From IMG/VR virus record IMGVR_UViG_3300045988_121909: DNA of 64,000 nucleotides; one strand, 5' to 3'. The notes beneath the pieces were generated by a model, which ran no database searches, had not been told where the DNA came from, and saw nothing but the letters and a program-made list of their open reading frames with translations. Within the stretch, counting starts at the first letter, position 1. The number at the start of each line of letters is the position of its first letter. The position numbers and the translations under genes are program-made. This document shows positions 1 to 64,000 of this stretch, piece by piece. Source of the stretch: a virus.

Positions 1-576
1 CTAAGTAACGGAATCAAGATTCCTCCCTTTAATTATGCTAAGAGTAATCGTAATAAGATTGCATCTATGGATAGAAAGCTTTCTAAAATGAGAGACAAGT
101 TGAAGAAAGTTAGTATTGATTATGAGAATGCGAGTAATTATCAAGCATATAAGAAGAAAGTTGCTAAATATAAGACTCATATTGCGAATAAACGTAAAGA
201 CGCTCTAAACAAGCTCACTACGCAACTTGTAACGAAATATGATTTTATTGCTGTTGAAGATTTGAACGTAAAAGGTATGAGTAAAAATCATAGACTTGCT
301 TATGCTATTCAAGACGCTAGCTGGTCAATGTTTACAAGCATGTTAGAGTATAAATGTAAGTGGTATGGAAAAGTATTTCATAAAATAAACAGATTTAAGC
401 CAACAAGCACATTATGTTCATCATGCGGTACTAAGCACAAGGAGATTGTTAACTCACTCGATGTTAGAGAATGGGTTTGTCCTGATTGTGGTACGCATCA
501 CGATAGAGATGTAAATGCTGCAGTGAATATTTTGACTGTTGGCATAAATGAATTAGTTAATACAAGATGCGGTTGA
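1..576 (+). CDS. tnpB: IS200/IS605-family TnpB (OrfB) RNA-guided endonuclease, C-terminal part; reading frame is open to the left window edge
   Basis: C-terminal RuvC-II (IAVEDLN), CxxC...CxxC zinc finger (CSSCG..CPDCG) and RuvC-III (HHDRDVNAAVNIL) motifs typical of TnpB. No stop codon between position 1 and the first ATG, so the gene is 5'-truncated by the window. Confidence 0.8.
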   Translation, partial: LSNGIKIPPFNYAKSNRNKIASMDRKLSKMRDKLKKVSIDYENASNYQAYKKKVAKYKTHIANKRKDALNKLTTQLVTKYDFIAVEDLNVKGMSKNHRLAYAIQDASWSMFTSMLEYKCKWYGKVFHKINRFKPTSTLCSSCGTKHKEIVNSLDVREWVCPDCGTHHDRDVNAAVNILTVGINELVNTRCG

Positions 577-682
577 CGACCGTATTCTCGCCTGGTAAAT
601 TTGCTCTGGAGGGTAGCTAGTTTTTAAACTGACGAGAGTGACCTAAGCTTACCCAGGAATGCGCTTAGCGCAGCGTCATAAC
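567..682 (+). ncRNA. TnpB 3'-end / right-end element, omega-RNA-like scaffold, copy 1 (overlaps the tnpB stop codon)
   Basis: Conserved ~115-nt segment (tgcggttgacgacc...cctggtaa...ttacccagg...gcgcttagcgc..gtcataa) with internal complementary stretches. Repeated at 3705-3820 and 21004-21121. Confidence 0.5.
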
Positions 683-912
683 ATGCCTACAGTAATACAG
701 AGATTTGATTTCATAAAACACATTGCAGATACGCTAGGCACTGCAGTGTAAAGGAGAGTCATGAAGAAAATAATTGCAATCATAGTAGGTTGTGGAATTA
801 TACTAACATTCTTTTATTTAGCTAATATGAGAGTTAGTGATACACTTTTAGAAATAGACACAAAACAACCTGCTGGAGTATTTAGACCTTTTATAGATAG
901 GATATTATCACG

Positions 913-1104
913 ATGACAGTACAGCTAGTCACAGATAGGGAAGTTCTGCATACTGAGATTTTTAATTCATTTGAAGAGTTTAAAGACTACTTAGTATCAA
1001 AGCAGACAGGTAAAATCAAAACGTATAAATGCGGCAATGATGCATACTACATTGATTTTGGCAGTAGTGAGCAGTATTTGCTTATTAGAGAGGAAGAATT
1101 ATGA
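913..1104 (+). CDS. hypothetical protein (63 aa)
   Basis: ORF on the coding strand; stop overlaps the next start (ATGA). Confidence 0.4.
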   Translation: MTVQLVTDREVLHTEIFNSFEEFKDYLVSKQTGKIKTYKCGNDAYYIDFGSSEQYLLIREEEL

Positions 1105-1535
1105 AGAAAGATTACTATTTTGCTTCGGGATGGTGGAGTACCCTCGAAATTGAAAATTACGAAACGATTACAAAAATACTTAAAGACAAAGGCTTTACTT
1201 TGTTTGAGCCAAAGTACGACGTAGGCACAGGTTCAGGTGGTCCACTCACACTAGAAAAAGCTAGAGAGATTTTTAAAGGCGATATTAACGGCATAACTCA
1301 GTGTAAAGCATTATTCGCTGACATAAGCTTTTCTGATAAAGGAGTTTTAGTAGAGATTGGCGTAGCACTAGCGAATAATATTCCAGTTATACTATTTGAT
1401 AACTCACCGAGAAAAGTAATGAATGTTATGCTAGCAGGTAGTGCTAAGAATTGTCTAAGAACATTTGACGACGTGATTGCATTCGCTAATGGCGAAGATG
1501 TGTTTAACTTAGGCGAAGACGTAGAGTTTCAGTAG
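1101..1535 (+). CDS. nucleoside 2-deoxyribosyltransferase-like protein
   Basis: N-terminal YYFASGWWS motif and internal VEIGVALANNIPVILF motif resemble the Rossmann-like nucleoside deoxyribosyltransferase fold. Inference from motifs only. Confidence 0.4.
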   Translation: MKKDYYFASGWWSTLEIENYETITKILKDKGFTLFEPKYDVGTGSGGPLTLEKAREIFKGDINGITQCKALFADISFSDKGVLVEIGVALANNIPVILFDNSPRKVMNVMLAGSAKNCLRTFDDVIAFANGEDVFNLGEDVEFQ

Positions 1536-1544
1536 AGGTTTAAT

Positions 1545-2339
1545 ATGGATAATATTATTATTTTAGCAAATGACGTTATTCAACTTAAAGCTCAGTTTGA
1601 AAACTTGCCTGAGTTAAAATGTAAGTATACAATAGTCAATGAATCTCGTATTGGCAATAAAGTCGATGAGATGAAAAGACTAGCAGAAGACTTAAACATA
1701 CCGGCAGAAATAGTAGATGGGCAGATTATAGTTGATAAGTTTAAGAAAGAAGTTATTGACAATGATTTTGTTGACTCATATCATATGGGTTTAAATCTCT
1801 TATTGCCTTGGTATTATAAAGAGGGTTTATTTACTGAAGAAGATGTAATTTTATCTGAAGGTATAGAAGATGTATTTAATCTGCCTAACTCTGCTTTTGT
1901 TACATCTACTTTGAGTTATAAAAGCTCTAACGCTGTAAGACCTGAGCTAGAAAAGATTTTTATGTCATTCTCAGACGAAGAGTGGAAATATACACATACG
2001 ATGAGCGGTCAGCGTTTATATAAAGATTTTAATTTTGATTTGTATGAAAAGAGATTGTATGATTTCTATGATTCTGAATTTCTAAGAGATTTCTGGAGTA
2101 AGAAACGCAGTCATCGTTCTGGCTTTTTAGATGAAAGATTTGAAAGCTGTTTCTTATATGAATCAGGCATTTTAAACAATGATTTATCAAAGTACACACA
2201 GATTGAAGTACGCAAACCTGAAAAAGTAGATTTCAGCAAGTATAAGATAAAGAAACCTCTCTGGCATAACGCGACAGCAAGTCATAAACTAAAATGGCTG
2301 AAAGCGTTACGTGAGCATAATATCATCAAAGGAGATTAA
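1545..2339 (+). CDS. hypothetical protein (264 aa)
   Basis: Long ORF; RBS-like sequence upstream. Confidence 0.5.
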   Translation: MDNIIILANDVIQLKAQFENLPELKCKYTIVNESRIGNKVDEMKRLAEDLNIPAEIVDGQIIVDKFKKEVIDNDFVDSYHMGLNLLLPWYYKEGLFTEEDVILSEGIEDVFNLPNSAFVTSTLSYKSSNAVRPELEKIFMSFSDEEWKYTHTMSGQRLYKDFNFDLYEKRLYDFYDSEFLRDFWSKKRSHRSGFLDERFESCFLYESGILNNDLSKYTQIEVRKPEKVDFSKYKIKKPLWHNATASHKLKWLKALREHNIIKGD

Positions 2340-3324
2340 GTTGAAAGTAGCAGTTATATCAGATTTACATATAGGGCAAACATTATACAGAAATACTGAT
2401 GATGGTTTAAACAAATACGAAGCTATTCTTTACGATAAGCTAGAAGAGTATGTAGAAGAATGCAAAAAAGCTGACGTAGTGATTATCTGTGGTGATGTAT
2501 TTCACGTACCTAACCCGAGTATAATCGCGATTAATAAATTTAATGAGATGTACGATACGTTAGTTGATAACTGTAGTGATGTTTCAATTATTCTAGGTAA
2601 TCACGACTTTAATCTACAACAAGCTAAGCATAACACTAGTTCTGTTTCAGCTTTAACTGATTTTTGTATTGATTTTAATACAAGCTCTATTCAGTATGAT
2701 GATGTAGTATTTCATTTTGTGCCTTGGTCTTTTAGTGCTGAGCAGAAAAAGGAATTTGAAGAGCAAGTACTAAAGAATCTAGATAAAAAGAAATATAACG
2801 TGCTCATAGCGCACGGCACTACTGAAACATATATGAATCAGTTTAATGTTAATATTGCTTTTGATATTCCTGATGAGTTTATAAAACATTTTGACTTAGC
2901 ATTCATCGGGCACGTACACGAGTATAAAGAATATAAAGTGGGTAAGACTAAAACATTTTCTGTAGGTTCAATCATAAACCCTACAGCGACGAAATGTGAT
3001 ACTGGAATTATATGGTTTGATACACTAACAAAAAAGATTACTCGTCAGCATATAGATACTCCGTATACAGAGAAAATCACTACTGATGATATAAGTGATA
3101 TTGAAGTAAAAAACAACATCTATAAAATAACATACACAGGTGATGTAAATAAAATAGATGATGAAAAATTTAATGAGTTAAAGAAAAAAGCACTCGCTGT
3201 ATCACTAGAACTACCTAATGAAGATATAGAAGAATCAGATGAAAATTTTGAAAGTGACTTTATGACTTGGTTGCAAGACAACTACAGTGACAAAGTAGAC
3301 TTATTTAAGAAAATAAGCGAATAA
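2311..3324 (+). CDS. SbcD/Mre11-family DNA repair exonuclease (T4 gp47-like)
   Basis: Calcineurin-like phosphoesterase motifs in order: ISDLHIG, GDVFH, LGNHD, AHGT, GHVHE. Length of 337 aa is close to T4 gp47. The true start may be the TTG at 2341. Confidence 0.8.
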   Translation: MSIISSKEIKLKVAVISDLHIGQTLYRNTDDGLNKYEAILYDKLEEYVEECKKADVVIICGDVFHVPNPSIIAINKFNEMYDTLVDNCSDVSIILGNHDFNLQQAKHNTSSVSALTDFCIDFNTSSIQYDDVVFHFVPWSFSAEQKKEFEEQVLKNLDKKKYNVLIAHGTTETYMNQFNVNIAFDIPDEFIKHFDLAFIGHVHEYKEYKVGKTKTFSVGSIINPTATKCDTGIIWFDTLTKKITRQHIDTPYTEKITTDDISDIEVKNNIYKITYTGDVNKIDDEKFNELKKKALAVSLELPNEDIEESDENFESDFMTWLQDNYSDKVDLFKKISE

Positions 3325-3344
3325 TCAAGAAAGGGGGACTAAAT

Positions 3345-3659
3345 ATGCATATCAGTTATTTTGACGAAAATTTCTTGAATCACATAAAAGAAAAAGAGAT
3401 TGAGCCTACTATGGCGCTTACAGATGAAGAGATATGGCAAGAGGGTTTGGTAACCTACATATTCTCTGCTGAAGTCAAGGGTGACACATTAATTCTACAC
3501 GCAGGCGCTGAAGAGGAAGTAGAGCCGTATGTATTTTCAGATATTGAATTATTCGATGATGTAGAGCAAGTAGTATTTGAGCATAACAGTAAACAGATAA
3601 ATGATTTTGAATTAATCGATGTTGACTGGGACGAAAATATTTTTTACTTTTGTGCTTAA
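3345..3659 (+). CDS. hypothetical acidic protein (104 aa)
   Basis: ORF with RBS (aaaggggga) upstream. Confidence 0.5.
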   Translation: MHISYFDENFLNHIKEKEIEPTMALTDEEIWQEGLVTYIFSAEVKGDTLILHAGAEEEVEPYVFSDIELFDDVEQVVFEHNSKQINDFELIDVDWDENIFYFCA

Positions 3660-3664
3660 TAAGG

Positions 3665-3692
3665 TTTACAGTAAATAAAAATTGTGATATAA
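3665..3692 (+). promoter_or_regulatory. sigma70-like promoter (GTTTACA, about 17 nt, TATAAT) positioned to transcribe solo omega-RNA-like copy 2
   Basis: gtttacagtaaataaaaattgtgatataat, followed within ~12 nt by the conserved aatgcggttgacgac start of the repeat. Confidence 0.55.
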
Positions 3693-3704
3693 TAGTATAT
3701 ACAA

Positions 3705-3820
3705 AATGCGGTTGACGACCGTGTAATCGCCTGGTAAATTGCTCTGGATGGTAGCTAATTTGAAGATTGGTGAGAGTGACCTAAGCTTACCCAGGAATGT
3801 GCTTAGCGCAACGTCATAAT
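3705..3820 (+). ncRNA. solo omega-RNA-like / TnpB right-end element, copy 2 (no adjacent tnpB)
   Basis: About 90% identical to 567-682 with a variable central hairpin. Driven by its own promoter. No ORF. Confidence 0.5.
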
Positions 3821-4005
3821 GATAATTACATTAAGCATAGGCGTCTGAGAATCAAGATGCTGCGTGTGAATCTGATGAACTTGCACGTAGAACAACATCG
3901 CTTATTCGAATAGCATACGCTCAAGTCAGTATGTATCTTCATCAAATATATTCTGCTTGAAACTATATTTACGTCTATGCTTTTATCAAAAAAAAGGTGT
4001 AAACA

Positions 4006-4212
4006 ATGCTTGATATTTTAAAACGAGTCAGAGTAAAAGCTGATAGAAAATGCGCAATGTGCGGTAGAACAATTCGCGAAGGTAGTTCTTGCTATACTCA
4101 CAGCGTCAAATATAAGGGTCGAGGCTGGGTATGCAGAAACTGCTACGACGAAATGGAAGAAGACGAAATGTTGCTTGAAGAACTATCGTACGACGACTAT
4201 TACGATTGGTAA
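4006..4212 (+). CDS. small zinc-ribbon protein (68 aa)
   Basis: CAMCG...CRNC cysteine pairs; acidic C-terminus; RBS aaaaaggtg upstream. Confidence 0.5.
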   Translation: MLDILKRVRVKADRKCAMCGRTIREGSSCYTHSVKYKGRGWVCRNCYDEMEEDEMLLEELSYDDYYDW

Positions 4213-4236
4213 TTTACACTTACATTTTAAAGATTC

Positions 4237-4310
4237 GGGTCAGTAGCTCAGTTGGTTAGAGCGTCCGGCTGTTAACCGGAAGGTCGTAAGTTCGAGTCTT
4301 TCATAAATCA
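4237..4310 (+). tRNA. tRNA-Asn(GTT)-like, probable pseudo-tRNA
   Basis: Canonical D-arm (tagctcagttggttagagc) and anticodon arm (tccgg ctGTTaa ccgga). The T-arm is present, but the 3' strand (ataaatc) cannot pair with the 5' acceptor (gggtcag). Confidence 0.4.
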
Positions 4311-4316
4311 AATTAC

Positions 4317-4391
4317 GGCGCCATTGTAGAAAGGTTAGTACACAAGGTTTTCATCCTTGAAGTCTGGGTTCGAGTCCCAGTGGCGTCACCA
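4317..4391 (+). tRNA. tRNA-Glu(TTC)
   Basis: Acceptor ggcgcca/tggcgtc; anticodon arm caagg ttTTCat ccttg; T-arm ctgggttcgagtcccag; CCA encoded. Confidence 0.8.
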
Positions 4392-4555
4392 AACGAAAGT
4401 AGCTTGCCTAATTAGACAAGGGTTCGTCTAACAAAGTAAACTGCTTACTGATAGTTTTTACTATCGACAAAGCGAACAGTAGTATAAGTATATTATTTAT
4501 TCATTTACGAGTAAGATTCATAACTGAGATTGTTATGACTGTTCGCCAATTATAT

Positions 4556-4630
4556 AGTCCGTTAGTTTAATGGTTAAAATGTCCGGCTGTCGACCGGATG
4601 ACGAGGGTTCGATTCCCTTACGGACTGCCA
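4556..4630 (+). tRNA. tRNA-Asp(GTC)
   Basis: Perfect 7-bp acceptor agtccgt/acggact; anticodon arm tccgg ctGTCga ccgga; T-loop ttcgatt; CCA encoded. Confidence 0.85.
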
Positions 4631-4635
4631 AATAT

Positions 4636-4711
4636 GCCTTGTTAGCTCAGTTGGTAGAGCACACGACTTTTAATCGTGGAGTCCAGAGTTCGAATCTCTG
4701 ACAAGGCACCA
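4636..4711 (+). tRNA. tRNA-Lys(TTT)
   Basis: Acceptor gccttgt/acaaggc; D-arm tagctcagttggtagagc; anticodon arm cacga ctTTTaa tcgtg; CCA. Confidence 0.85.
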
Positions 4712-4737
4712 AAAATTTATCTTAGATGTATTAAAAA

Positions 4738-5511
4738 TTGAAGTTAGAAACAAGAGAAAAGATAAGACAGAGTCTTAAAAATCATTACAGAGAGCATAGA
4801 AAAGAAAAACACTGCAAATTCTGTGGAAGAACAATCTCTACTGATAGAAGAAAATCAAAATACTGTAGTGATGAGTGCAGAATTAGAGATAATCAAGTCA
4901 TTTCACTGATAAAATATTTTGAATTTGACTCATCTGTGATTGGGACTACTGAAGTTTTTGATGAATGGGATAGAGTTAAACATACACTAGAAAAATTGTA
5001 CTGGAAAGAAGAAAAGACTTCAACAGAGATTTGCAAAATGTTTGGTTATCCAAATAGCAGTAATCTAACAAGTAAAATATTCAAATATCTCGAAATAAAA
5101 TCTAAAACTGCTCAAGAGTCAACTCATTTAAACTATAAAAATGGAATTTTAACTCCGCCTACAAATAACACGTATCATCAAGGGTGGCATACTACTTGGG
5201 ATAATAAGAGAGTATATCTAAGAAGTTCGTATGAATTTGAGTTCGCTAAGCGTTTAGATAGATTGCATACTCGTTACACAGTTGAAGAATTAAGAATTGA
5301 GTATTTTGACACAGTTAAAAATTATAAAAGAATAGCAATTCCTGATTTTTATATCTCTAAAGAAAATTTAATTGTTGAAGTTAAATCTAACTATACACTT
5401 AATATTCAAAATATGATTGATAAAGCTAGAGAGTATAGAGCGCAAGGATATAATTTTTTATTATTTTTAGAAAATCGTTATTTAACGCTTGAAGAATTAG
5501 AAAATATGTAG
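4738..5511 (+). CDS. homing-endonuclease-like protein with N-terminal zinc ribbon / NUMOD-like repeats and a C-terminal PD-(D/E)XK (Vsr/DUF559-like) nuclease domain
   Basis: CKFCG...CSDEC zinc motif and an ETREKIRQSLK NUMOD3-like repeat. C-terminal PDFYI...LIVEVK (D..E.K) motif. Embedded in the tRNA cluster. Apparent TTG start. Confidence 0.55.
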   Translation: MKLETREKIRQSLKNHYREHRKEKHCKFCGRTISTDRRKSKYCSDECRIRDNQVISLIKYFEFDSSVIGTTEVFDEWDRVKHTLEKLYWKEEKTSTEICKMFGYPNSSNLTSKIFKYLEIKSKTAQESTHLNYKNGILTPPTNNTYHQGWHTTWDNKRVYLRSSYEFEFAKRLDRLHTRYTVEELRIEYFDTVKNYKRIAIPDFYISKENLIVEVKSNYTLNIQNMIDKAREYRAQGYNFLLFLENRYLTLEELENM

Positions 5512-5584
5512 GCATAGTGTAATTGGTTAACACGCTTGTCTTCCAAACAAGCATTAGGGGTTCAAGTCCCCTTGCCTGCTCCAA
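5509..5584 (+). tRNA. tRNA-Gly(TCC)
   Basis: Acceptor gtaggca/tgcctgc; anticodon arm cttgt ctTCCaa acaag; T-arm aggggttcaagtcccct; CCA. The 5' end overlaps the stop codon of the preceding CDS. Confidence 0.75.
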
Positions 5585-5592
5585 AAAATATG

Positions 5593-5665
5593 CCAGTGTA
5601 GTTTAATGGTAAAACAGGTGTTTTGTAATCATCGGTTGGGAGTTCGATTCTCTCCACTGGCTCCA
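5593..5665 (+). tRNA. tRNA-Thr(TGT)
   Basis: Acceptor gccagtg/cactggc; D-stem gttt/aaac; anticodon loop ttTGTaa, with a U-U pair at 31-39; CCA. Confidence 0.7.
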
Positions 5666-5911
5666 AATAAATATAAGCGTTGAGAATTAAATACCTATGC
5701 TGCATATGAACGTGATAAACTCATATGTAGAACAACATAGATACCAGACTTTGTCTATTTGGTTTTGCTAATAAAACTCAAAGTCTAAAAAGATTCGAAA
5801 GAGGCTGATTTAATAAAATTAGAATTATCGCTCTTATCAAGCGATAGTTGCATAAACTAGTAATTGTGAAGATAACTTAGTCGATGCCATATCTTACGCT
5901 TATATTTTTAC

Positions 5912-5985
5912 GGGCTGATAGTTCAATGGGAGAACATACGGCTTGCATCCGTATAATGAGAGTTCAATTCTCTCTCAGTCCACCA
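5912..5985 (+). tRNA. tRNA-Ala(TGC)
   Basis: Acceptor gggctga/tcagtcc; anticodon arm tacgg ctTGCat ccgta; T-arm gagagttcaattctctc; CCA. Confidence 0.8.
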
Positions 5986-5989
5986 TTCA

Positions 5990-6073
5990 CGGAGGATAGT
6001 CTAACTGGTAAGACACCGAACTGTAACTTCGGCGCTTTATGGCTTGTAGGTTCAAGTCCTACTCCTCCGACCA
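5990..6073 (+). tRNA. tRNA-Tyr(GTA), type II (long variable arm)
   Basis: Acceptor cggagga/tcctccg; anticodon arm ccgaa ctGTAac ttcgg; long variable arm; T-arm gtaggttcaagtcctac; CCA. Confidence 0.8.
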
Positions 6074-6092
6074 AATTTAAGGAGATATTAAG

Positions 6093-6353
6093 ATGTTAGT
6101 AGAAGTTAAGCAAATAACAGAATATCTTGATTCTAATGTCAGTCATAGAGCTATTGTAGAGATAGAACGTGACGGCTTAGGCAGATTTAAGTTTATGTCA
6201 GGACGTTTTAAGAGAGTTTACACTAATCTTACTTTTCCTGAGCTTAATGCTTCAATCAATGTTGAATATATCTGTATGTCAGATGGCAAGTACAATATGT
6301 CTTTAACTGATTTTGAAGAATTTTATCTCTTGAATGCTCTTCAGAGACACTGA
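6093..6353 (+). CDS. hypothetical protein (86 aa)
   Basis: ORF with RBS (aaggagat) upstream. Confidence 0.5.
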   Translation: MLVEVKQITEYLDSNVSHRAIVEIERDGLGRFKFMSGRFKRVYTNLTFPELNASINVEYICMSDGKYNMSLTDFEEFYLLNALQRH

Positions 6354-6405
6354 TTTGACTTCTGAGAGCTTTTCATATACATCTTAATAAAATATGCGCC
6401 TGTGG

Positions 6406-6472
6406 TGGAATTGGCATACACGGTAGTCTTAGAAACTACTTTTTGCGGGTTCAAGTCCCGCTGGGCGTACCA
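6406..6472 (+). tRNA. tRNA with anticodon TAG (nominally Leu) but a short variable arm (type I)
   Basis: Perfect anticodon arm gtagt ctTAGaa actac; T-arm gcgggttcaagtcccgc; CCA. The acceptor has three G-U pairs. No long variable arm. Confidence 0.55.
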
Positions 6473-6480
6473 CTAATACA

Positions 6481-6512
6481 GATAGAACTAATCTTCTATC
6501 TATTTTTTTTGT
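6481..6512 (+). terminator. rho-independent terminator after tRNA cluster 1
   Basis: Hairpin agatagaa-ctaat-cttctatct followed by a T8 run. Confidence 0.6.
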
Positions 6513-6516
6513 TTTT

Positions 6517-6546
6517 GTTTACATTACTCTGATTTTATGTTAATAT
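6517..6546 (+). promoter_or_regulatory. promoter of the GTTTACA-N17-TAtAAT class
   Basis: gtttacattactctgattttatgttaatat, located after a T-run. Confidence 0.5.
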
Positions 6547-6573
6547 TAAATAAAAAACTAAAGGAGAGAGATT

Positions 6574-7401
6574 ATGAAACAACCTTTGATAGTAAATCTC
6601 TATGGTGCACCCGGCGCTGGTAAGTCTACTGGCGCAGCTTATATATTTTCAAAACTAAAGCTGAAAGGTTACAGCGTAGAGCTAGTTACAGAGTTCGCTA
6701 AAGATAAAGTTTATGAAGGTTCAAAAGCAGTATTTGAAAATCAGGCTTATATCTTTGGCAAGCAATTTTTCAGAATGTCAAGAATTAAAGACGTAGAAGT
6801 GATAATCACTGACTGTCCTTTGATGCTCTCTGCATTCTACGCAGAAAAGTATGATTTTAACTATACTGAAGAGTTAAAGGCGCTAGTTAAGAAAGTAAGT
6901 TCAGAGCAACGTGCTTTAAACGTATTCGTACAGAGAGATAAGCCATACAATCCAAATGGTAGATTCCAGTCTGAAGAAGAGTCAGATGAGCTATGCACTG
7001 AGATTACAAATTTTCTAGACGCTAATAAAGTTAAATACATCGATTGTAAAGGAAATGAAGCAGGATATGATGAGCTCATATCAATTGTTGAGCAGAATCT
7101 AGATTATACTTTTGAAATTGTTAGTATTTTACAGAGTCTTGTTCATTACCACATAATCTCTGATGTTATGTTTACTTCACTATGCAATAAGCTTGCGTAT
7201 CTAAAAGAGTTCAATATAGAACCTGTTGATGACTATCGCGCTATGTGCGAGCTTGCAATATGGATAAACAGCACATTTGACTCACACGTAGTTAGAGAAC
7301 TTACAAGCGACTTTGTATATGAAGAAGCTAAGAAGCTTATACTCAGCATTGAAATGAAATATTGCGCTTTGTGTCAATCTAGGATGGTCAAAGGAGTATA
7401 A
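6574..7401 (+). CDS. P-loop NTPase, putative nucleotide/polynucleotide kinase-like protein
   Basis: Walker A GAPGAGKST close to the N-terminus, in a kinase-like arrangement. No recognisable phosphatase domain. Function inferred. Confidence 0.5.
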   Translation: MKQPLIVNLYGAPGAGKSTGAAYIFSKLKLKGYSVELVTEFAKDKVYEGSKAVFENQAYIFGKQFFRMSRIKDVEVIITDCPLMLSAFYAEKYDFNYTEELKALVKKVSSEQRALNVFVQRDKPYNPNGRFQSEEESDELCTEITNFLDANKVKYIDCKGNEAGYDELISIVEQNLDYTFEIVSILQSLVHYHIISDVMFTSLCNKLAYLKEFNIEPVDDYRAMCELAIWINSTFDSHVVRELTSDFVYEEAKKLILSIEMKYCALCQSRMVKGV

Positions 7402-7404
7402 GAA

Positions 7405-8040
7405 ATGACTACATTTTTTGAAATAATACTCATAATATCGAATATTACAGCTTTCATATTAATGACGTTTTGTATACTAGTATTTTATAGATGTATTATA
7501 CCTAAAAGCGCCAATGATTTTGCGTCTCACAGCAACATATATGTAGGTTATTGTGACTATGAAAAATTACTCATATCATCTACACTGATTACAACTGCAA
7601 TTAATAGTTTACTATCAATTATTAATGTGATTATGCATTTATCTACTGCGCTTGTTACACTGTGTATGTGTATGCTAGCATACACAGTCATATTTGCTAT
7701 ATTGTATACTTGCCTCAAGCTATACAAAAGTTATACTGATAAAATATGTAGAGTATTTTCATTTATTACATTAAATACAAAAAAGTATGATAGTAAAGTA
7801 GTTTTAGCATTATTCAGTAATAAGGATACGCGTTCAACACTTATTAAAACATTTATTGAACCTTTGAATAACTTATTAATCACTGCAAAGAGCTTTAATA
7901 CAAAAGAAAAGAAGATGAAGTTTTATGAAGAAGTTGTAGAAGTAAAGATAGATGAATTTGTAAATGCAATGCAAGATGAGTATAACAAGCTTAAATTACA
8001 AGATGAAAGCGTAATTGACGCGTTTAAGAAACGTATATAA
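7405..8040 (+). CDS. membrane protein (211 aa)
   Basis: N-terminal hydrophobic helices, then a charged C-terminal domain. Confidence 0.5.
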   Translation: MTTFFEIILIISNITAFILMTFCILVFYRCIIPKSANDFASHSNIYVGYCDYEKLLISSTLITTAINSLLSIINVIMHLSTALVTLCMCMLAYTVIFAILYTCLKLYKSYTDKICRVFSFITLNTKKYDSKVVLALFSNKDTRSTLIKTFIEPLNNLLITAKSFNTKEKKMKFYEEVVEVKIDEFVNAMQDEYNKLKLQDESVIDAFKKRI

Positions 8041-8052
8041 AAGGAGATTTAA

Positions 8053-8556
8053 ATGAATGCCAAGAATATTTTTGCGATAGGTTTGTTAATAATTGCATTT
8101 GTATTTTTAGTAGTAATTCCTCTAGCAATTGTGTTAAATGAGACGCGCAAGGAAAAGCGTGCAATGAATACGCCATACAACAAGATAGGAAGAGTACTTG
8201 ATAATTTAATATATTTGAGTACTAAATACAAAATCGCAATATCAAAAAACCAAGTATTCACTATTCGCGAAACATATTTACCAGAGTTATATCGAATAGA
8301 GCAAGAACAATTATATGAAGAATACGTTGAACCGATCGAAAAGTCAATAGATTTTTCAAAATCATTTAGAACAAAAGAGGCAACTAGAGACTTTTTAGCC
8401 AATGAAACAAAGTTATTATTTGACGCATTCGAAACTGAATTGATTAAGATATATAAACATAATAAAGAATCAGAGGAAACGTCTAGAGCACTCAAAAAAG
8501 AGCTTGACAAAGCGTATGATGAAGAACTACTGAAAAAGTACAAGAGTTTAAAATAG
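8053..8556 (+). CDS. membrane-anchored protein (167 aa)
   Basis: N-terminal transmembrane helix, then a Lys/Glu-rich domain. Confidence 0.5.
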   Translation: MNAKNIFAIGLLIIAFVFLVVIPLAIVLNETRKEKRAMNTPYNKIGRVLDNLIYLSTKYKIAISKNQVFTIRETYLPELYRIEQEQLYEEYVEPIEKSIDFSKSFRTKEATRDFLANETKLLFDAFETELIKIYKHNKESEETSRALKKELDKAYDEELLKKYKSLK

Positions 8557-8573
8557 AGAAGGAAGAAGAGAAT

Positions 8574-9683
8574 ATGAATAATTTTCTAGACAAACAGCCA
8601 ACTGAACTTGTTACTAAAGAGAGTATAATGCAAGATATTGAGAACAAGCATCTTGATTTAGCTAAGATACAGGATATGAGTAATAGTCTTAGCAAAGAGA
8701 CAGTTAGTGATTTTGGAGTAGCAGTGCAGAATAAGCTAGGTAGTGTTAGTTCAAGCTTGCTAGAGTCAGTTAAGAACAATGAAAGCGGAGAGATTGGTGA
8801 AGATTTAATCGAGCTAATAAGCGTGCTCGACAAGAATAACCCTGAAAAGATGTTCTCTGACAACAAAGGTTTCTTTAAGAAGTTGTTTGGCAAAGTTAAG
8901 AATAACATTGAGCTAAGAATCAGAGAGCATGAAAATGTGCAGAAACAAGTCAATATGATTAAGAATAGACTTGAAGACGGCATAAAAATCATCGATGCAG
9001 ATAATAAGCTCCTAGAAGAGCAGTATACAAACTCAATGAATTATATTCTTGAAGTAGATAATTTTATCAAAGCTGGTGAACTAAAGCTTATTGATAGCAG
9101 AGAAAATCTTAATGCTCTTCAGACTAAGGTTGATAGTAATCTAGACGATTATATGCTTCTTGAAGAGTATAATGACGAAAATAATTTTTACAATAGACTT
9201 GACAAAAGAGTATTTGACTTGAACGCTTCTAAAATGACAGTTATTCAGCAGCTACCTAAGATTAGAATAATTGCTGAAGCGAATAATATGCTTAAAGATA
9301 GAATCAGAAACGCTATTGATTTAGCTATTCCTGTATGGACTGATTTAATCACGAATCAGCTTGTTCTCTTAAGACAAGAAAAGCTACTAGAGCAGGTAAA
9401 TGACATCAACAATGCTGTAAATAAAGCTCTCGAAGATAATGCAAAACTATTCAAGGGTAATATTATAAAAGCAGTAAGAGAGAACGAGAAAGGCATTATT
9501 GATATTTCAAGAATCAAGACAGTGCATCTTGATACAGTAGAGGCATTAAAAGAAGCGCTTGCAATACAGGACGAATGTAGACGTGAAAGAGAAAGAGACA
9601 AAGAGCAACTTGCAGAGCTAGAAAAAGAGCTGCATAAAACTCTAGTGCTAGAAGAAAAAGATAGAAAACTAACAACCGGTTAG
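8574..9683 (+). CDS. coiled-coil protein, possibly TelA/YaaN (toxic-anion-resistance) family
   Basis: 369 aa, largely helical and coiled-coil; the N-terminal region resembles the TelA family. Weak inference. Confidence 0.35.
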   Translation: MNNFLDKQPTELVTKESIMQDIENKHLDLAKIQDMSNSLSKETVSDFGVAVQNKLGSVSSSLLESVKNNESGEIGEDLIELISVLDKNNPEKMFSDNKGFFKKLFGKVKNNIELRIREHENVQKQVNMIKNRLEDGIKIIDADNKLLEEQYTNSMNYILEVDNFIKAGELKLIDSRENLNALQTKVDSNLDDYMLLEEYNDENNFYNRLDKRVFDLNASKMTVIQQLPKIRIIAEANNMLKDRIRNAIDLAIPVWTDLITNQLVLLRQEKLLEQVNDINNAVNKALEDNAKLFKGNIIKAVRENEKGIIDISRIKTVHLDTVEALKEALAIQDECRRERERDKEQLAELEKELHKTLVLEEKDRKLTTG

Positions 9684-9685
9684 AT

Positions 9686-9715
9686 GTTTACATTTTATCT
9701 AGATTGTGATATAAT
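9686..9715 (+). promoter_or_regulatory. promoter GTTTACA-N17-TATAAT driving tRNA cluster 2
   Basis: gtttacattttatctagattgtgatataat immediately upstream of tRNA-His. Confidence 0.55.
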
Positions 9716-9731
9716 ATAATTTATATCATAT

Positions 9732-9807
9732 GGTGAGTATGGTGTAATGGCAGCACGACAGATTGTGACTCTGTAGGAACTGAGTTCAATTCTCATTATT
9801 CACCCCA
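9732..9807 (+). tRNA. tRNA-His(GTG)
   Basis: G-1 present; acceptor gtgagta/tattcac; anticodon arm acaga ttGTGac tctgt; CCA. Confidence 0.8.
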
Positions 9808-9813
9808 AATTAT

Positions 9814-9889
9814 GCTCGCTTAGTTCAGCTGGGAGAACAATTCCCTTACAAGGAAGAGGTCGTAGGTTCAAGTCCTACAGCGAGTACCA
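9814..9889 (+). tRNA. tRNA-Val(TAC)
   Basis: Acceptor gctcgct/agcgagt; D-stem gttc/gaac; anticodon loop ctTACaa; T-arm gtaggttcaagtcctac; CCA. Confidence 0.8.
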
Positions 9890-10330
9890 AACGCTACTAC
9901 CACTGTGTAGCTAGCGCCCACCAGACGACTTACTCAGTTGACTGGTTTTTAAAGGTCGATTTTGTCTAAGACCTTAGAATAGCAAGCATAGAATAGGATG
10001 CTGTAGGCACTAAGAGTTGTCTACGATATCAAGATAGAGTGGAAATCTCTCTTGTAGTCAGGTTTGAACTATAAGTAGTTTAAAGTAGAAGCGTTGACGA
10101 CAAATATAGCACGCTCCCTTGCTATTCTAAAATTTTATGAAACATTGAGCGAGAAAACTCGGTTTTTCAAAGTCAAGATGAACGCTCTTAGGCATTAAGT
10201 AGGGATGGAATAGCCCAAACTCAACGCCTGTGGATATCGTGTAAGACGTCCAACCCACATGAAACCATGTAGGCTAGATGCAGTGGTAGTTGAAGCAGGA
10301 AGCTCGGTAATTTATTACCGAGTAGTTCAC

Positions 10331-10406
10331 GTTTCGATAACTCATTTGGTAGAGTGCTGGTGTGAAGTACCAGAGGTGATAGGTTCGAGTCCTATTCGGG
10401 ACACCA
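10331..10406 (+). tRNA. tRNA-Phe(GAA)
   Basis: Anticodon arm ctggt gtGAAgt accag; T-arm ataggttcgagtcctat; CCA. Confidence 0.75.
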
Positions 10407-10411
10407 TTTAT

Positions 10412-10501
10412 GGAGAGTTGATAGAGTCCGGTTTATTATGATTGCCTTGAAAGCAATTGAGTGTAAAAGCTCCGTGAGTTCGAATCTCACACTCTCCTCC
10501 A
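10412..10501 (+). tRNA. tRNA-Ser(TGA), type II
   Basis: Acceptor ggagagt/actctcc; anticodon arm attgc ctTGAaa gcaat; long variable arm; T-arm gtgagttcgaatctcac; CCA. Confidence 0.8.
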
Positions 10502-10659
10502 TATCTAAAGAGGTTTTAAATGACAGAATATTTAAAAGCATTTCTTGCATTTATGCTAATGCTACTAATTACAGTTAGTGTAGTTTTATCCTTAACATTT
10601 ATAATAAAATTATTAGTAGTACTAGCTATAGTATTAATAATCATTGGCAGTATGAATAA

Positions 10660-10744
10660 GTGCTCGTGACGGAAGTGGCAGACGTAGCGGACTTAAAATC
10701 CGCTGAAGCAATTCGTGCAGGTTCAAGTCCTGTCGGGCGCACCA
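10660..10744 (+). tRNA. tRNA-Leu(TAA), type II
   Basis: Anticodon arm gcgga ctTAAaa tccgc; long variable arm; T-arm gcaggttcaagtcctgt; CCA. Confidence 0.75.
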
Positions 10745-10748
10745 AATA

Positions 10749-10783
10749 GATTGACGTAAATTTATTTTTACGTCTTTTTTTTT
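10749..10783 (+). terminator. rho-independent terminator
   Basis: Hairpin gacgtaaa-tttatt-tttacgtc followed by a T9 run. Confidence 0.65.
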
Positions 10784-10785
10784 AT

Positions 10786-10815
10786 GTTTACACGTGCGTG
10801 GTTTTTTGATATTAT
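10786..10815 (+). promoter_or_regulatory. promoter GTTTACA-N17-TATTAT
   Basis: gtttacacgtgcgtggttttttgatattat. Confidence 0.5.
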
Positions 10816-10854
10816 ACTTATATAAATTAAATCAAGCGTAAAACAGAGGTAATT

Positions 10855-11802
10855 ATGTTAGATAAAAAGTATAGAAAGAAACAAGTAAAAAACTGCACGA
10901 TTAAAGCTCGTATGTTTGATATGTTTGCGCCAGTCGAAGATGTCTGGTTTGAAGAAGTAGCTACTAACTGTAACAAGAATATTGCTATGCAGAGTCTTAA
11001 GAAAACACTCAAGCAAAAAGAAGTTACAGGAGAGTTGTATAATAAGATTATGAGTAAAGTTGCTTATATCTTAGACAATAACAAGAAAGACAGAATTTAT
11101 GAATTTGTCAATATTTTCTGCCCAGAAACTGGTTGCACATACGTTGTAGATGTAGAGCAGACATGCAAGAGACTTAGAAAAGCTACATCACTCGATAAGC
11201 GACGTAATGAAAGAGGTGAATATATTTATGATAAGCGCAGAAAGCAGCAACTGAAAGTCATACTGAAAGATTTTTTCGGCGATTTATTTGAAGTTGACTA
11301 CGACGTGCTTTCTCAGCTTTTAGACGAAGAGATTCATCTAGCGATAAATGCAGGTACATTTGATTTCGACAACTCTGTATTTAACATAAATGAAGATGTA
11401 AGCGTGAAAGTTAATTTAAAAAAGACAATTGCTATTGGCAAGTACATCGTTGAAGTCGATAGCATTACATATAAAGGTAAGAAAATTGATAATGATTTTG
11501 CTGATTACTTTCGATTTATCTCTGTAGTGAATGAAGATGTGTATGACTTAATAAATAACAGAGATAATTTTTTCTTTAGCGATGAGCGTGAGTTATTAGA
11601 AGCTATCGCAGATGTCGTAGAAAAGATAGACAGTAAATATGAAGATTGTAGTCTTGTAAAAATTATTGACCTTTGTGTAGAATGCGCATTGGAAAATGAC
11701 TATGAGCCTCCAGAAGAATTAATCGCTATAATAAGAGATAATTTAAAGATATATAACGCAGCTACTACCGGCTTGTTAGTACGTCGCAGTCTAAGATATT
11801 AA
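10855..11802 (+). CDS. hypothetical protein, GEN-I-x(2)-KR paralog family member 1
   Basis: Shares the ...NERGEYIYDKRRKQ... motif with ORFs at 12732, 16555, 37625 and 38899. Confidence 0.55.
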   Translation: MLDKKYRKKQVKNCTIKARMFDMFAPVEDVWFEEVATNCNKNIAMQSLKKTLKQKEVTGELYNKIMSKVAYILDNNKKDRIYEFVNIFCPETGCTYVVDVEQTCKRLRKATSLDKRRNERGEYIYDKRRKQQLKVILKDFFGDLFEVDYDVLSQLLDEEIHLAINAGTFDFDNSVFNINEDVSVKVNLKKTIAIGKYIVEVDSITYKGKKIDNDFADYFRFISVVNEDVYDLINNRDNFFFSDERELLEAIADVVEKIDSKYEDCSLVKIIDLCVECALENDYEPPEELIAIIRDNLKIYNAATTGLLVRRSLRY

Positions 11803-12019
11803 GGAGATAAATATGGAACTCATAGCTACATTAGCTTTATTGTTAGTTATACTTATAATCGCGTTTGTCTTTAAATTTTGTTTAATACTTTTACTCATTG
11901 TAGCTCCTTTATACCTTTTATATAAAAATACTTTAAAGATGTAAGCAATTACATCTTTTTTTTTGTTTACATTTACTCTTGTGTATGTTATTATTAATTA
12001 TATAAAGGAGATAAATATT

Positions 12020-12739
12020 ATGAACGTATTGAAAAGAGAATTTTGTGTACAGATAATTAAATACGACTCACGCTATACGCCAGAAGTTGTATTCTATAAG
12101 AGCGGTAATAAAAATGCTGTAATACAAGCTGTAAAGCAGTTTATGAATACTTTAATTCCATACAACAGAAAGAAAGTTCTAGACACACTTACAAACACTA
12201 CGACAACTACGATTAAAACAATTAATGTTGCTAGATTTAAAACAGATGATGACACATACGGTTGGTATGTAATCAACGCAACTTACAGTATAATGTCGGT
12301 TGAAAAGCCACAGTTCAATGAGCAAGGTGAAGATGTTGAAGAGAAGAGAAAGAATCAAGTTCTTGCGCAGAAAAATTCATTAACAAGACTACGTAATGAA
12401 GTAGACTTTTACTCAACAATCATTACAGAGCTATTGAGAAAAGATATAATTCATAAAATTGTATCAGGCATTAGAATTAATGGGCAGAATAGAATTGTTA
12501 CTCCTTCATATGTCTTTGTTGAAAAAGCAGGAATTAGCTTTATGTTTAGTGTAATGTCAAAAAACGACAATATTGACACATTCTTAGAAAAAGTTGTTGA
12601 TACAGAAAACGATAACGATTTTAGATGTACTTGCTACAAAAAGAGCTTCAAAGAGCTTTCAAAACTAATGCACGACTTAGAAGATATAAGTAAGAGAGTT
12701 AGAATCGCAGTAGAAAAGGAGAGTGTAAATAATGCGTAA
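12020..12739 (+). CDS. hypothetical protein (239 aa)
   Basis: ATG at 12020 preceded by aaggag. The longer upstream ORF extension runs through the promoter. Confidence 0.5.
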   Translation: MNVLKREFCVQIIKYDSRYTPEVVFYKSGNKNAVIQAVKQFMNTLIPYNRKKVLDTLTNTTTTTIKTINVARFKTDDDTYGWYVINATYSIMSVEKPQFNEQGEDVEEKRKNQVLAQKNSLTRLRNEVDFYSTIITELLRKDIIHKIVSGIRINGQNRIVTPSYVFVEKAGISFMFSVMSKNDNIDTFLEKVVDTENDNDFRCTCYKKSFKELSKLMHDLEDISKRVRIAVEKESVNNA

Positions 12740-13604
12740 AGGTTACTGGAAGAAGAGAGTAAAAGACTACACGATTGATTTGCAGACTGTCAGAATATCA
12801 ACTAATGAACGTAGCATTGAAAATATTGTTAAATACAAGAATAGAAATACTGCAATGAAGAGCCTAAAGCAAGCTCTTAAGGCAAAAGGTGTAACAAGAC
12901 CTGTATTACCAGAGATAATGCGCGAGGTTACGCAAGCTCTCAACGACGTAAATGATGAAAAATATGAGAGCATCATACATTTTTTTGAAGATATGATGTT
13001 TATTATAAATATCCAGCAGATATGCACTAGACTTAAAAAAGAAGCATATGAGTTTAGCGTGAATGAAAAAGGTGAGAATATCTACCAAAAGAGACGTAAG
13101 CAGACACAAGCTACGCTTTATAGATTCTTTAGAAACTTATTCCATAGACAATATGAACGTCGTCTTATAGAACTAATTCAACCTCAGCTTGAAGAGTTAC
13201 TTCGTAAAGAAGTAAGCTTTTATATGTATAACAATGTATTTGTAATAGATGTCCCATACAGTGAGCAATGTATTAAGTTAAATGATGATATTGAAATTTA
13301 CTTTAACTTCGATGAATTACTTGATACTGAAAATAATTGTGTTGAAGTAACATTTAGTCACATTAAATTTGGTAAAGAAGTAGTATACGCAAGAAGTATG
13401 GGCAAAGAAATAGAAAAGATTCTGCATGCAGCAGAAGAGTATAAACCGGCGAATGCTGGTCTTTATGTTCATAGATGTGTTGAAGAAGCAATCTATAATA
13501 ATTTTACACCTACTAAAGAGGAAATAGCTATAGCTGAAAGAAACGGCAAAGTACTTAGAGAAGTACTGAGAGTATCAAAGGAGTTGAAGCAATGTGCAGT
13601 GTAA
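12732..13604 (+). CDS. hypothetical protein, GEN-I-x(2)-KR paralog family member 2
   Basis: Contains the ...NEKGENIYQKRRKQ... motif. Confidence 0.55.
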   Translation: MRKGYWKKRVKDYTIDLQTVRISTNERSIENIVKYKNRNTAMKSLKQALKAKGVTRPVLPEIMREVTQALNDVNDEKYESIIHFFEDMMFIINIQQICTRLKKEAYEFSVNEKGENIYQKRRKQTQATLYRFFRNLFHRQYERRLIELIQPQLEELLRKEVSFYMYNNVFVIDVPYSEQCIKLNDDIEIYFNFDELLDTENNCVEVTFSHIKFGKEVVYARSMGKEIEKILHAAEEYKPANAGLYVHRCVEEAIYNNFTPTKEEIAIAERNGKVLREVLRVSKELKQCAV

Positions 13605-14233
13605 TAGTTGGTAACATCGTCATTAGTGTTTTAATAATTTTACTGTATTTGGTGCAATATGCAATCGTACAAAGCTGTGTTGATATATCTGATACTGACG
13701 ATTATTTAATGTACGCATTTTCAGTATTCTTGATTAAAGTAGCAATTATACTAAGCATTGCTTTGAGTTTTGGTATATACGACGATTTAAGCGACAAAGA
13801 TGGACTACTACTGAAATATATCCAATTTATTATAATCTCAGTGTATGTGTTATCGTTTGTTGTTTTCCATATATACGTATATAGATTTAAGAAAGATTGC
13901 AAACTATGCCAAAAAATTAAAGCATATTTTGATATTGATTTAAAAGAATTAGTTAATGATTTTGTTAATCTTGATAGATGCAATAATAAAGTTGCAAGAG
14001 AGGAATTAAAACGCTTGCGTAAGCTATTTAAAATGTCAAAGTATTTTGACACTGACGAAGCTAAACAAGAATTTTTAAATGAAATAGTAGAAAAAGAAAT
14101 TGATAAGTTCATTCATCAAATAGACGAACGAAGCGCTGAAATACATAAAGAGAATGAAGAGAAACATAATCAAACTCTTATTAAAGATAAAGAGTTACTA
14201 AAGCAATTTAAAAAGATATACAATGAAGATTAA
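13592..14233 (+). CDS. membrane protein (213 aa)
   Basis: Three N-terminal hydrophobic helices and a charged C-terminus. Confidence 0.5.
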   Translation: MCSVIVGNIVISVLIILLYLVQYAIVQSCVDISDTDDYLMYAFSVFLIKVAIILSIALSFGIYDDLSDKDGLLLKYIQFIIISVYVLSFVVFHIYVYRFKKDCKLCQKIKAYFDIDLKELVNDFVNLDRCNNKVAREELKRLRKLFKMSKYFDTDEAKQEFLNEIVEKEIDKFIHQIDERSAEIHKENEEKHNQTLIKDKELLKQFKKIYNED

Positions 14234-14235
14234 AA

Positions 14236-14262
14236 TCAAGCATTACGCTTGATTTTTTTTTA
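14236..14262 (+). terminator. rho-independent terminator
   Basis: Hairpin atcaagc-atta-cgcttgat followed by a T9 run. Confidence 0.65.
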
Positions 14263-14263
14263 T

Positions 14264-14293
14264 GTTTACATCATTCTGAATAAGTGATATAAT
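14264..14293 (+). promoter_or_regulatory. promoter GTTTACA-N17-TATAAT upstream of rtcB
   Basis: gtttacatcattctgaataagtgatataat. Confidence 0.55.
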
Positions 14294-14326
14294 AAATATA
14301 TCAACTACTTAAGGAGAAGTTCATTT

Positions 14327-15520
14327 ATGTTCGAATTAAACGGAAAGTATGGTACAGCAAAAATATTTACAGACAACTGCGAAGTAGAAGCGCAGACACA
14401 GATAGTTAATCTTCTAAATCAGCCTTTTGCTAAAGATAGTAATGCTCGCTTTATGCCCGATGTTCACGCAGGTAAAGGTTGTACTGTGGGTACTACTATG
14501 AAAATCGTAGATAGAGCTTGTCCTAATCTTGTAGGTGTAGACATTGGCTGCGGTGTAGAAGTTTATAAGTTTAAGGCAGATGAAATAGATTTCGCTAAGC
14601 TAGATGAAATGCTACAAGCAAATACAAAAGTACCTTATGGTTTTAGTAAGAGAAATACTGCTCATAGATTTGCAAATGACGCAAGACTAAAAGAGTTAAA
14701 ATGTTTTGATACTATTGACTATAATGGCGCTATGCTATCTCTAGGTTCTTTAGGCGGTGGTAATCACTTTATCGAAATAAATGTTGATGAAGAGGGTTAT
14801 AACTACTTAGTTGTACACTCGGGTTCAAGACATCTTGGCATAGAGATTTGTAAGTACTACCAAGATATCGCTGAAAAGAATGAAAACAATGTAGATGTAA
14901 ATGCAGTTATTGAAGATTTAAAGAGAGCTGATAGACAGAGCGAAATACAAAACGAAATAAAGAGAATAAAAGAAGAATATCCAATCATACCTAAAGATTT
15001 AAGATGTGTTATGGGTACAGACTTAGAAGATTATCTACATGATATGAATATAGCTACTGAGTACGCTTCTTTATCAAGACAAGCTATAGCTGATGAGATT
15101 ATCTCATATATGAATTGGGATATACTAGAGCATTTCTGCTCTATTCATAATTACATTGACGTAGAAAATAAGATTATTCGTAAAGGTGCAATCTCTGCTC
15201 AAAAGGGTGAGAGAATAATCATCCCTATCTCTATGAAAGATGGTTCAATTATTGGTATCGGTAAAGGTAATTCTGACTGGAACTGCTCTGCTCCTCACGG
15301 CGCAGGTAGAGTTCTTTCTAGAAGTGCTGCTAAAGCTACTCTAACTGTAGAAGAGTTTGAAAAATCTATGGAAGGTATTTATACATCTTGCGTTGGTAGA
15401 AGTACTCTTGATGAATCTCCTATGGCATATAAGCCTCTTGATGAGATTAAGGCTGCAATCGCTGATACAGTAGATATTGAGCGTATAATTAAGCCAATTT
15501 ATAATTTTAAAGCTAATTAA
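14327..15520 (+). CDS. rtcB: RtcB-family RNA 3'-phosphate/5'-OH ligase
   Basis: Diagnostic RtcB motifs MPDVHAGKG, GGGNHFIEI, HSGSRHLG and APHGAGR. Length 397 aa; RBS aaggagaag. Confidence 0.85.
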   Translation: MFELNGKYGTAKIFTDNCEVEAQTQIVNLLNQPFAKDSNARFMPDVHAGKGCTVGTTMKIVDRACPNLVGVDIGCGVEVYKFKADEIDFAKLDEMLQANTKVPYGFSKRNTAHRFANDARLKELKCFDTIDYNGAMLSLGSLGGGNHFIEINVDEEGYNYLVVHSGSRHLGIEICKYYQDIAEKNENNVDVNAVIEDLKRADRQSEIQNEIKRIKEEYPIIPKDLRCVMGTDLEDYLHDMNIATEYASLSRQAIADEIISYMNWDILEHFCSIHNYIDVENKIIRKGAISAQKGERIIIPISMKDGSIIGIGKGNSDWNCSAPHGAGRVLSRSAAKATLTVEEFEKSMEGIYTSCVGRSTLDESPMAYKPLDEIKAAIADTVDIERIIKPIYNFKAN

Positions 15521-15533
15521 GGTGAGGTAAAGT

Positions 15534-16049
15534 ATGACAGATGAAATAAAAGATTTACTAATAAATTGTAAAGCGGATTGCGAAAGAGCAGATGATAGAG
15601 CACAAAACGCTATATCAAGTCTTGACGCGTTTGAAACTGAGTATGCAGACTTGCTAAGAGAAAGAACTAGACTTGAGCTAGATGCTGTAAACGCAGTACG
15701 TTTTCGCGATAAGCTGTATGATGATGTCGAGTTTCAGTTATTCAAAAGAATAAAAGCACGTAATGCAGACATACAGAAGTTTATAACAGCTCAGTGGGGA
15801 TGTGATATAAAAGCATTGATTGAGTTATTCAGTGCGATGCATGAAGCTGAATTATTTGGCTTTATGCGAATTGGTAGTACTTTTGGTGGTATTGAAGTTT
15901 GCTCAAACGACAACTTTAATATACGTTGCATTGAAGGAATAGACAGAATTAATTACGTAATCGACACGAAAAATGCACAAATAGCACTTTATACAGAAAA
16001 AGACACGAAAAAGTTAATAGATATTGATTTTATTGATTTAAGATATTAA
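15534..16049 (+). CDS. hypothetical protein (171 aa)
   Basis: ORF with RBS (aaggtgagg). Confidence 0.5.
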   Translation: MTDEIKDLLINCKADCERADDRAQNAISSLDAFETEYADLLRERTRLELDAVNAVRFRDKLYDDVEFQLFKRIKARNADIQKFITAQWGCDIKALIELFSAMHEAELFGFMRIGSTFGGIEVCSNDNFNIRCIEGIDRINYVIDTKNAQIALYTEKDTKKLIDIDFIDLRY

Positions 16050-16061
16050 GAAGGTAAGCAA

Positions 16062-16379
16062 ATGAATAACGACATCAAATTCTTCTATAAGTTTATGCAA
16101 GACGTAGCATTTACTAAAGCCTTTGACATTTATGCGTTTGAATGTTTTATCGATATTCTTGATAGAGTTAAACTAGATGAATTAAACATTGGTGATACTC
16201 TATCTGAACGTCTTGTTGAATGTTCTTGCTATGCTTACTCTGTAAAGTATTATGCATTCGATGAAGAAAATATTCTATGTCAGATTAGAGACGATATATC
16301 TAGTAGTACATTGAGCATTTTCATAGATAAAGATAGAAAGATTTTTCATATATCTTTAGACTCAATTTTATTACAATAA
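16062..16379 (+). CDS. hypothetical protein (105 aa)
   Basis: ORF with RBS (gaaggtaag). Confidence 0.5.
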   Translation: MNNDIKFFYKFMQDVAFTKAFDIYAFECFIDILDRVKLDELNIGDTLSERLVECSCYAYSVKYYAFDEENILCQIRDDISSSTLSIFIDKDRKIFHISLDSILLQ

Positions 16380-16455
16380 GGCGGCATAGTCCAGTGGCTC
16401 AAGACGGCAGACTGCAAATCTGCTTATCTCAGTTCGATTCTGAGTGCCGTCTCCA
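16380..16455 (+). tRNA. tRNA-Cys(GCA)
   Basis: Acceptor ggcggca/tgccgtc; anticodon arm gcaga ctGCAaa tctgc; T-arm ctcagttcgattctgag; CCA. Confidence 0.8.
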
Positions 16456-16459
16456 TTGT

Positions 16460-16536
16460 AGGGGTATGTTCTAATGGCTTATGATGTCGGTCTCCAAAAC
16501 CGTACGATGTGGGTTCGAGTCCTACTACTCCTGCCA
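16460..16536 (+). tRNA. tRNA-Trp(CCA)
   Basis: Acceptor aggggta/tactcct; anticodon loop ctCCAaa; T-arm gtgggttcgagtcctac; CCA. Confidence 0.7.
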
Positions 16537-16554
16537 ATTTTGAAAGGAAGTAAA

Positions 16555-17346
16555 ATGGAATTCAATTACAAGAAGAAAAGATTTAAGCAGTTTGACGTTA
16601 AGATTGAAATGTTTGAATGTGTTACTCAAGATTATAGTGAAACTCCAATTTTTACAATATCTTTTTACGCTGAAAATAGAAATATCTTGATGAAAGAATT
16701 AAAGAAATTTTTGAAAGAGCGTAATATAGATAATACTGCAAATATATTGTGCGTTCTGAATCGTGCTTCAACAGTATATACACATACACATTACAGACAA
16801 GTCGATAATACAGCTCATTTTATTTCAGGCAACTCGCTTTATAGAGTCACATTCAAATGTATTACATCAAGAGTAAGTTGTATGCCACCTAAAGATAGAG
16901 TAAACAATAAGGGCGAAAATATTCTTGAAAAGAGACTACGTCAAGCTTATGGAGATTTGCTGCTTTATAGATATAGCAAAGCGAGAGAGGTAGCAAATAA
17001 TTCTAGTATTGTAGTTGCAGCACGTAATCATTTAAAAGAAGAACTGCTTAAAAATACTGCAGTCGAGCCATTTAAAGATACAGCATTGCGTATAGACTTT
17101 AATCGCGCTAAAAAGATTACTATTGAGCTTTCAAAGTTTGTGCGTCTAGATTTTAAAGCTGAGTATAAATTCGATAAGACAGCGTTAGACGTTAAATTTA
17201 AGGTATTAAATATTATATATTATGGTAATGCTATACAAGAATTACCTCCTATTAACGATAGTATAGACGAAGAAATAGTTGAGCGTGCAGAAGAGACTGC
17301 TAAGATTTATGAAGAAATTATTTCTCTTTTGAAAAAGAATGCTTAA
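16555..17346 (+). CDS. hypothetical protein, GEN-I-x(2)-KR paralog family member 3
   Basis: ATG at 16555 after aaaggaagt; contains NKGENILEKRLRQ. The longer ORF call overlaps tRNA-Trp. Confidence 0.55.
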   Translation: MEFNYKKKRFKQFDVKIEMFECVTQDYSETPIFTISFYAENRNILMKELKKFLKERNIDNTANILCVLNRASTVYTHTHYRQVDNTAHFISGNSLYRVTFKCITSRVSCMPPKDRVNNKGENILEKRLRQAYGDLLLYRYSKAREVANNSSIVVAARNHLKEELLKNTAVEPFKDTALRIDFNRAKKITIELSKFVRLDFKAEYKFDKTALDVKFKVLNIIYYGNAIQELPPINDSIDEEIVERAEETAKIYEEIISLLKKNA

Positions 17347-17358
17347 AAGGTACTATAA

Positions 17359-17895
17359 ATGAAAAATATTTTAATTCTTGTTGATATGCAGAATGGTTTT
17401 ACTGAGCATCAACGAACAAATGATTTAACAAAAAAGATTGAGAGCATACTTTGTTTATTTGATGAAGTTATAGCAACTCAATATATAAACTATGACAATA
17501 GCGTTTACGAAAATCTAATGCGTTGGTGTCAGTTAAAAAGTAACGACGAGATTGCGATTAGATCTGAACTACAGCCATATATAACTGAAGTTTTTCCTAA
17601 GAGTCTTTATACTTGCATTTCACCAAACTTTATTCAGAGACTTTGTCAGTTAAATGACGGTTTATACCCAACAAAGATTTTTATTGCTGGAGTTGATACA
17701 GACTGTTGTGTGCTAAAGATAGCAACTGATTTGTTTGAGAGTAATATTAGACCTGTTGTACTTACAGAGTACTGTTACTCTAATGGTGGAGAAGAATCTC
17801 ATAAATCTGGCATTTTATGCATGAAAAGACTACTTGGAGATAAACAGCTAGTAGATGCTATTCTTACTACAAATTCAGATATTAATTTGTTGTAA
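17359..17895 (+). CDS. isochorismatase-family cysteine hydrolase (nicotinamidase/PncA-like)
   Basis: ILVDMQNGF N-terminal motif and IAGVDTDCCV catalytic-cysteine region, typical of isochorismatase-fold hydrolases. Confidence 0.55.
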   Translation: MKNILILVDMQNGFTEHQRTNDLTKKIESILCLFDEVIATQYINYDNSVYENLMRWCQLKSNDEIAIRSELQPYITEVFPKSLYTCISPNFIQRLCQLNDGLYPTKIFIAGVDTDCCVLKIATDLFESNIRPVVLTEYCYSNGGEESHKSGILCMKRLLGDKQLVDAILTTNSDINLL

Positions 17896-17901
17896 AAAGA
17901 T

Positions 17902-17931
17902 GTTTACAAATAGGTTGTAATATGTTATAAT
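17902..17931 (+). promoter_or_regulatory. promoter GTTTACA-N17-TATAAT with ~140-nt structured leader before the HE gene
   Basis: gtttacaaataggttgtaatatgttataat. The leader contains a 9-bp inverted repeat, agcgcttaa...ttaagcgct. Confidence 0.5.
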
Positions 17932-18078
17932 TTATTTAAATTTATCGAAAGTGATTAATTCGATGAATTCCCAGCGCTTAATCAATAGGAAGTCAGCTAG
18001 TGTAATCAACTTCGCTGCACTGAGGACAGGCAGAAACCTCTAAGCGCTAACTTATCAAGGTAAAGGATAATAAATTTA

Positions 18079-18984
18079 TTGACAAATAGCATTGCAAATA
18101 CGAAAACATTTAAATGTGCGTGTGGAAAAGAATTTATAAACGGTCAGCAGTTTAATGGTCATAAGTCTAGATGCAAGATACACCATTTGAATAAATACGG
18201 TAATCTTGATATTTATGATAAAGTGCAATCTGCATTATCCAATGGTATGTCAATAAGTAAAAAACAAAAAGCAAAAGAAAAGCGTCAAACACGCATGCAA
18301 ACATGGGTTGATGAAAAGCATCAATGCGAAAAATGCGGTAAAATAATGGCAGTTTTCTATGGCTCAGGAAGATTCTGCTCGCGTAGTTGCGCTAATAGTA
18401 AACAACATTCTGAAGAAACTAAAACTAAAATAAGTAAAGCTCTAAAACTAGACGTAGAAAAGAAGTTTTGTAAGCAATGCGGCAAAGAATTATGTTCTAG
18501 AAATATAAGTGGTTACTGTAAAGTTTGTCTTAGAACTTGTGATGAATTTCATGAGCAAAGAAAACTAAGCGCTAGAAAAGTTTACGAAAATTCTGTTAAA
18601 AACGGTACATTTAAAGGATGGCAACTAAGAAATGAAACACCGTTTTCTGAAAAATTTTTTATTAACATACTCAATCAGCATAAAATACCGTATACCCATA
18701 ATAAACCCGTAAAGCAATCAAATAATCGCTATTGTTATTTTCTTGATTTTTACATAGAGTTACCTGACATGAAACTCGATTTAGAAATTGATGGCAAGCA
18801 ACACAAATACCCTGAACGAAAAGAAGCAGATAAGCGTAGAACAGCTGAATTAGAAAATTTAGGTTATACAATATATAGAATTGAATGGAATGAAGTAAGA
18901 ACAGAAAAAGGAAAATTACAATTAAATCAGAAAGTAGAAGATTTTTTAAATTTTCTATATAAGAATGGTTTTAAAAAGATATAG
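18079..18984 (+). CDS. homing-endonuclease-like protein (zinc-ribbon repeats plus C-terminal PD-(D/E)XK nuclease), paralog of 21813-22703
   Basis: N-terminal half about 70% identical to the ORF at 21813 (CxCGKEF..QQFNGHKS..GSGRFCSRSCAN). C-terminal DFYIE...LEIDG..H nuclease motif. Apparent TTG start. Confidence 0.6.
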   Translation: MTNSIANTKTFKCACGKEFINGQQFNGHKSRCKIHHLNKYGNLDIYDKVQSALSNGMSISKKQKAKEKRQTRMQTWVDEKHQCEKCGKIMAVFYGSGRFCSRSCANSKQHSEETKTKISKALKLDVEKKFCKQCGKELCSRNISGYCKVCLRTCDEFHEQRKLSARKVYENSVKNGTFKGWQLRNETPFSEKFFINILNQHKIPYTHNKPVKQSNNRYCYFLDFYIELPDMKLDLEIDGKQHKYPERKEADKRRTAELENLGYTIYRIEWNEVRTEKGKLQLNQKVEDFLNFLYKNGFKKI

Positions 18985-19059
18985 GCTATTAGCTCAGGTG
19001 GTTAGAGCATTCGTCTGATACGCGAAAGGTCTTAAGTTCGAATCTTAAATAGCCTACCA
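18983..19059 (+). tRNA. tRNA-Ile(GAT)
   Basis: Acceptor aggctat/atagcct; D-arm tagctcaggtggttagagc; anticodon loop ctGATac; T-arm cttaagttcgaatcttaa; CCA. Confidence 0.8.
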
Positions 19060-19071
19060 ATAAGAGAATTT

Positions 19072-19144
19072 CACTGATTACAGTTTAATTGGGTAAACGT
19101 CTGCAATAGCAGAAGATTGCGGGTTCAAGTCCCGTCTTCAGTGG
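19072..19144 (+). tRNA. irregular tRNA-like element (possible pseudo-tRNA)
   Basis: Recognisable D-arm (gtttaattgggtaaac), T-arm (gcgggttcaagtcccgt) and a 6/7 acceptor pairing. No foldable 5-bp/7-nt anticodon arm and no encoded CCA. Confidence 0.3.
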
Positions 19145-19498
19145 GTGCACAGATTCTCTTTATGGCTACTTAGAGCTCTGAGTAGCCGTCTACGGTCACA
19201 CAGTACAGCCTGCACGCGGCGTGACTGCTACATAACTAATGTACTAAAGAATGGACATTATGAAAAGGGTAAGTCAGTGAGTAGCCATGTCGGCGCAATA
19301 GCTGAGATAATCTTACTTGGTAGTGAAGTTAGTTTTAATCTAACGTATAACTTTTCATAATAATGAGTAGCTCAATTTTCTACCGCCAGTAATGAGGAAA
19401 TACGAGAGTGAAAGTCAAACTTATGTAGCCGATATTCGTATTAGTCGGTAAAGCTCTAAAGCTAGCTAGACAGAGCCTACATAAGTCAGTCCATATAT

Positions 19499-19574
19499 GC
19501 TGGTATAGCTCAATTGGTAGAGTACTTGTTTTGTAATCAAGGTGTTGGGGGTTCAAATCCCTCTATCAGCTCCA
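19499..19574 (+). tRNA. tRNA-Thr(TGT), second copy with a different body
   Basis: Acceptor gctggta/tatcagc; anticodon loop ttTGTaa with U-U at 31-39; T-arm gggggttcaaatccctc; CCA. Confidence 0.65.
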
Positions 19575-19575
19575 G

Positions 19576-19602
19576 TTTATGCAACGTATGTTGCATTTTT
19601 TT
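19576..19602 (+). terminator. rho-independent terminator
   Basis: Hairpin atgcaac-gtat-gttgcat followed by a T9 run. Confidence 0.65.
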
Positions 19603-19664
19603 TTATGTTAGTTTACAAGTTGATAAAAATAGTTTATTATATCTATAGAGGAGATTAAAAAACT

Positions 19665-20291
19665 ATGAGTACATTAACTACATTAATTAATTTTGTATCA
19701 ATATTGATAATTATATACAATACGCTTGATGCTTTATTATTTAGCAGAGCAAGACTTAATAAGCAGCTTAGTACTCTTGCTGAAGAAAAGCATAAATCAT
19801 CGTTTGCAATGATTGTATCGCTTGCGATTATATTAGTGGTAAATACATATTTCGTGATTACCACTGATACATCTCAATATTTGTTTGCAGGCGAAGTATT
19901 TCTTGTTTTTATAATGTTTATGAATTATATTTCATTCATTACAAAAGAAGAGTGTTGTACAGTAGTTATTGAAGATACTGTACGAAATACAATTAATATT
20001 GTGCGTATGGAAAATATTAAGCTATGTAAAAAGTATTCAGACGTACTACCTGCTGAATTAGTTAATGATGTTTTAAACTATAATGGCGAAATTAATTTTA
20101 ATTATGCAGGTTATCGAGAAGATTTTTGCAAAGAGATTGTTAAACCGTACTATGAAAAATTATTAATAAGAGAAACATTTAATACAGATGAAGAAATAGA
20201 ATCGTTTGAAATGAATGTACTCTTAAAAGAATTAATACGGTTTTACGCTAATATGCGTGAATTCGTAAACGAGCATGAGTGTATAAGATAA
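19665..20291 (+). CDS. membrane protein (208 aa)
   Basis: Two N-terminal TM helices; soluble C-terminal domain. Confidence 0.5.
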   Translation: MSTLTTLINFVSILIIIYNTLDALLFSRARLNKQLSTLAEEKHKSSFAMIVSLAIILVVNTYFVITTDTSQYLFAGEVFLVFIMFMNYISFITKEECCTVVIEDTVRNTINIVRMENIKLCKKYSDVLPAELVNDVLNYNGEINFNYAGYREDFCKEIVKPYYEKLLIRETFNTDEEIESFEMNVLLKELIRFYANMREFVNEHECIR

Positions 20292-20301
20292 AGGAGAGAC
20301 T

Positions 20302-20967
20302 ATGATATTAGTAGAGTATTTAATATTCAGTTTATATTTATTTTTTCAATTTATTATGTTTTTAGTATTTAATGACATCGCTAAGATAGATTTTAAAGTC
20401 GATACGTCTTCAAACGATATTACAGTCGCATTTCTTAAATGGGTATTAAGCTTTTGGTTTACGGTTAATTCTGTAGCTATGGTTGCAGCAATGTTAAATG
20501 TTTTATTTGTAAAAAGTTTCTCTATTATCTTTGGCATTATGATTATTTTAGTTGCAGTAATACATATACTCTTATGTACATATATGAAAAAGAGTGTAAA
20601 AGAACTAAAAATAAAAGAAGTATTAACTGCTTGTTCAGACAGAGACTACGATGTAAACGCGATAGAAAGTTACATTCACTCTTATAACATAGATAAGATA
20701 TATAAAGAGCTTATCCTACCTCTTCATAATTTAATCATAGCAAGAGATAGCTTTAAAACAGTTGAAGCGCAAGAAAAGTATGATGAAGTAGTACTAAACG
20801 AAGAAATAGAAATATTTATGAAGAATCTAGAGTATGTAATTAATGAAGAAAAAGAAAATCGTGAGAAAGCAAGACAGCAAAAAGAAAACATAGCAAAAAT
20901 ATCTGATGAAAAGATACTAGACAATATAAAGAAAAACTACAAAGGGTTAGAAAAATACTACGAGTAG
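20302..20967 (+). CDS. membrane protein (221 aa)
   Basis: Three or four N-terminal TM helices; Lys/Glu-rich C-terminus. Confidence 0.5.
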   Translation: MILVEYLIFSLYLFFQFIMFLVFNDIAKIDFKVDTSSNDITVAFLKWVLSFWFTVNSVAMVAAMLNVLFVKSFSIIFGIMIILVAVIHILLCTYMKKSVKELKIKEVLTACSDRDYDVNAIESYIHSYNIDKIYKELILPLHNLIIARDSFKTVEAQEKYDEVVLNEEIEIFMKNLEYVINEEKENREKARQQKENIAKISDEKILDNIKKNYKGLEKYYE

Positions 20968-20996
20968 TTTACGTATCAAGCCATTTGTGATATAAT
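20967..20996 (+). promoter_or_regulatory. promoter GTTTACG-N17-TATAAT positioned to transcribe solo omega-RNA-like copy 3
   Basis: gtttacgtatcaagccatttgtgatataat, ending 7 nt before the conserved aatgcggttgacgac. Confidence 0.5.
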
Positions 20997-21003
20997 AATA
21001 TTA

Positions 21004-21121
21004 AATGCGGTTGACGACCGTATTCTCGCTTGGTAAATTTGCTCTAGAGGGTAGTTAGTTTTAAAGCTAACGAGAGTGACCTAAGCTTACCCAGGAATGC
21101 GCTTGAGCGCAACGTCATAAT
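21004..21121 (+). ncRNA. solo omega-RNA-like / TnpB right-end element, copy 3
   Basis: Conserved with copies 1 and 2. Followed about 15 nt later by a hairpin (aaagagaat..attctcttt) and a T-run. Confidence 0.5.
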
Positions 21122-21161
21122 ATTATTTATTAAAGAGAATTTACCTATTCTCTTTTCATTT

Positions 21162-21239
21162 GCAGAAGTAGTTCATATTGGTTAGAACGTTACCTTGCCA
21201 AGGTAAAGGCTGCGAGTTCAATTCTCGTCTTCTGCTCCA
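21162..21239 (+). tRNA. tRNA-Gly(GCC)
   Basis: Acceptor gcagaag/cttctgc; anticodon arm ttacc ttGCCaa ggtaa; CCA. Confidence 0.8.
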
Positions 21240-21242
21240 TAC

Positions 21243-21319
21243 GGGCTCATAGCTCAGCTGGATAGAGCAATAACCTTCTAAGTTATTTGTCCAAGGTTCG
21301 ACTCCTTGTGAGCTCGCCA
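21243..21319 (+). tRNA. tRNA-Arg(TCT)
   Basis: Anticodon arm ataac ctTCTaa gttat; T-arm caaggttcgactccttg; CCA. Confidence 0.8.
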
Positions 21320-21323
21320 ATAT

Positions 21324-21408
21324 AGCGGGGTGATGAAATTGGTAGACATACAGGAATTTGACTCCTGCGCCTTAAAGCTTGTGGGTTCAAGTCCCACCCC
21401 CGCTGCCA
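21324..21408 (+). tRNA. type II tRNA (long variable arm) with apparent anticodon TTG
   Basis: Acceptor agcgggg/ccccgct; anticodon arm cagga atTTGac tcctg; 14-nt variable arm; T-arm gtgggttcaagtcccac; CCA. The isotype is ambiguous, because the Gln anticodon sits on a Leu/Ser-type body. Confidence 0.5.
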
Positions 21409-21415
21409 GATACAT

Positions 21416-21495
21416 TGCGGAGTGGAGAAGTGGTTATCTCGTCAGGCCCATAACCTGAAGGTTTATCGTCGGTTCGAATCCGACCTCCGCAACCA
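21416..21495 (+). tRNA. tRNA(CAT) number 1 (Met, or Ile2 if lysidinylated)
   Basis: Acceptor tgcggag/ctccgca; anticodon arm tcagg ccCATaa cctga; 9-nt variable loop; T-arm gtcggttcgaatccgac; CCA. Confidence 0.65.
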
Positions 21496-21504
21496 ATACT
21501 TTTT

Positions 21505-21581
21505 GCGTCACTAGCTCAATTGGATAGAGTGCCTAACTACGAATTAGTAGGATGAGGGTTCAAGTCCTTCGTGACGCGCCA
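21505..21581 (+). tRNA. tRNA-Arg(ACG)
   Basis: Acceptor gcgtcac/gtgacgc; anticodon loop ctACGaa; T-arm gagggttcaagtccttc; CCA. Confidence 0.75.
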
Positions 21582-21596
21582 GATACGGGAAGATAC

Positions 21597-21676
21597 TCAA
21601 GTTTGGTGAAGAGGGCAGTTTGCTACACTGCTAGGATGTAACAGTCGCGTGAGTTCGAGTCTCACTCTTCCCGCCA
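21597..21676 (+). tRNA. tRNA-Ser(GCT), type II
   Basis: Acceptor gggaaga/tcttccc; anticodon arm gcagt ttGCTac actgc; long variable arm; T-arm gtgagttcgagtctcac; CCA. Confidence 0.75.
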
Positions 21677-21679
21677 TTT

Positions 21680-21756
21680 GTACCATTAGCTCAGTAGGTT
21701 AGAGCAGGCGGCTCATAACCGCAAGGTCCTTTGTTCAAATCAAAGATGGTGCACCA
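21680..21756 (+). tRNA. tRNA(CAT) number 2
   Basis: Acceptor gtaccat/atggtgc; anticodon loop ctCATaa; T-arm ctttgttcaaatcaaag; CCA. Confidence 0.65.
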
Positions 21757-21812
21757 AGAGTAGTAGTCGTGCTTACGGCTACTATTTTTTTTATTAAAGG
21801 AGATTTAGTTTA

Positions 21813-22703
21813 ATGGAAATGTATAAATGCGTATGTGGCAGAGAATTTATGAACGCGCAACAATTCAACGGTCATAAATCGCATTGTAAAACATATCAGT
21901 TAGATAAGTATGGTAATCTAGATGTTTATAATAAAGTAAAATCTGCGTTTTCTAGTGGCGCATCGATAAGTAGAAAACGTCAATCAGAAAAAGCAAAAGA
22001 AAAACGTAAGACACTTGCGCAGAAATGGATTGATGAGAAGCATCGGTGTGAAAAGTGCGGTAGAGTTATGACAGTTTTCTACGGTTCAGGAAGATTTTGT
22101 TCGCGTAGTTGTGCTAATACTCGCCAGCATTCTGAAGAAACTAAAGCTAAAATTGGTAAAGGCAGTTACAGAGCGCATAAACGTGGTGTATATAAAAGGA
22201 TAATTAAACGTGATATCTCTAAGAGTATTATTTCATATGAACGTGACCCTAATAAATGTACTCAATGTGGTAAAATTTTACCTTATAATATGCGCTTTAA
22301 GAAAACTTGTTCAGAAGAGTGCTTACACAATCTTAGAAGTGAGTTAGGTAAAAAGCTTGTAAAATTACAGAATCTAAGAAGTAAGAATGAGATTGCTTTT
22401 TGTGAATTATGCGAGCAGTATTTTGGAAAAGAGAATGTTTTACATAATGCAGTTATGTTCAATGGCTGGGATGCAGATATAATAATTCCTGATTTAAAGG
22501 TAGCGATTTTATGGAATGGTCCTTGGCATTATATTGAAATATCTAAGACGCAGAAACTAAAGCAAGTTCAGAATAGAGATAGAATAAAGCTAAGAGAAAT
22601 AATTAACTGCGGATATAGACCGTACATTATAGAAGATGTAAAGCGTGAGAAAGATAAAGTAGAAAAAGAGTTTGAAAGATTTAAAAAGAGATATTGCTTT
22701 TAA
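21813..22703 (+). CDS. homing-endonuclease-like protein (zinc-ribbon repeats plus C-terminal PD-(D/E)XK nuclease), paralog of 18079-18984
   Basis: YKCVCGREF..QQFNGHKS..GSGRFCSRSCAN; a second copy of the FCSxxC module. C-terminal DADIIIPD...nuclease-like region. Confidence 0.6.
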   Translation: MEMYKCVCGREFMNAQQFNGHKSHCKTYQLDKYGNLDVYNKVKSAFSSGASISRKRQSEKAKEKRKTLAQKWIDEKHRCEKCGRVMTVFYGSGRFCSRSCANTRQHSEETKAKIGKGSYRAHKRGVYKRIIKRDISKSIISYERDPNKCTQCGKILPYNMRFKKTCSEECLHNLRSELGKKLVKLQNLRSKNEIAFCELCEQYFGKENVLHNAVMFNGWDADIIIPDLKVAILWNGPWHYIEISKTQKLKQVQNRDRIKLREIINCGYRPYIIEDVKREKDKVEKEFERFKKRYCF

Positions 22704-22708
22704 TTGTT

Positions 22709-22738
22709 GTTTACATTGTCGTACACGTATGTTATAAT
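22709..22738 (+). promoter_or_regulatory. promoter GTTTACA-N17-TATAAT
   Basis: gtttacattgtcgtacacgtatgttataat. Confidence 0.55.
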
Positions 22739-22770
22739 TAATCTACTATTCAAAAAGGAGATTTTACATA

Positions 22771-22970
22771 TGAACATTAAGATTTGTGATATTATCAGTA
22801 AAATATTGATTGTAGTTGGAGTTATTACTCTAACCGGTATAGTTAATGAAGTTGAGCAGGTTGCCCCTTCTTTTATGAAGATTTTTGTTAATCTCTTTGT
22901 ATCTAGCACTGCTATATTCTGCGGTACTAAGATTTGCGGAAGAGCTAAAGAAGTTAGAGAAGATAACTAG
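22771..22970 (+). CDS. small membrane protein (66 aa)
   Basis: ATG after aaaggagat; hydrophobic core ILIVVGVITLTGIV. Confidence 0.45.
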
Positions 22971-23088
22971 TTTAATCTCTCTTACATTTTTACTTTTAGC
23001 TAATAATATTTACGTCAAGAGCACTAGAGTCTCTCAGAAGTTAATCTCGTACGCCTGAGATATATCTGAGAGCCATACGGAGGTATAA

Positions 23089-24840
23089 ATGGATATAAGA
23101 ACACAAATGAAGTTGTTTAACGCTGTTATTGTAGATAATAAGACTAGTGAGTTCTACCCAGAGCTTTTGAAAGATTATTCTATTGTCGTGCCTAAGTCAA
23201 TAGATTTCTGTATAGCTGCAGAACTTGCAAAGAAATATGGCACACCAGCTGCTGCACTTACTGCTACTTTTTATGATAGCAAGGAATTTGTTGAATCACT
23301 AGATGAAGTAACAGCGAAGGTATTGCAGATTATACACTATCTATCAACATACGGTGGTATTGAAGAGTTGCGTAATGATGGCAACGTTTTCTCTATGAAC
23401 AATGGAGAAATAGAAGGTATAGTTAAGGCAAAGATTAACTTTATTAACACTATTACTCTTGACGAAGCGATTGAGAAGATTAAGACGCTAGTACAGACAA
23501 ACATTGCTCTTGACTCTGACGATGTATTGAGTATTTATGAGTTTATTGAAGCAAATGGCATTGTGCTCGAAAACATCAACAACAGAGAGCTTGAAATAAT
23601 GTATATCGCTAATATCGGTGCTGATGCTGTAGGTCTTGATACTCTTATGCGTGTGATTAATTATACTGTTACAGGTAATACTCTTTTTGTTAATCGTAAT
23701 CTTGTAAGAGAGCTTGACAAGAAGCATTATCTTATGAATGCTTATGTTATAAATCAGCTTTTGTATAGAGAGTTAACAACTAACTTCGAAAATACTGTAA
23801 GAGACGCTAATAGATACAGAGATATTCTTATGCTTTGCAAGAGACATTGTAGCAAAGAAACAATTACTCTTATAAATAGAGCCCTTAGACAGAGTAAGAC
23901 AAAGGCTGTTCCAAAGAAGTTCACTAAGATTGAGAGATTTTTTGAGCTATCAGAAAAAGAGCAGCTGGATATGGTTGATAATATCAACGTAGTTAAGGCT
24001 ACTCAGATTCTCAATGCAAATAAGCAGAGAACAAATGACGATTTTACTATTTATACTATTAGAAATGGCAAGAAGTTTATAACTGACAAGGTAAGCCCTA
24101 AGAGACTAACAGGAAAAGTAGTAAACGCTCTTGAAGATGTTATTCGTAAGCATATTCAGTCTTTGAATATCAAGTTACCTGAGAATGTAGATACCGCTAT
24201 GCCTACATCTTTGAAGCGTATGCTTGGTCATTTACCTGCTTGTACAAAGATTACTCTACCTAGAAAGAGCTACAGCGTTGGTGTCTACTGGGATACGAAG
24301 CACGTCGATATAGACTTGCACGCAAAGACGCGTTCTTGCCATGTTGGTTGGAATGGTTATACTCATCAATACGGCTTAGCATACTCTGGTGATATGACTA
24401 ACACTGATGAAAACGGTTATGCTGCTGAGTATATCTCAATAGACGAATCAGTAAGAGATTACATTTTATTCGATGTTAGAATGTACTACAATGGCGGTTG
24501 TGCAGAAGATATGAAGTTGATGGTTTCAGATATATCTAAGAATGTCGATTACTTTGCTAATAACGTAATATATGATATGCTAGTCGACGTAAATACGTCT
24601 CGTAACATCTGTAACGTGCTAGTAGACACTTATTCATCTGAAGATGAAATATACATTTATCTACTATCAGGCGTTACGACATCTGATATTGTATCTTGCG
24701 ATGTATGTGAAGATATACAAGACATTGATATTTATAAGAGCGTAGTAAGAAATCAGACATATATCAAGCAGTTCACTGACGACAGCGTTGAAGAAGTTAT
24801 TGATTTAGATAATTTTGATTGTGGCTGTCTGCTTAAGTGA
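23089..24840 (+). CDS. hypothetical protein (583 aa)
   Basis: Long ORF with RBS (acggaggt); no recognisable motif. Confidence 0.55.
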   Translation: MDIRTQMKLFNAVIVDNKTSEFYPELLKDYSIVVPKSIDFCIAAELAKKYGTPAAALTATFYDSKEFVESLDEVTAKVLQIIHYLSTYGGIEELRNDGNVFSMNNGEIEGIVKAKINFINTITLDEAIEKIKTLVQTNIALDSDDVLSIYEFIEANGIVLENINNRELEIMYIANIGADAVGLDTLMRVINYTVTGNTLFVNRNLVRELDKKHYLMNAYVINQLLYRELTTNFENTVRDANRYRDILMLCKRHCSKETITLINRALRQSKTKAVPKKFTKIERFFELSEKEQLDMVDNINVVKATQILNANKQRTNDDFTIYTIRNGKKFITDKVSPKRLTGKVVNALEDVIRKHIQSLNIKLPENVDTAMPTSLKRMLGHLPACTKITLPRKSYSVGVYWDTKHVDIDLHAKTRSCHVGWNGYTHQYGLAYSGDMTNTDENGYAAEYISIDESVRDYILFDVRMYYNGGCAEDMKLMVSDISKNVDYFANNVIYDMLVDVNTSRNICNVLVDTYSSEDEIYIYLLSGVTTSDIVSCDVCEDIQDIDIYKSVVRNQTYIKQFTDDSVEEVIDLDNFDCGCLLK

Positions 24841-24899
24841 TTTATATGCTGTAGTATTTTACTACAGCATTTTCGTCTTTATGTTTAGAGGTATTATGT

Positions 24900-25769
24900 A
24901 TGTTAAAACGTTTCAAGTTTATGAGAAAACTAAAGCGCACTGACAAGCTAATCAGAGAAAATGCAGAAGAGTTTGCACGTATACTAAGTAAAAAGAATCA
25001 TTATTTAACTTTTGATGATTCTGTACTTGAGTTTGAATATAAAGGCAGTACACGAATCAGTCGTGCGACTTATGCGAAAGAGTTTTATTTGACGATTGAT
25101 AAGTCTACTGACGAGATTTACTTTACGCAGAATGATGTTACAGATGAAAGTAAAATCAGTATTATATACGGAGTTGTATTCAATCATACGTTTGCAAAAA
25201 GTTTAGAGCAGAAAGTATGTGATTTAAGCAATTATATTCTTGACGTCTGGACTGTAGAGCTATTGAAGTATATTGATGAAACTCGCATTTGTGTATATGA
25301 CAATAGACTTGAATATCACGAAAAACCGTTATTCTATGATTTTGTTCGCAAGCTCAATGAAATGGAAAGCTTAAACAGAAAAAGAATTGATGCTATTGTT
25401 GAGCGTTTAAAGAGAATAACAGCGAATGACACGAGATTCTATTTAGACACTACTGAGCATAAATGCTCATTTACTGAATACGTAGTCAGATTTAGTTCAG
25501 GACTAACTGATATTATCATTCCGTGCTATTTGACTTATTTCGCAAATAGTGATGAGTTTATGTTTACTCCGTTTGACTGTACAGATGGCGAAAATGTTAG
25601 TATATTCTATAATGTTTCATTTGGAGCAAACGCTAGCGTATTCAATAGAAACTACGAAATTATAGAAGATTGTTTAAAGCATATAGTGCCAGAAACTCAC
25701 GCTGCACTGCAAAACAAACTCGGTCAAGAGTTTTACATAGAAGATGTATATATTTCAAAGTGGAGATAA
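24900..25769 (+). CDS. hypothetical protein (289 aa)
   Basis: Long ORF after a hairpin terminator at 24845-24875. Confidence 0.5.
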   Translation: MLKRFKFMRKLKRTDKLIRENAEEFARILSKKNHYLTFDDSVLEFEYKGSTRISRATYAKEFYLTIDKSTDEIYFTQNDVTDESKISIIYGVVFNHTFAKSLEQKVCDLSNYILDVWTVELLKYIDETRICVYDNRLEYHEKPLFYDFVRKLNEMESLNRKRIDAIVERLKRITANDTRFYLDTTEHKCSFTEYVVRFSSGLTDIIIPCYLTYFANSDEFMFTPFDCTDGENVSIFYNVSFGANASVFNRNYEIIEDCLKHIVPETHAALQNKLGQEFYIEDVYISKWR

Positions 25770-25779
25770 GGAGATTAAG

Positions 25780-26718
25780 ATGTTAAAATACCCATCACTT
25801 GAAAATCATTATAATATTACAAGCTCAAGAAAACTCATGGCTGTTCTTGACGAAGAGTTTTATGCTACTGAGAAGATTCACGGTAGTAATATGTCGATAG
25901 AGTTTACTAAAGACTCTACTAGATATTTTAGTAGAAATAGAGAAGTAACGCTTAATGATAAAGCTCTTGGTAGTTATCTTGCAACTACTAACAACCTTAA
26001 ATATATTGAGAATATTGCAAAATCAATTCTTGAAGGTTCAGTAAATCTAAGTAAAAAAGAAAATGATATAACTAAAGTAATCATCTTTGGTGAGTTATAT
26101 GGCAGTGGTATTCAGAATATGGAATACGCTGAAAATAAAGCAGGCATAAAACAATTCAGAGTATTTGATGTTTTTGTATTTGAAGATAACAGAGCTTATA
26201 CTCTAAGCGCTGAAGAGCTACTTCACATTTTTGGTCAGTTAACCGTACCATTCTTTACAGAAGTTAAACCTCTTAGAGAGTGGCTTACAACTGAATTGCC
26301 TGAGATATCAACACTTGGTGGTCCTATTGAGGGTCTAGTATATAAACCTTTTGATGGGCAAATACTAGCTTTTGATAATGGCTCAGTGTGCAATTACCTA
26401 GGAGTAAAACATAAGACAGAGCAGTTTGCTGAGATTAAGAGTAGAAAGAAAGAAGCACCTGTACAAACTGACGGTGAGATTAACTTTAAAGATAATATTG
26501 AGAGATATTTCACGATGCAGAGGCTAGATAATCTACTCTCTAAAGGAGATATCGAGTTATCAGTAAGAAATCTTGGCACTATTATTCCTGCATACTTAGA
26601 AGACGTAAAGACTGATTACATTAAAGATAACCCTGATTCATATTTTAATCAGAGAATTCTTAATAAAGCAATGCCAAGTCTAGTAGTAAAGCTTGTAAAA
26701 GAAAAACTTGCTCAATAG
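25780..26718 (+). CDS. RNA ligase 2 (T4 Rnl2-like)
   Basis: N-terminus MLKYPSLENHYNI...EKIHGSNMS matches the T4 Rnl2 KYSSLENHYN...EKIHGTNFS region, including the adenylylation lysine (KxHG). Confidence 0.8.
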   Translation: MLKYPSLENHYNITSSRKLMAVLDEEFYATEKIHGSNMSIEFTKDSTRYFSRNREVTLNDKALGSYLATTNNLKYIENIAKSILEGSVNLSKKENDITKVIIFGELYGSGIQNMEYAENKAGIKQFRVFDVFVFEDNRAYTLSAEELLHIFGQLTVPFFTEVKPLREWLTTELPEISTLGGPIEGLVYKPFDGQILAFDNGSVCNYLGVKHKTEQFAEIKSRKKEAPVQTDGEINFKDNIERYFTMQRLDNLLSKGDIELSVRNLGTIIPAYLEDVKTDYIKDNPDSYFNQRILNKAMPSLVVKLVKEKLAQ

Positions 26719-26772
26719 TTTACTTTTGTATCATATTATGTTAAAATCTTCTTATTAAAGGAGATTTGACGT

Positions 26773-27510
26773 ATGGAACTTAAAGTATCAACTAAAGAAT
26801 TTGCTAATAAGCTGAATAAAAGCTCATCTTATGTTTATGATAATCTTAATAAACTAGTAGGTAGAGAACTACTTTTCGCTAAGAAAGATTTAAATAATAA
26901 GTATGTGCTTATTTTAAACCCATTTTTTGATTTAAAGACAATAAAATTCACTGCACTGCAAGACAGTAAAGAGCTGAAGCGTAAAATCGCTGATATTTAT
27001 GTACAAGCACAGTTAACTGCAAAAGAGATTATATCAGATTATAATTCTAATACAGCATTACATATTAAAAAAGAATGTGATTTATTTGCGAATGACAGAA
27101 CTATCTCAAACGTTGATGCAGCAATTAGTACATATGAAAATATTTATAATAACCTTACTGAAAGAGAAGAGTTTGTATTTTCAATAATCAACAAATTCTC
27201 TGCCGATACATTAAATAAAGCTTGTATTTCTGAACATAACGATTCTGTATATTTATACATTAATACGTCAACTAATAAGAATAAAGCAGAATTATTTAAT
27301 GCGCTTGCGGGTTTTGAGTATACAGTCAATAACGCAATGATATTTGAAAAAGACGAAGTAAGAATTAGAATATCAAATCACTTACCAACATATTTTATGA
27401 GTGAGTATAAAACAGAAGAAATTGAAATAAAATCTGATAAGAAGTACGCTAACGATATTCTTATATTCTTCAAAGATACGAAAAGAGATTTTAAGTTTAA
27501 GCTTGTATAA
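26773..27510 (+). CDS. hypothetical protein (245 aa)
   Basis: ORF with RBS (aaaggagat). Confidence 0.5.
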   Translation: MELKVSTKEFANKLNKSSSYVYDNLNKLVGRELLFAKKDLNNKYVLILNPFFDLKTIKFTALQDSKELKRKIADIYVQAQLTAKEIISDYNSNTALHIKKECDLFANDRTISNVDAAISTYENIYNNLTEREEFVFSIINKFSADTLNKACISEHNDSVYLYINTSTNKNKAELFNALAGFEYTVNNAMIFEKDEVRIRISNHLPTYFMSEYKTEEIEIKSDKKYANDILIFFKDTKRDFKFKLV

Positions 27511-27522
27511 GGAGAAAAAGAT

Positions 27523-27897
27523 ATGATGAACATTACGACTCTAGAGAGATTATGCAGAGAATATCCTGATGTAAGAGTAAAGTACGTTGACACGACTAAA
27601 CTAGATGAGAATTACTACAGAGGGTTTGGCAGTTGGAGAGGTGATTATCATCAGCCTGCTATTTTCTTTAAAGATTATATTAAAGACAAGTATATGACTC
27701 TTGCCGACTTGCTAGTAGTTATAGATAAGCTGACAGACGGCTCTAAGTATGAAGGTTACAAAGGTGGTTTATTCTCATTTGAAAACGCTGACTGGATTCA
27801 TTTTGAATACGATGAAAGTTGTTTTAGCGATTGCCCATTGTTTGAGTTCTTGCACCCTGATGACATTACGCAAGAGATTGAAGAAATGTGCAAGTAG
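27523..27897 (+). CDS. hypothetical protein (124 aa)
   Basis: ORF with RBS (aaggagaaa). Confidence 0.5.
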   Translation: MMNITTLERLCREYPDVRVKYVDTTKLDENYYRGFGSWRGDYHQPAIFFKDYIKDKYMTLADLLVVIDKLTDGSKYEGYKGGLFSFENADWIHFEYDESCFSDCPLFEFLHPDDITQEIEEMCK

Positions 27898-27901
27898 CAG
27901 C

Positions 27902-28588
27902 ATGAGTATTTATCTATACGGAGATTTACATAGAACAATTGATTTAGAGCCATTAGTAGAATTATCAAAAGAAAAAAGAGTTACAGATGAAGATGTTTTA
28001 ATCATTCTTGGCGATTTTGGCGGTATATGGTATAATGAAAAAGATGACAGTGAATTCCTTAATCGCTTGGCTGATTCTGTTTCTTATAAGCATATTCTAT
28101 TCATAGATGGCAATCACGAAAATTTTAATAGATTAAATAAACTACCTATCGCTGAGATGTATGGAAACCCTACTCACGAAGTGTTAAAAGATAAAATCTA
28201 TCATTTAATGAGAGGGTACAAGTACACTATTGAAAATAAGACATTCTTTGCAATGGGCGGTGCTGATTCTATTGATAAGCATCGAAGAATTGCTAATGTT
28301 GACTGGTGGTCTGAAGAATTACCTAGTAACGAAGAGTATGAAAGAGCGTTTAAGACTTTAGATGAGAATAACTTTACTTTTGATTATATTATTTCTCATT
28401 GTACGTCTTCTTATATATTAAATGATATTTCAGCTTATATGCACGATAAGAATAAACTAACAAACTTCTTTGACAGTATTCTTTGTGATTTAAGCTACAA
28501 AAGATGGTATTTTGCTCATTATCATTTGAATAGAATTAGCCCGATGTATAACGCAGAGTGCTTGTATTTGAGATTAGTCGAGATTTAA
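27902..28588 (+). CDS. lambda-phosphatase-type metallophosphoesterase
   Basis: Motifs YGDLHR, LGDFGG (GDxxDRG-like) and DGNHENF. Starts at the ATG at 27902 (MSIYLYGDLH). Confidence 0.65.
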   Translation: MSIYLYGDLHRTIDLEPLVELSKEKRVTDEDVLIILGDFGGIWYNEKDDSEFLNRLADSVSYKHILFIDGNHENFNRLNKLPIAEMYGNPTHEVLKDKIYHLMRGYKYTIENKTFFAMGGADSIDKHRRIANVDWWSEELPSNEEYERAFKTLDENNFTFDYIISHCTSSYILNDISAYMHDKNKLTNFFDSILCDLSYKRWYFAHYHLNRISPMYNAECLYLRLVEI

Positions 28589-28690
28589 CTTCTGACTGCT
28601 GTTTTTATCATAGGCGGTAATTATTATTAAAAGAGCATAAAAGTTTACGAGAGACGATTCTGATACGTCTGGAGTATATCTCAGAGCTAT
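28580..28690 (+). repeat. palindromic intergenic repeat element (MITE-like), inverted copy of 39694-39801
   Basis: Reverse complement of the 39694-39801 element; contains the 16-bp perfect palindrome centred on gagatatatctc. Confidence 0.6.
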
Positions 28691-28741
28691 ATTTTACTAT
28701 ATATGTAAAATAAAACATTTAACATAAAATTGTTTACAGTT

Positions 28742-28771
28742 CCACAGTTAGATGATATAATAAACTTAAGA
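28742..28771 (+). promoter_or_regulatory. promoter GTTTACA-N17-TATAAT
   Basis: gtttacagttccacagttagatgatataat. Confidence 0.55.
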
Positions 28772-28878
28772 TAAACTTATTAAAAGTATAGAAAACTAAA
28801 CTAACGATTTTTGCATTTTTCCTTGTTAGTCGAATTTTCTGCACCGCTAGTAAGTTTATCTTTTTTTTTCTGTCAAAA

Positions 28879-28902
28879 AGAAGTACAACTAAATAAAAAG
28901 AG
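28879..28902 (+). promoter_or_regulatory. conserved 24-bp motif AGAAGTACAACTAAATAAAAAGAG (copy 1 of 10) upstream of the recombinase gene
   Basis: Exact consensus copy, about 35 nt before the ATG at 28939. Confidence 0.5.
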
Positions 28903-28938
28903 AGCGCAAGAGTGCTCATTAACAGAAAGGAATTTTTA

Positions 28939-30084
28939 ATGGCAAGTATTTTATCTATTGCAAAAAAGCTAAACAAGATGTATGACGAAGAGATATGCAT
29001 CAGAGGTGACGTAATACCTAAGGTTAATTTTATGCCTACAGGTGCATTAGCTGCAGATTACTCTCTCGGTGGAGGTTTTCCAAAGGGACGTATAATTCAA
29101 ATCTCAGGTAGACCTCACGCAGGTAAGACGACTCTTACTTTTACTGCTATCGCAGCTTATCAGCGTGAGAACCCAGATTCAATGTGTGTATACATAGACG
29201 TAGAGCACGCGATTGATATTGATTTTCAGTGCGCTATGACTCACGTCGATAGAGAAAAGCTTATCTATGTAAGTCCTACAAGAATGGGCGCAGAGGCTAT
29301 CTTTGATATGGTTCTTGAAATGCAAGAGGCTGAAGACATCGGAATGATTGTTATTGATAGTGTAGCAGCGCTAGCGTCAACAAGACAGCTTAATGCTGAT
29401 ATAGAAAAAGATTTAGGTCAGGCAGGTAATATTGCTAAGTCTCTACATAACTTCTGTAGACAGGTACAAGATTTAGTGTATTACAAGAAAAACATTCTTG
29501 TACTTATTAATCAGACAAGAACTACACCTCTCCCTAATGGTGCTCTCTCATTCAGTGAACCTGGTGGTACAGCAATGGGCTTCTATCCTTCTTTGAGTAT
29601 TAGATGTGGTACAAGAAAGTTTATTAACAAGAGTGGTGCTGAGACAACTAATGGTGAAGACGCAATCGGTTTTAAGATTGTATTCAATATCTTTAAAAAT
29701 AAAGTAAGTAATATTTCAAGAGGTGGTGGTTATATTACTTATAAATACGACACAGGTATTGACACTTCTTCTGATGCTATTGATATTGCTATTAAAGCTG
29801 GTTATATTAATAGACCGACTAATGTAACATACCAGATTGTTGATTTAGAAACAGGAGAGATTCTTACTGTCGATGGTACTGAATGCAGTTTCAGAGGTAA
29901 GCCTGCGCTTGTAGAATTCTTTAATACACATCCTGAGTTTACACAGGAGTATGTAAAAAAGATAAACAACGCTCTTGCAGGTAATAAAGAAGTAAATCTT
30001 GAATTACTTGATAAAGACGTGCTTGATGAATTACGTGCTGAAGAGAATAGTGTAGAGAATAACAACGTTAAAGACAATGAGTGA
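28939..30084 (+). CDS. RecA/UvsX-family recombinase
   Basis: Walker A GRPHAGKTTL in RecA-like context (KGRIIQISG); Walker B IVIDSVAAL; length 381 aa. Confidence 0.8.
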   Translation: MASILSIAKKLNKMYDEEICIRGDVIPKVNFMPTGALAADYSLGGGFPKGRIIQISGRPHAGKTTLTFTAIAAYQRENPDSMCVYIDVEHAIDIDFQCAMTHVDREKLIYVSPTRMGAEAIFDMVLEMQEAEDIGMIVIDSVAALASTRQLNADIEKDLGQAGNIAKSLHNFCRQVQDLVYYKKNILVLINQTRTTPLPNGALSFSEPGGTAMGFYPSLSIRCGTRKFINKSGAETTNGEDAIGFKIVFNIFKNKVSNISRGGGYITYKYDTGIDTSSDAIDIAIKAGYINRPTNVTYQIVDLETGEILTVDGTECSFRGKPALVEFFNTHPEFTQEYVKKINNALAGNKEVNLELLDKDVLDELRAEENSVENNNVKDNE

Positions 30085-30092
30085 TTATAGTG

Positions 30093-30127
30093 CACTGTAG
30101 TATTTTTACTGCAGTGCATTTTTTTTT
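30093..30127 (+). terminator. rho-independent terminator followed directly by a GTTTACA promoter (30128-30159)
   Basis: Hairpin gtgcactgtagta-ttttt-actgcagtgcac followed by a T9 run. Confidence 0.65.
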
Positions 30128-30183
30128 GTTTACATTTATATAACCTTAGTGATATAATAAATTCATATCACGGAGGTATTATT

Positions 30184-30735
30184 ATGACAGCACTAAGACA
30201 AATATCTTTTCAGTCAAGAGCTAAAGACAACAAAGATGTAGAGAACTTTAAAATTAGAAAAAAGTTTAAGCTAGTGACAGATGAAGAGTTTGAAGATATT
30301 GAAAAACTAAAGAAAGAATTTGATGAATTCGTACAACAAGGCGTTAAAGGTGAGACTTGTAGATTCTATGCAGCATTCAACACTATCGATGAAGAAGTTT
30401 TAAAGAAAGCTCTAGTAGTTAAGCTACTAACAGACGAAAACGTGAAACTTAAGAATATCAATAACACACTTATTTCTCTTAGTATGACAAGTAAGCTACT
30501 AACTAAAAAATGGTTGTTTGATTTTGACTCTACTGATGAAAGTCTGCTTGTAGAATTCTTTAAAGACTTATACAAGATTTTTAAACCTATAGAAATTGAA
30601 GTATGCAAAACTCCAAACGGTTATCATATTGTAACAGCGCACGGATGTGATACACGTGAACTACTAAAAGATAGACCGCATATCGAAAACAAGCGTACAG
30701 ACGGAATGAGACTTGTAGATTACAGAAAGAAGTAA
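30184..30735 (+). CDS. hypothetical protein (183 aa)
   Basis: ORF with RBS (acggaggt). Confidence 0.5.
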   Translation: MTALRQISFQSRAKDNKDVENFKIRKKFKLVTDEEFEDIEKLKKEFDEFVQQGVKGETCRFYAAFNTIDEEVLKKALVVKLLTDENVKLKNINNTLISLSMTSKLLTKKWLFDFDSTDESLLVEFFKDLYKIFKPIEIEVCKTPNGYHIVTAHGCDTRELLKDRPHIENKRTDGMRLVDYRKK

Positions 30736-30737
30736 AG

Positions 30738-31790
30738 ATGCTTAAAGAATTAGAGATTTTTAAGAAAGAACTACAACCTTATACTGATAGAGCATATTTC
30801 GTAGGCGGTTGCGTAAGAGACGAATTCTTAAGCAGAGCTTGTAAAGACATTGATATTGAAGTATTTGATGTTGAGCAAGAAACTCTTGAAAAGATTTTGA
30901 ATATCTGCGCAGAAAAGCTAGGTTTCAAAGAAGTAGAGCTAGTAGGTAAGCAGTATGGCATCTACAAACTTGGTGAGCTTGATATTTCTATTCCTAGAAT
31001 TGAAACTAAGACTGGTGATAAGCATACTGATTTTGAGTGTACTCTTTGCCCTACTCTTCCTGTAGTAGACGCTCAGAGAAGAAGAGACTTTACTGTAAAT
31101 GCTATTTATAAAAACATCTTTGACGGTAGCATCGTTGATAGTTTTAATGGAATCTCTGATATGAGTAAAAGAGTTATAAAACATATTGATGATAAGACTT
31201 TCATTGAAGACGCATTGAGAGTTTTTAGAGCAGCAAGATTTTCATCAGTGCTAGATTTTGAAATAAGCGAAGAAACAAAGGCACTATGTAAAAAGATTAA
31301 TCTATCAGCTCTGCCTACAGAGAGAATAGTTCAGGAAACTAGCGCAGCTTTGATTAAGTCAGATACTCCAAGCGTATATTTTAAAACGCTACAAGAAATT
31401 ATCTCTGATTTTGACACTATCTTTGGTGATATTGATTTTTCTGAAATAGACAGTGTAGTAAAAGACATAAACATTATGTACGCATTTTTGTACAAAGACG
31501 CTGACGTGATTCCCGATATGATTAAGTCTACTAAGCAGAGAAAACTGATTGAGCTATCAAGAATTACAGACGAAGTACAGCTTTTCAAAGTATTTCTAAA
31601 AGACAGAGAAGTTACAAAGCAGTACACAATTCTTAGAGGCATAGATTATACAGAAAAATTTAGCAAAATAAAAGCGCCTACAGGCTCAGAGATTATGAAA
31701 AAGTATAGTATTGATAAGCCATCAGCAGAAGTTGGCATACTGCTTGAAAAAGAATACAAAGAACTATTGAAGGAGAAAGAAAGTGAATAA
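30738..31790 (+). CDS. tRNA nucleotidyltransferase (CCA-adding enzyme) head/neck domains
   Basis: Pol-beta-like motif YFVGGCVRDEFL...DIDIEV (GGxVRD and DxD), typical of class II CCA/poly(A) polymerases. Confidence 0.7.
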   Translation: MLKELEIFKKELQPYTDRAYFVGGCVRDEFLSRACKDIDIEVFDVEQETLEKILNICAEKLGFKEVELVGKQYGIYKLGELDISIPRIETKTGDKHTDFECTLCPTLPVVDAQRRRDFTVNAIYKNIFDGSIVDSFNGISDMSKRVIKHIDDKTFIEDALRVFRAARFSSVLDFEISEETKALCKKINLSALPTERIVQETSAALIKSDTPSVYFKTLQEIISDFDTIFGDIDFSEIDSVVKDINIMYAFLYKDADVIPDMIKSTKQRKLIELSRITDEVQLFKVFLKDREVTKQYTILRGIDYTEKFSKIKAPTGSEIMKKYSIDKPSAEVGILLEKEYKELLKEKESE

Positions 31791-32313
31791 CTTTACAGAA
31801 CTAATACACAAGCTAGAAGATTTAAAGCTATACCGTCAGAGTAGAGTAAACCGCTGGCAGTTGAGAGATTATATGTTTACTCAGAATGACGCAGAGCATC
31901 AGTTGTTTGTAAGTCAGATTGTAGTTTATCTTGCTGATTTACTTTGCATTCCTGATGAAATTACTTTTGCAGCATTGAAATATGCTTGTGTACACGATTA
32001 TGTAGAAAGCGTAGAAACTAGCTTAGGCGATGTTAATTATATGATTAAAGAAAAGAACCCTGAGCTAAAGGCTCTTGTAAAGAAATTAGAACGAGACGCT
32101 ATGCAAACAGTGCCTGCTTTTTATGGGGCTATGGAGAATTGCGAAAAGGTTGAAGACGCAATGACTCTTGTAAAACTAGCTGACGCACTTGATGCGCTAC
32201 TCTATACTCGTAGAGAAATACGCCATAATAAAAATGACGATGAGTGGAATCAGATTGAAAGAGAAGCGTCAGAGCGTGCAGAAGAGCTGCTGAGAAAACT
32301 ATGCGAGGAGTAA
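31783..32313 (+). CDS. HD-domain phosphohydrolase
   Basis: H...HD...D pattern (AEHQL, CVHDYVE, DALDAL). Overlaps the stop of the CCA-enzyme gene. Confidence 0.55.
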   Translation: MNNFTELIHKLEDLKLYRQSRVNRWQLRDYMFTQNDAEHQLFVSQIVVYLADLLCIPDEITFAALKYACVHDYVESVETSLGDVNYMIKEKNPELKALVKKLERDAMQTVPAFYGAMENCEKVEDAMTLVKLADALDALLYTRREIRHNKNDDEWNQIEREASERAEELLRKLCEE

Positions 32314-32315
32314 TT

Positions 32316-32699
32316 ATGCATTTCACAATAGATGGTAGATTGCCTAATCTCAATGAATATACGCGTGCTAACAGACATAATCGTTTTGCTGGCGGTAGTA
32401 TGAAAAAGAATACAGAGCAGCAGATACTAGAGTGTATACATAAAGCTGTTGAAGAGGGTACACTAGCAAGAATAGATAACTACCCCGTGCATATCAATTA
32501 TAAGTGGTATGAGCCTAACAACAGAAGAGACGCTGATAATGTATCTTTTGCTAAGAAATTTATTCAAGACGCGCTTGTTACTGCAGGCATCTTAGAAGAT
32601 GACAGCCGTAAGTTCGTAAAGAGTTTTTCAGACATAGTAGAAACTGACAAAGAAAACCCAAGAGTTGAAGTTGAGCTTATTTCAATAGAGGGTGAGTAA
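32316..32699 (+). CDS. rusA: RusA-like Holliday junction resolvase
   Basis: GRLPNLNEY...DADN...QDALVTAGILEDD pattern matches the RusA family; ~128 aa. Confidence 0.55.
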   Translation: MHFTIDGRLPNLNEYTRANRHNRFAGGSMKKNTEQQILECIHKAVEEGTLARIDNYPVHINYKWYEPNNRRDADNVSFAKKFIQDALVTAGILEDDSRKFVKSFSDIVETDKENPRVEVELISIEGE

Positions 32700-33068
32700 A
32701 TGGCAGTAGGAGCAAGAGTAAAGAAAAAAGATGAAGTACAACCTACACGCTATTATAGTAAAAAGCAAGAAGACGCAGTAGCAAAAAATCTGAACGGTAA
32801 GCGTACACCTAACTCTGGTGCTACTCCTTTTGTAAAAGGCGATGTTTTACTTGATGATTGGTTGCTCGAGTGTAAGACTTGCACTAAGAAACAAAATTCG
32901 TTTAGTATCAAGAAAGACTGGATATTAAAGAATAGAGAAGAGCAGATGTTTATGAATAAAGACAATTCTGCTGTAGTATTTAATTTTGGTCCAGATGAAG
33001 AAAATTTTTACATAATAGACGAAAGAACATTTAAGATGTTAATACAGAGTTGTATTACAGAAGATTAA
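32700..33068 (+). CDS. putative PD-(D/E)XK nuclease (122 aa)
   Basis: KGDVLLDDWLLECK (D...E.K) motif; the start ATG overlaps the upstream stop. Confidence 0.35.
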   Translation: MAVGARVKKKDEVQPTRYYSKKQEDAVAKNLNGKRTPNSGATPFVKGDVLLDDWLLECKTCTKKQNSFSIKKDWILKNREEQMFMNKDNSAVVFNFGPDEENFYIIDERTFKMLIQSCITED

Positions 33069-33095
33069 TGTGCCGTATAAGGTACATTTTTTTTT

Positions 33096-33125
33096 GTTTA
33101 CATCTCTTCGTATGTTTGTTATAAT
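33096..33125 (+). promoter_or_regulatory. promoter GTTTACA-N17-TATAAT
   Basis: gtttacatctcttcgtatgtttgttataat, after a T9 run. Confidence 0.55.
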
Positions 33126-33153
33126 AGTCATATAAATAAAAGAGGAGATTATT

Positions 33154-33492
33154 ATGACAAATAAAGAAATCGTAGATTTGTTGAAAAATAATAAAGTAAA
33201 AATAACAAAGTATATCCCATTTCCATATAGAGTTTATTTTACAATCAATAATGAAAGATATATGCTTGGTAGTGGCTTTGGCGATTTATATGAAGAGTAT
33301 AGCATGTTCGCTAAAGTTGACGGCGAAAAGCGCAAGATAATTGAAGTACTTGCGTATTGTGATGGTTGTATTGAAGTTACACCGCGTCTTTATGATGGCA
33401 AGCCTTTTAAATGGAATAAAGGTTACACTTATTCAAAAATCAATATTGATGATTTTGTTACACGTTTAATCTACGAATACGATTTGATGTAA
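33154..33492 (+). CDS. hypothetical protein (112 aa)
   Basis: ORF with RBS (agaggagat). Confidence 0.5.
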   Translation: MTNKEIVDLLKNNKVKITKYIPFPYRVYFTINNERYMLGSGFGDLYEEYSMFAKVDGEKRKIIEVLAYCDGCIEVTPRLYDGKPFKWNKGYTYSKINIDDFVTRLIYEYDLM

Positions 33493-33510
33493 TAACAAGG
33501 AGTAAAAACT

Positions 33511-33708
33511 ATGAAAACACTTGTAGTATGCGTAAATCGCTTGCCTGAATATAGAACAATCAGAATTACAGATGAAGAAGACATTCGCAAATACTATATG
33601 CACATACAGAGCGAGTCTTACGAAAAGCTGTTTATATTTAAGTATGATAATGGTACATACGGCACAATCAATCCAAGATATGTTGTATACTCTTACGAAG
33701 AAGAATAA
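33511..33708 (+). CDS. hypothetical protein (65 aa)
   Basis: ORF with RBS (aaggagtaa); weak similarity to the ORF at 41523. Confidence 0.45.
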   Translation: MKTLVVCVNRLPEYRTIRITDEEDIRKYYMHIQSESYEKLFIFKYDNGTYGTINPRYVVYSYEEE

Positions 33709-33760
33709 TTAATTTATTTACCTTTGCATATTGCAAGGGTATTTTTAAAGGAGTAATTAC

Positions 33761-34072
33761 ATGATAGTTAAAGAAATGGCTAATAACTCTAAAAATGACG
33801 CTGTACGTGATATGCTTACGTACGTACTTGAAAATATTGAAGGTAACAATGATAATCTCGATGAAATGCTTCGTAGTGTTTTTCTTTGTAGAGATTTTCA
33901 TTTTACTGATATAGAAGTAAATAAGCCTCTACCTTATATGTTACAGCGCAAGTATGACAATCAGTCATTCAGAGAAATGTTTTTCGATGTTGAAGACTTT
34001 ATCGCTTTTATTGATGTTAAAGTTGAAGATGGTATAGTTGCGTCTATAACTTTTGCATCACCTAACTTATAG
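33761..34072 (+). CDS. hypothetical protein (103 aa)
   Basis: ORF with RBS (aaaggagta). Confidence 0.5.
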   Translation: MIVKEMANNSKNDAVRDMLTYVLENIEGNNDNLDEMLRSVFLCRDFHFTDIEVNKPLPYMLQRKYDNQSFREMFFDVEDFIAFIDVKVEDGIVASITFASPNL

Positions 34073-34082
34073 CATTTTTTTT

Positions 34083-34112
34083 GTTTACATATTACATAGC
34101 GTAGTATATAAT
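34083..34112 (+). promoter_or_regulatory. promoter GTTTACA-N17-TATAAT
   Basis: gtttacatattacatagcgtagtatataat. Confidence 0.55.
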
Positions 34113-34132
34113 AAAAGAAAAAGAGGTTATTT

Positions 34133-34534
34133 ATGCAGAATTACACAGACGAAGTAAGAGAAATTAGAGAGCAAGCAATACAAGAATTTAATGATAGCTA
34201 CAGAAAAATTCTTGACGTTTTTGACGCTAACGCTCAATCAGATGCTGTTAAAAAGTTCTTAAAGGCAGTTAGAGAGTTTTTCGAAAATGATATAAGGAAA
34301 AATGCAAAGTACGAACTCATTGATGAAATAATGTATATGCAGCTTGTTGACGTGAAAGTAGGCGATACATTCACAAATGCATATTGCTATAGAAATTGTG
34401 GTAAAGACCCAGACAAATTCGTAAAGTATAGTTTTTACTATAAGGGTCATCACGGCATAGATTTGCATATTGTCGACAATGTTGTTAAAGCAATATTTTA
34501 TGATTATTACCCTGAACAAGAATTATTTTATTAA
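34133..34534 (+). CDS. hypothetical protein, paralog of 35036-35437
   Basis: Shares KFLKAVR..Y.....ID.I......GD.FT..Y.YR architecture with the 35036 ORF. Confidence 0.5.
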   Translation: MQNYTDEVREIREQAIQEFNDSYRKILDVFDANAQSDAVKKFLKAVREFFENDIRKNAKYELIDEIMYMQLVDVKVGDTFTNAYCYRNCGKDPDKFVKYSFYYKGHHGIDLHIVDNVVKAIFYDYYPEQELFY

Positions 34535-34549
34535 GCATAGGAGATAATT

Positions 34550-35026
34550 ATGAATAGTGAAATACTTAAAATCATCGAAGATAAAGATAATAAACTAGCA
34601 GAAAAACGCGCAGAAATCGATTCATTGAATGACAAAAAAGATTCATTACTTAAAAGTATGCGTGAATGTGACAGAAAAATAAATTCAATAAACGAAGAGA
34701 TTGACGACTGCGCTGTAGAATGCATTAACGCATTATCAGAGTGCGTAGCAAATAGAGCACAAAATGACGTAGTTGGACGTTTTGCTCGTTCATTGAAGCT
34801 AAATAAGATTGTTGAGGGTGACTATGCTTATATTACGTATTATGCCGCTCTTACAGAAAATGATTTAATTAATCTTAACATCGGCAATGAAATAGTAAAT
34901 CTACATGAGTTTTTACTAGATTTTTCTGGTAGTAAAAGAGAGTTTTCGTTTGCGTCTGATACTTGTAGTTTAATAGTTACTACTGAAAACAATATTGTTA
35001 CTGATATTGAGCTTAATTATTTCTAA
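34550..35026 (+). CDS. hypothetical protein (158 aa)
   Basis: ORF with RBS (ataggagat). Confidence 0.5.
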   Translation: MNSEILKIIEDKDNKLAEKRAEIDSLNDKKDSLLKSMRECDRKINSINEEIDDCAVECINALSECVANRAQNDVVGRFARSLKLNKIVEGDYAYITYYAALTENDLINLNIGNEIVNLHEFLLDFSGSKREFSFASDTCSLIVTTENNIVTDIELNYF

Positions 35027-35035
35027 GGAGTTTTT

Positions 35036-35437
35036 ATGGTAGAGTATAAAGAAAGAATTGAGAAACTTAAAGAGTATGCGTACAGAATTCCAGATGAATG
35101 TTATAATATAATTATTGATACTCTTGAATTAAACGCTAAATCGACTGAAGTGCAGAAGTTTTTAAAGGCTGTAAGATATGCATATAATGAGTCAATAACT
35201 ACTGACTATCAGTTTGAATTCATTGACACGATAATTGATACCAACATGACTGGGCTTAAAGAAGGTGACTTATTCACAGGCTCATATTTCTATAGAATGT
35301 ATAGACACGATGACGACGAGTGTATAACTTATGAATATTCATTTAATTTTGATGATGACATGCACGCACTTATAGTAAAAACAGACGAGAATAATGTAAT
35401 CTTCAGTATTCACTATGATAATTATAAATGGCATTAA
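35036..35437 (+). CDS. hypothetical protein, paralog of 34133-34534
   Basis: Same 133-aa length and shared motifs. Confidence 0.5.
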   Translation: MVEYKERIEKLKEYAYRIPDECYNIIIDTLELNAKSTEVQKFLKAVRYAYNESITTDYQFEFIDTIIDTNMTGLKEGDLFTGSYFYRMYRHDDDECITYEYSFNFDDDMHALIVKTDENNVIFSIHYDNYKWH

Positions 35438-35588
35438 GTAGAAAGTAGGAGATTCTATTGGATATTAAAAAGAAATTAGAAGAGGTAGAATGCGTGAATA
35501 ATTTACTAGTAGCTGAAATGCAAGTTATTCAAGACAGCATAGATTTTCAATCTAAAAAGCTTAAGGAGCTTGGAAAAAGCATTATGAA

Positions 35589-35903
35589 ATGAATGAACGC
35601 TGCTGTGATGAAGTCTTTGATGAATTGCTAAAAACTACGAAAGACGCAACAATAAAAGAGCATATTAAAGTATTAAAGTATATGAGTAATACTGCGCATC
35701 TTAGAAAGAAATGCTTGAATACTGCTATTGACTCAAATATCGCTAATATTGAAGTAGGTAGTATAGTGACAGATATCCCTTATTTCGATAAGTATGATAT
35801 TGGAAATGGTGTGAAAGTTTATATTAACAAAAAGTTGTTTAGCTTATTAAGCATATACACATTAAACGATGTTGTCGTAGAAATAACACTGCAACACTTA
35901 TAG
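35589..35903 (+). CDS. hypothetical protein (104 aa)
   Basis: ORF on the coding strand. Confidence 0.45.
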   Translation: MNERCCDEVFDELLKTTKDATIKEHIKVLKYMSNTAHLRKKCLNTAIDSNIANIEVGSIVTDIPYFDKYDIGNGVKVYINKKLFSLLSIYTLNDVVVEITLQHL

Positions 35904-36107
35904 TCAAAGGATGTAATTAGTGACGCTATCAATTTGGATGTATAACTCTGACGAAGTTATCAATGTCGGCAACAAAGAAGATATTAAATATTTTTATCAG
36001 TGTGTACAAGCAGAGAGCAAATTCGCAGTACTAAGTGACGTTGTCATAAATCTAAGATACGTTGAACGTGTATACATTGAAGAAGATGAAGAATAAAGGA
36101 GAATAAT

Positions 36108-37514
36108 ATGGAAGATTTTACTTATGCGCTGTTAATATTTATCGGTATTATACTTTTTGTAGGTATACTACTTATGGGTTATGTAAAAGCACCACCTAAT
36201 ATGGTTTACATCATTTCAGGTCTTAAACGAAAACCTAAGTATATTTCAGGTAAGTCTACAATCAAGATACCTTTTCTACAGAGAGTTGATAAGCTCTCAC
36301 TAGCAATGTTATCTGTTGATGTTAAGACATCTAAGACTATACCTACTGCTGATTATATTAACATTATGGTTGATTCAGTCGCTGTAGTTAAAGTACCGAA
36401 TGACGAAGAGTCAATTAAGAAAGCGGCTGAAAACTTTTTGAACAGAGGTTCAGATTATATTAACGAAATGATTGTTAGCGTACTTGAAGGTAATCTAAGA
36501 GAGATTATTGGAGGTATGCCTCTTGTAAACATAATGAACGATAGAAAAGCATTTGCTCAGATGGTTCAAGAGAACGCAATCACTGATATGGCTAGAATGG
36601 GTCTAGAGATTGTATCATTTAATATACAGAATATTGACGACGCAGGCATTGGAGTTATTGACAATCTTGGTATTGCAAACACAGTAGCTATTCAGAAATC
36701 TGCTGAAATCTCAAGAGCAAACGCTGAAAAAGAAATCGCTGTAGCGCAGGCAAATGCTAATCTTGAAGCGAATGAAGCACAGGTTAAGTCAGAAACAACT
36801 ATTGCTGAAAGACAGAATCAGCTTGCAATTAAGAAAGCAGAGCTACTAAAGCTTGAAAATCAGAAGAATGCTGAAGCTGAGGCAGCATACTCTATCGCAC
36901 AAGAAGAGCAGAGAAAAACAAAAGAAAGCGTGACTGCAGACGCTAACGCAGTAAAAGCACAGAGAGAAATCGATATTCGTAGAAATGTTCTTATCTCTGA
37001 AAGAAACAACGAAGAAGATGCTAAGTTGTATGCTGCTCAGAAAGAAGCTGAAGCGATTAAAGCCGTAGCAGAAGCGAATGCTAAAGCTAAGAAACTTGAA
37101 GCTGAAGCTGAAGCAGCAAAGGTTGAGATGGTAGGTCAGGCTGAAGCAGATGCGTTATTGAAAAAGGCTGAAGCGATGAAGCAGTACGGAGAGGCAGCTA
37201 TACTCGAATCTGTACTAAAGGCTTACGTAGAGATGTCTGCGAATATTGTTAAGCCTCTTGAGAATATTGACTCTATTACTCTTTACGGTGAGGGTAATCA
37301 AGCTAAGCTAGTCGAAGATACTACTAAGTCTCTAACTCAGCTTGATAGCGGATTGAAAGACGCACTAGGTATTGATATTAAATCTATGCTTGGTAGTTTT
37401 CTAGGCACTAAGCTTGGAGTTCAGTCTGCTATTGATGAAGAGTCTGTAGAAAAGCATACTCCTGTCAAGATAGTTCTCGACGATGAAGTTCAAGACGTAG
37501 ATACAGAAAATTAA
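36108..37514 (+). CDS. flotillin-like SPFH/band-7 domain protein
   Basis: N-terminal TM helix, SPFH core, then a long Ala/Glu-rich coiled coil (EAEA repeats), typical of FloT/YqiK. Confidence 0.75.
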   Translation: MEDFTYALLIFIGIILFVGILLMGYVKAPPNMVYIISGLKRKPKYISGKSTIKIPFLQRVDKLSLAMLSVDVKTSKTIPTADYINIMVDSVAVVKVPNDEESIKKAAENFLNRGSDYINEMIVSVLEGNLREIIGGMPLVNIMNDRKAFAQMVQENAITDMARMGLEIVSFNIQNIDDAGIGVIDNLGIANTVAIQKSAEISRANAEKEIAVAQANANLEANEAQVKSETTIAERQNQLAIKKAELLKLENQKNAEAEAAYSIAQEEQRKTKESVTADANAVKAQREIDIRRNVLISERNNEEDAKLYAAQKEAEAIKAVAEANAKAKKLEAEAEAAKVEMVGQAEADALLKKAEAMKQYGEAAILESVLKAYVEMSANIVKPLENIDSITLYGEGNQAKLVEDTTKSLTQLDSGLKDALGIDIKSMLGSFLGTKLGVQSAIDEESVEKHTPVKIVLDDEVQDVDTEN

Positions 37515-37516
37515 TT

Positions 37517-37553
37517 TTTTTTTAAGAGCTAGTTAATTCTAGCTCTTTTTTTT
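37517..37553 (+). terminator. rho-independent terminator followed by a GTTTACA promoter (37554-37583)
   Basis: Hairpin agagctag-ttaatt-ctagctct followed by a T8 run. Confidence 0.65.
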
Positions 37554-37624
37554 GTTTACATTTACTCTCACGTAGTATATAATGAAATAAATCAATTATC
37601 TTATGTTAAATGGAGTATTAATTT

Positions 37625-38536
37625 ATGAAACAGTTTGTATACGAATATGACGTAATAAAGAGAGTAGTTAAAAACTACAGAGTAGAGATAGAAACGCGCA
37701 ACTTAAACACGTTTGAAGATGGCAGTATATTCTATGCGTTCTCTGATTCTAAAAATGATACAGTTAAGAGAACTGTAAACAAATTAAAGAAACTATCTTG
37801 CCCTAAAGATACTAGATTATATTTTGTTAACTCACTTAATGAAGTAAGCAAATACTGCGCTGATGAAGAATACAGCGATTCAGTTGAATTCGTGCGCGAT
37901 AATATTCTTTATAAAGTGAAGTTTAACATATATAATACGTACTTAGATATCAAGTGTACACGCACTAACGATAGAGGCGAGAATATCGCTGATAAAAGAC
38001 TTGTTGCAAATAGTAAGGGTACAAACGCTTATAAATTTGCAGAAATTGCTTATAAAATAGATTTGTCTGATATATCTAATTATGTAGACAAGCATGTCAG
38101 AACAAATTACATTAAATCTCACATTCATTTCAATGACTTTAATGAGCTTGTTCTTGACAATAACTTTAAAATAGAGGTTGACAACGATACGTCTATCGAA
38201 GTAGAAGCGAAGATTGGTAAAGATATTGATGTGTATGATGAGTATGAATACACAGAAAGACGTGCGTCAGACGTAGTAGATGATATAGTGTTCAATAACT
38301 TTGATTTTGACTATAAAACGGAAGCCATAACATATAAAAACGAAAGAATTGACTTATACAGCAGGTTCGTATCAGGAAATGCCTTCAGGTACTTAATCTG
38401 CTATGATAACATCGCTGATGTATTAAAAAAACTTAATTATCTGGATGTTGAGATTACCGATGAGCATCTTGAATTCATCAAAAATGCTTACGTTATATAC
38501 AAAGCTGTAGTCGATGCAATAAATAGCAAGGAGTAA
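37625..38536 (+). CDS. hypothetical protein, GEN-I-x(2)-KR paralog family member 4
   Basis: Contains ...NDRGENIADKRL... Confidence 0.55.
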   Translation: MKQFVYEYDVIKRVVKNYRVEIETRNLNTFEDGSIFYAFSDSKNDTVKRTVNKLKKLSCPKDTRLYFVNSLNEVSKYCADEEYSDSVEFVRDNILYKVKFNIYNTYLDIKCTRTNDRGENIADKRLVANSKGTNAYKFAEIAYKIDLSDISNYVDKHVRTNYIKSHIHFNDFNELVLDNNFKIEVDNDTSIEVEAKIGKDIDVYDEYEYTERRASDVVDDIVFNNFDFDYKTEAITYKNERIDLYSRFVSGNAFRYLICYDNIADVLKKLNYLDVEITDEHLEFIKNAYVIYKAVVDAINSKE

Positions 38537-38539
38537 ATT

Positions 38540-38812
38540 ATGCGAATTCCATTTAATCATATTGATGTAGAACCTAGTTCTCTAAATTGCACTATTGATG
38601 AAACTGTATTGATATTGAAACATAAACAACGTTCAGTTATGGATAGAGGCGACTATATTGAATATAACAGTGAAACAAAAAAGTATGACATATACACCGA
38701 TGTATCAAGACATGGCAGTCCGTCTTATGAGAAAGTTGGAGAGTTAAGCGGAGAAGAGTCTAGATTCTTAAGAGCTTGTGAATCATTCTTTGACATTTAC
38801 AATAAGCTATAA
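38540..38812 (+). CDS. hypothetical protein (90 aa)
   Basis: ORF overlapping the upstream stop. Confidence 0.45.
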   Translation: MRIPFNHIDVEPSSLNCTIDETVLILKHKQRSVMDRGDYIEYNSETKKYDIYTDVSRHGSPSYEKVGELSGEESRFLRACESFFDIYNKL

Positions 38813-38840
38813 AATACAGCCTCGAGCTGTATTTTTTTTT

Positions 38841-38870
38841 GTTTACATACTAAATATCTTTTGATATAAT
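38841..38870 (+). promoter_or_regulatory. promoter GTTTACA-N17-TATAAT
   Basis: gtttacatactaaatatcttttgatataat, after hairpin acagc-ctcga-gctgt and a T9 run. Confidence 0.55.
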
Positions 38871-38898
38871 AGAAAATATCGAAAGAGAGGTTTACGTT

Positions 38899-39693
38899 AT
38901 GTTATCAAAGATTTTTAAAAAGTACGAAGTTATAATCAAGACGTTTGGTTCTGACTCAACATACACTATTTCAGGTAACGCTAATGAGATTAGACGCCAG
39001 TTAAAAGGCATTAGAGTTAGTGAAGAAGTAGTGTTTAACTGTGACATATCTGCAGAATGTACATTTATTCGAGACGCATTCAACAAGAGTATTGTAAAAT
39101 GTGCGTCTACAAAAGAGCTTGAAGAGGTTGTTAAAGTAGATTGTTTTATATCTGATTATACGATTGTTACAGTAAAAACAAGATTTATTAAAGCCGATAC
39201 GATTGACAAGAATCGTGTAAATAAGTTCGGCGAGAATATAGAAGAGAAGCGCAGTAAAGCATTCCAGAATCTTAAGACAAAGATTGATAAGTTTAATACT
39301 CAGTATGATAAATTGAAAGAAAACATACAAGCAATAAAAAATTCTAAGCTTGCTGAAGACGCTTTGAACGAAATTCTTAGTGAGAGTAAAGTACGAAGCT
39401 TACGTCATCTTATAAGAGGTGATTATTTTGCTATCTGCGCAAAATCAGAAGCAATTATTGGTTTTGAAAAATTCTTTATCACTGCTGAGCTAGTTGCAGA
39501 TAAGGCAGTGGTAGATAGTGAACAAATGTATTTACGCTTTGAATTAGTCTCAATTGCACGTAAGTCTGATAGACACGATGTACTTGATTTAAAAAGAAAC
39601 GTAAGGAACATAACTACTGAAGAGAAATTGAAGTACGTTGATTTTATCACAGAAGCTAATATTGATATCTCTAATAAGCTTAGCGAACTATAG
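38899..39693 (+). CDS. hypothetical protein, GEN-I-x(2)-KR paralog family member 5
   Basis: Contains ...NKFGENIEEKRSK... Confidence 0.55.
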   Translation: MLSKIFKKYEVIIKTFGSDSTYTISGNANEIRRQLKGIRVSEEVVFNCDISAECTFIRDAFNKSIVKCASTKELEEVVKVDCFISDYTIVTVKTRFIKADTIDKNRVNKFGENIEEKRSKAFQNLKTKIDKFNTQYDKLKENIQAIKNSKLAEDALNEILSESKVRSLRHLIRGDYFAICAKSEAIIGFEKFFITAELVADKAVVDSEQMYLRFELVSIARKSDRHDVLDLKRNVRNITTEEKLKYVDFITEANIDISNKLSEL

Positions 39694-39801
39694 CCCTCAG
39701 ATATATCTCAGAGACTCCAGAATCGTCTCTCGTAAACTTTTATGCTCTTTTAATATAAATTACCGCCTATGATAAAAACAGCAGTCAGAAGTTAAATCTG
39801 G
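39694..39801 (+). repeat. palindromic intergenic repeat element (MITE-like), direct copy of 60031-60136
   Basis: ctcagatatatctcagag...cgtctctcgtaaacttttatgctcttttaata..attaccgcc..cagaagttaa. Near-identical to 60031-60136 and inverted relative to 28580-28690. Confidence 0.6.
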
Positions 39802-39816
39802 CTGCGATATGAAAGG

Positions 39817-40506
39817 ATGTCAATGGATAATAAAATCAAAAGAAAAGTTAAACTCACAAAAGTGTTTGATACTGAGTTACAAGTATTTATAACCGCAGTG
39901 ATGTCAATAGCACTCGGGCAGTTAAGCAGAATTTACGGCACGACTGATACATTCAATCTACGCTCATTCATCATTTACACTCTCTGGGGTTTTATACTGT
40001 TTGCTACATTAGCAGTTTTCGTGTATGTACTTATGGTTATCATCAGGTATCTTAGCGTTTTACCGCGCATCGTAAGAGCGAAAAATAATATAAGTAAAAT
40101 GCCTTTGACTTATGATGAGCTAGACAAGCTAAACATCAACTCACTTGAAGAATATTTTGAATATGTTCGTGAAAACATTAAAACAACGCATGATATTTTT
40201 GACGATGACAGCGTCAATTATACGTTTGAATTAAACGATGAAGTATTTTTTACAAAAGAACAATCAAGACAATTTTCAGAATTTACTCACCAGTTAATTC
40301 TAGATACTTGTGAAGGTAAGCTCAATCAGTGGAAAGACGATTCTAGATTTAAAGATAGCCCTGTAAAACTATATTTATTTAAAGGTGCAGGAATACGCTT
40401 AGTTCATAGGACAGTATTTGAAAGTTCACCAAATAAAGAAATATTTGAAGGCGTATACGCTAGTTACTACGACCAAATAGACGTTATAGTTGATAGATGT
40501 ATTTAA
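39817..40506 (+). CDS. membrane protein, paralog of 40696-41457
   Basis: N-terminal TM helices. Shared motif KMPLTYDELDKLNINSLEEYFEYVRE versus KLPLTKDELNAAGIHSLEEYFNFLHE. Confidence 0.5.
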   Translation: MSMDNKIKRKVKLTKVFDTELQVFITAVMSIALGQLSRIYGTTDTFNLRSFIIYTLWGFILFATLAVFVYVLMVIIRYLSVLPRIVRAKNNISKMPLTYDELDKLNINSLEEYFEYVRENIKTTHDIFDDDSVNYTFELNDEVFFTKEQSRQFSEFTHQLILDTCEGKLNQWKDDSRFKDSPVKLYLFKGAGIRLVHRTVFESSPNKEIFEGVYASYYDQIDVIVDRCI

Positions 40507-40706
40507 AGAGGGACATTATGAGAAACCCAGACAGAATTCCAAAGATTTTAAATGAAATAGAGAAAATCTGGCAACAATATCCAGATTCACGACTTGGGCA
40601 GCTTATTCTAAATTTAGAATATAGATTGCCTCTGTATCAAATAGAAGATGAAGAGCTTGTAACAGCACTAAAGTCTCTTTACAAAGGAGTCGAAAATGAA
40701 GAATAA
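40497..40706 (+). CDS. hypothetical protein (69 aa)
   Basis: Short ORF between two paralogous membrane-protein genes. Confidence 0.4.
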   Translation: MYLKRDIMRNPDRIPKILNEIEKIWQQYPDSRLGQLILNLEYRLPLYQIEDEELVTALKSLYKGVENEE

Positions 40707-41457
40707 GATAAGTTTTAAAGACGCTTATGGCGATGAGTTATTTACTTTTATGTGTATATTTACTCTGCTTGTATCATATCCTCTAGGTTTATTTGCACGT
40801 AAGTTCGTTTATATGAAAAATATGCCAGATGTTATGATATTAAATATTCTGTGTACTTGCGTAATAGGCATAGTCGCTATGTTATTTCTGTGCGTAACGC
40901 CATTTATGTTGTACGATTTTTTATGTTTTTTGAAACGCATATTGCGTGACAAATTCACTAATACATATGAATTTTTACACAATGCAAAAAATATCTACTT
41001 CGCGAAAGAGAAAATCAGAAAACTGCCTTTAACAAAAGACGAATTGAATGCCGCTGGTATACACTCTTTAGAAGAATATTTTAATTTTCTACACGAACAA
41101 GTTAAAGTATATTTCAAAAGCCCAAGAAAACTAGAAAAATCTAAGAAGATAGATGACTATTTACTCTTTGAAATTCATCGTAATAATATTACTAATAATA
41201 CACTTTTTACATATGCACAACGAAAAGCTTTGAATGATAGTCTAAACGATTTTATATCTGATATTTCGTTTAAAGATTTTTGTAAGCATAATGGAATTCT
41301 TTACATCAGTGATTATAAGTCTAGTATTTCTTTTGTAATGAAAGACGCTGTTGACTTTGACACTCTAGACAAAGTAAAGCTATTTGAAAACGTATACTTA
41401 GATTTAAGTAAAAAAGAATATGCTTTTATTATAGAAATAGAGCACTGCTATAAGTAG
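40696..41457 (+). CDS. membrane protein, paralog of 39817-40506
   Basis: Same architecture and shared motif. Confidence 0.5.
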   Translation: MKNKISFKDAYGDELFTFMCIFTLLVSYPLGLFARKFVYMKNMPDVMILNILCTCVIGIVAMLFLCVTPFMLYDFLCFLKRILRDKFTNTYEFLHNAKNIYFAKEKIRKLPLTKDELNAAGIHSLEEYFNFLHEQVKVYFKSPRKLEKSKKIDDYLLFEIHRNNITNNTLFTYAQRKALNDSLNDFISDISFKDFCKHNGILYISDYKSSISFVMKDAVDFDTLDKVKLFENVYLDLSKKEYAFIIEIEHCYK

Positions 41458-41522
41458 ATTGTTTACAACTTTGCCTCTTTATGTTAAGATATCCATATCA
41501 AAAAGCATAGAGAGGTATTTTT

Positions 41523-41720
41523 ATGAAAAGATTAAGCTTTTATCTAACTGATAATTCAGTGATTGAGACAACTGATGTGTTTACTATTTCATTCTACTAT
41601 TCATGTGTTCAGAGTGATTGCTTCACACGTATACCAATGTTCGCTATTAAAGACGAAAACGGTAATGTGTGCACAATTAACACAAGACACATTATACGCA
41701 CTGAAGAGAAAGAGATTTAA
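41523..41720 (+). CDS. hypothetical protein (65 aa)
   Basis: ORF with RBS (agagaggta). Confidence 0.45.
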   Translation: MKRLSFYLTDNSVIETTDVFTISFYYSCVQSDCFTRIPMFAIKDENGNVCTINTRHIIRTEEKEI

Positions 41721-41722
41721 AA

Positions 41723-41950
41723 ATGGTAGCAAGAATATTTTATGATGAAGATTATACAATTCTTTTCCTTGACGATGAAAAGGTGTTTGAAGGTGAGTGC
41801 TTAGAACCAGCAGTACTACTAAATCTTCTTATAGATAAGAAATTAACAGATGTCTATGAGTATATAGCTTTTGATGACGACAAATACGCTTTTAAAAAAT
41901 GCGAAAGTTTACACGACTATATTAACTGCAGTATACCACTACCTATTTAA
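41723..41950 (+). CDS. hypothetical protein (75 aa)
   Basis: ORF abutting the upstream gene. Confidence 0.45.
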   Translation: MVARIFYDEDYTILFLDDEKVFEGECLEPAVLLNLLIDKKLTDVYEYIAFDDDKYAFKKCESLHDYINCSIPLPI

Positions 41951-41964
41951 AAGGAGTAAAACGA

Positions 41965-42516
41965 TTGATTTATTTTACAAGTGATTTACATTTAAATCAT
42001 GATAGAGATTTTATCTATGGCGTAAGAGGTTTTAAGTCTATTGACGAGATGAATGAAGCTATAATCAAAAACTGGAATAAGACAGTGAACGATTCTGATA
42101 CAGTCTGTATTCTTGGCGATATTATGCTTGGTGATAATAAAGAGAGTATTGAATTATTCAATAAGCTTAAAGGACAGAAGTTTATTGTACTGGGTAATCA
42201 CGACACTTCAGATAGAGCAAAGATATATGCTAAAGCACCAAGCACAACAGTGCTATGATATGCTCATTTAATAAAGATTGATAAACAGCAATTTTATCTT
42301 AGTCATTATCCTTCAATAATACGAGATGATATTTCGCGTTTTAAACTAAAGCATAGCGCAATATGTCTATTCGGTCATATTCATCAGGATGTGAAGTTTT
42401 ATAATGACTACCCGTATGTTTATCACATAGGCTTAGACGCACATAATCTCACACCAATAGCTTTGCGCGATATAATTGATGATATTAAAGCAGAATTGCA
42501 TAAGAGGAGTATATAG
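41965..42516 (+). pseudogene. calcineurin-like metallophosphoesterase gene interrupted by one in-frame TGA (42256-42258)
   Basis: N-terminal part (DLHLNHD, LGDIMLGD, LGNHD) and C-terminal part (LSHYP..LFGHIHQD..HIGLD) are in the same frame, separated only by TGA. Pseudogene, sequencing error or stop-codon readthrough. Confidence 0.55.
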
Positions 42517-42517
42517 A

Positions 42518-44707
42518 ATGAAAGTACAGATAGGCACTAAAACTTGGCTAAAGTCTCAGAATGTTGAAGAGCTTTTGAATAAGTTATGCGAAAAAGTAGA
42601 TATTTTTGATTATCAGTATGTCAGAGGTAGAGAATTAGTTAAAATTATTAATCGCTCTACAAATGAAGAGTATATAGTTAATTTAACTTATCCAGTAAGT
42701 TTCTTAAGTGACGCAATACAAGAGGTTGCTAAGTCTTATATTAAAGAAAATCTTTTAAAAGAAGATAAAGTTGCTTTAATGTATGATTTGTATATTCATC
42801 GTGAATATTATGATAGTATTCGTGTAAGATTTAATGATAAGTTTTATTTAATCAGTGACACTGTTGAGAAAGTACAGTATTATTCTGTAAAAATAGATAA
42901 TTACGTTTATACTATTTTACCTAATTGCTACGTTTCAAATAATCTTACAGCTTATCGTTCTAAACGTGAAGAAGAATTTGACGCTATTGTAATTACTGAC
43001 TTAGATACGAAGAATTCTATACTTATAGAAAGACCGTTTATTGATGCAGTCAAGCCTGCGGTGCAATTAAGCACACAAACGTATGATAAATTCATCAATA
43101 ACGATGAAATGTATGAGCTGCTGAATATGAGCAAAAAGCAGATTGAATTATTTAACAGTATCTCTGACTCAAACCGTGAAAAGAATATTTTCAACTTTAT
43201 ATATAAGTATGCTAATATACAAATCGATAACTCAGAAGAGTATGAGTACAACACTGTCACTTATGATGAAAAGCTTGAAGAGGCTACATTACATCTTGTA
43301 GATACAAAGAGAGAAAATCGTATAAAGATAGTTATTCCTAAAACTGGTTATTTTAAGTTTTTTGTAAATGGCGTTAAAACTACTAAAGCTGGTATGAAGA
43401 GTATGCAAGCTTGTATACCTACTCACTTTGAAGATATTCCTGACTGCAGTAATTTTTCTAATAGAATAAAGAACTTTGAGTATTTGTTACGCAATCTGAA
43501 TGATTTTAAGTCATTCTATCAGAGAAATATATACTATTATGATTATAACTCTCGTAGACCTAGACAGATTATTGTTAACGATTTAATTGATTTGCTGTAC
43601 AGTGATAAGCTTGAGGGTTTATTCTCAGTATACGGTAAGATTCCAGCTCTAAAGCAACTCAATGATTGGTCTGATGTAGATAGAGCAAACTATCTAATAA
43701 AGATATTCGACATATACAAAAATAATTCACTTGTTAGAGAATTAAAGTCATCATTCTTCGACACAGTGCCAAGAGTAAATATGCTTTTTGAAATAGATTC
43801 TCTTAGAGCAGTAACAGGAATTCGTCTAATGCATATGTGCGACACAGGTACAGGCGTTTTCAATATTATTTCAAGATTCTCTACAGAAGAGCTTGAGATT
43901 ATTGGTGAGTTATTCTTGGAATTTTATTTCTTGCTGACATACGCTTTTAAAGATATAGACGCGCAGTTAGATTATATTGAAAATCGCGAGAAAGCTCTTG
44001 ATGAGTTTATAAAACAAATTAAAATCGTTGATAATAGAATAATTGGATTGCTCAGCTTTGACACAACGTTCAAGTCAGTTGAAAATGAATTAAAGAGATA
44101 CATTGAATTATTTAATCTCGTTCTCTTCCAGAATAAAGACACAAGAGATATTTACTACAGTGTATATGAAAATGACATCACTGATTATTATTTATATGAT
44201 ATGCTGAATATGTATTTCTCTATATACAGAGATAGAAAGATAAAAGATTTTACGAATGACATCAAGCATAGCATTGAAGAAAACAGTATCAAAGCATTCC
44301 ACGATACACTAGCTGAAACATACAATGCTATTAAAAGAGAATTAGCAGAAGAAGAGTATGCTGAAGTATTAAAAACATATACATATAAGAGCTATGTAGG
44401 TGAAAACTTTAGTATCATTGCACCTCCAACTCTCGTAGCGATTATTAATGAAGGTGAAGTTTTAAAACATTGCGTATCGTCTTATATTAATAGAATACTC
44501 AAAAAAGAAACATTCATTTTCTTCTTGAGAGCTAATGACGATTTAGATACACCTCTGGTTACTATTGAAGTTAGAGACAATGAGATTCTACAGGCGTCAG
44601 GTATGTATAACAGAAGATTAAAATCTGATTCTGAAGAGATGAAAACAATTCTAGAATTCGCTAAGCTTAATGACATAAAAGTAGATACGTATTATGTTTG
44701 TGTTTAA
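42518..44707 (+). CDS. hypothetical protein (729 aa)
   Basis: Long ORF with RBS (aagaggagt). No confident domain call. Confidence 0.55.
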   Translation: MKVQIGTKTWLKSQNVEELLNKLCEKVDIFDYQYVRGRELVKIINRSTNEEYIVNLTYPVSFLSDAIQEVAKSYIKENLLKEDKVALMYDLYIHREYYDSIRVRFNDKFYLISDTVEKVQYYSVKIDNYVYTILPNCYVSNNLTAYRSKREEEFDAIVITDLDTKNSILIERPFIDAVKPAVQLSTQTYDKFINNDEMYELLNMSKKQIELFNSISDSNREKNIFNFIYKYANIQIDNSEEYEYNTVTYDEKLEEATLHLVDTKRENRIKIVIPKTGYFKFFVNGVKTTKAGMKSMQACIPTHFEDIPDCSNFSNRIKNFEYLLRNLNDFKSFYQRNIYYYDYNSRRPRQIIVNDLIDLLYSDKLEGLFSVYGKIPALKQLNDWSDVDRANYLIKIFDIYKNNSLVRELKSSFFDTVPRVNMLFEIDSLRAVTGIRLMHMCDTGTGVFNIISRFSTEELEIIGELFLEFYFLLTYAFKDIDAQLDYIENREKALDEFIKQIKIVDNRIIGLLSFDTTFKSVENELKRYIELFNLVLFQNKDTRDIYYSVYENDITDYYLYDMLNMYFSIYRDRKIKDFTNDIKHSIEENSIKAFHDTLAETYNAIKRELAEEEYAEVLKTYTYKSYVGENFSIIAPPTLVAIINEGEVLKHCVSSYINRILKKETFIFFLRANDDLDTPLVTIEVRDNEILQASGMYNRRLKSDSEEMKTILEFAKLNDIKVDTYYVCV

Positions 44708-44849
44708 CAAGATAAATCGACCTATTTGACGGAATGCTAGAAACAAGAGAATGTTACGGTGAGACTGGCCATCTCATACGTAGCATTTTTTTTATGTTTA
44801 CATATTTTGTATGGTGTGTTAAAATATCTCTATTATAAGGAGATTTGAT

Positions 44850-45419
44850 ATGTTAGAAAATATACTACACGAAAACTTAAATAATTTATACGCTGTAGAA
44901 GATAACTTAGACGAAGAATACTTTACTCAACTTGAATATTGCTATCTTAATCTTCTTGAAGGTCTATGTAATTATGAATTTGTCATAGACTTTTGTCTAA
45001 AACATAACATAAAGAGTATCACAGACATCGGTACAGCGTGTTCAGTACAAGGTAATCTGTTTAATAAGTTTGACATTGAGTACAACGCAATTAATGATTC
45101 AAGACGTGAAACACAGGATATTTTTGTAAAGTTTAACTCTTACCAACAAGCGCATTATGGCGTAAATTCAGTAAACACCGATAAAGATTCACTCGCTGTA
45201 GCTATTTTATCTTTAGGTTGGGATTGCTACGCAAACAGAGAACAGAGAAATCATCAGTACGAATGCTTATCAAAAGATTTTAATGAAGCATTACTTTACA
45301 TCCCTAAAGAAGAGATAGAGCACATACGAAAGTATTTTAAATGTGTTAAACTATTGACAAATTGTAAACCATTGACAGGTTGTTTTGTTTACGCAAGCAA
45401 TACTCAGAAGTATGTATAA
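44850..45419 (+). CDS. hypothetical protein (189 aa)
   Basis: Preceded by a GTTTACA promoter (44796-44825) and RBS (aaggagat). Confidence 0.5.
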   Translation: MLENILHENLNNLYAVEDNLDEEYFTQLEYCYLNLLEGLCNYEFVIDFCLKHNIKSITDIGTACSVQGNLFNKFDIEYNAINDSRRETQDIFVKFNSYQQAHYGVNSVNTDKDSLAVAILSLGWDCYANREQRNHQYECLSKDFNEALLYIPKEEIEHIRKYFKCVKLLTNCKPLTGCFVYASNTQKYV

Positions 45420-45430
45420 AGAGGTACAAA

Positions 45431-47242
45431 ATGTTTAATTATAAAGAAGCAATAAGGGAATTAAATAAGCACACAGAGTTATATGATTCTGGCACTCCAG
45501 TACTTTCAGATAAAGAATGGGACGATTTATATTTTCAAGTAGTAGAATATGAAAAGACTCATACTCCTGATAAAGATTCACCTACGCAGAATATTCACTC
45601 TAATACATTGAATAAAGTAGAGCATTCTACTCCTATGCTTTCTTTAAAGAAAACAAAAGATATTGAAGAAGTAAAGAAATTCTTTAAGAATAAAGACATT
45701 ATTGCTATGGCAAAGCTAGATGGCTTGACTTGTAGATTAACATATAAGAATGGTAAGTTATTCAGAGCAGAGACTAGAGGAAATGGCAGAGTAGGTGAAG
45801 ATGTTACGCATAACGCTATGCTTATACACAATATCCCTAAATCTCTACCTTATGATATTGTAGTTGAAGGCGAAGTTATTTGTAAATACTCTGATTACAC
45901 TGGTTCTTCTAATGTAAGAAATTACGCTGCAGGTAGTATGAGACTTAAAGTTGCAGAGCAGAGAAATTTATCATTTATCGCTTTTGATTTAATCTCTTCT
46001 GATAAGTCATATTCTCTACTATCTGAAAAGCTATATGATTTAGGTAGAGATTTTGAAGTAGTGCCTTATAGATTTGATTTTGATACAGAGGCATTAAGAG
46101 AACAATGTGTTGATTTACCTATTGACGGCCTAGTTTATAAGATTAACAATATTAAAGAATATGAGAGCTTAGGCAAAACAGAACATAGTCCTAACGCTGC
46201 TTTAGCTTTTAAATTCTATGACGAGCTTTATGAAACAGAGTTGCTAGATATTATATGGACACAAGGTAAGACAGGTAATCTTACTCCTGTAGCGAAGTTT
46301 AAGCCTGTTATTATTGATGGCACAAATGTTCAGAGAGCTAGTATGCATAATCTTGATATAGTAGAAAAGATATTACGTACACCGAGCGTTGGGCAGAAAG
46401 TTTATGTGTGTAAAAGTAATATGATTATTCCTCAGATTCATCACGCAGGCGAGTCTACAAACAAGATTATTGAAATTCCAACAATTTGCCCTGACTGCGG
46501 CTCTGAATTAAAAATCGATACAAAAGGAGTAACACAGCTCGTATGCGTAAATAAACATTGTCCTGCTAAGATAAAGAATAAGTTAATTAGATTTGCAGGT
46601 AAACAAGCGTTGGATATTGAAGGCATCTCTAACTCTACTATTGAGAAGTTGATTAAGCTAGGTTGGTTAACTTGCTTATCAGATTATTTTAAACTCTATA
46701 CTCACAAAGAAGAGTGGTTGCAGCTTGATGGCTTTTCCGATGTTTCTGTAGATAAAATTTTAAATAATATCCCTAAAGAGATAGAGCTATGGAAATTAAT
46801 CGCTAACTGTGGTTTAGAAAATATCTCTAAGCAAACAGCAATAAAGCTAGTTGATTATTTTAATGATTACTCTTCTTTTAGAAAAGCTATTGATGAAAGA
46901 TTTGATTTTTCTCAGATACCTGGTATCAGTTCAGGCATTTCTAATACACTGCTAAACTTTGATTATTCAGAATTAGACGAAGTGCTTAACTGCATCAAAG
47001 AAGTACAACTAAATAAAAAGAGCGGGAATGTAAAAGTTTGTCTAACAGGCAAAATGAGCAAAGCAAGAAAAGATATAGTTAAATTTTTAGAAGAGCATAA
47101 CGCTGAAGAAGTTGCTATAAACAAAGCTAATTTTCTTGTTTGTAACGAACCTAACTCAAGTAGTAAGTATAAGAAAGCAGTGCAATTAGGCATAAAGATT
47201 ATAACTGAAGAAGAGTTGTACGCTAAATTGAACGTTAAGTAA
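45431..47242 (+). CDS. ligA: NAD-dependent DNA ligase (LigA-type)
   Basis: Adenylation motif AKLDGLTC (KxDG), Cys4 zinc finger CPDCGSEL..CVNKHCP, HhH region and C-terminal BRCT-like domain (KVCLTGKMS). Length 604 aa. Confidence 0.85.
   Translation: MFNYKEAIRELNKHTELYDSGTPVLSDKEWDDLYFQVVEYEKTHTPDKDSPTQNIHSNTLNKVEHSTPMLSLKKTKDIEEVKKFFKNKDIIAMAKLDGLTCRLTYKNGKLFRAETRGNGRVGEDVTHNAMLIHNIPKSLPYDIVVEGEVICKYSDYTGSSNVRNYAAGSMRLKVAEQRNLSFIAFDLISSDKSYSLLSEKLYDLGRDFEVVPYRFDFDTEALREQCVDLPIDGLVYKINNIKEYESLGKTEHSPNAALAFKFYDELYETELLDIIWTQGKTGNLTPVAKFKPVIIDGTNVQRASMHNLDIVEKILRTPSVGQKVYVCKSNMIIPQIHHAGESTNKIIEIPTICPDCGSELKIDTKGVTQLVCVNKHCPAKIKNKLIRFAGKQALDIEGISNSTIEKLIKLGWLTCLSDYFKLYTHKEEWLQLDGFSDVSVDKILNNIPKEIELWKLIANCGLENISKQTAIKLVDYFNDYSSFRKAIDERFDFSQIPGISSGISNTLLNFDYSELDEVLNCIKEVQLNKKSGNVKVCLTGKMSKARKDIVKFLEEHNAEEVAINKANFLVCNEPNSSSKYKKAVQLGIKIITEEELYAKLNVK
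46999..47022 (+). promoter_or_regulatory. 24-bp motif AGAAGTACAACTAAATAAAAAGAG (copy 2) embedded in-frame inside ligA
   Basis: Exact consensus copy encoding KEVQLNKKS in the linker before the BRCT domain. Confidence 0.4.
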
Positions 47243-47247
47243 AATAT

Positions 47248-47320
47248 AGCTCTCAGATATATCTCAGACGTACGAGAATCATTTCTGAGAGCTTTTTATG
47301 CTCTTAATGATAGTTTATAT
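47248..47320 (+). repeat. palindromic intergenic repeat (short form) acting as a terminator-like hairpin
   Basis: agctctcaga-tatatctcagacgtacgagaatcat-ttctgagagct followed by a T-run; the ttatgctctt..taat tail is shared with the long copies. Confidence 0.55.
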
Positions 47321-47361
47321 ACATAAGCTAGAAATAACGTAGAGAGATTAAAAGAGAGACT

Positions 47362-48561
47362 ATGGAAGTAATACGCAACTGCCCAGTATGTAATAAAGAG
47401 TTTAATGCAAAACGTGGACTATCTTCATATTTAAGTAAAACTTGCTCAAGAAGTTGTGCAGGTAAATTAAGTACTAAAGAAAAAGTATTTAACTGTAGTA
47501 AATGTAGCAAAGAGTTTAAACGTTATAATTATGAAAAACAAGATTTATGTATAGAATGTTTTAACGCTGAAAAGAATTGGAATAATTTTTGCTTAAATTG
47601 TAAAGTACGCAAAACCTCTTCAGAAACAAGTGATTTTTGTTCTGAACAGTGTCAAAGAGCTATGAATAAACAAGCTAAAGTAAAAAAGATTCATTATTGT
47701 ATAGAATGCGGACAGCGTTTTCAATCTTATGGAGATGCTAAGTTCTGTTCCTCTTCTTGTAGAAATACTCATACACGTAAAAATATGACGTATAAACCTA
47801 GAGAATGTATTTACTGCGGGAATATATTTACTCCTACCTCTTCATCTCAGAAAGTTTGTACTGATTTTCATACAATAGAATGCAAATATTGCAGTAAAGA
47901 AATAAAGTTGCAAGGCACTATCCCTAAGAATAAGCATTTCTGCGATAGAGTGTGTCAAACATTATATCAGCATAAATCATCTTTAAATTTAAAATTATTA
48001 GATGAGTATAAAAATGCTAATGATTGGGCTAAGAAATTTGAGAATAAAAGAAAGCGTAAACCTAATGCAGTAGATTTTAAAGATTATTTTGGAGTAAATC
48101 TACCTAAATGGGTTGATTATTCTAATTTTGCTAAGAATACAACTAAGTCAAGATTAGAGCAAAAAGTCTTGAATTATATAATAGATAATTTTGAACTAGC
48201 AGTAGAAATAAACAGAAAAATTCTACCTGTTACAAAATACAAACAAGAAATTGATATACTATTGCCTGACATACAATTAGGCATTGAAGTGCAAGGCAAT
48301 GCTACTCATAGTAAAGTTGAAGGCGAATTCCCAATGGAACTTTACGGAGGTGCTCTTAAATCTACTCCAGCAGATTTTAAAAAGAAACAAAAAGCTGCAG
48401 AGGAATTAGGCATCACTCTAATAGAAATATGGGAAGATGAAATAGAAAACAATAGCTTTAAAAAAGAGCTATCATGTTTAATAAACGAAAGGATTGTAGA
48501 TAAAATATGGCAAGAAAGAAAGTCACTGAACACTATTCTGCTGAAAACATCACATCTCTAA
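47362..48561 (+). CDS. homing-endonuclease-like protein with multiple zinc ribbons and a C-terminal nuclease domain
   Basis: At least eight CxxC pairs and a CSRSCA module like the other HE-like genes. C-terminal DILLPD..GIEVQG..H...E motif. Sits between ligA and the topoisomerase genes. Confidence 0.55.
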   Translation: MEVIRNCPVCNKEFNAKRGLSSYLSKTCSRSCAGKLSTKEKVFNCSKCSKEFKRYNYEKQDLCIECFNAEKNWNNFCLNCKVRKTSSETSDFCSEQCQRAMNKQAKVKKIHYCIECGQRFQSYGDAKFCSSSCRNTHTRKNMTYKPRECIYCGNIFTPTSSSQKVCTDFHTIECKYCSKEIKLQGTIPKNKHFCDRVCQTLYQHKSSLNLKLLDEYKNANDWAKKFENKRKRKPNAVDFKDYFGVNLPKWVDYSNFAKNTTKSRLEQKVLNYIIDNFELAVEINRKILPVTKYKQEIDILLPDIQLGIEVQGNATHSKVEGEFPMELYGGALKSTPADFKKKQKAAEELGITLIEIWEDEIENNSFKKELSCLINERIVDKIWQERKSLNTILLKTSHL

Positions 48562-50987
48562 CAGATGTAGAGCATCTTAAGAAAAAGATTAACTTAACGT
48601 TTGGTAGAGAAACAGGTGATGCTGAGCACCCATACTCTCTGCAGAAAACAGTGTCAATCAGAGAAATTATTGATAACAGCGTTGGCGAAATCATAAGAAA
48701 TTTTGCAGATAGAATTGAAGTAACATTCGATAATGATGGTTTTGTAACAGTGCTTGATAACGGTAGAGGTTTACCTATTGACACTGCTACTGACGCATTA
48801 GGAAATGAAGTAAATGGTTTTATTATTACTCTTGGAACTCTTCGTTCTGGTGAGAATTTAGGTAGTAATTCATCTGGTGGTAAGAGTACATCTCAAAACG
48901 GTTTAGGAGCATCTGCTGCTTGCGCGTTATCTGAGAGAGTAGATATTGAAGTTTATAGAAACAATAAAATCTATTACATGTCATTTAAAGATTTTGTACC
49001 AGGCTATTTTAATGATGAAGATGAGTTTAAGTCTTTAAAGAATAAAGCCACTCTAAAATCAAGAAAAGATGATAGAGCAGAGTATTATAAGACTAATTTT
49101 CCTACAGGTACTAAGATAAGAATTAAGCTTGATGATAATATTTTCTCAAGCCCTTACCCTGTAGACGTAGATGATTTAAATGATAGACTTAAAGGTGTTA
49201 GTTATCTTTTACCTAAGTCTCATATTAAAGTAATTGATAACTTTAAGAATAATGCTGAGTATGAGTATTACTCTGAGAATGGTTTAAGAGACGCACTGCC
49301 TGAAGGCGCAGATGTTGTAGAGTTCACTACCTCTAATGATTATCTTGAGAAAAATGTTGCAGTAATGACTGATAGTGCTATTCAGCATAAAGATTTAATT
49401 CGTACTGTTGATATAGAGCTTGCATTTTGCTACGCCGATGAGAGTAACGTAGATACATACGTAAACACTATAAAAACACGACTAAAAGGTGTACATCTAC
49501 AAGCTTTTGAAGACGCTCTTGCAGATTCATTTAACTCAGAGATTAAAGGTAAAGATAAGCCTAATGCTGAAGATTATAGAGAAGGTTTAAATCTACAATT
49601 ATCTGTGTTTATTCCAGACCCTCTATTCTCTGGACAGACAAAAGAAGAGCTTGCAGGTAAAGAAGTAAAGAACGCTATCTATGACGCAGTAAAAGCAGAG
49701 CTAATGAAATTTATTTCTACGAAAGAAAATTCGTCTATTGTAGAAAAGATTACATCAAGAGCTGTTACAATGATGCAAGCTAGAAAATCAATCGCTGATA
49801 GTAAGAAAGTAGCAAAAGAAAAGCTGAAATCTGATATTAACGGTATGCGTAATAGAGTTGAGAACTTTATCGACTGCAGAAGTAAAGACTCAAGTAAAAA
49901 AGAACTGTATATAGCAGAGGGTGCATCAGCACTTGGTTCATTGAAGCAAGCAAGAAACCCTGAGTATCAAGCTTTATTCCCTATTAGAGGTAAGATTAAG
50001 TCAGTATATAAGACAAGTGTTACAGACGCGTTAAGCAGTCAACTTATAAAAAATATTATTCAGCTTGTCGGTACAGGCGTAAATACAAAAACTACAAAGT
50101 GTGATTTAAGTAAGTTAAATTTTGACAAAATTATATTTGCGCACGATTCAGATGTTGATGGCTGTTTTTCTGGAAATACAAAAATTAAATCAACTGATGG
50201 TAACATTTATACTTTTGAGCAGCTTATACAAGATAAGATTACATCAGTTGGAGTATATGCTAAAGACAAAAATGGAAATATAGTTCAAGCAGAAGGCGTA
50301 TTCCCTAGAGTCACAAAAGAGGTTAATGAGCTAATAGAACTTGAATTTGAAAATAAATTTAAAGTTAGATGCACTCTTGACCATTTATTCTTATTGGACT
50401 CAGGTGAGTATAAGGCTGCTATGTGTTTAACTACTGATGATTTGATTAGTTCAGAGTCTGGCAAATGCAGAATTTTAAACTCTACGATAATACACTTAGA
50501 CGAACCTATTAAAGTGTATGACATAACTGTTCCTGAGTATGGTAGCTTCCTAATCAGCACTTCAAATGATAATACAGAAGGTGTATTCGTACATAACTGT
50601 CATATCAGCTCTTTGCTTTTAACTCTCTTTTATACTTTTATGCCAGAACTTATAAAAGACGGGCACGTTTACTCATTACAAACTCCATTATTTGAGATTG
50701 TGTATAAAGACAATACAAAAGCATTTGCGTATGATGAACAAGAAAAGATTAAGCTCACGAAAGACAGAGACGTAAAGAAAATAATGCGTAATAAAGGTCT
50801 TGGTGAAATCTCAGCTGAAGATATGGCACTTTGCTTAAATGAAAGCACTCAGAGATTAGTAAGATTTACAATGGAAGACGCTAAACACGCTGCTAAATTC
50901 ATAGAATTATTTATGGGCAACGATTCTAATGTAAGAAAAGATTACATTACTGAACACGCAGATGAATATGAATTAGATTTTGAATAA
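48507..50987 (+). CDS. DNA topoisomerase II large subunit (T4 gp39 / GyrB-like), intein-containing
   Basis: GHKL ATPase N-terminus (YSAENI..EH..K, NG.GLP), Toprim region (EGASA, FAHDSDVDG) and C-terminal GyrB-like tail. Host-protein continuity DVDG|CHISSLLLTLFY is restored after removal of the 145-aa insert. Confidence 0.8.
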   Translation: MARKKVTEHYSAENITSLTDVEHLKKKINLTFGRETGDAEHPYSLQKTVSIREIIDNSVGEIIRNFADRIEVTFDNDGFVTVLDNGRGLPIDTATDALGNEVNGFIITLGTLRSGENLGSNSSGGKSTSQNGLGASAACALSERVDIEVYRNNKIYYMSFKDFVPGYFNDEDEFKSLKNKATLKSRKDDRAEYYKTNFPTGTKIRIKLDDNIFSSPYPVDVDDLNDRLKGVSYLLPKSHIKVIDNFKNNAEYEYYSENGLRDALPEGADVVEFTTSNDYLEKNVAVMTDSAIQHKDLIRTVDIELAFCYADESNVDTYVNTIKTRLKGVHLQAFEDALADSFNSEIKGKDKPNAEDYREGLNLQLSVFIPDPLFSGQTKEELAGKEVKNAIYDAVKAELMKFISTKENSSIVEKITSRAVTMMQARKSIADSKKVAKEKLKSDINGMRNRVENFIDCRSKDSSKKELYIAEGASALGSLKQARNPEYQALFPIRGKIKSVYKTSVTDALSSQLIKNIIQLVGTGVNTKTTKCDLSKLNFDKIIFAHDSDVDGCFSGNTKIKSTDGNIYTFEQLIQDKITSVGVYAKDKNGNIVQAEGVFPRVTKEVNELIELEFENKFKVRCTLDHLFLLDSGEYKAAMCLTTDDLISSESGKCRILNSTIIHLDEPIKVYDITVPEYGSFLISTSNDNTEGVFVHNCHISSLLLTLFYTFMPELIKDGHVYSLQTPLFEIVYKDNTKAFAYDEQEKIKLTKDRDVKKIMRNKGLGEISAEDMALCLNESTQRLVRFTMEDAKHAAKFIELFMGNDSNVRKDYITEHADEYELDFE
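50163..50597 (+). other. mini-intein (145 aa) inserted in the Toprim DxDxDG-HI motif of the topoisomerase gene
   Basis: Begins with Cys (CFSGNTKI, block A), has block B TLDHLFL, ends VFVHN followed by Cys+1. In frame; no homing-endonuclease domain. Confidence 0.8.
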
Positions 50988-50999
50988 AGGAGGAGAATA

Positions 51000-52967
51000 A
51001 TGCATATAACAGATTTAGAAGTAGGTTCAAGTATCAGAGACAATATGATGTTAATGAGCTTAGAAGCTATTACAAATAGAGCATTGCCTATTCTTGAAGA
51101 TGGCCTTAAGCCTTCTCAAAGAAAAGTATTATATACAATGAAAACTATGGGACTTTTCAATAAGCTAGCAAAAAGCGCTAACGTTGAAGGTCAAACAATG
51201 AAAATACATGCACATTCGGGAACATACTCGACAGCAGTGAATATGACTAGAGAAAAAGAGAGTTTACTTACACCTTTTATTTTTGGTAAAGGTTCTTTTG
51301 GTAAAGTATACTCTTCAGCGATGGATGCTGCTGCGCCAAGATATTCAGAATTATCACTTGCGCCAATCTGTCACGAAATGATGGACAAGTTGTATATGCA
51401 CCCAGAGAATATGGTTGATAACTATGATGGCACATTAAAAGAACCTGTTTTACTCTCTATGCCTTTTCCTAATATACTTGCAAACCCTCAGTCAGGTATT
51501 GGTATTGGTTTCGCTTGCGATTTTCCTTCTTTTAATCTAGCTGAGTTATGTGATGCTTGTATAGCAGTGCTGAATGGAAATAAGAATATTCGTGAAATTA
51601 TGCCTGTACCAGATTTTTCTACTGGAGCTTATGTTCTATATAAAGACGAAGACGTTGCAGATATATTTGAGAATGGTTCAGGTAAAGTAACTCTTAGAGC
51701 AAAGCTTAGTATTGATAAAGAGAATAACGTCATTAATGTAGACGAAATTCCTTATAATACAACTGCTGAGAGTATAATTGACTCTATTCAGAAGTGTTAT
51801 GATAAAGGGCAGTTTCCTGAGATTCTTGACGTAAAAGACGAAATTGGTATTGACGGCTTTAGAGTCTCTATTGAGCATAAGAGAAGTGCAGATGTAAAAG
51901 CTCTTATAAATAAGCTTTATCTACTAACTCCTCTTCAGAGTACATTCTCTTGTAATATGACGTTAGTTTATAATAACAGACCTGCTAAAATGGGTGTGTA
52001 TGAAATTATAGACAAGTGGATAGAGCATAGAAAAGCTTGGGTACAAGACGAAATAAACTTTGAAATTGCTGAAAAAGAAGATAAACTACATTTACTTAAA
52101 GGCTTAGCTCAGATTCTACTGAATATTGATAAAGCTGTAGAGATTGTTAAAGGTAGTAAGAGTGATAATGAAGTAATCTCTGGCTTAATGAATGAATTCT
52201 CTATTGATGATATTCAAGCTGAGTACGTTGCTAATATTAAGCTAAGAAACTTTAATGAAGAGTATGTGCTTAATCGTACAAAAGAAATTACTGAGCTAGA
52301 AAAAGCTATCAAAAAGCTTAAGAAAACAAAGCCTATTGATGTAATGATTGACGACTTAAACAGAGTTAGAGATACATACGGCATCCCAAGAAAAACAGAG
52401 ATTTTGACTGAATGGGAAGAAGTTAAGCCTTTAGCGAAAGAAAAGAAAGAAGTTAAGATAGATGGTACATCTACTCTATTCATCGGCAAAGATATTAGAA
52501 GAGTAAATGGTGAGAGCAGAGCTAAAACTCCAGACCATTACGAAAAGATTGTTGTTGATAATAGAGATAGTATTCTTCTATTCACTAATAAAGGAAGATG
52601 TTTTAAAATATTCGTGTATAAGATTAAACCCAATATCGCACACGAATTTGAAGGTGGTTTAGTTAAATTCAAGGAATTAGAAATGGGTGAGCAGATTATC
52701 GCTAAGATTCCTCTAACTAAAGAAACTAAGTCAAAAACATTATTTATTGTTTACGATAAGAAAGTTGCAAGAATTCCTCTTGATGGTTTTGATAATTCAA
52801 GAAGATTAATGTCAAAAGGAATTAGACCTGACGCTGTTGACGTACGCCTCGTAGACGACGATGAAATATTTGAAGTAAACGGTCAAAAATTTAATACTAG
52901 CCAGTATAGCATAACTAAAAACCGACTTGCACAAGGTGTTAATATTAGAAAGTTTGTCTCAGAGTGA
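51000..52967 (+). CDS. DNA topoisomerase II subunit (T4 gp52 / GyrA-like)
   Basis: N-terminal LEAITNRALPILEDGLKPSQRKVLY matches the GyrA/gp52 breakage-reunion motif; 655 aa. Confidence 0.8.
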   Translation: MHITDLEVGSSIRDNMMLMSLEAITNRALPILEDGLKPSQRKVLYTMKTMGLFNKLAKSANVEGQTMKIHAHSGTYSTAVNMTREKESLLTPFIFGKGSFGKVYSSAMDAAAPRYSELSLAPICHEMMDKLYMHPENMVDNYDGTLKEPVLLSMPFPNILANPQSGIGIGFACDFPSFNLAELCDACIAVLNGNKNIREIMPVPDFSTGAYVLYKDEDVADIFENGSGKVTLRAKLSIDKENNVINVDEIPYNTTAESIIDSIQKCYDKGQFPEILDVKDEIGIDGFRVSIEHKRSADVKALINKLYLLTPLQSTFSCNMTLVYNNRPAKMGVYEIIDKWIEHRKAWVQDEINFEIAEKEDKLHLLKGLAQILLNIDKAVEIVKGSKSDNEVISGLMNEFSIDDIQAEYVANIKLRNFNEEYVLNRTKEITELEKAIKKLKKTKPIDVMIDDLNRVRDTYGIPRKTEILTEWEEVKPLAKEKKEVKIDGTSTLFIGKDIRRVNGESRAKTPDHYEKIVVDNRDSILLFTNKGRCFKIFVYKIKPNIAHEFEGGLVKFKELEMGEQIIAKIPLTKETKSKTLFIVYDKKVARIPLDGFDNSRRLMSKGIRPDAVDVRLVDDDEIFEVNGQKFNTSQYSITKNRLAQGVNIRKFVSE

Positions 52968-52989
52968 AATCTGAGACTTGCTTTTTGTT

Positions 52990-53019
52990 GTTTACATTTA
53001 CTCTAAGCTGTGTTATAAT
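52990..53019 (+). promoter_or_regulatory. promoter GTTTACA-N17-TATAAT
   Basis: gtttacatttactctaagctgtgttataat. Confidence 0.55.
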
Positions 53020-53042
53020 TTTTGCATAAAGAGGTGATAAAT

Positions 53043-53648
53043 ATGAATAATGATAACATCTATGAGCTTATTGAGAGACATCAACAACTACAAAATGAGC
53101 TAAAAGAACTAGAGAACGAGATTAAAGCAAAAGAAAACAAGTTTGTATATCGTAAAGACGTAGACATCAAGTGCCAGCTTGAAAGTCTTTTGAACGCATA
53201 CGGCTTTGACGATGTAGTAAGAGTAGTATCAAGACAGATTGGTAAAAAGACACAGTATGAGTTTAGACTCAAGCACACGCGTAATCTGCTTAAACAGTTT
53301 AATTCTGATTTAGGTAGTAGAAAGCTATTTAATCAAGCTAATCATTTTCTAAGATTCATCACTAAAGAAGATGTAATGCTTATTAAAAGAGAGCGTGCTT
53401 TATATGAACTATATGACCGTATATCTGTACCTACTGATTTGGTTTACAAGATACGCTACTTAGGTTCAAACATAGACTATATAGAATTTAAAGACGCTGA
53501 AAATATGAATAGTATTATGTATGACTACTCAAATAAAAAGTTAAGTTTTCGTTGCAAAGCTCTTCCAGGAGTTAAATGCTCAGTAGATTTATATGAACAC
53601 CGTGACGTATTTTCAAAAGTCACTTATTACCGTAATTTGATAGGGTAG
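53043..53648 (+). CDS. hypothetical protein (201 aa)
   Basis: ATG after agaggtgat. Confidence 0.5.
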   Translation: MNNDNIYELIERHQQLQNELKELENEIKAKENKFVYRKDVDIKCQLESLLNAYGFDDVVRVVSRQIGKKTQYEFRLKHTRNLLKQFNSDLGSRKLFNQANHFLRFITKEDVMLIKRERALYELYDRISVPTDLVYKIRYLGSNIDYIEFKDAENMNSIMYDYSNKKLSFRCKALPGVKCSVDLYEHRDVFSKVTYYRNLIG

Positions 53649-53762
53649 AAGTTAAAGCTCTACTCTTATTTTAATAAGGATGAGATTGACTTTGATGTCA
53701 TAATCGAAACTAAAGATTTTAAGTTTATGTAATGTATAATTATACATTAGAGAGAGAATAAA

Positions 53763-54155
53763 ATGGAATTAAAAAGAAAGTTTGAATTAGAACTTATTGA
53801 CAGAGAAGACGTTGAAAACAGCTTTGAACTCGTCGAAATTATTAGTTTGCAAGATAATGAACTAAGAGGAGTTTTCGAATGCAAACTTGATGATTTTTCT
53901 ATGTACTACGAAGATGATTTAGATTCAACTGATTTAATCGGCGCAGTAACAATCAGAGTTCTTGCAACTGTTGAGCTTGATAAGAATAATGTAAAAAATA
54001 ATCAGTTAGCTAGCTATAACATTCGCAACATAAATATTGATACACCTGAAACGGAAGAATATATCGCTGACACTTTAGAGATGTATTACGCGTATGGTGA
54101 AATCAACAGTGTTGTGTTTGACGTAGTCTTAACAGAAAAAGACTTCTGTATTTAA
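53763..54155 (+). CDS. hypothetical protein, E-L-x-D...L-x-G-(V/I)-F-E paralog family (family A) member 1
   Basis: Shares N-terminal RKFELELIDRED..ELVEIISLQDNELRGVFECKL with ORFs at 54308, 55433 and 60542. Confidence 0.5.
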   Translation: MELKRKFELELIDREDVENSFELVEIISLQDNELRGVFECKLDDFSMYYEDDLDSTDLIGAVTIRVLATVELDKNNVKNNQLASYNIRNINIDTPETEEYIADTLEMYYAYGEINSVVFDVVLTEKDFCI

Positions 54156-54162
54156 AGTATTA

Positions 54163-54282
54163 ACGAGAGATACCAGAATCATTTCTAAGAGACTTTTATA
54201 TTTTATAATGGTTTATACGACAAGTATGCTAAAGTTTACGAGAGACGATTTTGATACGTCTGAGATATATCTGAGAAACATA
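54163..54282 (+). repeat. composite palindromic intergenic repeat (two partial inverted copies)
   Basis: cgagagataccagaatcatttctaagag...gtttacgagagacgattttgatacgtctgagatatatctgag. Confidence 0.5.
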
Positions 54283-54307
54283 TATAAGTGAAAATGGAGA
54301 AAGATAA

Positions 54308-54701
54308 ATGATAGAAAGAAAATTTGATATTAGTTTTAGCGACATCAACTACGGCGATAAATTTAATTAGTAGAAGTACTAAATGTAGAAAATGACACAC
54401 TAACTGGAATATTTGAGTTAAAGAAGCTTTATTCTGAGTATTTTACTGATTACAAAGATGACGAAGTCGAGATTAAGGTCAGTATTGTTGTAGATATACA
54501 AGCAAAAATTGACCTTACAAAACAAAAGATATTACAAGTAAAGTTAATTAAATTCAGAATACGTGATATGAGCTGTGCAAATACAGATATGCTAGAACAA
54601 GACGTGTATGATATGATAGAAGAAAGTAATAGAGATTACTATGACACAAATGATATTAACTCTTATGATGATACCGCTAGTTATGGTGATGTTGAAGTAA
54701 T
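54308..54701 (+). pseudogene. frameshifted member of paralog family A
   Basis: Family-like protein MIERKFDISFSDINYGDKF then stops. Continues in the +1 frame as LVEVLNVENDTLTGIFELKK... The break is consistent with a single-base loss in gataaattt[-]aattagtagaa. Confidence 0.55.
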
Positions 54702-54731
54702 TGAAAAGTAATAGTTAAGGAGTAGAATGTA

Positions 54732-55097
54732 ATGTTTATGCTTTTAGTAGCAGGTTCAAGAACTTTTAACGACGCTTCACTGCTCTATGATAAACTAGAC
54801 TTTTACTTACAAGGACGTGAAGAAGTTCTAATCGTTCACGGCGGCGCTAGAGGTGCTGATTCTCTTGCAAATAAGTACGCAAAAGATAGAAACTATAAAA
54901 CAAAAGTATTTCTTCCTGATTGGAATAGATATGGTAAAAAAGCAGGAATTCTAAGAAATATTGAGATGTTTGAGTACATCTCAAAATACCAGAATATTGG
55001 TTGTGTTGTTTTCTGGGATGGCAAATCTAGAGGTACAGCGAACGACATAAAGTTAGCGCAGAAATATAATACTCCTCTGAGAGTTGTTAGATTCTAA
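54732..55097 (+). CDS. SLOG-domain protein (DUF2493/YspA-like Rossmann fold)
   Basis: VHGGARGADSLA...FLPDW..YGKKAGILRN motif characteristic of DprA-like SLOG nucleotide-binding domains. Confidence 0.5.
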   Translation: MFMLLVAGSRTFNDASLLYDKLDFYLQGREEVLIVHGGARGADSLANKYAKDRNYKTKVFLPDWNRYGKKAGILRNIEMFEYISKYQNIGCVVFWDGKSRGTANDIKLAQKYNTPLRVVRF

Positions 55098-55122
55098 GCA
55101 GAATTGAGTTCAAGGATAGATT

Positions 55123-55455
55123 ATGCATATAGATAAAAATATTTATTTATATCAGACAGAAGCGCCTGATGAGCTGTATTATCTTGATAATGTTGACTAC
55201 GTCATAAATGATACAGTATATGCCACTTTTGTATGTGATAGAGTTAAAATATCAGGTAGCTTATTGACTGTAACGATGTATGGCGTATTAAATCTAAAAG
55301 ATAGAAAGTTACTACATTATCATTTTTTAGATGTAAGTAATGAAGAGCTTTTTGAAAGCGTTGAAGATAGATACAACTCAGATACTTATCAGCATCTGGA
55401 GTTCAAAGCTGCAATTAAGGATAAAAGGAATTATGAAAGTATACAGAGAATATGA
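55123..55455 (+). CDS. hypothetical protein (110 aa)
   Basis: ORF with RBS (caaggatag). Confidence 0.45.
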   Translation: MHIDKNIYLYQTEAPDELYYLDNVDYVINDTVYATFVCDRVKISGSLLTVTMYGVLNLKDRKLLHYHFLDVSNEELFESVEDRYNSDTYQHLEFKAAIKDKRNYESIQRI

Positions 55456-55834
55456 TATTGAATTATATAGTGAGTACAATTACAGTGATGATAATGATTT
55501 TGAATTAATCAATGTAATAAGTGTAGAAGATAACACGCTTGAAGGTATTTTTCTATGCCGCAATTATCAATATAAATGTCTATTTAAAGAAAACGGTAAA
55601 GAAAAGAAAATCACAGGTACATTAAACGTAAAAATTAAAGCAAAAGTAAATCTTGAATACATGACTATAGTTTGTTATTCGCCTGTTGATTGCGATATCA
55701 TAAGTTTAAACTTAACTATTGATGAATTAAACGAAAAAGTAATAGAACATATTAAAAGGCGCTTTGACACACATAGCAGATTTTGTGAAGACTTACAAGT
55801 TCATTATATACTCAAAGATTTTTATGCAAAATGA
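55433..55834 (+). CDS. hypothetical protein, paralog family A member 3
   Basis: MKVYREYDIELY..FELINVISVEDNTLEGIFLC; ATG after aaggataaaagga. Confidence 0.5.
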   Translation: MKVYREYDIELYSEYNYSDDNDFELINVISVEDNTLEGIFLCRNYQYKCLFKENGKEKKITGTLNVKIKAKVNLEYMTIVCYSPVDCDIISLNLTIDELNEKVIEHIKRRFDTHSRFCEDLQVHYILKDFYAK

Positions 55835-55853
55835 AGAGAGAGAGATAAACAAT

Positions 55854-56453
55854 ATGATTTATGATAATGACAAATTCACTAAACAACTTAAAACATTTCT
55901 AAATGCAATTGGCGGAGTACAAATTGCTGACGATAGAAGCTTTATTAACGAAGATTGCTATATGTACGCAGCTTTTGAATTTAATGGGAATGAAGAAATA
56001 TTCTGTGGAAATATACCATCAAATAGATATGATGCAACATTAAATAAAATTTACATAGACAAAGACAAAAGAGGTTATCCACTAGATGAGTTGATTAATT
56101 TTTACACTGCTAAGATTGATTTGTTAAACAGTGAATACAAAGATTTATTACTCAAAACAGACATGGAGTTTGGTAAAGATTATGTAAATGGGTTTAACGT
56201 CATTGGCTGGCGTAAAAAGATGTCGTATAGTAGTAATTTTAAATACTCTGACATTTTTACGCAATGTAGCGTTAAGCTAGTAAAATTTATCAATGAAAAT
56301 TCTCAGTTAGAAGAATGTCGTAGATGTTGGCAATCTACTGAAGATTCTAACATTCTGTTAGTTAGTTCATTAGGGTTTAACTTCTTAATCTTAATCGATG
56401 ATTTAGCAGAAAGCCTGCATACGCAGGTAAGCGAGATTACAAAATTGATGTGA
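55854..56453 (+). CDS. hypothetical protein (200 aa)
   Basis: ATG at 55854 after agagagagataaaca. Upstream in-frame ATGs overlap the previous gene. Confidence 0.45.
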   Translation: MIYDNDKFTKQLKTFLNAIGGVQIADDRSFINEDCYMYAAFEFNGNEEIFCGNIPSNRYDATLNKIYIDKDKRGYPLDELINFYTAKIDLLNSEYKDLLLKTDMEFGKDYVNGFNVIGWRKKMSYSSNFKYSDIFTQCSVKLVKFINENSQLEECRRCWQSTEDSNILLVSSLGFNFLILIDDLAESLHTQVSEITKLM

Positions 56454-56454
56454 A

Positions 56455-56478
56455 AGAAGTACAACTAAATAAAAAGAA
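56455..56478 (+). promoter_or_regulatory. 24-bp motif copy 3 (AGAAGTACAACTAAATAAAAAGAA)
   Basis: About 15 nt upstream of the ATG at 56493. Confidence 0.5.
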
Positions 56479-56492
56479 AGGAAGCGCATAAA

Positions 56493-56660
56493 ATGCTAGA
56501 AAAATTAATTGAGCTAATAGGCATACTGCCAGATGATATAATAATAATAGAAAAAGATAATATTTTTGTAGTGCAAGATTCTCTGGGAAGAGAGATGATT
56601 TGCTATAAGACTTTGCCGCTAGAAAGTATTGCTATGCAATGTAAAGCATATTTAAAGTAG
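56493..56660 (+). CDS. small hypothetical protein (55 aa)
   Basis: ATG after aaaggaagc, immediately downstream of the 24-bp motif. Confidence 0.4.
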   Translation: MLEKLIELIGILPDDIIIIEKDNIFVVQDSLGREMICYKTLPLESIAMQCKAYLK

Positions 56661-56676
56661 AAAGGAAGATTTTTCA

Positions 56677-57660
56677 GTGAAATTTGACGTAAGAGAAAAA
56701 AGAGTTAAGAAATGGGATAAGCTAGTACCAGAGTATAGAATTACTAACGACCTTGAGCCTATCTCTGTAGAGTTTAAGTCTTACCCTACTGTAGAGCAAC
56801 TTGCTGAAATGTGCGTAGGACCGCTGCTTGCAACTTGGTCAAGAGCAGGAGATGTAAACAACGGAAGATATGACGTTTACAATCTAACAGATGAAGACAA
56901 AATGAAGATTCTGTATAGAGCTATGCATAACAATGGTTTTCTACCTGGTTTCAGAGATATGATTAATTTTGTACTCTGTATTGATGGAATACATCATCAG
57001 GAAACAACTCATTTGTATCGTCATAAGTGGAGTGCAAGCGCTATGTGCACAGGTGACAATCCTCAGCATATCTGTGATATTGCTATGCCAGAGAGTTATG
57101 AAAAGCTTGGTTTTAAAGACAGATACCTAAAGCTAGTAGATGACGCAATGAACCTCTATTGTGATATGATGAATACGCACGAAATCTCTAATCAGGATTG
57201 TAGGTTAGTCACACCAAAGACAGTTCTTCATTTTGTATACCCTACAATGAATTTTAATGAGCTAATGAGATTCCTAGGCCAGAGACTTGACTTACAAGTA
57301 CAGCCTAATGAAGAGTATATTCTTGCTCTAAGAACTTATGTAGCTCTATGTGAGATTTATCCTTTTATGGCTGATAAGTTCAACATCAAGAATAAGAGTA
57401 ATTTTTACATTCACGAAACTAAGACTAACTTTGGTAGCGCTCTATTCCAGCCTAATGAAGAAAACAAGGAAGTGCTTGAGTGGACTACACCTGATGATTA
57501 TCTACAGAAGAGCAAAGATGAACTTGCAGGCTCAGACGACAGTAGTATTCTAAGAAAGATTCAGAAAGAGTGTGAGAATAGACTTACAGAATTGCTTGAA
57601 TACTCTAAGCGCACTTGGCCTTATCTATACACAGAGGAGTATAAGAGAGATTGGGTATGA
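56677..57660 (+). CDS. hypothetical protein (327 aa)
   Basis: GTG start after gaaaggaag; no confident motif. Confidence 0.5.
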   Translation: MKFDVREKRVKKWDKLVPEYRITNDLEPISVEFKSYPTVEQLAEMCVGPLLATWSRAGDVNNGRYDVYNLTDEDKMKILYRAMHNNGFLPGFRDMINFVLCIDGIHHQETTHLYRHKWSASAMCTGDNPQHICDIAMPESYEKLGFKDRYLKLVDDAMNLYCDMMNTHEISNQDCRLVTPKTVLHFVYPTMNFNELMRFLGQRLDLQVQPNEEYILALRTYVALCEIYPFMADKFNIKNKSNFYIHETKTNFGSALFQPNEENKEVLEWTTPDDYLQKSKDELAGSDDSSILRKIQKECENRLTELLEYSKRTWPYLYTEEYKRDWV

Positions 57661-57732
57661 TATATAGAACGAAATTTAATCTAACTGACGAAATAGTTAG
57701 TGCTGACAATGCAGAAGAGTATATGAATTACG

Positions 57733-58086
57733 ATGCTAATATACAAGATTACATCGAAAAAAGAAGACATACGTGCTAAAGTCTACAAAATTGAATTTGT
57801 ATTCAACAGGCAAAATTACAAATCAGGTCATATTAATGTATACACTAATGAAAAGCTTGATGATGCGCAGCTTAAATATCTAAGTAGTTTCCTAAAAGAT
57901 GAAGTGTTTAACGGATACGGTAAAGATTTTAGCTCAGAAGAATTCGCTAATTACGACGCAGCGTTGTATGACTGTTATTGGAGTTTCTGTCCCGAAAGAG
58001 CTTGGGAAGATGATTACGAAGAAGAAAGAGTAATCTCCAGATTTTGTCCGTCTGACGAGTACGTGCTTGAACTTGTTAGAGATTGA
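57733..58086 (+). CDS. hypothetical protein (117 aa), possibly the 3' part of a frameshifted gene starting at 57658
   Basis: A 40-aa ORF (57658-57777, MIYRTKFNL...) overlaps in another frame across an A6 run (cgaaaaaagaag). Confidence 0.4.
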   Translation: MLIYKITSKKEDIRAKVYKIEFVFNRQNYKSGHINVYTNEKLDDAQLKYLSSFLKDEVFNGYGKDFSSEEFANYDAALYDCYWSFCPERAWEDDYEEERVISRFCPSDEYVLELVRD

Positions 58087-58092
58087 TGTTTT

Positions 58093-58130
58093 GCTCTCAG
58101 ATATTTAACTTCTGAGAGCTTTATATGTTT
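58093..58130 (+). terminator. terminator formed by a short palindromic-repeat copy
   Basis: gctctcaga-tatttaact-tctgagagc (9-bp perfect stem) followed by tttatatgtttt. Confidence 0.6.
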
Positions 58131-58287
58131 TATTCATAAACCGTTATTTCATTTTCATACTAGCTACCAGTAAAGTTAGTAACAAAAACTATATAGCAAA
58201 TCAAAGATAAAGGGGTGACGTTCTACGAGCCGTGACTACAACAAAATAAGAGAATTAAGAAAAGCAACACAAGAGCGTCACGCTCAA

Positions 58288-59454
58288 ATGACTTGTAAAG
58301 CATTCGAGCTTAAATCACTAAGTCTAAGCTTTCTAAATATCAAAAAAGAAATGCTAACTAAATTCTTTAGGCAAGCGAATTATATTTATAACAGTTTAGT
58401 TGCTGATAGTAAAAAATTTAAAACTACTGACAAAGAAATTACTATTTTATGCGGTGACCATTATGAAATTAGGCGACTTGATTTAGGTTCCGGCATTAAG
58501 CAAGGTATTCGTGATAAATTTATCACTAATTGCAAATCTTTAAAAGGTAAAAAAGATAGTGGTGATAAAATTGGCAAGCTAAAGTTTAAATCTTATACTA
58601 ACGCTATTCCACTTAGGCAATACAAAAATACTTATAATATAAATTTTGATAAAAATACTATTAGAATACAGTGTATTAAGCAAGCATTTAAAGTTAGAGG
58701 TTTAAAGCAAATACCTGAGAATGCTGAAATATGCAATGCTGAACTTATCCGTAAAGCAAGTGGGTACTATATACACGTAGTCATTTTTGTGCCTAAAGAA
58801 AATAAACAAGCAAATAGCAGACAAATTGGTTTAGATTTTGGGATAAAATCTAACGTCACATCGTCTAATGGTGAAAAATATGATGTTAAAGTACCTGAGT
58901 CTAAAGGGACAAAATTAGCATCTCGTAAAACGAATCATAAAAAGAAAGGTTCTAAAAATAGGCAAAAAGCCCAACAAAAGCTAAGAATAGCTTATGAAAA
59001 AGATACAAATAGGAAATTAGATAAAGCTAAGAAGTTAGTTTCATATCTAGACTCTTATGATTTAATAGCATTTCAAGATGAAAATATAAAAGATTGGCAT
59101 AAAGAGTTTGGAAAAGTCGTACAGCATTCAGCTATGGGGTTCATAAAAGCAGTTTTGAAGACCAAAGCAAATTCCATAATGATAAGTAGATATTTTCCAA
59201 GTACTCAAATATGCTCAGTTTGCAGTAAGCTAACACCTCACTCTCTGAATAAGCGAGATTATGACTGTAGCTTTTGTGGTTATCACCACGATGACAGAGA
59301 CGTGAAAGCAGCACAAACGATTCTTGATTATGTAAATGTCTCTCTGGGACGGAGAGCAAATAGTCTTGTGGAGTTAAAGACCTCTGCGCTTAAAGATTTT
59401 TCTTCAAGTATAAGTCTAGACTATGAAGCAGGAAGACCTTACTCTCTAGAGTAA
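58288..59454 (+). CDS. tnpB: IS200/IS605-family TnpB (OrfB), full length, second distinct copy
   Basis: 388 aa; RuvC-I region LDFGIKS, RuvC-II IAFQDEN, zinc finger CSVCS..CSFCG, RuvC-III HHDDRDVKAAQTIL. Its 3' flank is unrelated to the omega-RNA-like repeat at 567-682. Confidence 0.8.
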   Translation: MTCKAFELKSLSLSFLNIKKEMLTKFFRQANYIYNSLVADSKKFKTTDKEITILCGDHYEIRRLDLGSGIKQGIRDKFITNCKSLKGKKDSGDKIGKLKFKSYTNAIPLRQYKNTYNINFDKNTIRIQCIKQAFKVRGLKQIPENAEICNAELIRKASGYYIHVVIFVPKENKQANSRQIGLDFGIKSNVTSSNGEKYDVKVPESKGTKLASRKTNHKKKGSKNRQKAQQKLRIAYEKDTNRKLDKAKKLVSYLDSYDLIAFQDENIKDWHKEFGKVVQHSAMGFIKAVLKTKANSIMISRYFPSTQICSVCSKLTPHSLNKRDYDCSFCGYHHDDRDVKAAQTILDYVNVSLGRRANSLVELKTSALKDFSSSISLDYEAGRPYSLE

Positions 59455-59538
59455 TGGTTAGTCCACGCTCTCTACCTCTACTAATTATCTCAACCTTGAC
59501 GTGTTGTAGAGGCTTATTCAACTAATAGAGATATAAAA

Positions 59539-59562
59539 AGAAGTACAACTAAATAAAAAGAG
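59539..59562 (+). promoter_or_regulatory. 24-bp motif copy 4
   Basis: Exact consensus copy 85 nt after the tnpB stop. Confidence 0.5.
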
Positions 59563-59578
59563 AAAAGGATGCTAAATA

Positions 59579-59635
59579 TAGCTCTGAGATATACTCCAGA
59601 CGAACGAGATTGACTTCTGAGAGCTTTTCATGTAT
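59579..59635 (+). repeat. palindromic intergenic repeat (short form) with terminator-like hairpin
   Basis: agctctgagatatactccagacgaacgagattgacttctgagagct followed by tttcat. Confidence 0.55.
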
Positions 59636-59715
59636 TTATTGTAAAAACTATCACTAATCAAAAACTTATTGTCAGAAGTAAAATCTGACGCAGAAGATTA
59701 AAGAGAGGTAATATA

Positions 59716-59955
59716 ATGCTTAGATTTGCAAGAGATGTGGTGTATTGCAGCATCAATGATTTAGATGAGAGCATCACAGAAAAAATACTAGAAGAGAATG
59801 GTTTATTCCTTAAAGGCGATATTGTCTATATTAAAGCAGGTACTAAATTCGAAGTGCCTAATGAGCAGATGTTTGGCGCGCCTGCAATTATTATAAATGG
59901 TGAGTTAGTTTTATCATTTACAACTGATACACCTATTGAAGTGTATATTGACTAA
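59716..59955 (+). CDS. hypothetical protein (79 aa)
   Basis: ORF with RBS (agagaggta). Confidence 0.45.
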   Translation: MLRFARDVVYCSINDLDESITEKILEENGLFLKGDIVYIKAGTKFEVPNEQMFGAPAIIINGELVLSFTTDTPIEVYID

Positions 59956-59956
59956 A

Positions 59957-59980
59957 AGAAGTACAACTAAATAAAAAGAG
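59957..59980 (+). promoter_or_regulatory. 24-bp motif copy 5
   Basis: Exact consensus, directly after the stop of the 59716 ORF. Confidence 0.5.
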
Positions 59981-60030
59981 TGTGAGAAGAATCCGTATAA
60001 TGTTATTCCAGTGAGTAGTATTACAGAAGT

Positions 60031-60136
60031 GCTCTGAGATATACTCCAGACGAACCAGAGTCGTCTCTCGTAAACTTTTATGCTCTTTTAATAATAATTA
60101 CCGCTTAAGACGAAAATTATTCTCAGAAGTTAAAGG
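60031..60136 (+). repeat. palindromic intergenic repeat element (long form), direct copy of 39694-39801
   Basis: gctctgagatatactccagacgaaccagagtcgtctctcgtaaacttttatgctcttttaataataattaccgc..tctcagaagttaaagg. Confidence 0.6.
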
Positions 60137-60290
60137 AGAACTTGGTGAAAAAGATTACAGAGTTTATGTCTAAAGTACCGCTGAGTGTTAGACTACTTGT
60201 TAGTTTTGCACTATTATATGCATTTGGTATTTTTGGCTTTATGTTAAGGACGTCAGATTTTACTTACGCTGAATTTTAATTTTAAAAGTT

Positions 60291-60500
60291 GTTTACAGAT
60301 TAATTGTTTTGTGTTATAATACAAACTATATTCTACAAAAATACGTTCCTTTTCTCTATAAGTTTTGAATCAAGATTTACGTATCGTAGAATTTATACAC
60401 TGCAAAAATATGTTCCTTTTTGGTAAGTATTTTGATTAAAGATTTACATATCGCAGTTAGTTAAGGCGCTCAGCTTAAGAGAGCGTCTTTTTTTTTTGTA
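60291..60500 (+). ncRNA. candidate small non-coding RNA locus (promoter, two ~68-nt tandem repeat units, terminator), no ORF
   Basis: GTTTACA-N17-TATAAT at 60291-60320. Units ctacaaaaatacgttccttttctctataagttttgaatcaagatttacgtatcgtag and ctgcaaaaatatgttcctttttggtaagtattttgattaaagatttacatatcgcag. Terminator gcgctc-agcttaaga-gagcgtc followed by a T11 run at 60469-60500. Confidence 0.45.
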
Positions 60501-60501
60501 A

Positions 60502-60525
60502 AGAAGTACAACTAAATAAAAAGAG
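60502..60525 (+). promoter_or_regulatory. 24-bp motif copy 6
   Basis: Exact consensus, 16 nt upstream of the ATG at 60542. Confidence 0.5.
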
Positions 60526-60541
60526 CGCAAAGGAGAAATAT

Positions 60542-60949
60542 ATGCTCGTAAAAAGAGATTATGAAGTTGAGCTTGTAGATAGACAAGCAAATGACGAAGT
60601 ATATGAACTTGTCGGAGTATTCAATTTTGAAAATGATACTCTGCAAGGTATATTTGAGTCTAAATTAATTAATTATCATGATTTTTATATCGATGATAAT
60701 GACAACGAAATAGAAATCAATGCCAAAATAAAAGTACGCATAAAAGCAAGTGTAAGTCTTGATACACCACGTGCAGTAAATGAGTATAGCTTGAATAATT
60801 TAGTTATACTACAAGTTGATGTTGACAGCCCAGAAATCTTAGAGTGGATAACTGATTCAATCAATGATTATTTCACTTATGACGAGTACAGTTATTCAGC
60901 GCAAGCTGTTTTTACTGTACGCTTGAATGCAAAAGAATATCACTTATAA
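60542..60949 (+). CDS. hypothetical protein, paralog family A member 4
   Basis: MLVKRDYEVELVDRQANDEVYELVGVFNFENDTLQGIFESKL. Confidence 0.5.
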   Translation: MLVKRDYEVELVDRQANDEVYELVGVFNFENDTLQGIFESKLINYHDFYIDDNDNEIEINAKIKVRIKASVSLDTPRAVNEYSLNNLVILQVDVDSPEILEWITDSINDYFTYDEYSYSAQAVFTVRLNAKEYHL

Positions 60950-60950
60950 A

Positions 60951-60974
60951 AGAAGTACAACTAAATAAAAAGAG
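60951..60974 (+). promoter_or_regulatory. 24-bp motif copy 7
   Basis: Exact consensus immediately after the stop codon at 60949. Confidence 0.5.
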
Positions 60975-61020
60975 TGAGAGTAGTAGTAATGCTACTCTTT
61001 TATTGTAGTGCAATACATCA

Positions 61021-61140
61021 TTTTTATAATGTATGTTTAAATTCCAACATTTGCGTATGCTTAGTCGTTTTTACTATGATGGTTGGAATGAAATTGTTGA
61101 TTGATTGTTTTTAAATTATATATTTTAAAATAAGAATTAA
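61021..61140 (+). repeat. ~100-bp intergenic repeat, copy A (copy B at 63727-63840)
   Basis: Shared blocks aattccaacat.ttg.gtatgct, ttact.tgatggttg..atgaaattgttg.ttgattgtttt. Confidence 0.5.
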
Positions 61141-61148
61141 TTATTTAT

Positions 61149-61172
61149 AGAAGTACAACTAAATAAAAAGAG
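61149..61172 (+). promoter_or_regulatory. 24-bp motif copy 8
   Basis: Exact consensus, 10 nt upstream of the ATG at 61182. Confidence 0.5.
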
Positions 61173-61181
61173 AGAAATAGA

Positions 61182-61406
61182 ATGTTTGAGAAATTACGAG
61201 AAATATTAAACGCATACGCAGATAAAGGTTATGCTGAAATTAAATATGCAGGTGTAGATTATCTAATTCTCTGTAAAGAAAGTCTCAAAGTAGATAGTTT
61301 CACATATCACAATAATGAGCTATGCGTTTGTCTTGAAGATTATGATAATTATAATGTTGTGCCTGTTAGATTCATCACTGAGATTGATGATAAGAAGTGC
61401 AACTAA
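61182..61406 (+). CDS. hypothetical protein (74 aa)
   Basis: ORF after gagagaaatagaatg; the C-terminus overlaps 24-bp motif copy 9. Confidence 0.45.
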   Translation: MFEKLREILNAYADKGYAEIKYAGVDYLILCKESLKVDSFTYHNNELCVCLEDYDNYNVVPVRFITEIDDKKCN

Positions 61407-61416
61407 ATAAAAAAGG
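61393..61416 (+). promoter_or_regulatory. 24-bp motif copy 9 (variant AGAAGTGCAACTAAATAAAAAAGG)
   Basis: Two mismatches to the consensus; 11 nt upstream of the ATG at 61427. Confidence 0.45.
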
Positions 61417-61426
61417 AAGTACACAG

Positions 61427-61666
61427 ATGATTATGGAAAGAAACACAGCGAAAGCTGTCTTAGATATCAAAGGCGGAATGCCTTATGAAACTCTTGCGAC
61501 ATACGTCGCACGTTTTTTAAAACACGAATACGGTATTTATTCAGATTTCGAGTATTGCGTAGATTATTGCGATTTTTACACGCCAGATATGCTTGATGAC
61601 TGTAAATATAGTGATGAATTATACAAAGAAGTAAAACAGTATTTTAAAAGAAGTACAACTAAATAA
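61427..61666 (+). CDS. hypothetical protein (79 aa)
   Basis: ATG after aaggaagtacacag. Confidence 0.45.
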   Translation: MIMERNTAKAVLDIKGGMPYETLATYVARFLKHEYGIYSDFEYCVDYCDFYTPDMLDDCKYSDELYKEVKQYFKRSTTK

Positions 61667-61672
61667 AAAGAA
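61649..61672 (+). promoter_or_regulatory. 24-bp motif copy 10
   Basis: Overlaps the end of the 61427 ORF. Followed by terminator-like hairpin agagc-tgtgtatt-gctct and a T8 run (61678-61700). Confidence 0.45.
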
Positions 61673-61712
61673 GTAAAAGAGCTGTGTATTGCTCTTTTTT
61701 TTAGGAGTTTTA

Positions 61713-63725
61713 ATGAAAATTAAAAGAGATGTGCGTAAGTCTGGTCACTATATGCATAGATACCCTGCAGCTAATGCGAAAAATACTAGGGCTGTAAAGA
61801 TAAGCTTTGGTAAAGGCGGAAAACCTAGATCTGCGCAAGATAATAAATATAATATTTACGACAAGTTTGATTACGAAGGTGAGAGATTCTATCGTACCCG
61901 CGATAATATATCAGTCTTCGCTAGTTTGTTAGGAGATTTTGCTCTAGCGCTCAAAACACTCGTCGAACATAACGTTGAAGAAGAATTCGAAGATGGTGTA
62001 TTAGTACACGGGTCATTTATGCCGCTATTTATGGCGTGTCCTGTTTATACGCAAGGCATAGCAAGATGCTACAATGATAAAAAAATAACAAAAGACCACG
62101 AAGATTTATACAGCAATGCTAAAACAGTTTATAATTTTATCAAAGCTGAAAGCTCTCGATTCTTTAATCATTCGTTGAGATTTTTAAATAAAATTGTCGG
62201 TTTTGAGATTATTGAAAAATTAACAAACAATGATGTTAGAGAAAGATTTAATAGAAAAGTTGAGATAGGTACATATCTTTACGTTAAGAAAGAGACTTGG
62301 GAAAATTTTAAAAATAACGAGTATATGCGTCATATACTTTCTTGCGACAATATATACGAAGATAATCTAAACGAGATTTATAAAAGTTTCCACGCATTTT
62401 CAGAAGCATACGCAGAGTACAACAACGGTTTGCTACCAAGAGAGATGTTTTCATTCTATAAGTATAATTCACAGCGTGCAAGAAATGGTCTAGAGCCTAT
62501 CGATTTTGAAGAATATCTTAAAACAAAAGAAGAAGAAGATAGAAAAGCAAAAGAAAAAAGAGACATACGTGTAAGAACTAAAAATATGTCTCTAACATCA
62601 AAAGACATTGAAAGAGATGAAAATTGCGTAGAAGATAGAGTATTCTTAAAGAGCTATCAAGGAAATACACTACGTTTGACATCAAAATACAGCTGCGTAC
62701 CAAAAGTAGATAGACCAAAGCAATACCCAGGTTATACTGGAGTAGATATACACGCAGCAATGCCAAGACTTGCTTATATGATATCGCATGAAGATTACGA
62801 TTCATATGATGGTGATTTTTATGAAGACATCGCTAAAAGAATAAGCGGATCTGATACGCTTAAAAGCTTTACAGGTGAAGTACGTAAAAAGTTTAAGAGC
62901 GAAGTTGTAAAATCTATGAACATATCTAACGGTCATTACACGGGTCGTCAGATGCATGACGTTGAATGTAGATATTTAAATAGAGTAAAACACAATAAAC
63001 CTGTCAGTGATGATTTAGTAAATGATAGAAAAGTATTAGAAGAATTGTTTAAAAATTTAAACATTCCTTTTGATAGTTCTCTTGATAGTTATTTAAAGTA
63101 TACAACATCAATATTTGACGAAGTAAAAAAGATATGTGGTAATAAGCGCTACGGTTGGTTTTACAATGTTCTTGAAAGTAAAATAAATCTACTGATGGCT
63201 GAAAAGCTTGAAGGTGAGTTTTTCCATATCAACTATGATGAGTATGCAATTAAAGATTTTACATACGAGCAGATTATTGATATGTACAGCGACAGCGTAC
63301 AAACAATAGTAAAAGAGGCGAAGCTTGAAAATAAACCGCTAAACTTAGATGATGCAATTCATCACGCTCTCTTTGAACCTACGCCTATTAATAAGAGTAC
63401 ATTGTGCGTAGATGATGATATACTTACATTTAAAAAGTATAAAGATAAGAGTGCTGTAGTCATTCGTCAGTATAAAGATTATTGTGTTGGCATGCATATA
63501 GATGACAATGTGTATTACGCTATTAAAGGTAAAGCGAAAGATATGCAAAAAATGTTATCTGAGATATATGATGTTGACGCTGTAATTGCTACTAATATAA
63601 AAAGCGCAGACAAGCCTTTAAAGAATTTTATTTATAGTGTGCAGTGTAAGAACATAGCAGTAGAGCTGCATAAAGGTTTATGCGATGATACAACGTATGA
63701 CAATCTATATGTCGTTGAATATTAG
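61713..63725 (+). CDS. hypothetical protein (670 aa)
   Basis: ATG after ttaggagtttta; long ORF with no confident motif. Confidence 0.55.
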   Translation: MKIKRDVRKSGHYMHRYPAANAKNTRAVKISFGKGGKPRSAQDNKYNIYDKFDYEGERFYRTRDNISVFASLLGDFALALKTLVEHNVEEEFEDGVLVHGSFMPLFMACPVYTQGIARCYNDKKITKDHEDLYSNAKTVYNFIKAESSRFFNHSLRFLNKIVGFEIIEKLTNNDVRERFNRKVEIGTYLYVKKETWENFKNNEYMRHILSCDNIYEDNLNEIYKSFHAFSEAYAEYNNGLLPREMFSFYKYNSQRARNGLEPIDFEEYLKTKEEEDRKAKEKRDIRVRTKNMSLTSKDIERDENCVEDRVFLKSYQGNTLRLTSKYSCVPKVDRPKQYPGYTGVDIHAAMPRLAYMISHEDYDSYDGDFYEDIAKRISGSDTLKSFTGEVRKKFKSEVVKSMNISNGHYTGRQMHDVECRYLNRVKHNKPVSDDLVNDRKVLEELFKNLNIPFDSSLDSYLKYTTSIFDEVKKICGNKRYGWFYNVLESKINLLMAEKLEGEFFHINYDEYAIKDFTYEQIIDMYSDSVQTIVKEAKLENKPLNLDDAIHHALFEPTPINKSTLCVDDDILTFKKYKDKSAVVIRQYKDYCVGMHIDDNVYYAIKGKAKDMQKMLSEIYDVDAVIATNIKSADKPLKNFIYSVQCKNIAVELHKGLCDDTTYDNLYVVEY

Positions 63726-63726
63726 T

Positions 63727-63840
63727 ACAGTACATCATATTTAATGTTGTTGTTCAAATTCCAACATATTTTGTATGCTGTGTTGTTTACTAAGATGGTT
63801 GAGATGAAATTGTTGTTTGATTGTTTTTATATATTAAGTA
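63727..63840 (+). repeat. ~100-bp intergenic repeat, copy B
   Basis: See 61021-61140. Confidence 0.5.
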
Positions 63841-64000
63841 TAAAAAATTGTATTAGTATTAAATTTATATATTAGTTTATTTAAGAGAGATGTTATAAAG
63901 ATGAAGAAATGTATTGTATGATAGAATTAAATGTATTGAATGTAGCTAAAGTGATTATGAGCTTAGTTGGTAAGAAGAGAAGCGTATCTAAAGTTAGATT

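Follow-up and report, generated by a model that had tools for sequence, protein, structure and literature searches.

Among the closest described systems stands the intein of the GyrB subunit of Synechocystis sp. PCC 6803 (Ssp GyrB), an engineered mini form of which splices efficiently (PMC3620165; PMC2794532). [quoted passage not shown] On the other hand, the natural Ssp GyrB intein bears an endonuclease domain whereas the present one is naturally mini, and the cellular GyrB inteins have a bacterial rather than a phage host, are followed by Ser+1 instead of Cys+1, and are inserted at EGDSAGG|C...HN|SAKQGR (the bars marking the junctions), i.e., in the Toprim Glu motif, ~80 residues upstream of the DxDxDG|C junction described below. 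All source-named GyrB fragments with an Ssp-type intein read ...EGDSAGG|CFSGDT and GVFVHN|SAKQGR; because the insertion sites differ, the two inteins are not allelic, and the view of the present intein as an allele of the Ssp GyrB intein was rejected. An Ssp GyrB query, confirmed by the paper for its last six residues only, retrieved GyrB-named fragments at up to 84% local identity.

In phages, the 50-nt bypass of T4 gene 60 lies at the same codon boundary in a homologous topoisomerase, the gap following Gly46 of DADHDG and translation resuming at Leu47; MobA always targets Toprim, and the bypass disrupts the MobA recognition site (bioRxiv 10.1101/2022.08.31.505936). Both the T4 bypass/MobA cassette and the present intein let a mobile element interrupt an invariant Toprim motif while the enzyme is preserved, but T4 combines the ribosomal bypass of an untranslated RNA gap with a free-standing HNH endonuclease splitting the gene, whereas here a translated domain would be removed by protein splicing; the two mechanisms are unrelated. 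Inteins of mycobacteriophage TOPRIM proteins (Kelley et al., 2016; PMC5050341) are also phage-encoded and also have a Toprim-domain host, which is in their case a primase/topoisomerase-like protein of cluster A1 phages and not a type IIA topoisomerase subunit. In the GyrB of the cultured jumbo Ralstonia phage phiRSL1 (AB366653 ORF333), a highly diverged insert of 179 aa, not annotated as an intein in the record, occupies the very same site (DPDPDG|...SSN|CHINSLLL). Like the present intein, it has an intein-like C-terminal region (TIGR01443, 19.6 bits vs. a cut-off of 15.6) and Cys+1; unlike it, it starts with Pro, has Cys in place of the block-F Asp (VYCLTV) and ends with SN rather than HN, and it may be class-3-like or degenerate.

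Host gene and anatomy of the insert

The locus lies in a 64,000-nt stretch of viral DNA, the whole of which is hereafter called the window; the topoisomerase features given below are on the plus strand. One uninterrupted ORF of 826 aa (48507-50987) encloses the insert (50163-50597; 435 nt), which corresponds to 145 aa, namely residues 553-697 of the ORF. The N-extein (48507-50162) comprises the ATPase, the transducer and the beginning of Toprim (Pfam HATPase_c, DNA_gyraseB, and Toprim) and closes on the acidic HDSDVDG (50142-50162), whose last Gly is residue -1, while the C-extein (50598-50987, stop codon included) provides the remaining Toprim (C-HISSLLLTLFY...) and the GyrB C-terminal domain; the insertion point is thus between the Gly of the Toprim DxDxDG (DSDVDG) and CHISS. 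The flanks FAHDSDVDG and C-HISSLLLTLFY, as well as the exact extent of the 145-residue insert (CFSGNTKIKS...TLDHLFLL...EGVFVHN), are those that an earlier note, made from the sequence alone, had read in this DNA.

The host protein matches phrog_543, i.e., “DNA topoisomerase II large subunit” (E 1.6e-110), together with PF00204, PF01751 (Toprim), and PF00986 (GyrB_C), PF02518 (HATPase_c) scoring 25.4 bits, just below its cut-off of 26.4. As it remains under the NCBIfam equivalog cut-offs of both gyrB and parE, it counts neither as a true cellular gyrase nor as a topoisomerase IV. Immediately downstream follows the uninterrupted gene of a GyrA/ParC-like partner subunit (51000-52967; PF00521). 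Where the earlier note had spoken of a gp39-like topoisomerase II gene, the phage type IIA large subunit, of the T4 gp39/gp60 family, and the insertion in the Toprim DxDxDG held, but the likeness to T4 needs qualifying, since a GyrB/ParE-like subunit paired with a GyrA/ParC-like partner differs from the three-gene gp39/gp60/gp52 arrangement. By megablast, the gene had no match in 50,697 phage records, which indicates a phage without a close deposited relative. Regarding annotation, it should be called as a single intein-containing topoisomerase subunit.

Within the insert, block A (CFSGNTKIKSTDG; 50163-50201) opens with Cys1, the putative nucleophile for the N-S acyl shift, and block B (FKVRCTLDHLFLL; 50358-50396) carries Thr71-x-x-His74, which would activate the N-terminal scissile bond. 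After a linker of five residues, ESGKC (50454-50468), comes block F (IKVYDITVPEYGSFLIS; 50508-50558), where Asp120 is conserved and the family “YHNF” has become “YGSF” (His127 to Gly, Asn128 to Ser). The F-G loop directly following it (TSNDNTE, seven residues; 50559-50579) is extra and common to some relatives but not all. Block G (GVFVHN; 50580-50597) brings in the penultimate His144 and the terminal Asn145, predicted to form the succinimide, and the Cys+1 codon TGT (50598-50600), encoding the first C-extein residue, supplies the candidate nucleophile for trans-thioesterification. Because Cys1 and Cys+1 share one codon, the Cys+1 codon and its preceding base match the Cys1 junction as a 4-nt direct repeat, CTGT.

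Both terminal intein profiles score above their cut-offs, namely TIGR01445 (intein_Nterm; 35.4 vs. 24.5 bits), with Cys1 at 50163-50165 as first residue, and TIGR01443 (intein_Cterm; 22.4 vs. 15.6 bits), at the junction GVFVHN|C, and PF07591 (Pretoxin-HINT) reaches 44.5 bits for a cut-off of 27.7. These scores, together with the 309 proteins retrieved at E<=1e-10 by an exhaustive phmmer scan, are far above chance. Column conservation was taken from an intein family of 1584 representative proteins, the TxxH of T71/H74 being invariant across 28 members: the 12 invariant columns are all kept, i.e., C1, G4, and G13 in block A, C70, T71, and H74 in block B, and then Y83, A86, Y119, V123, F129, and N145, as are seven of the eight columns conserved at >=90%, Asn128 in block F being the sole exception. 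In the AlphaFold model of the insert (pLDDT 97.4, pTM 0.90), the whole chain forms one HINT domain, and almost all of the top 40+ Foldseek matches in the PDB are solved inteins (probability 1.00 and TM 0.75-0.85 for the top matches), e.g., Npu DnaE (TM 0.83-0.85), Ssp DnaB (0.82-0.84), and Mtu RecA.

No LAGLIDADG, HNH or other nuclease family was found in the 145-aa insert with Pfam, NCBIfam, and PHROGs; the canonical endonuclease site between blocks B and F holds the 5-aa linker only, and the model consists of the splicing domain alone, as expected of the mini-intein that had been proposed. The HINT fold, Cys1, TxxH, the His-Asn pair with Cys+1, and the in-frame insertion at a conserved site are those of class 1, while class 3, defined by a missing N-terminal nucleophile and a Trp-Cys-Thr motif with Cys at position 4 of block F, does not fit Cys1 and the Asp at that position (VYDITV). 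The intein reading of the earlier note is thereby upheld, with the HINT fold, the +1 nucleophile and each of blocks A, B, F, and G present; the alignment that it had called for shows the block residues in place, against its own counter-case of a normal loop devoid of those of blocks A, B, and G, and the intein-free homologues contiguous at the site. No further intein was detected by the family HMM in the six-frame translations of the window.

Alleles and recombination in sister phages

All the sequences compared are metagenome assemblies, in which the near-identical genomes share ~96% of their nucleotides. One sister phage, L009, has the same mini-intein, set apart from that of the window by three synonymous substitutions, two falling in the C70 and H74 codons, and by a single amino-acid change, N135D in the F-G loop. 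In another, L006, a phage contig of ~174 kb whose identity to the window is 96% as a whole and 100% in the flanks of the junction, the site is precisely empty and reads DSDVDG-C-HISS, a clean 435-nt indel relative to the window; as this is the predicted spliced sequence, Cys included, a sister phage encodes that product directly, in a gene with no interruption. In L005 and L007, the site is empty with Met. Taking the 145 residues out of the window protein restores DxDxDG-x-HI, as anticipated, and leaves 681 aa, the exact length of the intein-free P0003, L005, L006, and L007. Of the 120 closest homologues, 95 have this motif unbroken; no intein was seen at the site in the other intein-free ones, and none of the 95 has a Cys at the +1 position. 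Because the Cys is absent from these homologues, L006 looks like the footprint of a precise intein loss.

A third type of occupancy is that of L002 and L003 (protein P0002), where an intein of 422 aa lies at the same codon boundary in the orthologous gene, with Cys1 and Cys+1 as in the window and an N-extein of 93% nucleotide identity overall, or 97% outside the divergent patch described below. The splicing domains are homologous (about 57% amino-acid and 64-69% nucleotide identity), but in place of ESGKC the L002 intein is longer by ~280 residues, which bear a weak signature of HNH (PF13392, E 6e-4; phrog_7545, E 6.6e-5), so that 93 nt of the window face 924 nt of L002, and its flanks are of the other haplotype, TDADEDA|...|CHIQS. 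A recent in-place deletion of the L002 endonuclease domain was rejected as the origin of the mini-intein, since splicing domains only 64-69% identical in DNA contrast with genomes at ~96%. Upstream of the topoisomerase gene, a putative free-standing HNH-like ORF (47362-48561) shows no correlation with the presence of the intein, since each of the five close genomes has the aligned region, whether or not it carries an intein.

Between the window and L002, two haplotypes 20-27% apart define a 1.6-kb recombination patch (49857-51455) in genomes otherwise 3-4.5% apart. The patch opens ~300 nt before the end of the N-extein, takes in the intein and all of the C-extein, and closes ~450 nt into the A-subunit gene. 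In its simple version, a co-conversion tract specific to intein acquisition was rejected because each flanking haplotype is also found intein-free (L006 for one, L005/L007 for the other). Between the window and L009, a mismatch-free tract of 515 nt (49845-50359) runs across the N-junction (Poisson P 5e-10). Divergence around the intein is 1.2% vs. a background of 4.2% (Fisher P 4e-7). Together, the divergent patch and the 515-nt tract point to recent gene conversion around the intein, and the picture that remains is one of two old haplotypes with lowered divergence around the intein within haplotype A.

Against the L002 allele, the dN/dS of the intein is about 0.13-0.16, rough values as dS between the two alleles is near saturation, and selection appears consistent with a maintained function. 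With a GC of 0.324 and both GC and GC3 matching those of the host gene, no compositional anomaly was found in the intein, which therefore appears as a resident and not as a fresh import. Present in phages ~96% identical, the allelic series, i.e., mini-intein, empty site with a Cys scar, endonuclease-bearing intein and empty site with Met, constitutes an unusually clean natural data set on how inteins are gained, lost, and co-converted within populations of phages. A tentative joint reading, to which we give slightly less than even odds, would take L006 as a precise loss of the mini-intein leaving a Cys+1 scar, which the CTGT direct repeat could have mediated, the intein patch as recently spread by gene conversion across genomes 4% diverged, and DxDxDG|x as a convergent landing site for three unrelated interruptions, namely the mini-intein, the endonuclease-bearing intein and the T4 gene 60 ribosomal hop. 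If true, a single site in this phage population would have kept the intein “homing cycle” in both its halves.

Predicted splicing and the competing readings

On the basis of sequence anatomy, fold, family membership, insertion site, purifying selection and natural alleles, 50163-50597 is very probably (at roughly 0.88) a class-1 mini-intein in the gene of a type IIA topoisomerase B-type subunit of a large phage, spliced out of the 826-aa precursor. We infer the chemistry to be as follows: the precursor would be translated with its Toprim active site split by the 145-aa HINT domain; Cys553 (Cys1), aided by Thr71 and His74, would turn the Gly552-Cys553 peptide bond into a thioester, which Cys698 (+1) would attack to give a branched intermediate; the terminal Asn697, aided by His696 and the block-F Asp120, would then cyclise and release the intein; and an S-to-N shift would leave a normal Gly-Cys peptide bond. 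The expected product is a 681-aa subunit reading DSDVDG-C-HISS and pairing with the A subunit encoded downstream. Having no nuclease of its own, the intein would be kept by the cost of non-splicing mutations, as these would inactivate a presumably important replication enzyme, and its movement among co-infecting relatives would proceed by homologous recombination or gene conversion, possibly with help in trans from the endonuclease-bearing allele at the same site in sister phages.

It could be objected that the HINT insertion is degenerate and splicing-dead, either as a permanent surface domain tolerated by the topoisomerase or as the marker of a dead gene, since block F is deprived of the family His-Asn pair and since the phiRSL1 insert, beginning with Pro rather than Cys or Ser, shows that non-canonical inserts do occur at the DxDxDG site. 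The block-F His (position 127; Gly in the window) nevertheless varies among family members (N, G, S or E), all residues of the class-1 chemistry are present (C1, T71, H74, D120, H144, N145, and C+1), and keeping an insert that parts the Mg-binding DxDxDG from the next helix would probably break Toprim function; considering also that the catalytic codons are only synonymously changed relative to L009, that dN/dS is about 0.15 and that three assemblies, independent of one another, have an unbroken ORF (the window, L009, and P0001), a dead insertion seems very unlikely. In bacterial intein-like (BIL) domains, which are typically located in variable regions, a conserved +1 nucleophile is as a rule missing. 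As PF07591 outscores PF14890 (Intein_splicing), which stays under its gathering score, and as a BIL domain (2lwy, 6y75) is among the structural matches, the insert might be taken for one of them, or for a lineage-specific loop, and for no true intein; yet an insert at an invariant catalytic motif, endowed with HN|C, absent from 95 homologues, allelic to an endonuclease-bearing intein and above the cut-offs of both TIGR terminal models makes this hardly credible.

Conditional splicing reportedly occurs in other inteins, e.g., RadA, and a functional intein of this kind, with for instance a redox-sensitive Cys1/Cys+1 disulfide, would not be purely selfish but a post-translational switch delaying the topoisomerase during infection. 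A Cys nucleophile at both junctions, the additional C70, C88, and C102 within the intein, and a position in the catalytic metal site, by which the precursor is probably inactive, would all suit such a switch; nothing in the data requires conditionality, however, C70 is invariant family-wide and not particular to this host, and the sister phages L006, L005, and L007 manage without the intein, which is thus dispensable, so that the switch is best regarded as improbable. As a class-1 mini-intein, the insert is a genuine but ordinary representative of an already known class and, taken alone, one more intein in a replication enzyme, the expected habitat. Naturally minimal at 145 aa, close in sequence to the Ssp GyrB intein employed in biotechnology and flanked natively by Gly(-1) and Cys(+1), this Cys1/Cys+1 intein is also a candidate tool.

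Occupancy of the Toprim acidic motif

The earlier note had deemed inteins uncommon in phage type II topoisomerases, which stands for deposited genomes but not for metagenomes. By tblastn with the family consensus, 65 of the 50,697 deposited phage records were matched, and none of the 60 matches listed falls under an annotated topoisomerase. In the literature, no report was found of the exact intein of the window, nor of the phiRSL1 insert as an intein, while one intein in a metagenomic phage Topo2L has already been noted in a preprint (bioRxiv 10.1101/2022.08.31.505936). In metagenomic data, by contrast, the DxDxDG site and neighbouring Toprim sites are occupied repeatedly. In phage topoisomerase II, the acidic motif of Toprim was already recognised as what the T4 MobA/hop cassette targets; it is a hotspot for inteins as well, which enter it at five points or more.

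Identity of the insert and of its host gene

The 145 residues encoded by 50163-50597 (+) of the window, CFSGNTKIKSTDG...FKVRCTLDHLFLL...IKVYDITVPEYGSFLISTSNDNTEGVFVHN, lie in frame within a single 826-aa ORF (48507-50987), preceded by ...KIIFAHDSDVDG and followed by CHISSLLLTLFY..., and this translation, with block coordinates derived anew, agrees with the earlier note in its coordinates and in all the motifs it quoted. The proposal made there that the insert is an intein is borne out by scores above the cut-offs of TIGR01445 (intein N-terminal, 35.4 vs 24.5 bits), TIGR01443 (intein C-terminal, 22.4 vs 15.6 bits) and PF07591 (44.5 vs 27.7 bits), PF14890 remaining sub-threshold (24.8 vs 35.8), as well as by residue conservation and fold. 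When 28 full-length mini-inteins are aligned (A2), the insert keeps 12/12 invariant columns, namely C1, G4, G13, C70, T71, H74, Y83, A86, Y119, V123, F129, and N145; its sole deviation at columns conserved at ≥90% is Asn128 to Ser, and the adjoining block-F His, a position variable across the family, is Gly. The AlphaFold2 model derived from this alignment is a single all-beta domain (pLDDT 97.4, pTM 0.90), for which the first 42 Foldseek matches in the PDB are inteins, including Mtu RecA, Npu DnaE (TM 0.83-0.85) and Ssp DnaB (0.82-0.84), and two intein-like BIL domains. Its description as a mini-intein likewise stands, as no nuclease domain was detected in the insert with Pfam, NCBIfam or PHROGs. 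An exhaustive phmmer search of 1.84 billion representative proteins returned 1584 matches at E≤1e-3 and 309 at E≤1e-10, in very diverse host proteins, e.g., T4-like portal, RtcB, GyrB-like, and multi-intein giant proteins, while the family HMM found no second intein in the window.

Between the window and L002, a sister phage locus, dN/dS over the splicing domains amounts to 0.246/1.878 (N part) and 0.263/1.671 (C part), with dS near saturation; the GC (0.324) and GC3 (0.241) of the intein equal those of the exteins. The large subunit of this phage topoisomerase II carries a genuine class-1 mini-intein, whose splicing is predicted from the complete catalytic anatomy, the fold, the purifying selection and the finding that a gene of a sister phage encodes exactly the spliced sequence.

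In the host ORF, Pfam recognises HATPase_c (slightly below the gathering score), DNA_gyraseB, Toprim (ending at residue 552) and DNA_gyraseB_C, the NCBIfam gyrB and parE models match with E 1e-83 to 1e-113, all below the equivalog cut-offs, and PHROGs gives phrog_543 “DNA topoisomerase II large subunit” (E 1.6e-110). The window is phage-like, with every large ORF on one strand and a gene content comprising 25 tRNA genes, a UvsX-like recombinase, RtcB, NAD-ligase, and ThyX, and its relatives are viral contigs of ~174-192 kb. Given these matches and this phage-like setting, the term “gp39-like” used in the earlier note is acceptable at the family level, but the layout is a two-subunit, GyrB/GyrA-like one, the next gene (51000-52967) encoding a GyrA/ParC-type subunit (PF00521, E 1e-102).

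Between the NAD-ligase and topoisomerase genes lies a 399-aa ORF (47362-48561, +), which extends 55 nt into the start of the topoisomerase gene, contains many CxxC pairs and matches HNH-endonuclease PHROGs (phrog_1271, E 1e-13), with no match in Pfam; as a prediction from sequence, it may encode a free-standing homing endonuclease. The region aligned to this ORF is found in 5/5 close genomes, irrespective of intein status.

Alleles at the insertion site

The orthologous loci, gathered by full-protein search and contig look-ups, share the same gene order, i.e., ligase, followed by the B and A subunits of the topoisomerase, with ThyX further on, except that in the more distant L001 different small ORFs stand between ligase and B subunit, in place of 47362-48561. 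The sister locus L009 (95.9% nt identity to the window over 7.5 kb) carries the same mini-intein with three synonymous changes and one N135D. L002 and L003 carry at the identical boundary (TDADEDA/CFSGDT...GVIVHN/CHIQS, slashes marking junctions) an intein of 422 aa, in whose ~280 extra residues an HNH signature is weakly detectable (PF13392, E 6e-4, under its cut-off; phrog_7545, E 6.6e-5). The site is empty in L005 and L007, with Met at the position and flanks as in L002, and in the more distant L001 and L008, with Leu. It is also empty in L006 (L006:3001-5046; IMGVR_UViG_3300045988_112802, an IMG/VR contig of 174 kb), which, aligned to window 50163-50600, is cleanly without the 435 nt; its junction, GAT GGC TGT CAT ATC, reads DSDVDG-C-HISS, and the alignment windows next to the two junctions show 100% identity between it and the window.

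The DxDxDG motif is contiguous in 95/120 closest homologues, where the next residue is A (42), S (20), G (20), L (4), F (3), N (2), Q (2) or R (2). Since Cys occurs there in 0/95, the Cys that L006 has at its empty site is most plausibly a footprint left by an intein once present; that earlier co-conversion had pre-adapted the allele is less likely. With such a footprint, L006 looks like the scar of a precise intein loss, to which the 4-nt direct repeat common to both window junctions (CTGT, in GG[CTGT]TT and AA[CTGT]CA) would offer a simple route.

Along the locus, identity between the window and L002 is 94-100%, but it falls to 60-88% in a patch with sharp boundaries (~49857-51455); these 1.6 kb run from the last part of the topoisomerase B gene into the A gene, of which they take in the first ~450 nt. 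Outside the patch five genomes are 3-4.5% apart; inside it they form two haplotypes 20-27% apart, a distance as great as that of either haplotype to the outgroup L008, and each haplotype is found both with and without an intein. Within the haplotype carried by the window, L006, and L009, divergence near the intein is below background (window vs L009, 14/1131 vs 131/3141, Fisher P 4e-7), and a 515-nt mismatch-free tract between the same two genomes (49845-50359, Poisson P 5e-10) extends across the N-junction. The low divergence and the identical tract are signatures of recent gene conversion moving the intein region across backgrounds, and mobilisation could proceed via general recombination or the trans-action of an endonuclease-bearing allele.

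Toprim insertion points and the T4 hop

Cellular GyrB inteins are well known, with 33 bacterial cases besides archaeal ones (Novikova et al., 2016, PMC4760082), and in the characterised Ssp GyrB intein the C-intein GVFVHN is followed by Ser (PMC2794532). While these six residues are all identical to the C-terminal end of the window intein, the Ssp GyrB site, seen in source-named GyrB fragments of this type as EGDSAGG/C...GVFVHN/SAKQGR, is another Toprim motif, ~80 residues upstream; the two inteins are related by sequence and, their sites being distinct, are not alleles of one another. At least five insertion points exist in the Toprim region of metagenomic GyrB-like proteins, i.e., ELFI/CEGDSA, EGDSAGG/S, A/C-DxDxDG, DxD/C-DG, and the window's own DxDxDG/C-HI, also used in P0122, P0124, P0131, P0146, P0150, P0154, and P0172.

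Across the 50,697 phage records on deposit, members of the family lie in genes for RNR, DNA polymerase, helicase, terminase, and dCTP deaminase, with no annotated topoisomerase among the 60 matches listed. The GyrB of Ralstonia phage phiRSL1 (L004:1372-4020; AB366653 ORF333) contains a divergent 179-aa insert, without intein annotation in its record, which occupies the same DxDxDG/x site, starts with Pro, carries Cys in place of the block-F Asp (VYCLTV) and ends SSN/C; it may be a class-3-like or decayed intein.

A preprint on the T4 hop describes a single metagenomic Topo2L ORF interrupted by an intein that contains VSR, MobA insertion always in Toprim with the metal site split, and disruption of MobA's target by the T4 bypass (bioRxiv 10.1101/2022.08.31.505936). 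In T4 gene 60 (locus L010, gene start 301), the 50-nt bypass gap (annotated 439-488) opens directly after Gly46 of DADHDG, that is, at exactly the codon boundary of the window intein (50162/50163, Gly of DxDxDG/next residue). This coincidence of sites and the natural allelic series are the most interesting by-products of the analysis.

Other elements in the window

The RtcB tRNA-splicing ligase gene (14327-15520, +; phrog_1075, E 2e-131) is intein-free; elsewhere RtcB often hosts this intein family (NF052663 match; P0288, P0296). The tRNA genes (26 by Rfam) lie in several clusters at 4238-21756 and cover each amino acid but Pro at least once, a set unusually complete for a phage. Directly after its topoisomerase A gene, L002 has an IS200/IS605-type pair (Y1 TnpA and TnpB, L002:15310-16796), the window counterpart (53017-53666) being an unrelated 208-aa ORF; a 388-aa TnpB-like ORF (OrfB_IS605 and Cas12f1-like TNB) is located at 58288-59454, and window 1-681 matches at 79% the end of the L002 TnpB gene and the sequence after it. 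A ~109-nt repeat is present three times in the window (558-666, 3696-3804, and 20996-21104), with two of the copies adjoining tRNA clusters, and matches the 3' end of the L002 TnpB gene or the region just downstream (about 16796-16980 of L002); the copies may represent IS ends or what is left of a TnpB guide RNA (omega RNA). A promoter-like motif, TTTTTTTTGTTTACAT-N17-20-TATAAT/TATTAT, has 50-nt copies upstream of genes at 6509, 11957, 33088, 34075, 37546, and 52982, one of them directly after the topoisomerase A gene. Intergenic repeats of ~70-110 nt with internal dyad symmetry (CTCAGATATATCTCAGA...), also present in L002, lie at 39686-39796, 47242-47352, 59574-59641, and 60024-60134 (+) and, inversely oriented, at 23026-23096, 28640-28710, and 54231-54301, with one copy separating the ligase gene from the ORF that precedes the topoisomerase gene; such repeats might act as terminators or regulatory sites, or might be miniature mobile elements.

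Follow-up and report, generated by a model that had tools for sequence, protein, structure and literature searches.

What does a large phage make from a stretch of DNA that opens with a strong promoter, closes with a strong terminator and encloses no conserved open reading frame? The question is raised by the element between positions 60291 and 60500 of a 64-kb sequence (the window, meaning the whole stretch of DNA analysed here), the final part of a human-metagenome scaffold of 190,663 bp (ENA ERZ28659716). The window has a GC content of 31-35%, holds 25-26 tRNA genes (Rfam, ARAGORN) and is similar to none of the GenBank phages at the DNA level. The original prediction for this locus was a phage small-RNA gene, and the gene signals, the compensatory changes, an invariant core and the lack of a conserved ORF all support it. 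We estimate a probability of roughly 80%, on sequence comparison, that the element is a transcribed + strand gene for a structured non-coding RNA. To our knowledge, few small RNAs of lytic phages have been characterised, and hardly any from large human-microbiome phages that are uncultivated. By the features described below, the element is a genuine phage small-RNA gene that was previously uncatalogued, and it makes a clean case: the gene signals are clear, the two-module structure carries compensatory changes and the core is more conserved than nearby coding sequence.

A promoter and a terminator bracket the element

The element begins with a promoter of sigma-A/sigma-70 type on the + strand (60291-60320), composed of GTTTACA (60291-60297), a 17-nt spacer, a TG (60312-60313) and TATAAT (60315-60320), so that the -10 region is of the extended form TGT-TATAAT. 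The GTTTACA-N17-TATAAT promoter of the original prediction is thus where it was said to be; it scores 11/12, has the TG extension in addition, and is the best promoter-like site within 58-62.5 kb. The window holds 13 sites of the form tGTTTACA-N17-(TG)nTATAAT, this one included, all on the + strand, and most of them stand 20-30 nt 5' of a ribosome-binding site or directly before tRNA genes. Because these 13 sites share the same extended consensus, we take the element's promoter to belong to the phage's standard host-type class. Across the 8 variants of the module described below, the -35 is 100% invariant and the extended -10 93%, with 11% for the 5' part of the spacer. Transcription would start near 60327, at the foot of the first helix (P1) of the first hairpin unit (U1).

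At the other end lies an intrinsic terminator on the + strand (60463-60499), with a 9-bp stem (AAGGCGCTC / GAGCGTCTT, 60463-60471 and 60481-60489) around the GC core GGCGCTC/GAGCGTC, a 9-nt loop and a run of T10 (60488-60497) followed by GT. Here the strong stem predicted originally (gcgctc..gagcgtc) stands, and the run of T11 shortens to T10. A consensus scan missed this terminator because its loop limit was 8 nt and the actual loop has 9. The terminator is functional on the + strand only, and its stem pairing survives G-C / G-U / A-U exchanges among relatives. Two lineages (L152 and L156) have it swapped for an unrelated hairpin with T8-9 at the same place, so that every module variant ends in a terminator, even where the sequence was replaced. 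The linker from the end of P1 in the second hairpin unit (U2) to the terminator stem varies between 3 and 11 nt and is 3 nt in the window (60460-60462). If transcription starts near 60327 and ends at the terminator behind U2, the RNA should be about 170 nt long.

Just behind the terminator comes a 23-nt phage motif (GAAGTACAACTAAATAAAAAGAG, 60503-60525, + strand), of which the window has 10 copies against 0 expected. It is presumed to be a phage-specific promoter that starts the next gene cassette and lies outside the RNA; the 24-bp-motif promoter that had been placed after the terminator is therefore present, one nucleotide shorter than counted.

Could the element encode a protein instead? 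Two ORFs lie inside it, one of 40 aa from a TTG (60304-60426) and one of 9 codons from an ATG at 60410. The earlier claim that there is neither start codon nor RBS accordingly fails for the start codons and holds for the RBS, as neither ORF has a Shine-Dalgarno (SD) sequence. Among relatives the candidate ORFs keep neither start, frame, length nor end, which rules out a coding sequence. The period of 67 nt between the two units also means that they fall in different reading frames.

Two paralogous units fold into irregular hairpins

Between promoter and terminator we find two tandem copies of a 67-nt sequence, 72% identical in an ungapped comparison, and they form the only direct repeat of at least 40 nt within 300 nt in the 64-kb window. 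The original prediction had described two imperfect direct repeats, correctly, and had put them at ~68 nt and ~75% identity, both a little high. Its suggested check, structure prediction for each unit, yields irregular hairpins of 63 nt. In U1 (60330-60392, + strand) the MFE structure is identical to the centroid, with z = -2.2; the paralogous hairpin U2 (60397-60459, + strand) has the same architecture, seen in its fold and in its match to R1, a covariance model of one unit built in this analysis, which matches U1 in all relatives as well. The internal inverted repeats claimed for the units (CTAC..TACG / CGTA..GTAG) are confirmed as parts of these predicted folds. In the predicted RNA the order is then U1 hairpin, 4-nt linker, U2 hairpin and terminator.

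Each hairpin is built from the same parts. P1 has 7 bp in U1 (ATTCTAC/GTAGAAT) and 5 bp in U2 (ACTGC/GCAGT), and P2 has 6 bp in both (ATACGT/ACGTAT in U1, ATATGT/ACATAT in U2). An internal loop between P1 and P2 sets AAAA opposite a single C. A bulge of 13 nt on the 5' side begins with UCCUUUU and goes on into a variable part, and an apical hairpin, P3, lies beyond it.

The differences between the two units support these helices. From U1 to U2, an AU pair becomes GC in P1 (columns 6/61) and a CG pair becomes UA in P2 (columns 15/55), and a third pair, in P1, also differs in a compensatory way. Over 18 distinct unit sequences, canonical pairs fill 87.6% of the pair cells, compared with 27-59% when the partners are slid, and the observed covariation score is reached by no shuffle of these sequences, which come from close relatives. 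Because all relatives are close, the covariation represents a few events fixed between the two paralogues and not many independent ones. In two lineages (L156 and L159) P3 of U1 has exchanged its sequence for another one and remains a hairpin. The conserved pairs include several of the G·U or U·G kind; on the opposite strand these would be A·C mismatches, and this indicates that the folded RNA reads from the + strand. Taken together, the invariant promoter hexamers, the kept terminator, the compensatory helices and the lack of a conserved ORF point to a gene dedicated to a non-coding RNA.

The element is shared by a group of related phages

The element was recovered in about 10 related phage lineages, which provide 8 distinct full module sequences. 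These relatives come from two IMG/VR contigs, two metagenome contigs and, for the rest, from homologues of a neighbouring 135-aa protein. Pattern scans of IMG/VR yielded L001 and L002 as the only true relatives, the remaining matches being due to chance and several of them lying within coding sequence; of the 74 loci returned by a metagenome scan, only L113 and L127 are real. The putative RNA gene is thus conserved within a group of human-metagenome phages of ~190 kb, with a module identity among relatives of about 75-100%. In every lineage R1 matches exactly two units, always in the order U1-type and then U2-type, and it finds no further copy in the window or in ~1.2 Mb of unrelated loci.

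Beyond this group we find nothing related. A specific two-block pattern is absent from 185,579 bacterial and archaeal species genomes, and among GenBank phages the sole match is a chance stretch of 44 nt in an intergenic region of an Enterococcus phage, without P1 or P2. Searched with Rfam 15 at gathering thresholds, the window yields tRNAs only and nothing at the element; with the limit relaxed to E <= 10, the best local match there reaches 23 bits with E = 0.63, where the gathering score is 70. ARAGORN likewise reports no tRNA at the element. The predicted RNA matches no catalogued RNA family, and R1 is usable as the seed for a new one.

The invariant core includes unpaired bases

All invariance figures given here refer to the 8-sequence module alignment, from which the partial variants L127 and L162 were left out. 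In U1, a core of 21 nt (CTACAAAAATACGTTCCTTTT, 60333-60353, + strand) is invariant in 21/21 columns; it runs through the 5' strand of P1, the A-rich loop and the 5' strand of P2 into the first part of the pyrimidine bulge. The corresponding core of U2 (CTGCAAAAATATGTTCCTTTT, 60400-60420, + strand) is likewise invariant in 21/21 columns, so that over both units the shared 21-nt core, with consensus CTRCAAAAATAYGTTCCTTTT, is invariant in 42/42. On the 3' strands, 11/11 columns are invariant in U2 (60446-60456) and 9/11 in U1. For the upstream UTR the figure is 57%, and for the peptide gene that precedes the element it is 89% at codon position 2 and 64% at position 3.

Two parts of the core would remain unpaired in the fold. 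One is the A tract CAAAAAUA, which is the same in all 8 module variants, and the other is the pyrimidine bulge, (G)UUCCUUUU, equally invariant and followed by 8-10 nt that vary between lineages. Among the partial variants, L127 (A to T) and L162 (A to G) have one substitution each in the A-rich loop of U1. The element is evidently under strong purifying selection, and the alignment shows the unpaired A-loop and the UUCCUUUU bulge to be probable sites of recognition by sequence. The 21-nt core thereby offers a sharp mutational target, be it for translation control, a decoy or an anti-defence function.

A candidate trans-acting RNA with anti-SD-like bulges

How would such an RNA act? The best explanation as a whole, to which we give somewhat less than an even chance, is a stand-alone non-coding RNA of ~170 nt that acts in trans, likeliest through pairing of its bulges with SD sequences. 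In this scheme host-type RNA polymerase would transcribe the RNA from the phage's own strong TTTACA/TGnTATAAT promoter, probably early, and stop at the intrinsic terminator. P1 and P2 would form a scaffold that displays the A-rich internal loop (AAAA) and the pyrimidine-rich bulge, and the RNA would work in trans by means of these exposed invariant nucleotides, possibly in addition to a role as 3' UTR in the mRNA of the upstream peptide. The UUCCUUU(U/C) bulges could then pair with SD-type AAAGGAG/AAAGGAA and so modulate translation, with the variable part of the bulge adding target specificity.

We put forward the anti-SD mechanism itself only tentatively. On its side, UUCCUUU is complementary to AAAGGAG/AAAGGAA, which is the SD type of this phage's genes; the + strand of the window has just 3 copies of TTCCTTT, of which the element holds 2; and the bulge is continued by CUCC or CUCU in most variants. 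A second promoter-to-terminator unit without an ORF, at 28733-28870 of the window, counts in its favour too, as its apical loop displays UUUUUCC. A complementarity of seven base pairs is generic, and complements of the extended bulge are not enriched in the window, where our search found no specific target: the only perfect 11-nt match to the bulge complement (59559-59569) is unconserved in L154. In U2, the CUUU of the bulge is also able to pair with AAAG, an alternative that would mask the bulge.

Base-pairing small RNAs with C/U-rich anti-SD seeds are known from low-GC bacteria, such as RsaE/RoxS and the streptococcal csRNAs. Like these, the element is a short stand-alone unit with its own sigma-A promoter, an intrinsic terminator and repeated, exposed pyrimidine motifs complementary to the SD. 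Unlike them, it consists of two strictly conserved paralogous modules, is carried by a large phage of lytic type and places its motif in the bulge of a helix instead of an apical loop or linker; there is also no kinship in sequence or in Rfam.

The invariance of the unpaired bases suits recognition by a protein just as well, and sequestration of a protein is the main alternative reading of the core's invariance. In a further reading, which we regard as unlikely, the RNA is a decoy of a new kind: its two non-identical hairpins would both expose the invariant 21-nt strand, with its A-loop and a UUCCUUUU bulge that resembles the 16S tail, and so titrate a host factor early in infection. Candidates for that factor are a defence nuclease controlled by an RNA antitoxin, or a component that recognises the 16S rRNA 3' tail or the SD. 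If the decoy reading were true, the membrane peptide and the RNA would make up a portable cassette for host takeover or anti-defence.

Likeness to type III antitoxins

Another proposal, also at low odds in our judgement, holds that the RNA is an orphan decoy similar to a type III antitoxin: it would mimic the repeated RNA that counters a ToxN/CptN/TenpN-type endoribonuclease of the host (or of a phage), be cleaved at the A tract and neutralise the toxin. The toxI, cptI and tenpI arrays, together with phage pseudo-ToxI, are indeed the closest known architecture to the element. A type III locus is defined by its order (PMC3401426), in which a constitutive promoter precedes about two tandem and partly non-identical repeats, and a Rho-independent terminator separates these from a gene, and at our locus we find tandem direct repeats (2.0 copies) 3' of a promoter and a terminator before the downstream gene. 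Repeats of tenpI are often non-identical and have a conserved A stretch (PMC12283969), and each of our units has its A-rich tract, the unpaired and invariant CAAAAAUA. Phage precedent for antitoxin mimicry exists in PhiTE, which carries a pseudo-ToxI against abortive infection (PMC3475682).

The details, however, fit poorly. Reported type III antitoxin repeats measure 31-62 nt and occur in 1.9-5.6 copies (PMC3401426, Table 2), and our 67-nt unit exceeds every one of them in length. Each unit is a closed long hairpin and not an open, pseudoknot-forming repeat, and U1 and U2 are stably distinct paralogues that have not been homogenised. The downstream gene (60542-60949, 135 aa, with its own 23-nt motif) does not encode a recognisable endoribonuclease of the ToxN/AbiQ, CptN or TenpN families: the protein has no match in Pfam, PHROGs, PADLOC, NCBIfam or PDB sequences. 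Its AlphaFold (AF2) model, with a pLDDT of 32, is too poor to support a fold search. It is strongly acidic (pI 4.2) and appears dispensable, as the gene is missing from three lineages (L001/L113, L002 and L127) in which the RNA is intact. No toxin was found at the locus, and no host counterpart, as nothing similar occurs in the 185,579 species genomes. We therefore do not class the element with the type III loci, given the repeat length, the closed hairpins and a neighbour without ToxN/CptN/TenpN signal.

A possible processing module of the peptide mRNA

The 44-codon peptide ORF upstream (MKKITEFMSKVPLSVRLLVSFALLYAFGIFGFMLRTSDFTYAEF, 60145-60279, + strand; SD AAAGGAG at 60132-60138) raises the question of whether the hairpins serve its mRNA in cis. 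The peptide is hydrophobic and basic (pI 9.4, GRAVY +0.76), its homologues form only one near-identical cluster, and its stop codon lies 12 nt 5' of the -35. As there is no terminator in between, U1 and U2 are also the 3' UTR of the peptide mRNA. The ORF is present in 8/8 module variants, with an ATG or GTG start at the same position, and in every variant peptide and RNA are inherited together and the flanking genes vary. The hairpins could then be a 3'-UTR or processing module that provides RNase III-type signals: stacked on one another, P1, P2 and P3 would reach ~21 bp, interrupted by internal loops, a length common among RNase III substrates. Another option is that the hairpins fold back on the peptide's invariant SD, AAAGGAG, which is complementary to UUCCUUU; since the peptide resembles a small membrane toxin, such a fold-back would silence it in the manner of a type I toxin, and the internal promoter would just add copies.

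We consider a cis module improbable, and its silencing version no less so. A strong promoter, perfectly conserved, stands right at the foot of U1 and speaks for the hairpins as the product in their own right, the match to the peptide mRNA stops at the generic 7 complementary nt, and an invariance of 21 nt that includes unpaired bases exceeds what a stability hairpin needs. A type I antisense pair with the peptide mRNA was rejected separately: the RNA is co-directional with the peptide gene and does not overlap it, the two share only arms of 10-13 nt with 77-90% complementarity, and their duplex energy is weaker than in 98 of 100 shuffles.

Precedent for processing sites comes from the RNase III sites in SP82 early mRNA (Panganiban & Whiteley 1983, as cited in PMC4838370). 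The SP82 sites and the R-sites of T7 share with our units that they are mutually homologous, irregular hairpins of ~60 nt with internal loops, in an early or host-takeover region and downstream of a strong host-type promoter. In contrast to those sites, the hairpins of the element form a terminated unit instead of lying between cistrons, and their unpaired bases are invariant too.

Readings as leader, DNA site or CRISPR mimic

It is very unlikely that the element is a leader of the downstream genes, whether a tandem aptamer or a put-like antitermination RNA that governs read-through of the terminator. The order of promoter, structured RNA, strong terminator and genes does suit leader and antitermination designs, no further TTTACA-type promoter is found downstream before the end of the window, and the same layout recurs at 28733-28912. 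Yet the downstream gene is variable or absent among relatives, the downstream genes have their own 23-nt motif, and the linker between P1 of U2 and the terminator stem varies over its 3-11 nt. Because the terminator is replaced wholesale in L152 and L156, a conserved alternative pairing with U2 is not possible. Among the relatives we find neither the constant downstream gene nor the alternative pairing of aptamer and terminator that mark a riboswitch.

The chance that the element works as DNA, in the form of iterons, an origin or a miniature IS200/IS605 (PATE-like) element with the repeats as its paired end hairpins, is slighter still. Two direct repeats with internal palindromes would be compatible with it, and the phages carry TnpB/IS elements and omega-RNA modules, one of which is inserted precisely here in L152. 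On the other hand, all relatives have the element once and at a fixed position, and the sequences searched contain no further copy; it lies between a promoter typical of its class and a terminator whose function is conserved; the compensatory helices and the G·U pairs speak for a single strand that folds and has + polarity; and two sites at 67-bp spacing are unlike iteron arrays. Protein-binding iterons, the alternative that the original prediction had set against itself, are thus a poor fit to the + strand helices, promoter and terminator, and we disfavour them, together with a type I antisense pair and a leader that serves the gene behind the element.

The least probable of these readings is a CRISPR-repeat mimic, an RNA anti-CRISPR (Racr) or viral crRNA-like mini-array of a ~37-nt repeat and a ~30-nt spacer. 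The 67-nt period comes close to that of class 2 arrays (36 + 30 nt), and in its favour we also counted two presumed likenesses, a loose one of the 3' half of U1 (TCAAGATTTACGTA..GTAG) to the S. thermophilus CRISPR1 repeat and one of the UCUAC..GUAGA stem of U1 to the Cas12a handle. Racrs and viral crRNA-like RNAs do exist (PMC10651486; bioRxiv 10.1101/2024.10.29.618823), but here the would-be 'spacer' is the invariant core, which pairs and covaries with the 'repeat' and so makes each unit one hairpin; moreover, the Cas12a-like stem is missing from U2, and no related sequence occurs in the 185,579 bacterial and archaeal genomes. Likenesses to CRISPR repeats (St1Cas9, Cas12a handle, Cas13b DR), as well as to H/ACA or C/D guides, bridge RNAs, K-turns and RAT sites, were considered and dropped, since their defining features are absent or the unit is one covarying hairpin.

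The peptide-plus-RNA cassette and its surroundings

The trans-acting RNA that we favour would be part of a small cassette. Copies of the 23-nt motif flank peptide ORF and RNA together near the contig end, where small ORFans make up a hyperplastic region, and indels between relatives start and stop at copies of this motif. The PeSLs of T4-type phages are mobile regulatory cassettes of promoter and stem-loop. As there, we see a hyperplastic region of small ORFans whose genes are bounded by a promoter-like motif and stem-loops, with indels at the motifs; unlike the element, however, a PeSL consists of flanking motifs and is not a conserved two-hairpin RNA, and the element is unrepeated elsewhere. 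The locus illustrates how a peptide-plus-RNA cassette may travel between repeated promoter motifs, in an early region invaded by TnpB/omega-RNA elements.

Phages of this group carry TnpB/IS elements as well as solo omega-RNA/right-end modules. In the window, the tnpB gene upstream of the element sits in a 1.8-kb insertion (57656-59465) that is lacking in relatives, and we rejected a link between the two for this reason. In L152, an insertion of ~130 nt lies between promoter and U1, with U1 and U2 intact; it is homologous to positions 3708-3817 of the window and corresponds to the sequence behind a tnpB gene in L165 (module X), an omega-RNA/right-end module. Its arrival at this locus suggests that IS activity is ongoing there. 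The element was also considered as a PATE or TnpB omega-RNA and rejected, being single-copy, fixed and unrelated to module X.

Genes and remnants flanking the sRNA gene

The promoter of the sRNA gene is always preceded directly by a gene for a conserved 44-aa peptide (60145-60279 in the window), whose start codon is GTG in the window but ATG in some of the relatives. The peptide, hydrophobic and basic with one predicted transmembrane helix, has the look of a small membrane toxin or a holin-like peptide. Gene callers have mostly overlooked it, and the database holds a single protein cluster. The 'leader' of this gene contains the 3' remnant (59981-60035) of a 70-aa gene whose 74-aa paralogue is found at 61182-61406. 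The 70-aa gene is intact in four related phage contigs (L152, L156, L159 and L160), and the comparison indicates a deletion in the lineage of the window. Further upstream, we find a perfect 11-nt complement (AGAGAAAAGGA, 59559-59569) of the bulge UCCUUUUCUCU (60347-60357) in U1, the first hairpin unit of the sRNA. This match is not conserved in the related locus L154 and may therefore be due to chance.

A repeated 23-nt motif and a family of hairpins

The 11-nt complement lies directly 3' of the copy at 59540 of a 23-nt motif, GAAGTACAACTAAATAAAAAGAG, which occurs ten times in the window (at 28880, 47000, 56456, 59540, 59958, 60503, 60952, 61150, 61394 and 61650) where 0 copies are expected. 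All ten are on the + strand, and seven of them fall in 59.5-61.7 kb. Most copies are placed directly 3' of a stop codon or terminator and upstream of an RBS, while one sits within an ORF. Among the relatives, indels of gene size have both of their ends at copies of the motif. The motif has the appearance of a promoter specific to the phage, one that would serve at the same time as a recombination joint where gene cassettes are shuffled, for which we offer T4 PeSL as a comparison.

Often found 17-50 nt downstream of the motif are members of a family of related hairpin elements (59580-59632, 60028-60092 and 58091-58130, with one inverted copy at 28622-28686), which follow the pattern AGCTCTGAGA...CAGACG.ACSAGA...TCTGAGAGCT and then a U-rich tail. 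These elements may act as terminators or mark the boundaries of cassettes, or they may be short transcripts driven by the motif.

A second ORF-less unit

A second unit without an ORF, at 28733-28870, has the layout of the sRNA gene, and the two have the same class of promoter. Here the promoter is followed by a single long hairpin of ~100 nt (z = -5.3; apical loop UUUUUGCAUUUUUCC), a T9 run, the 23-nt motif and then a gene. The unit is probably another early sRNA.

TnpB-associated sequences

At 3665-3990, a strong promoter (TTTACA-17-TGaTATAAT) is followed by ~300 nt without any RBS-led ORF, and a 68-aa Zn-ribbon ORF and a tRNA cluster adjoin downstream. This region has no match in Rfam or among GenBank phages. 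Its first ~110 nt (3708-3817), which we call module X, are conserved in the related phage L165 (1779-1892 and 4850-4968), where the sequence lies directly 3' of a frame-interrupted tnpB gene. Given this match to the tnpB 3' flank and the constant end ...GTCAT, module X seems to be the omega-RNA/IS right-end module of a TnpB element, standing solo and under an early promoter.

In one relative (L152, 4634-4775; likewise L153), a solo copy of module X is inserted between the sRNA promoter and U1. Both U1 and the second unit, U2, are intact there; a transcript from the sRNA promoter would carry an omega-RNA scaffold with the first ~20 nt of U1 (TCTACAAAAATACGTTCC) in the place of its 'guide'.

The window itself carries a 1.8-kb insertion (57656-59465), missing from the relatives L001 and L002, with a small upstream ORF, a terminator hairpin and a 388-aa TnpB (58288-59454; Pfam Cas12f1-like_TNB and OrfB_IS605) that has no close relative among 185,579 genomes.

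tRNA genes and strand bias

Several clusters between 4237 and 21756 hold 25-26 tRNA genes that cover all 20 amino acids. All are on the + strand, as is every ORF of at least 150 aa without an overlapping + strand ORF, and the cumulative GC skew rises monotonically.
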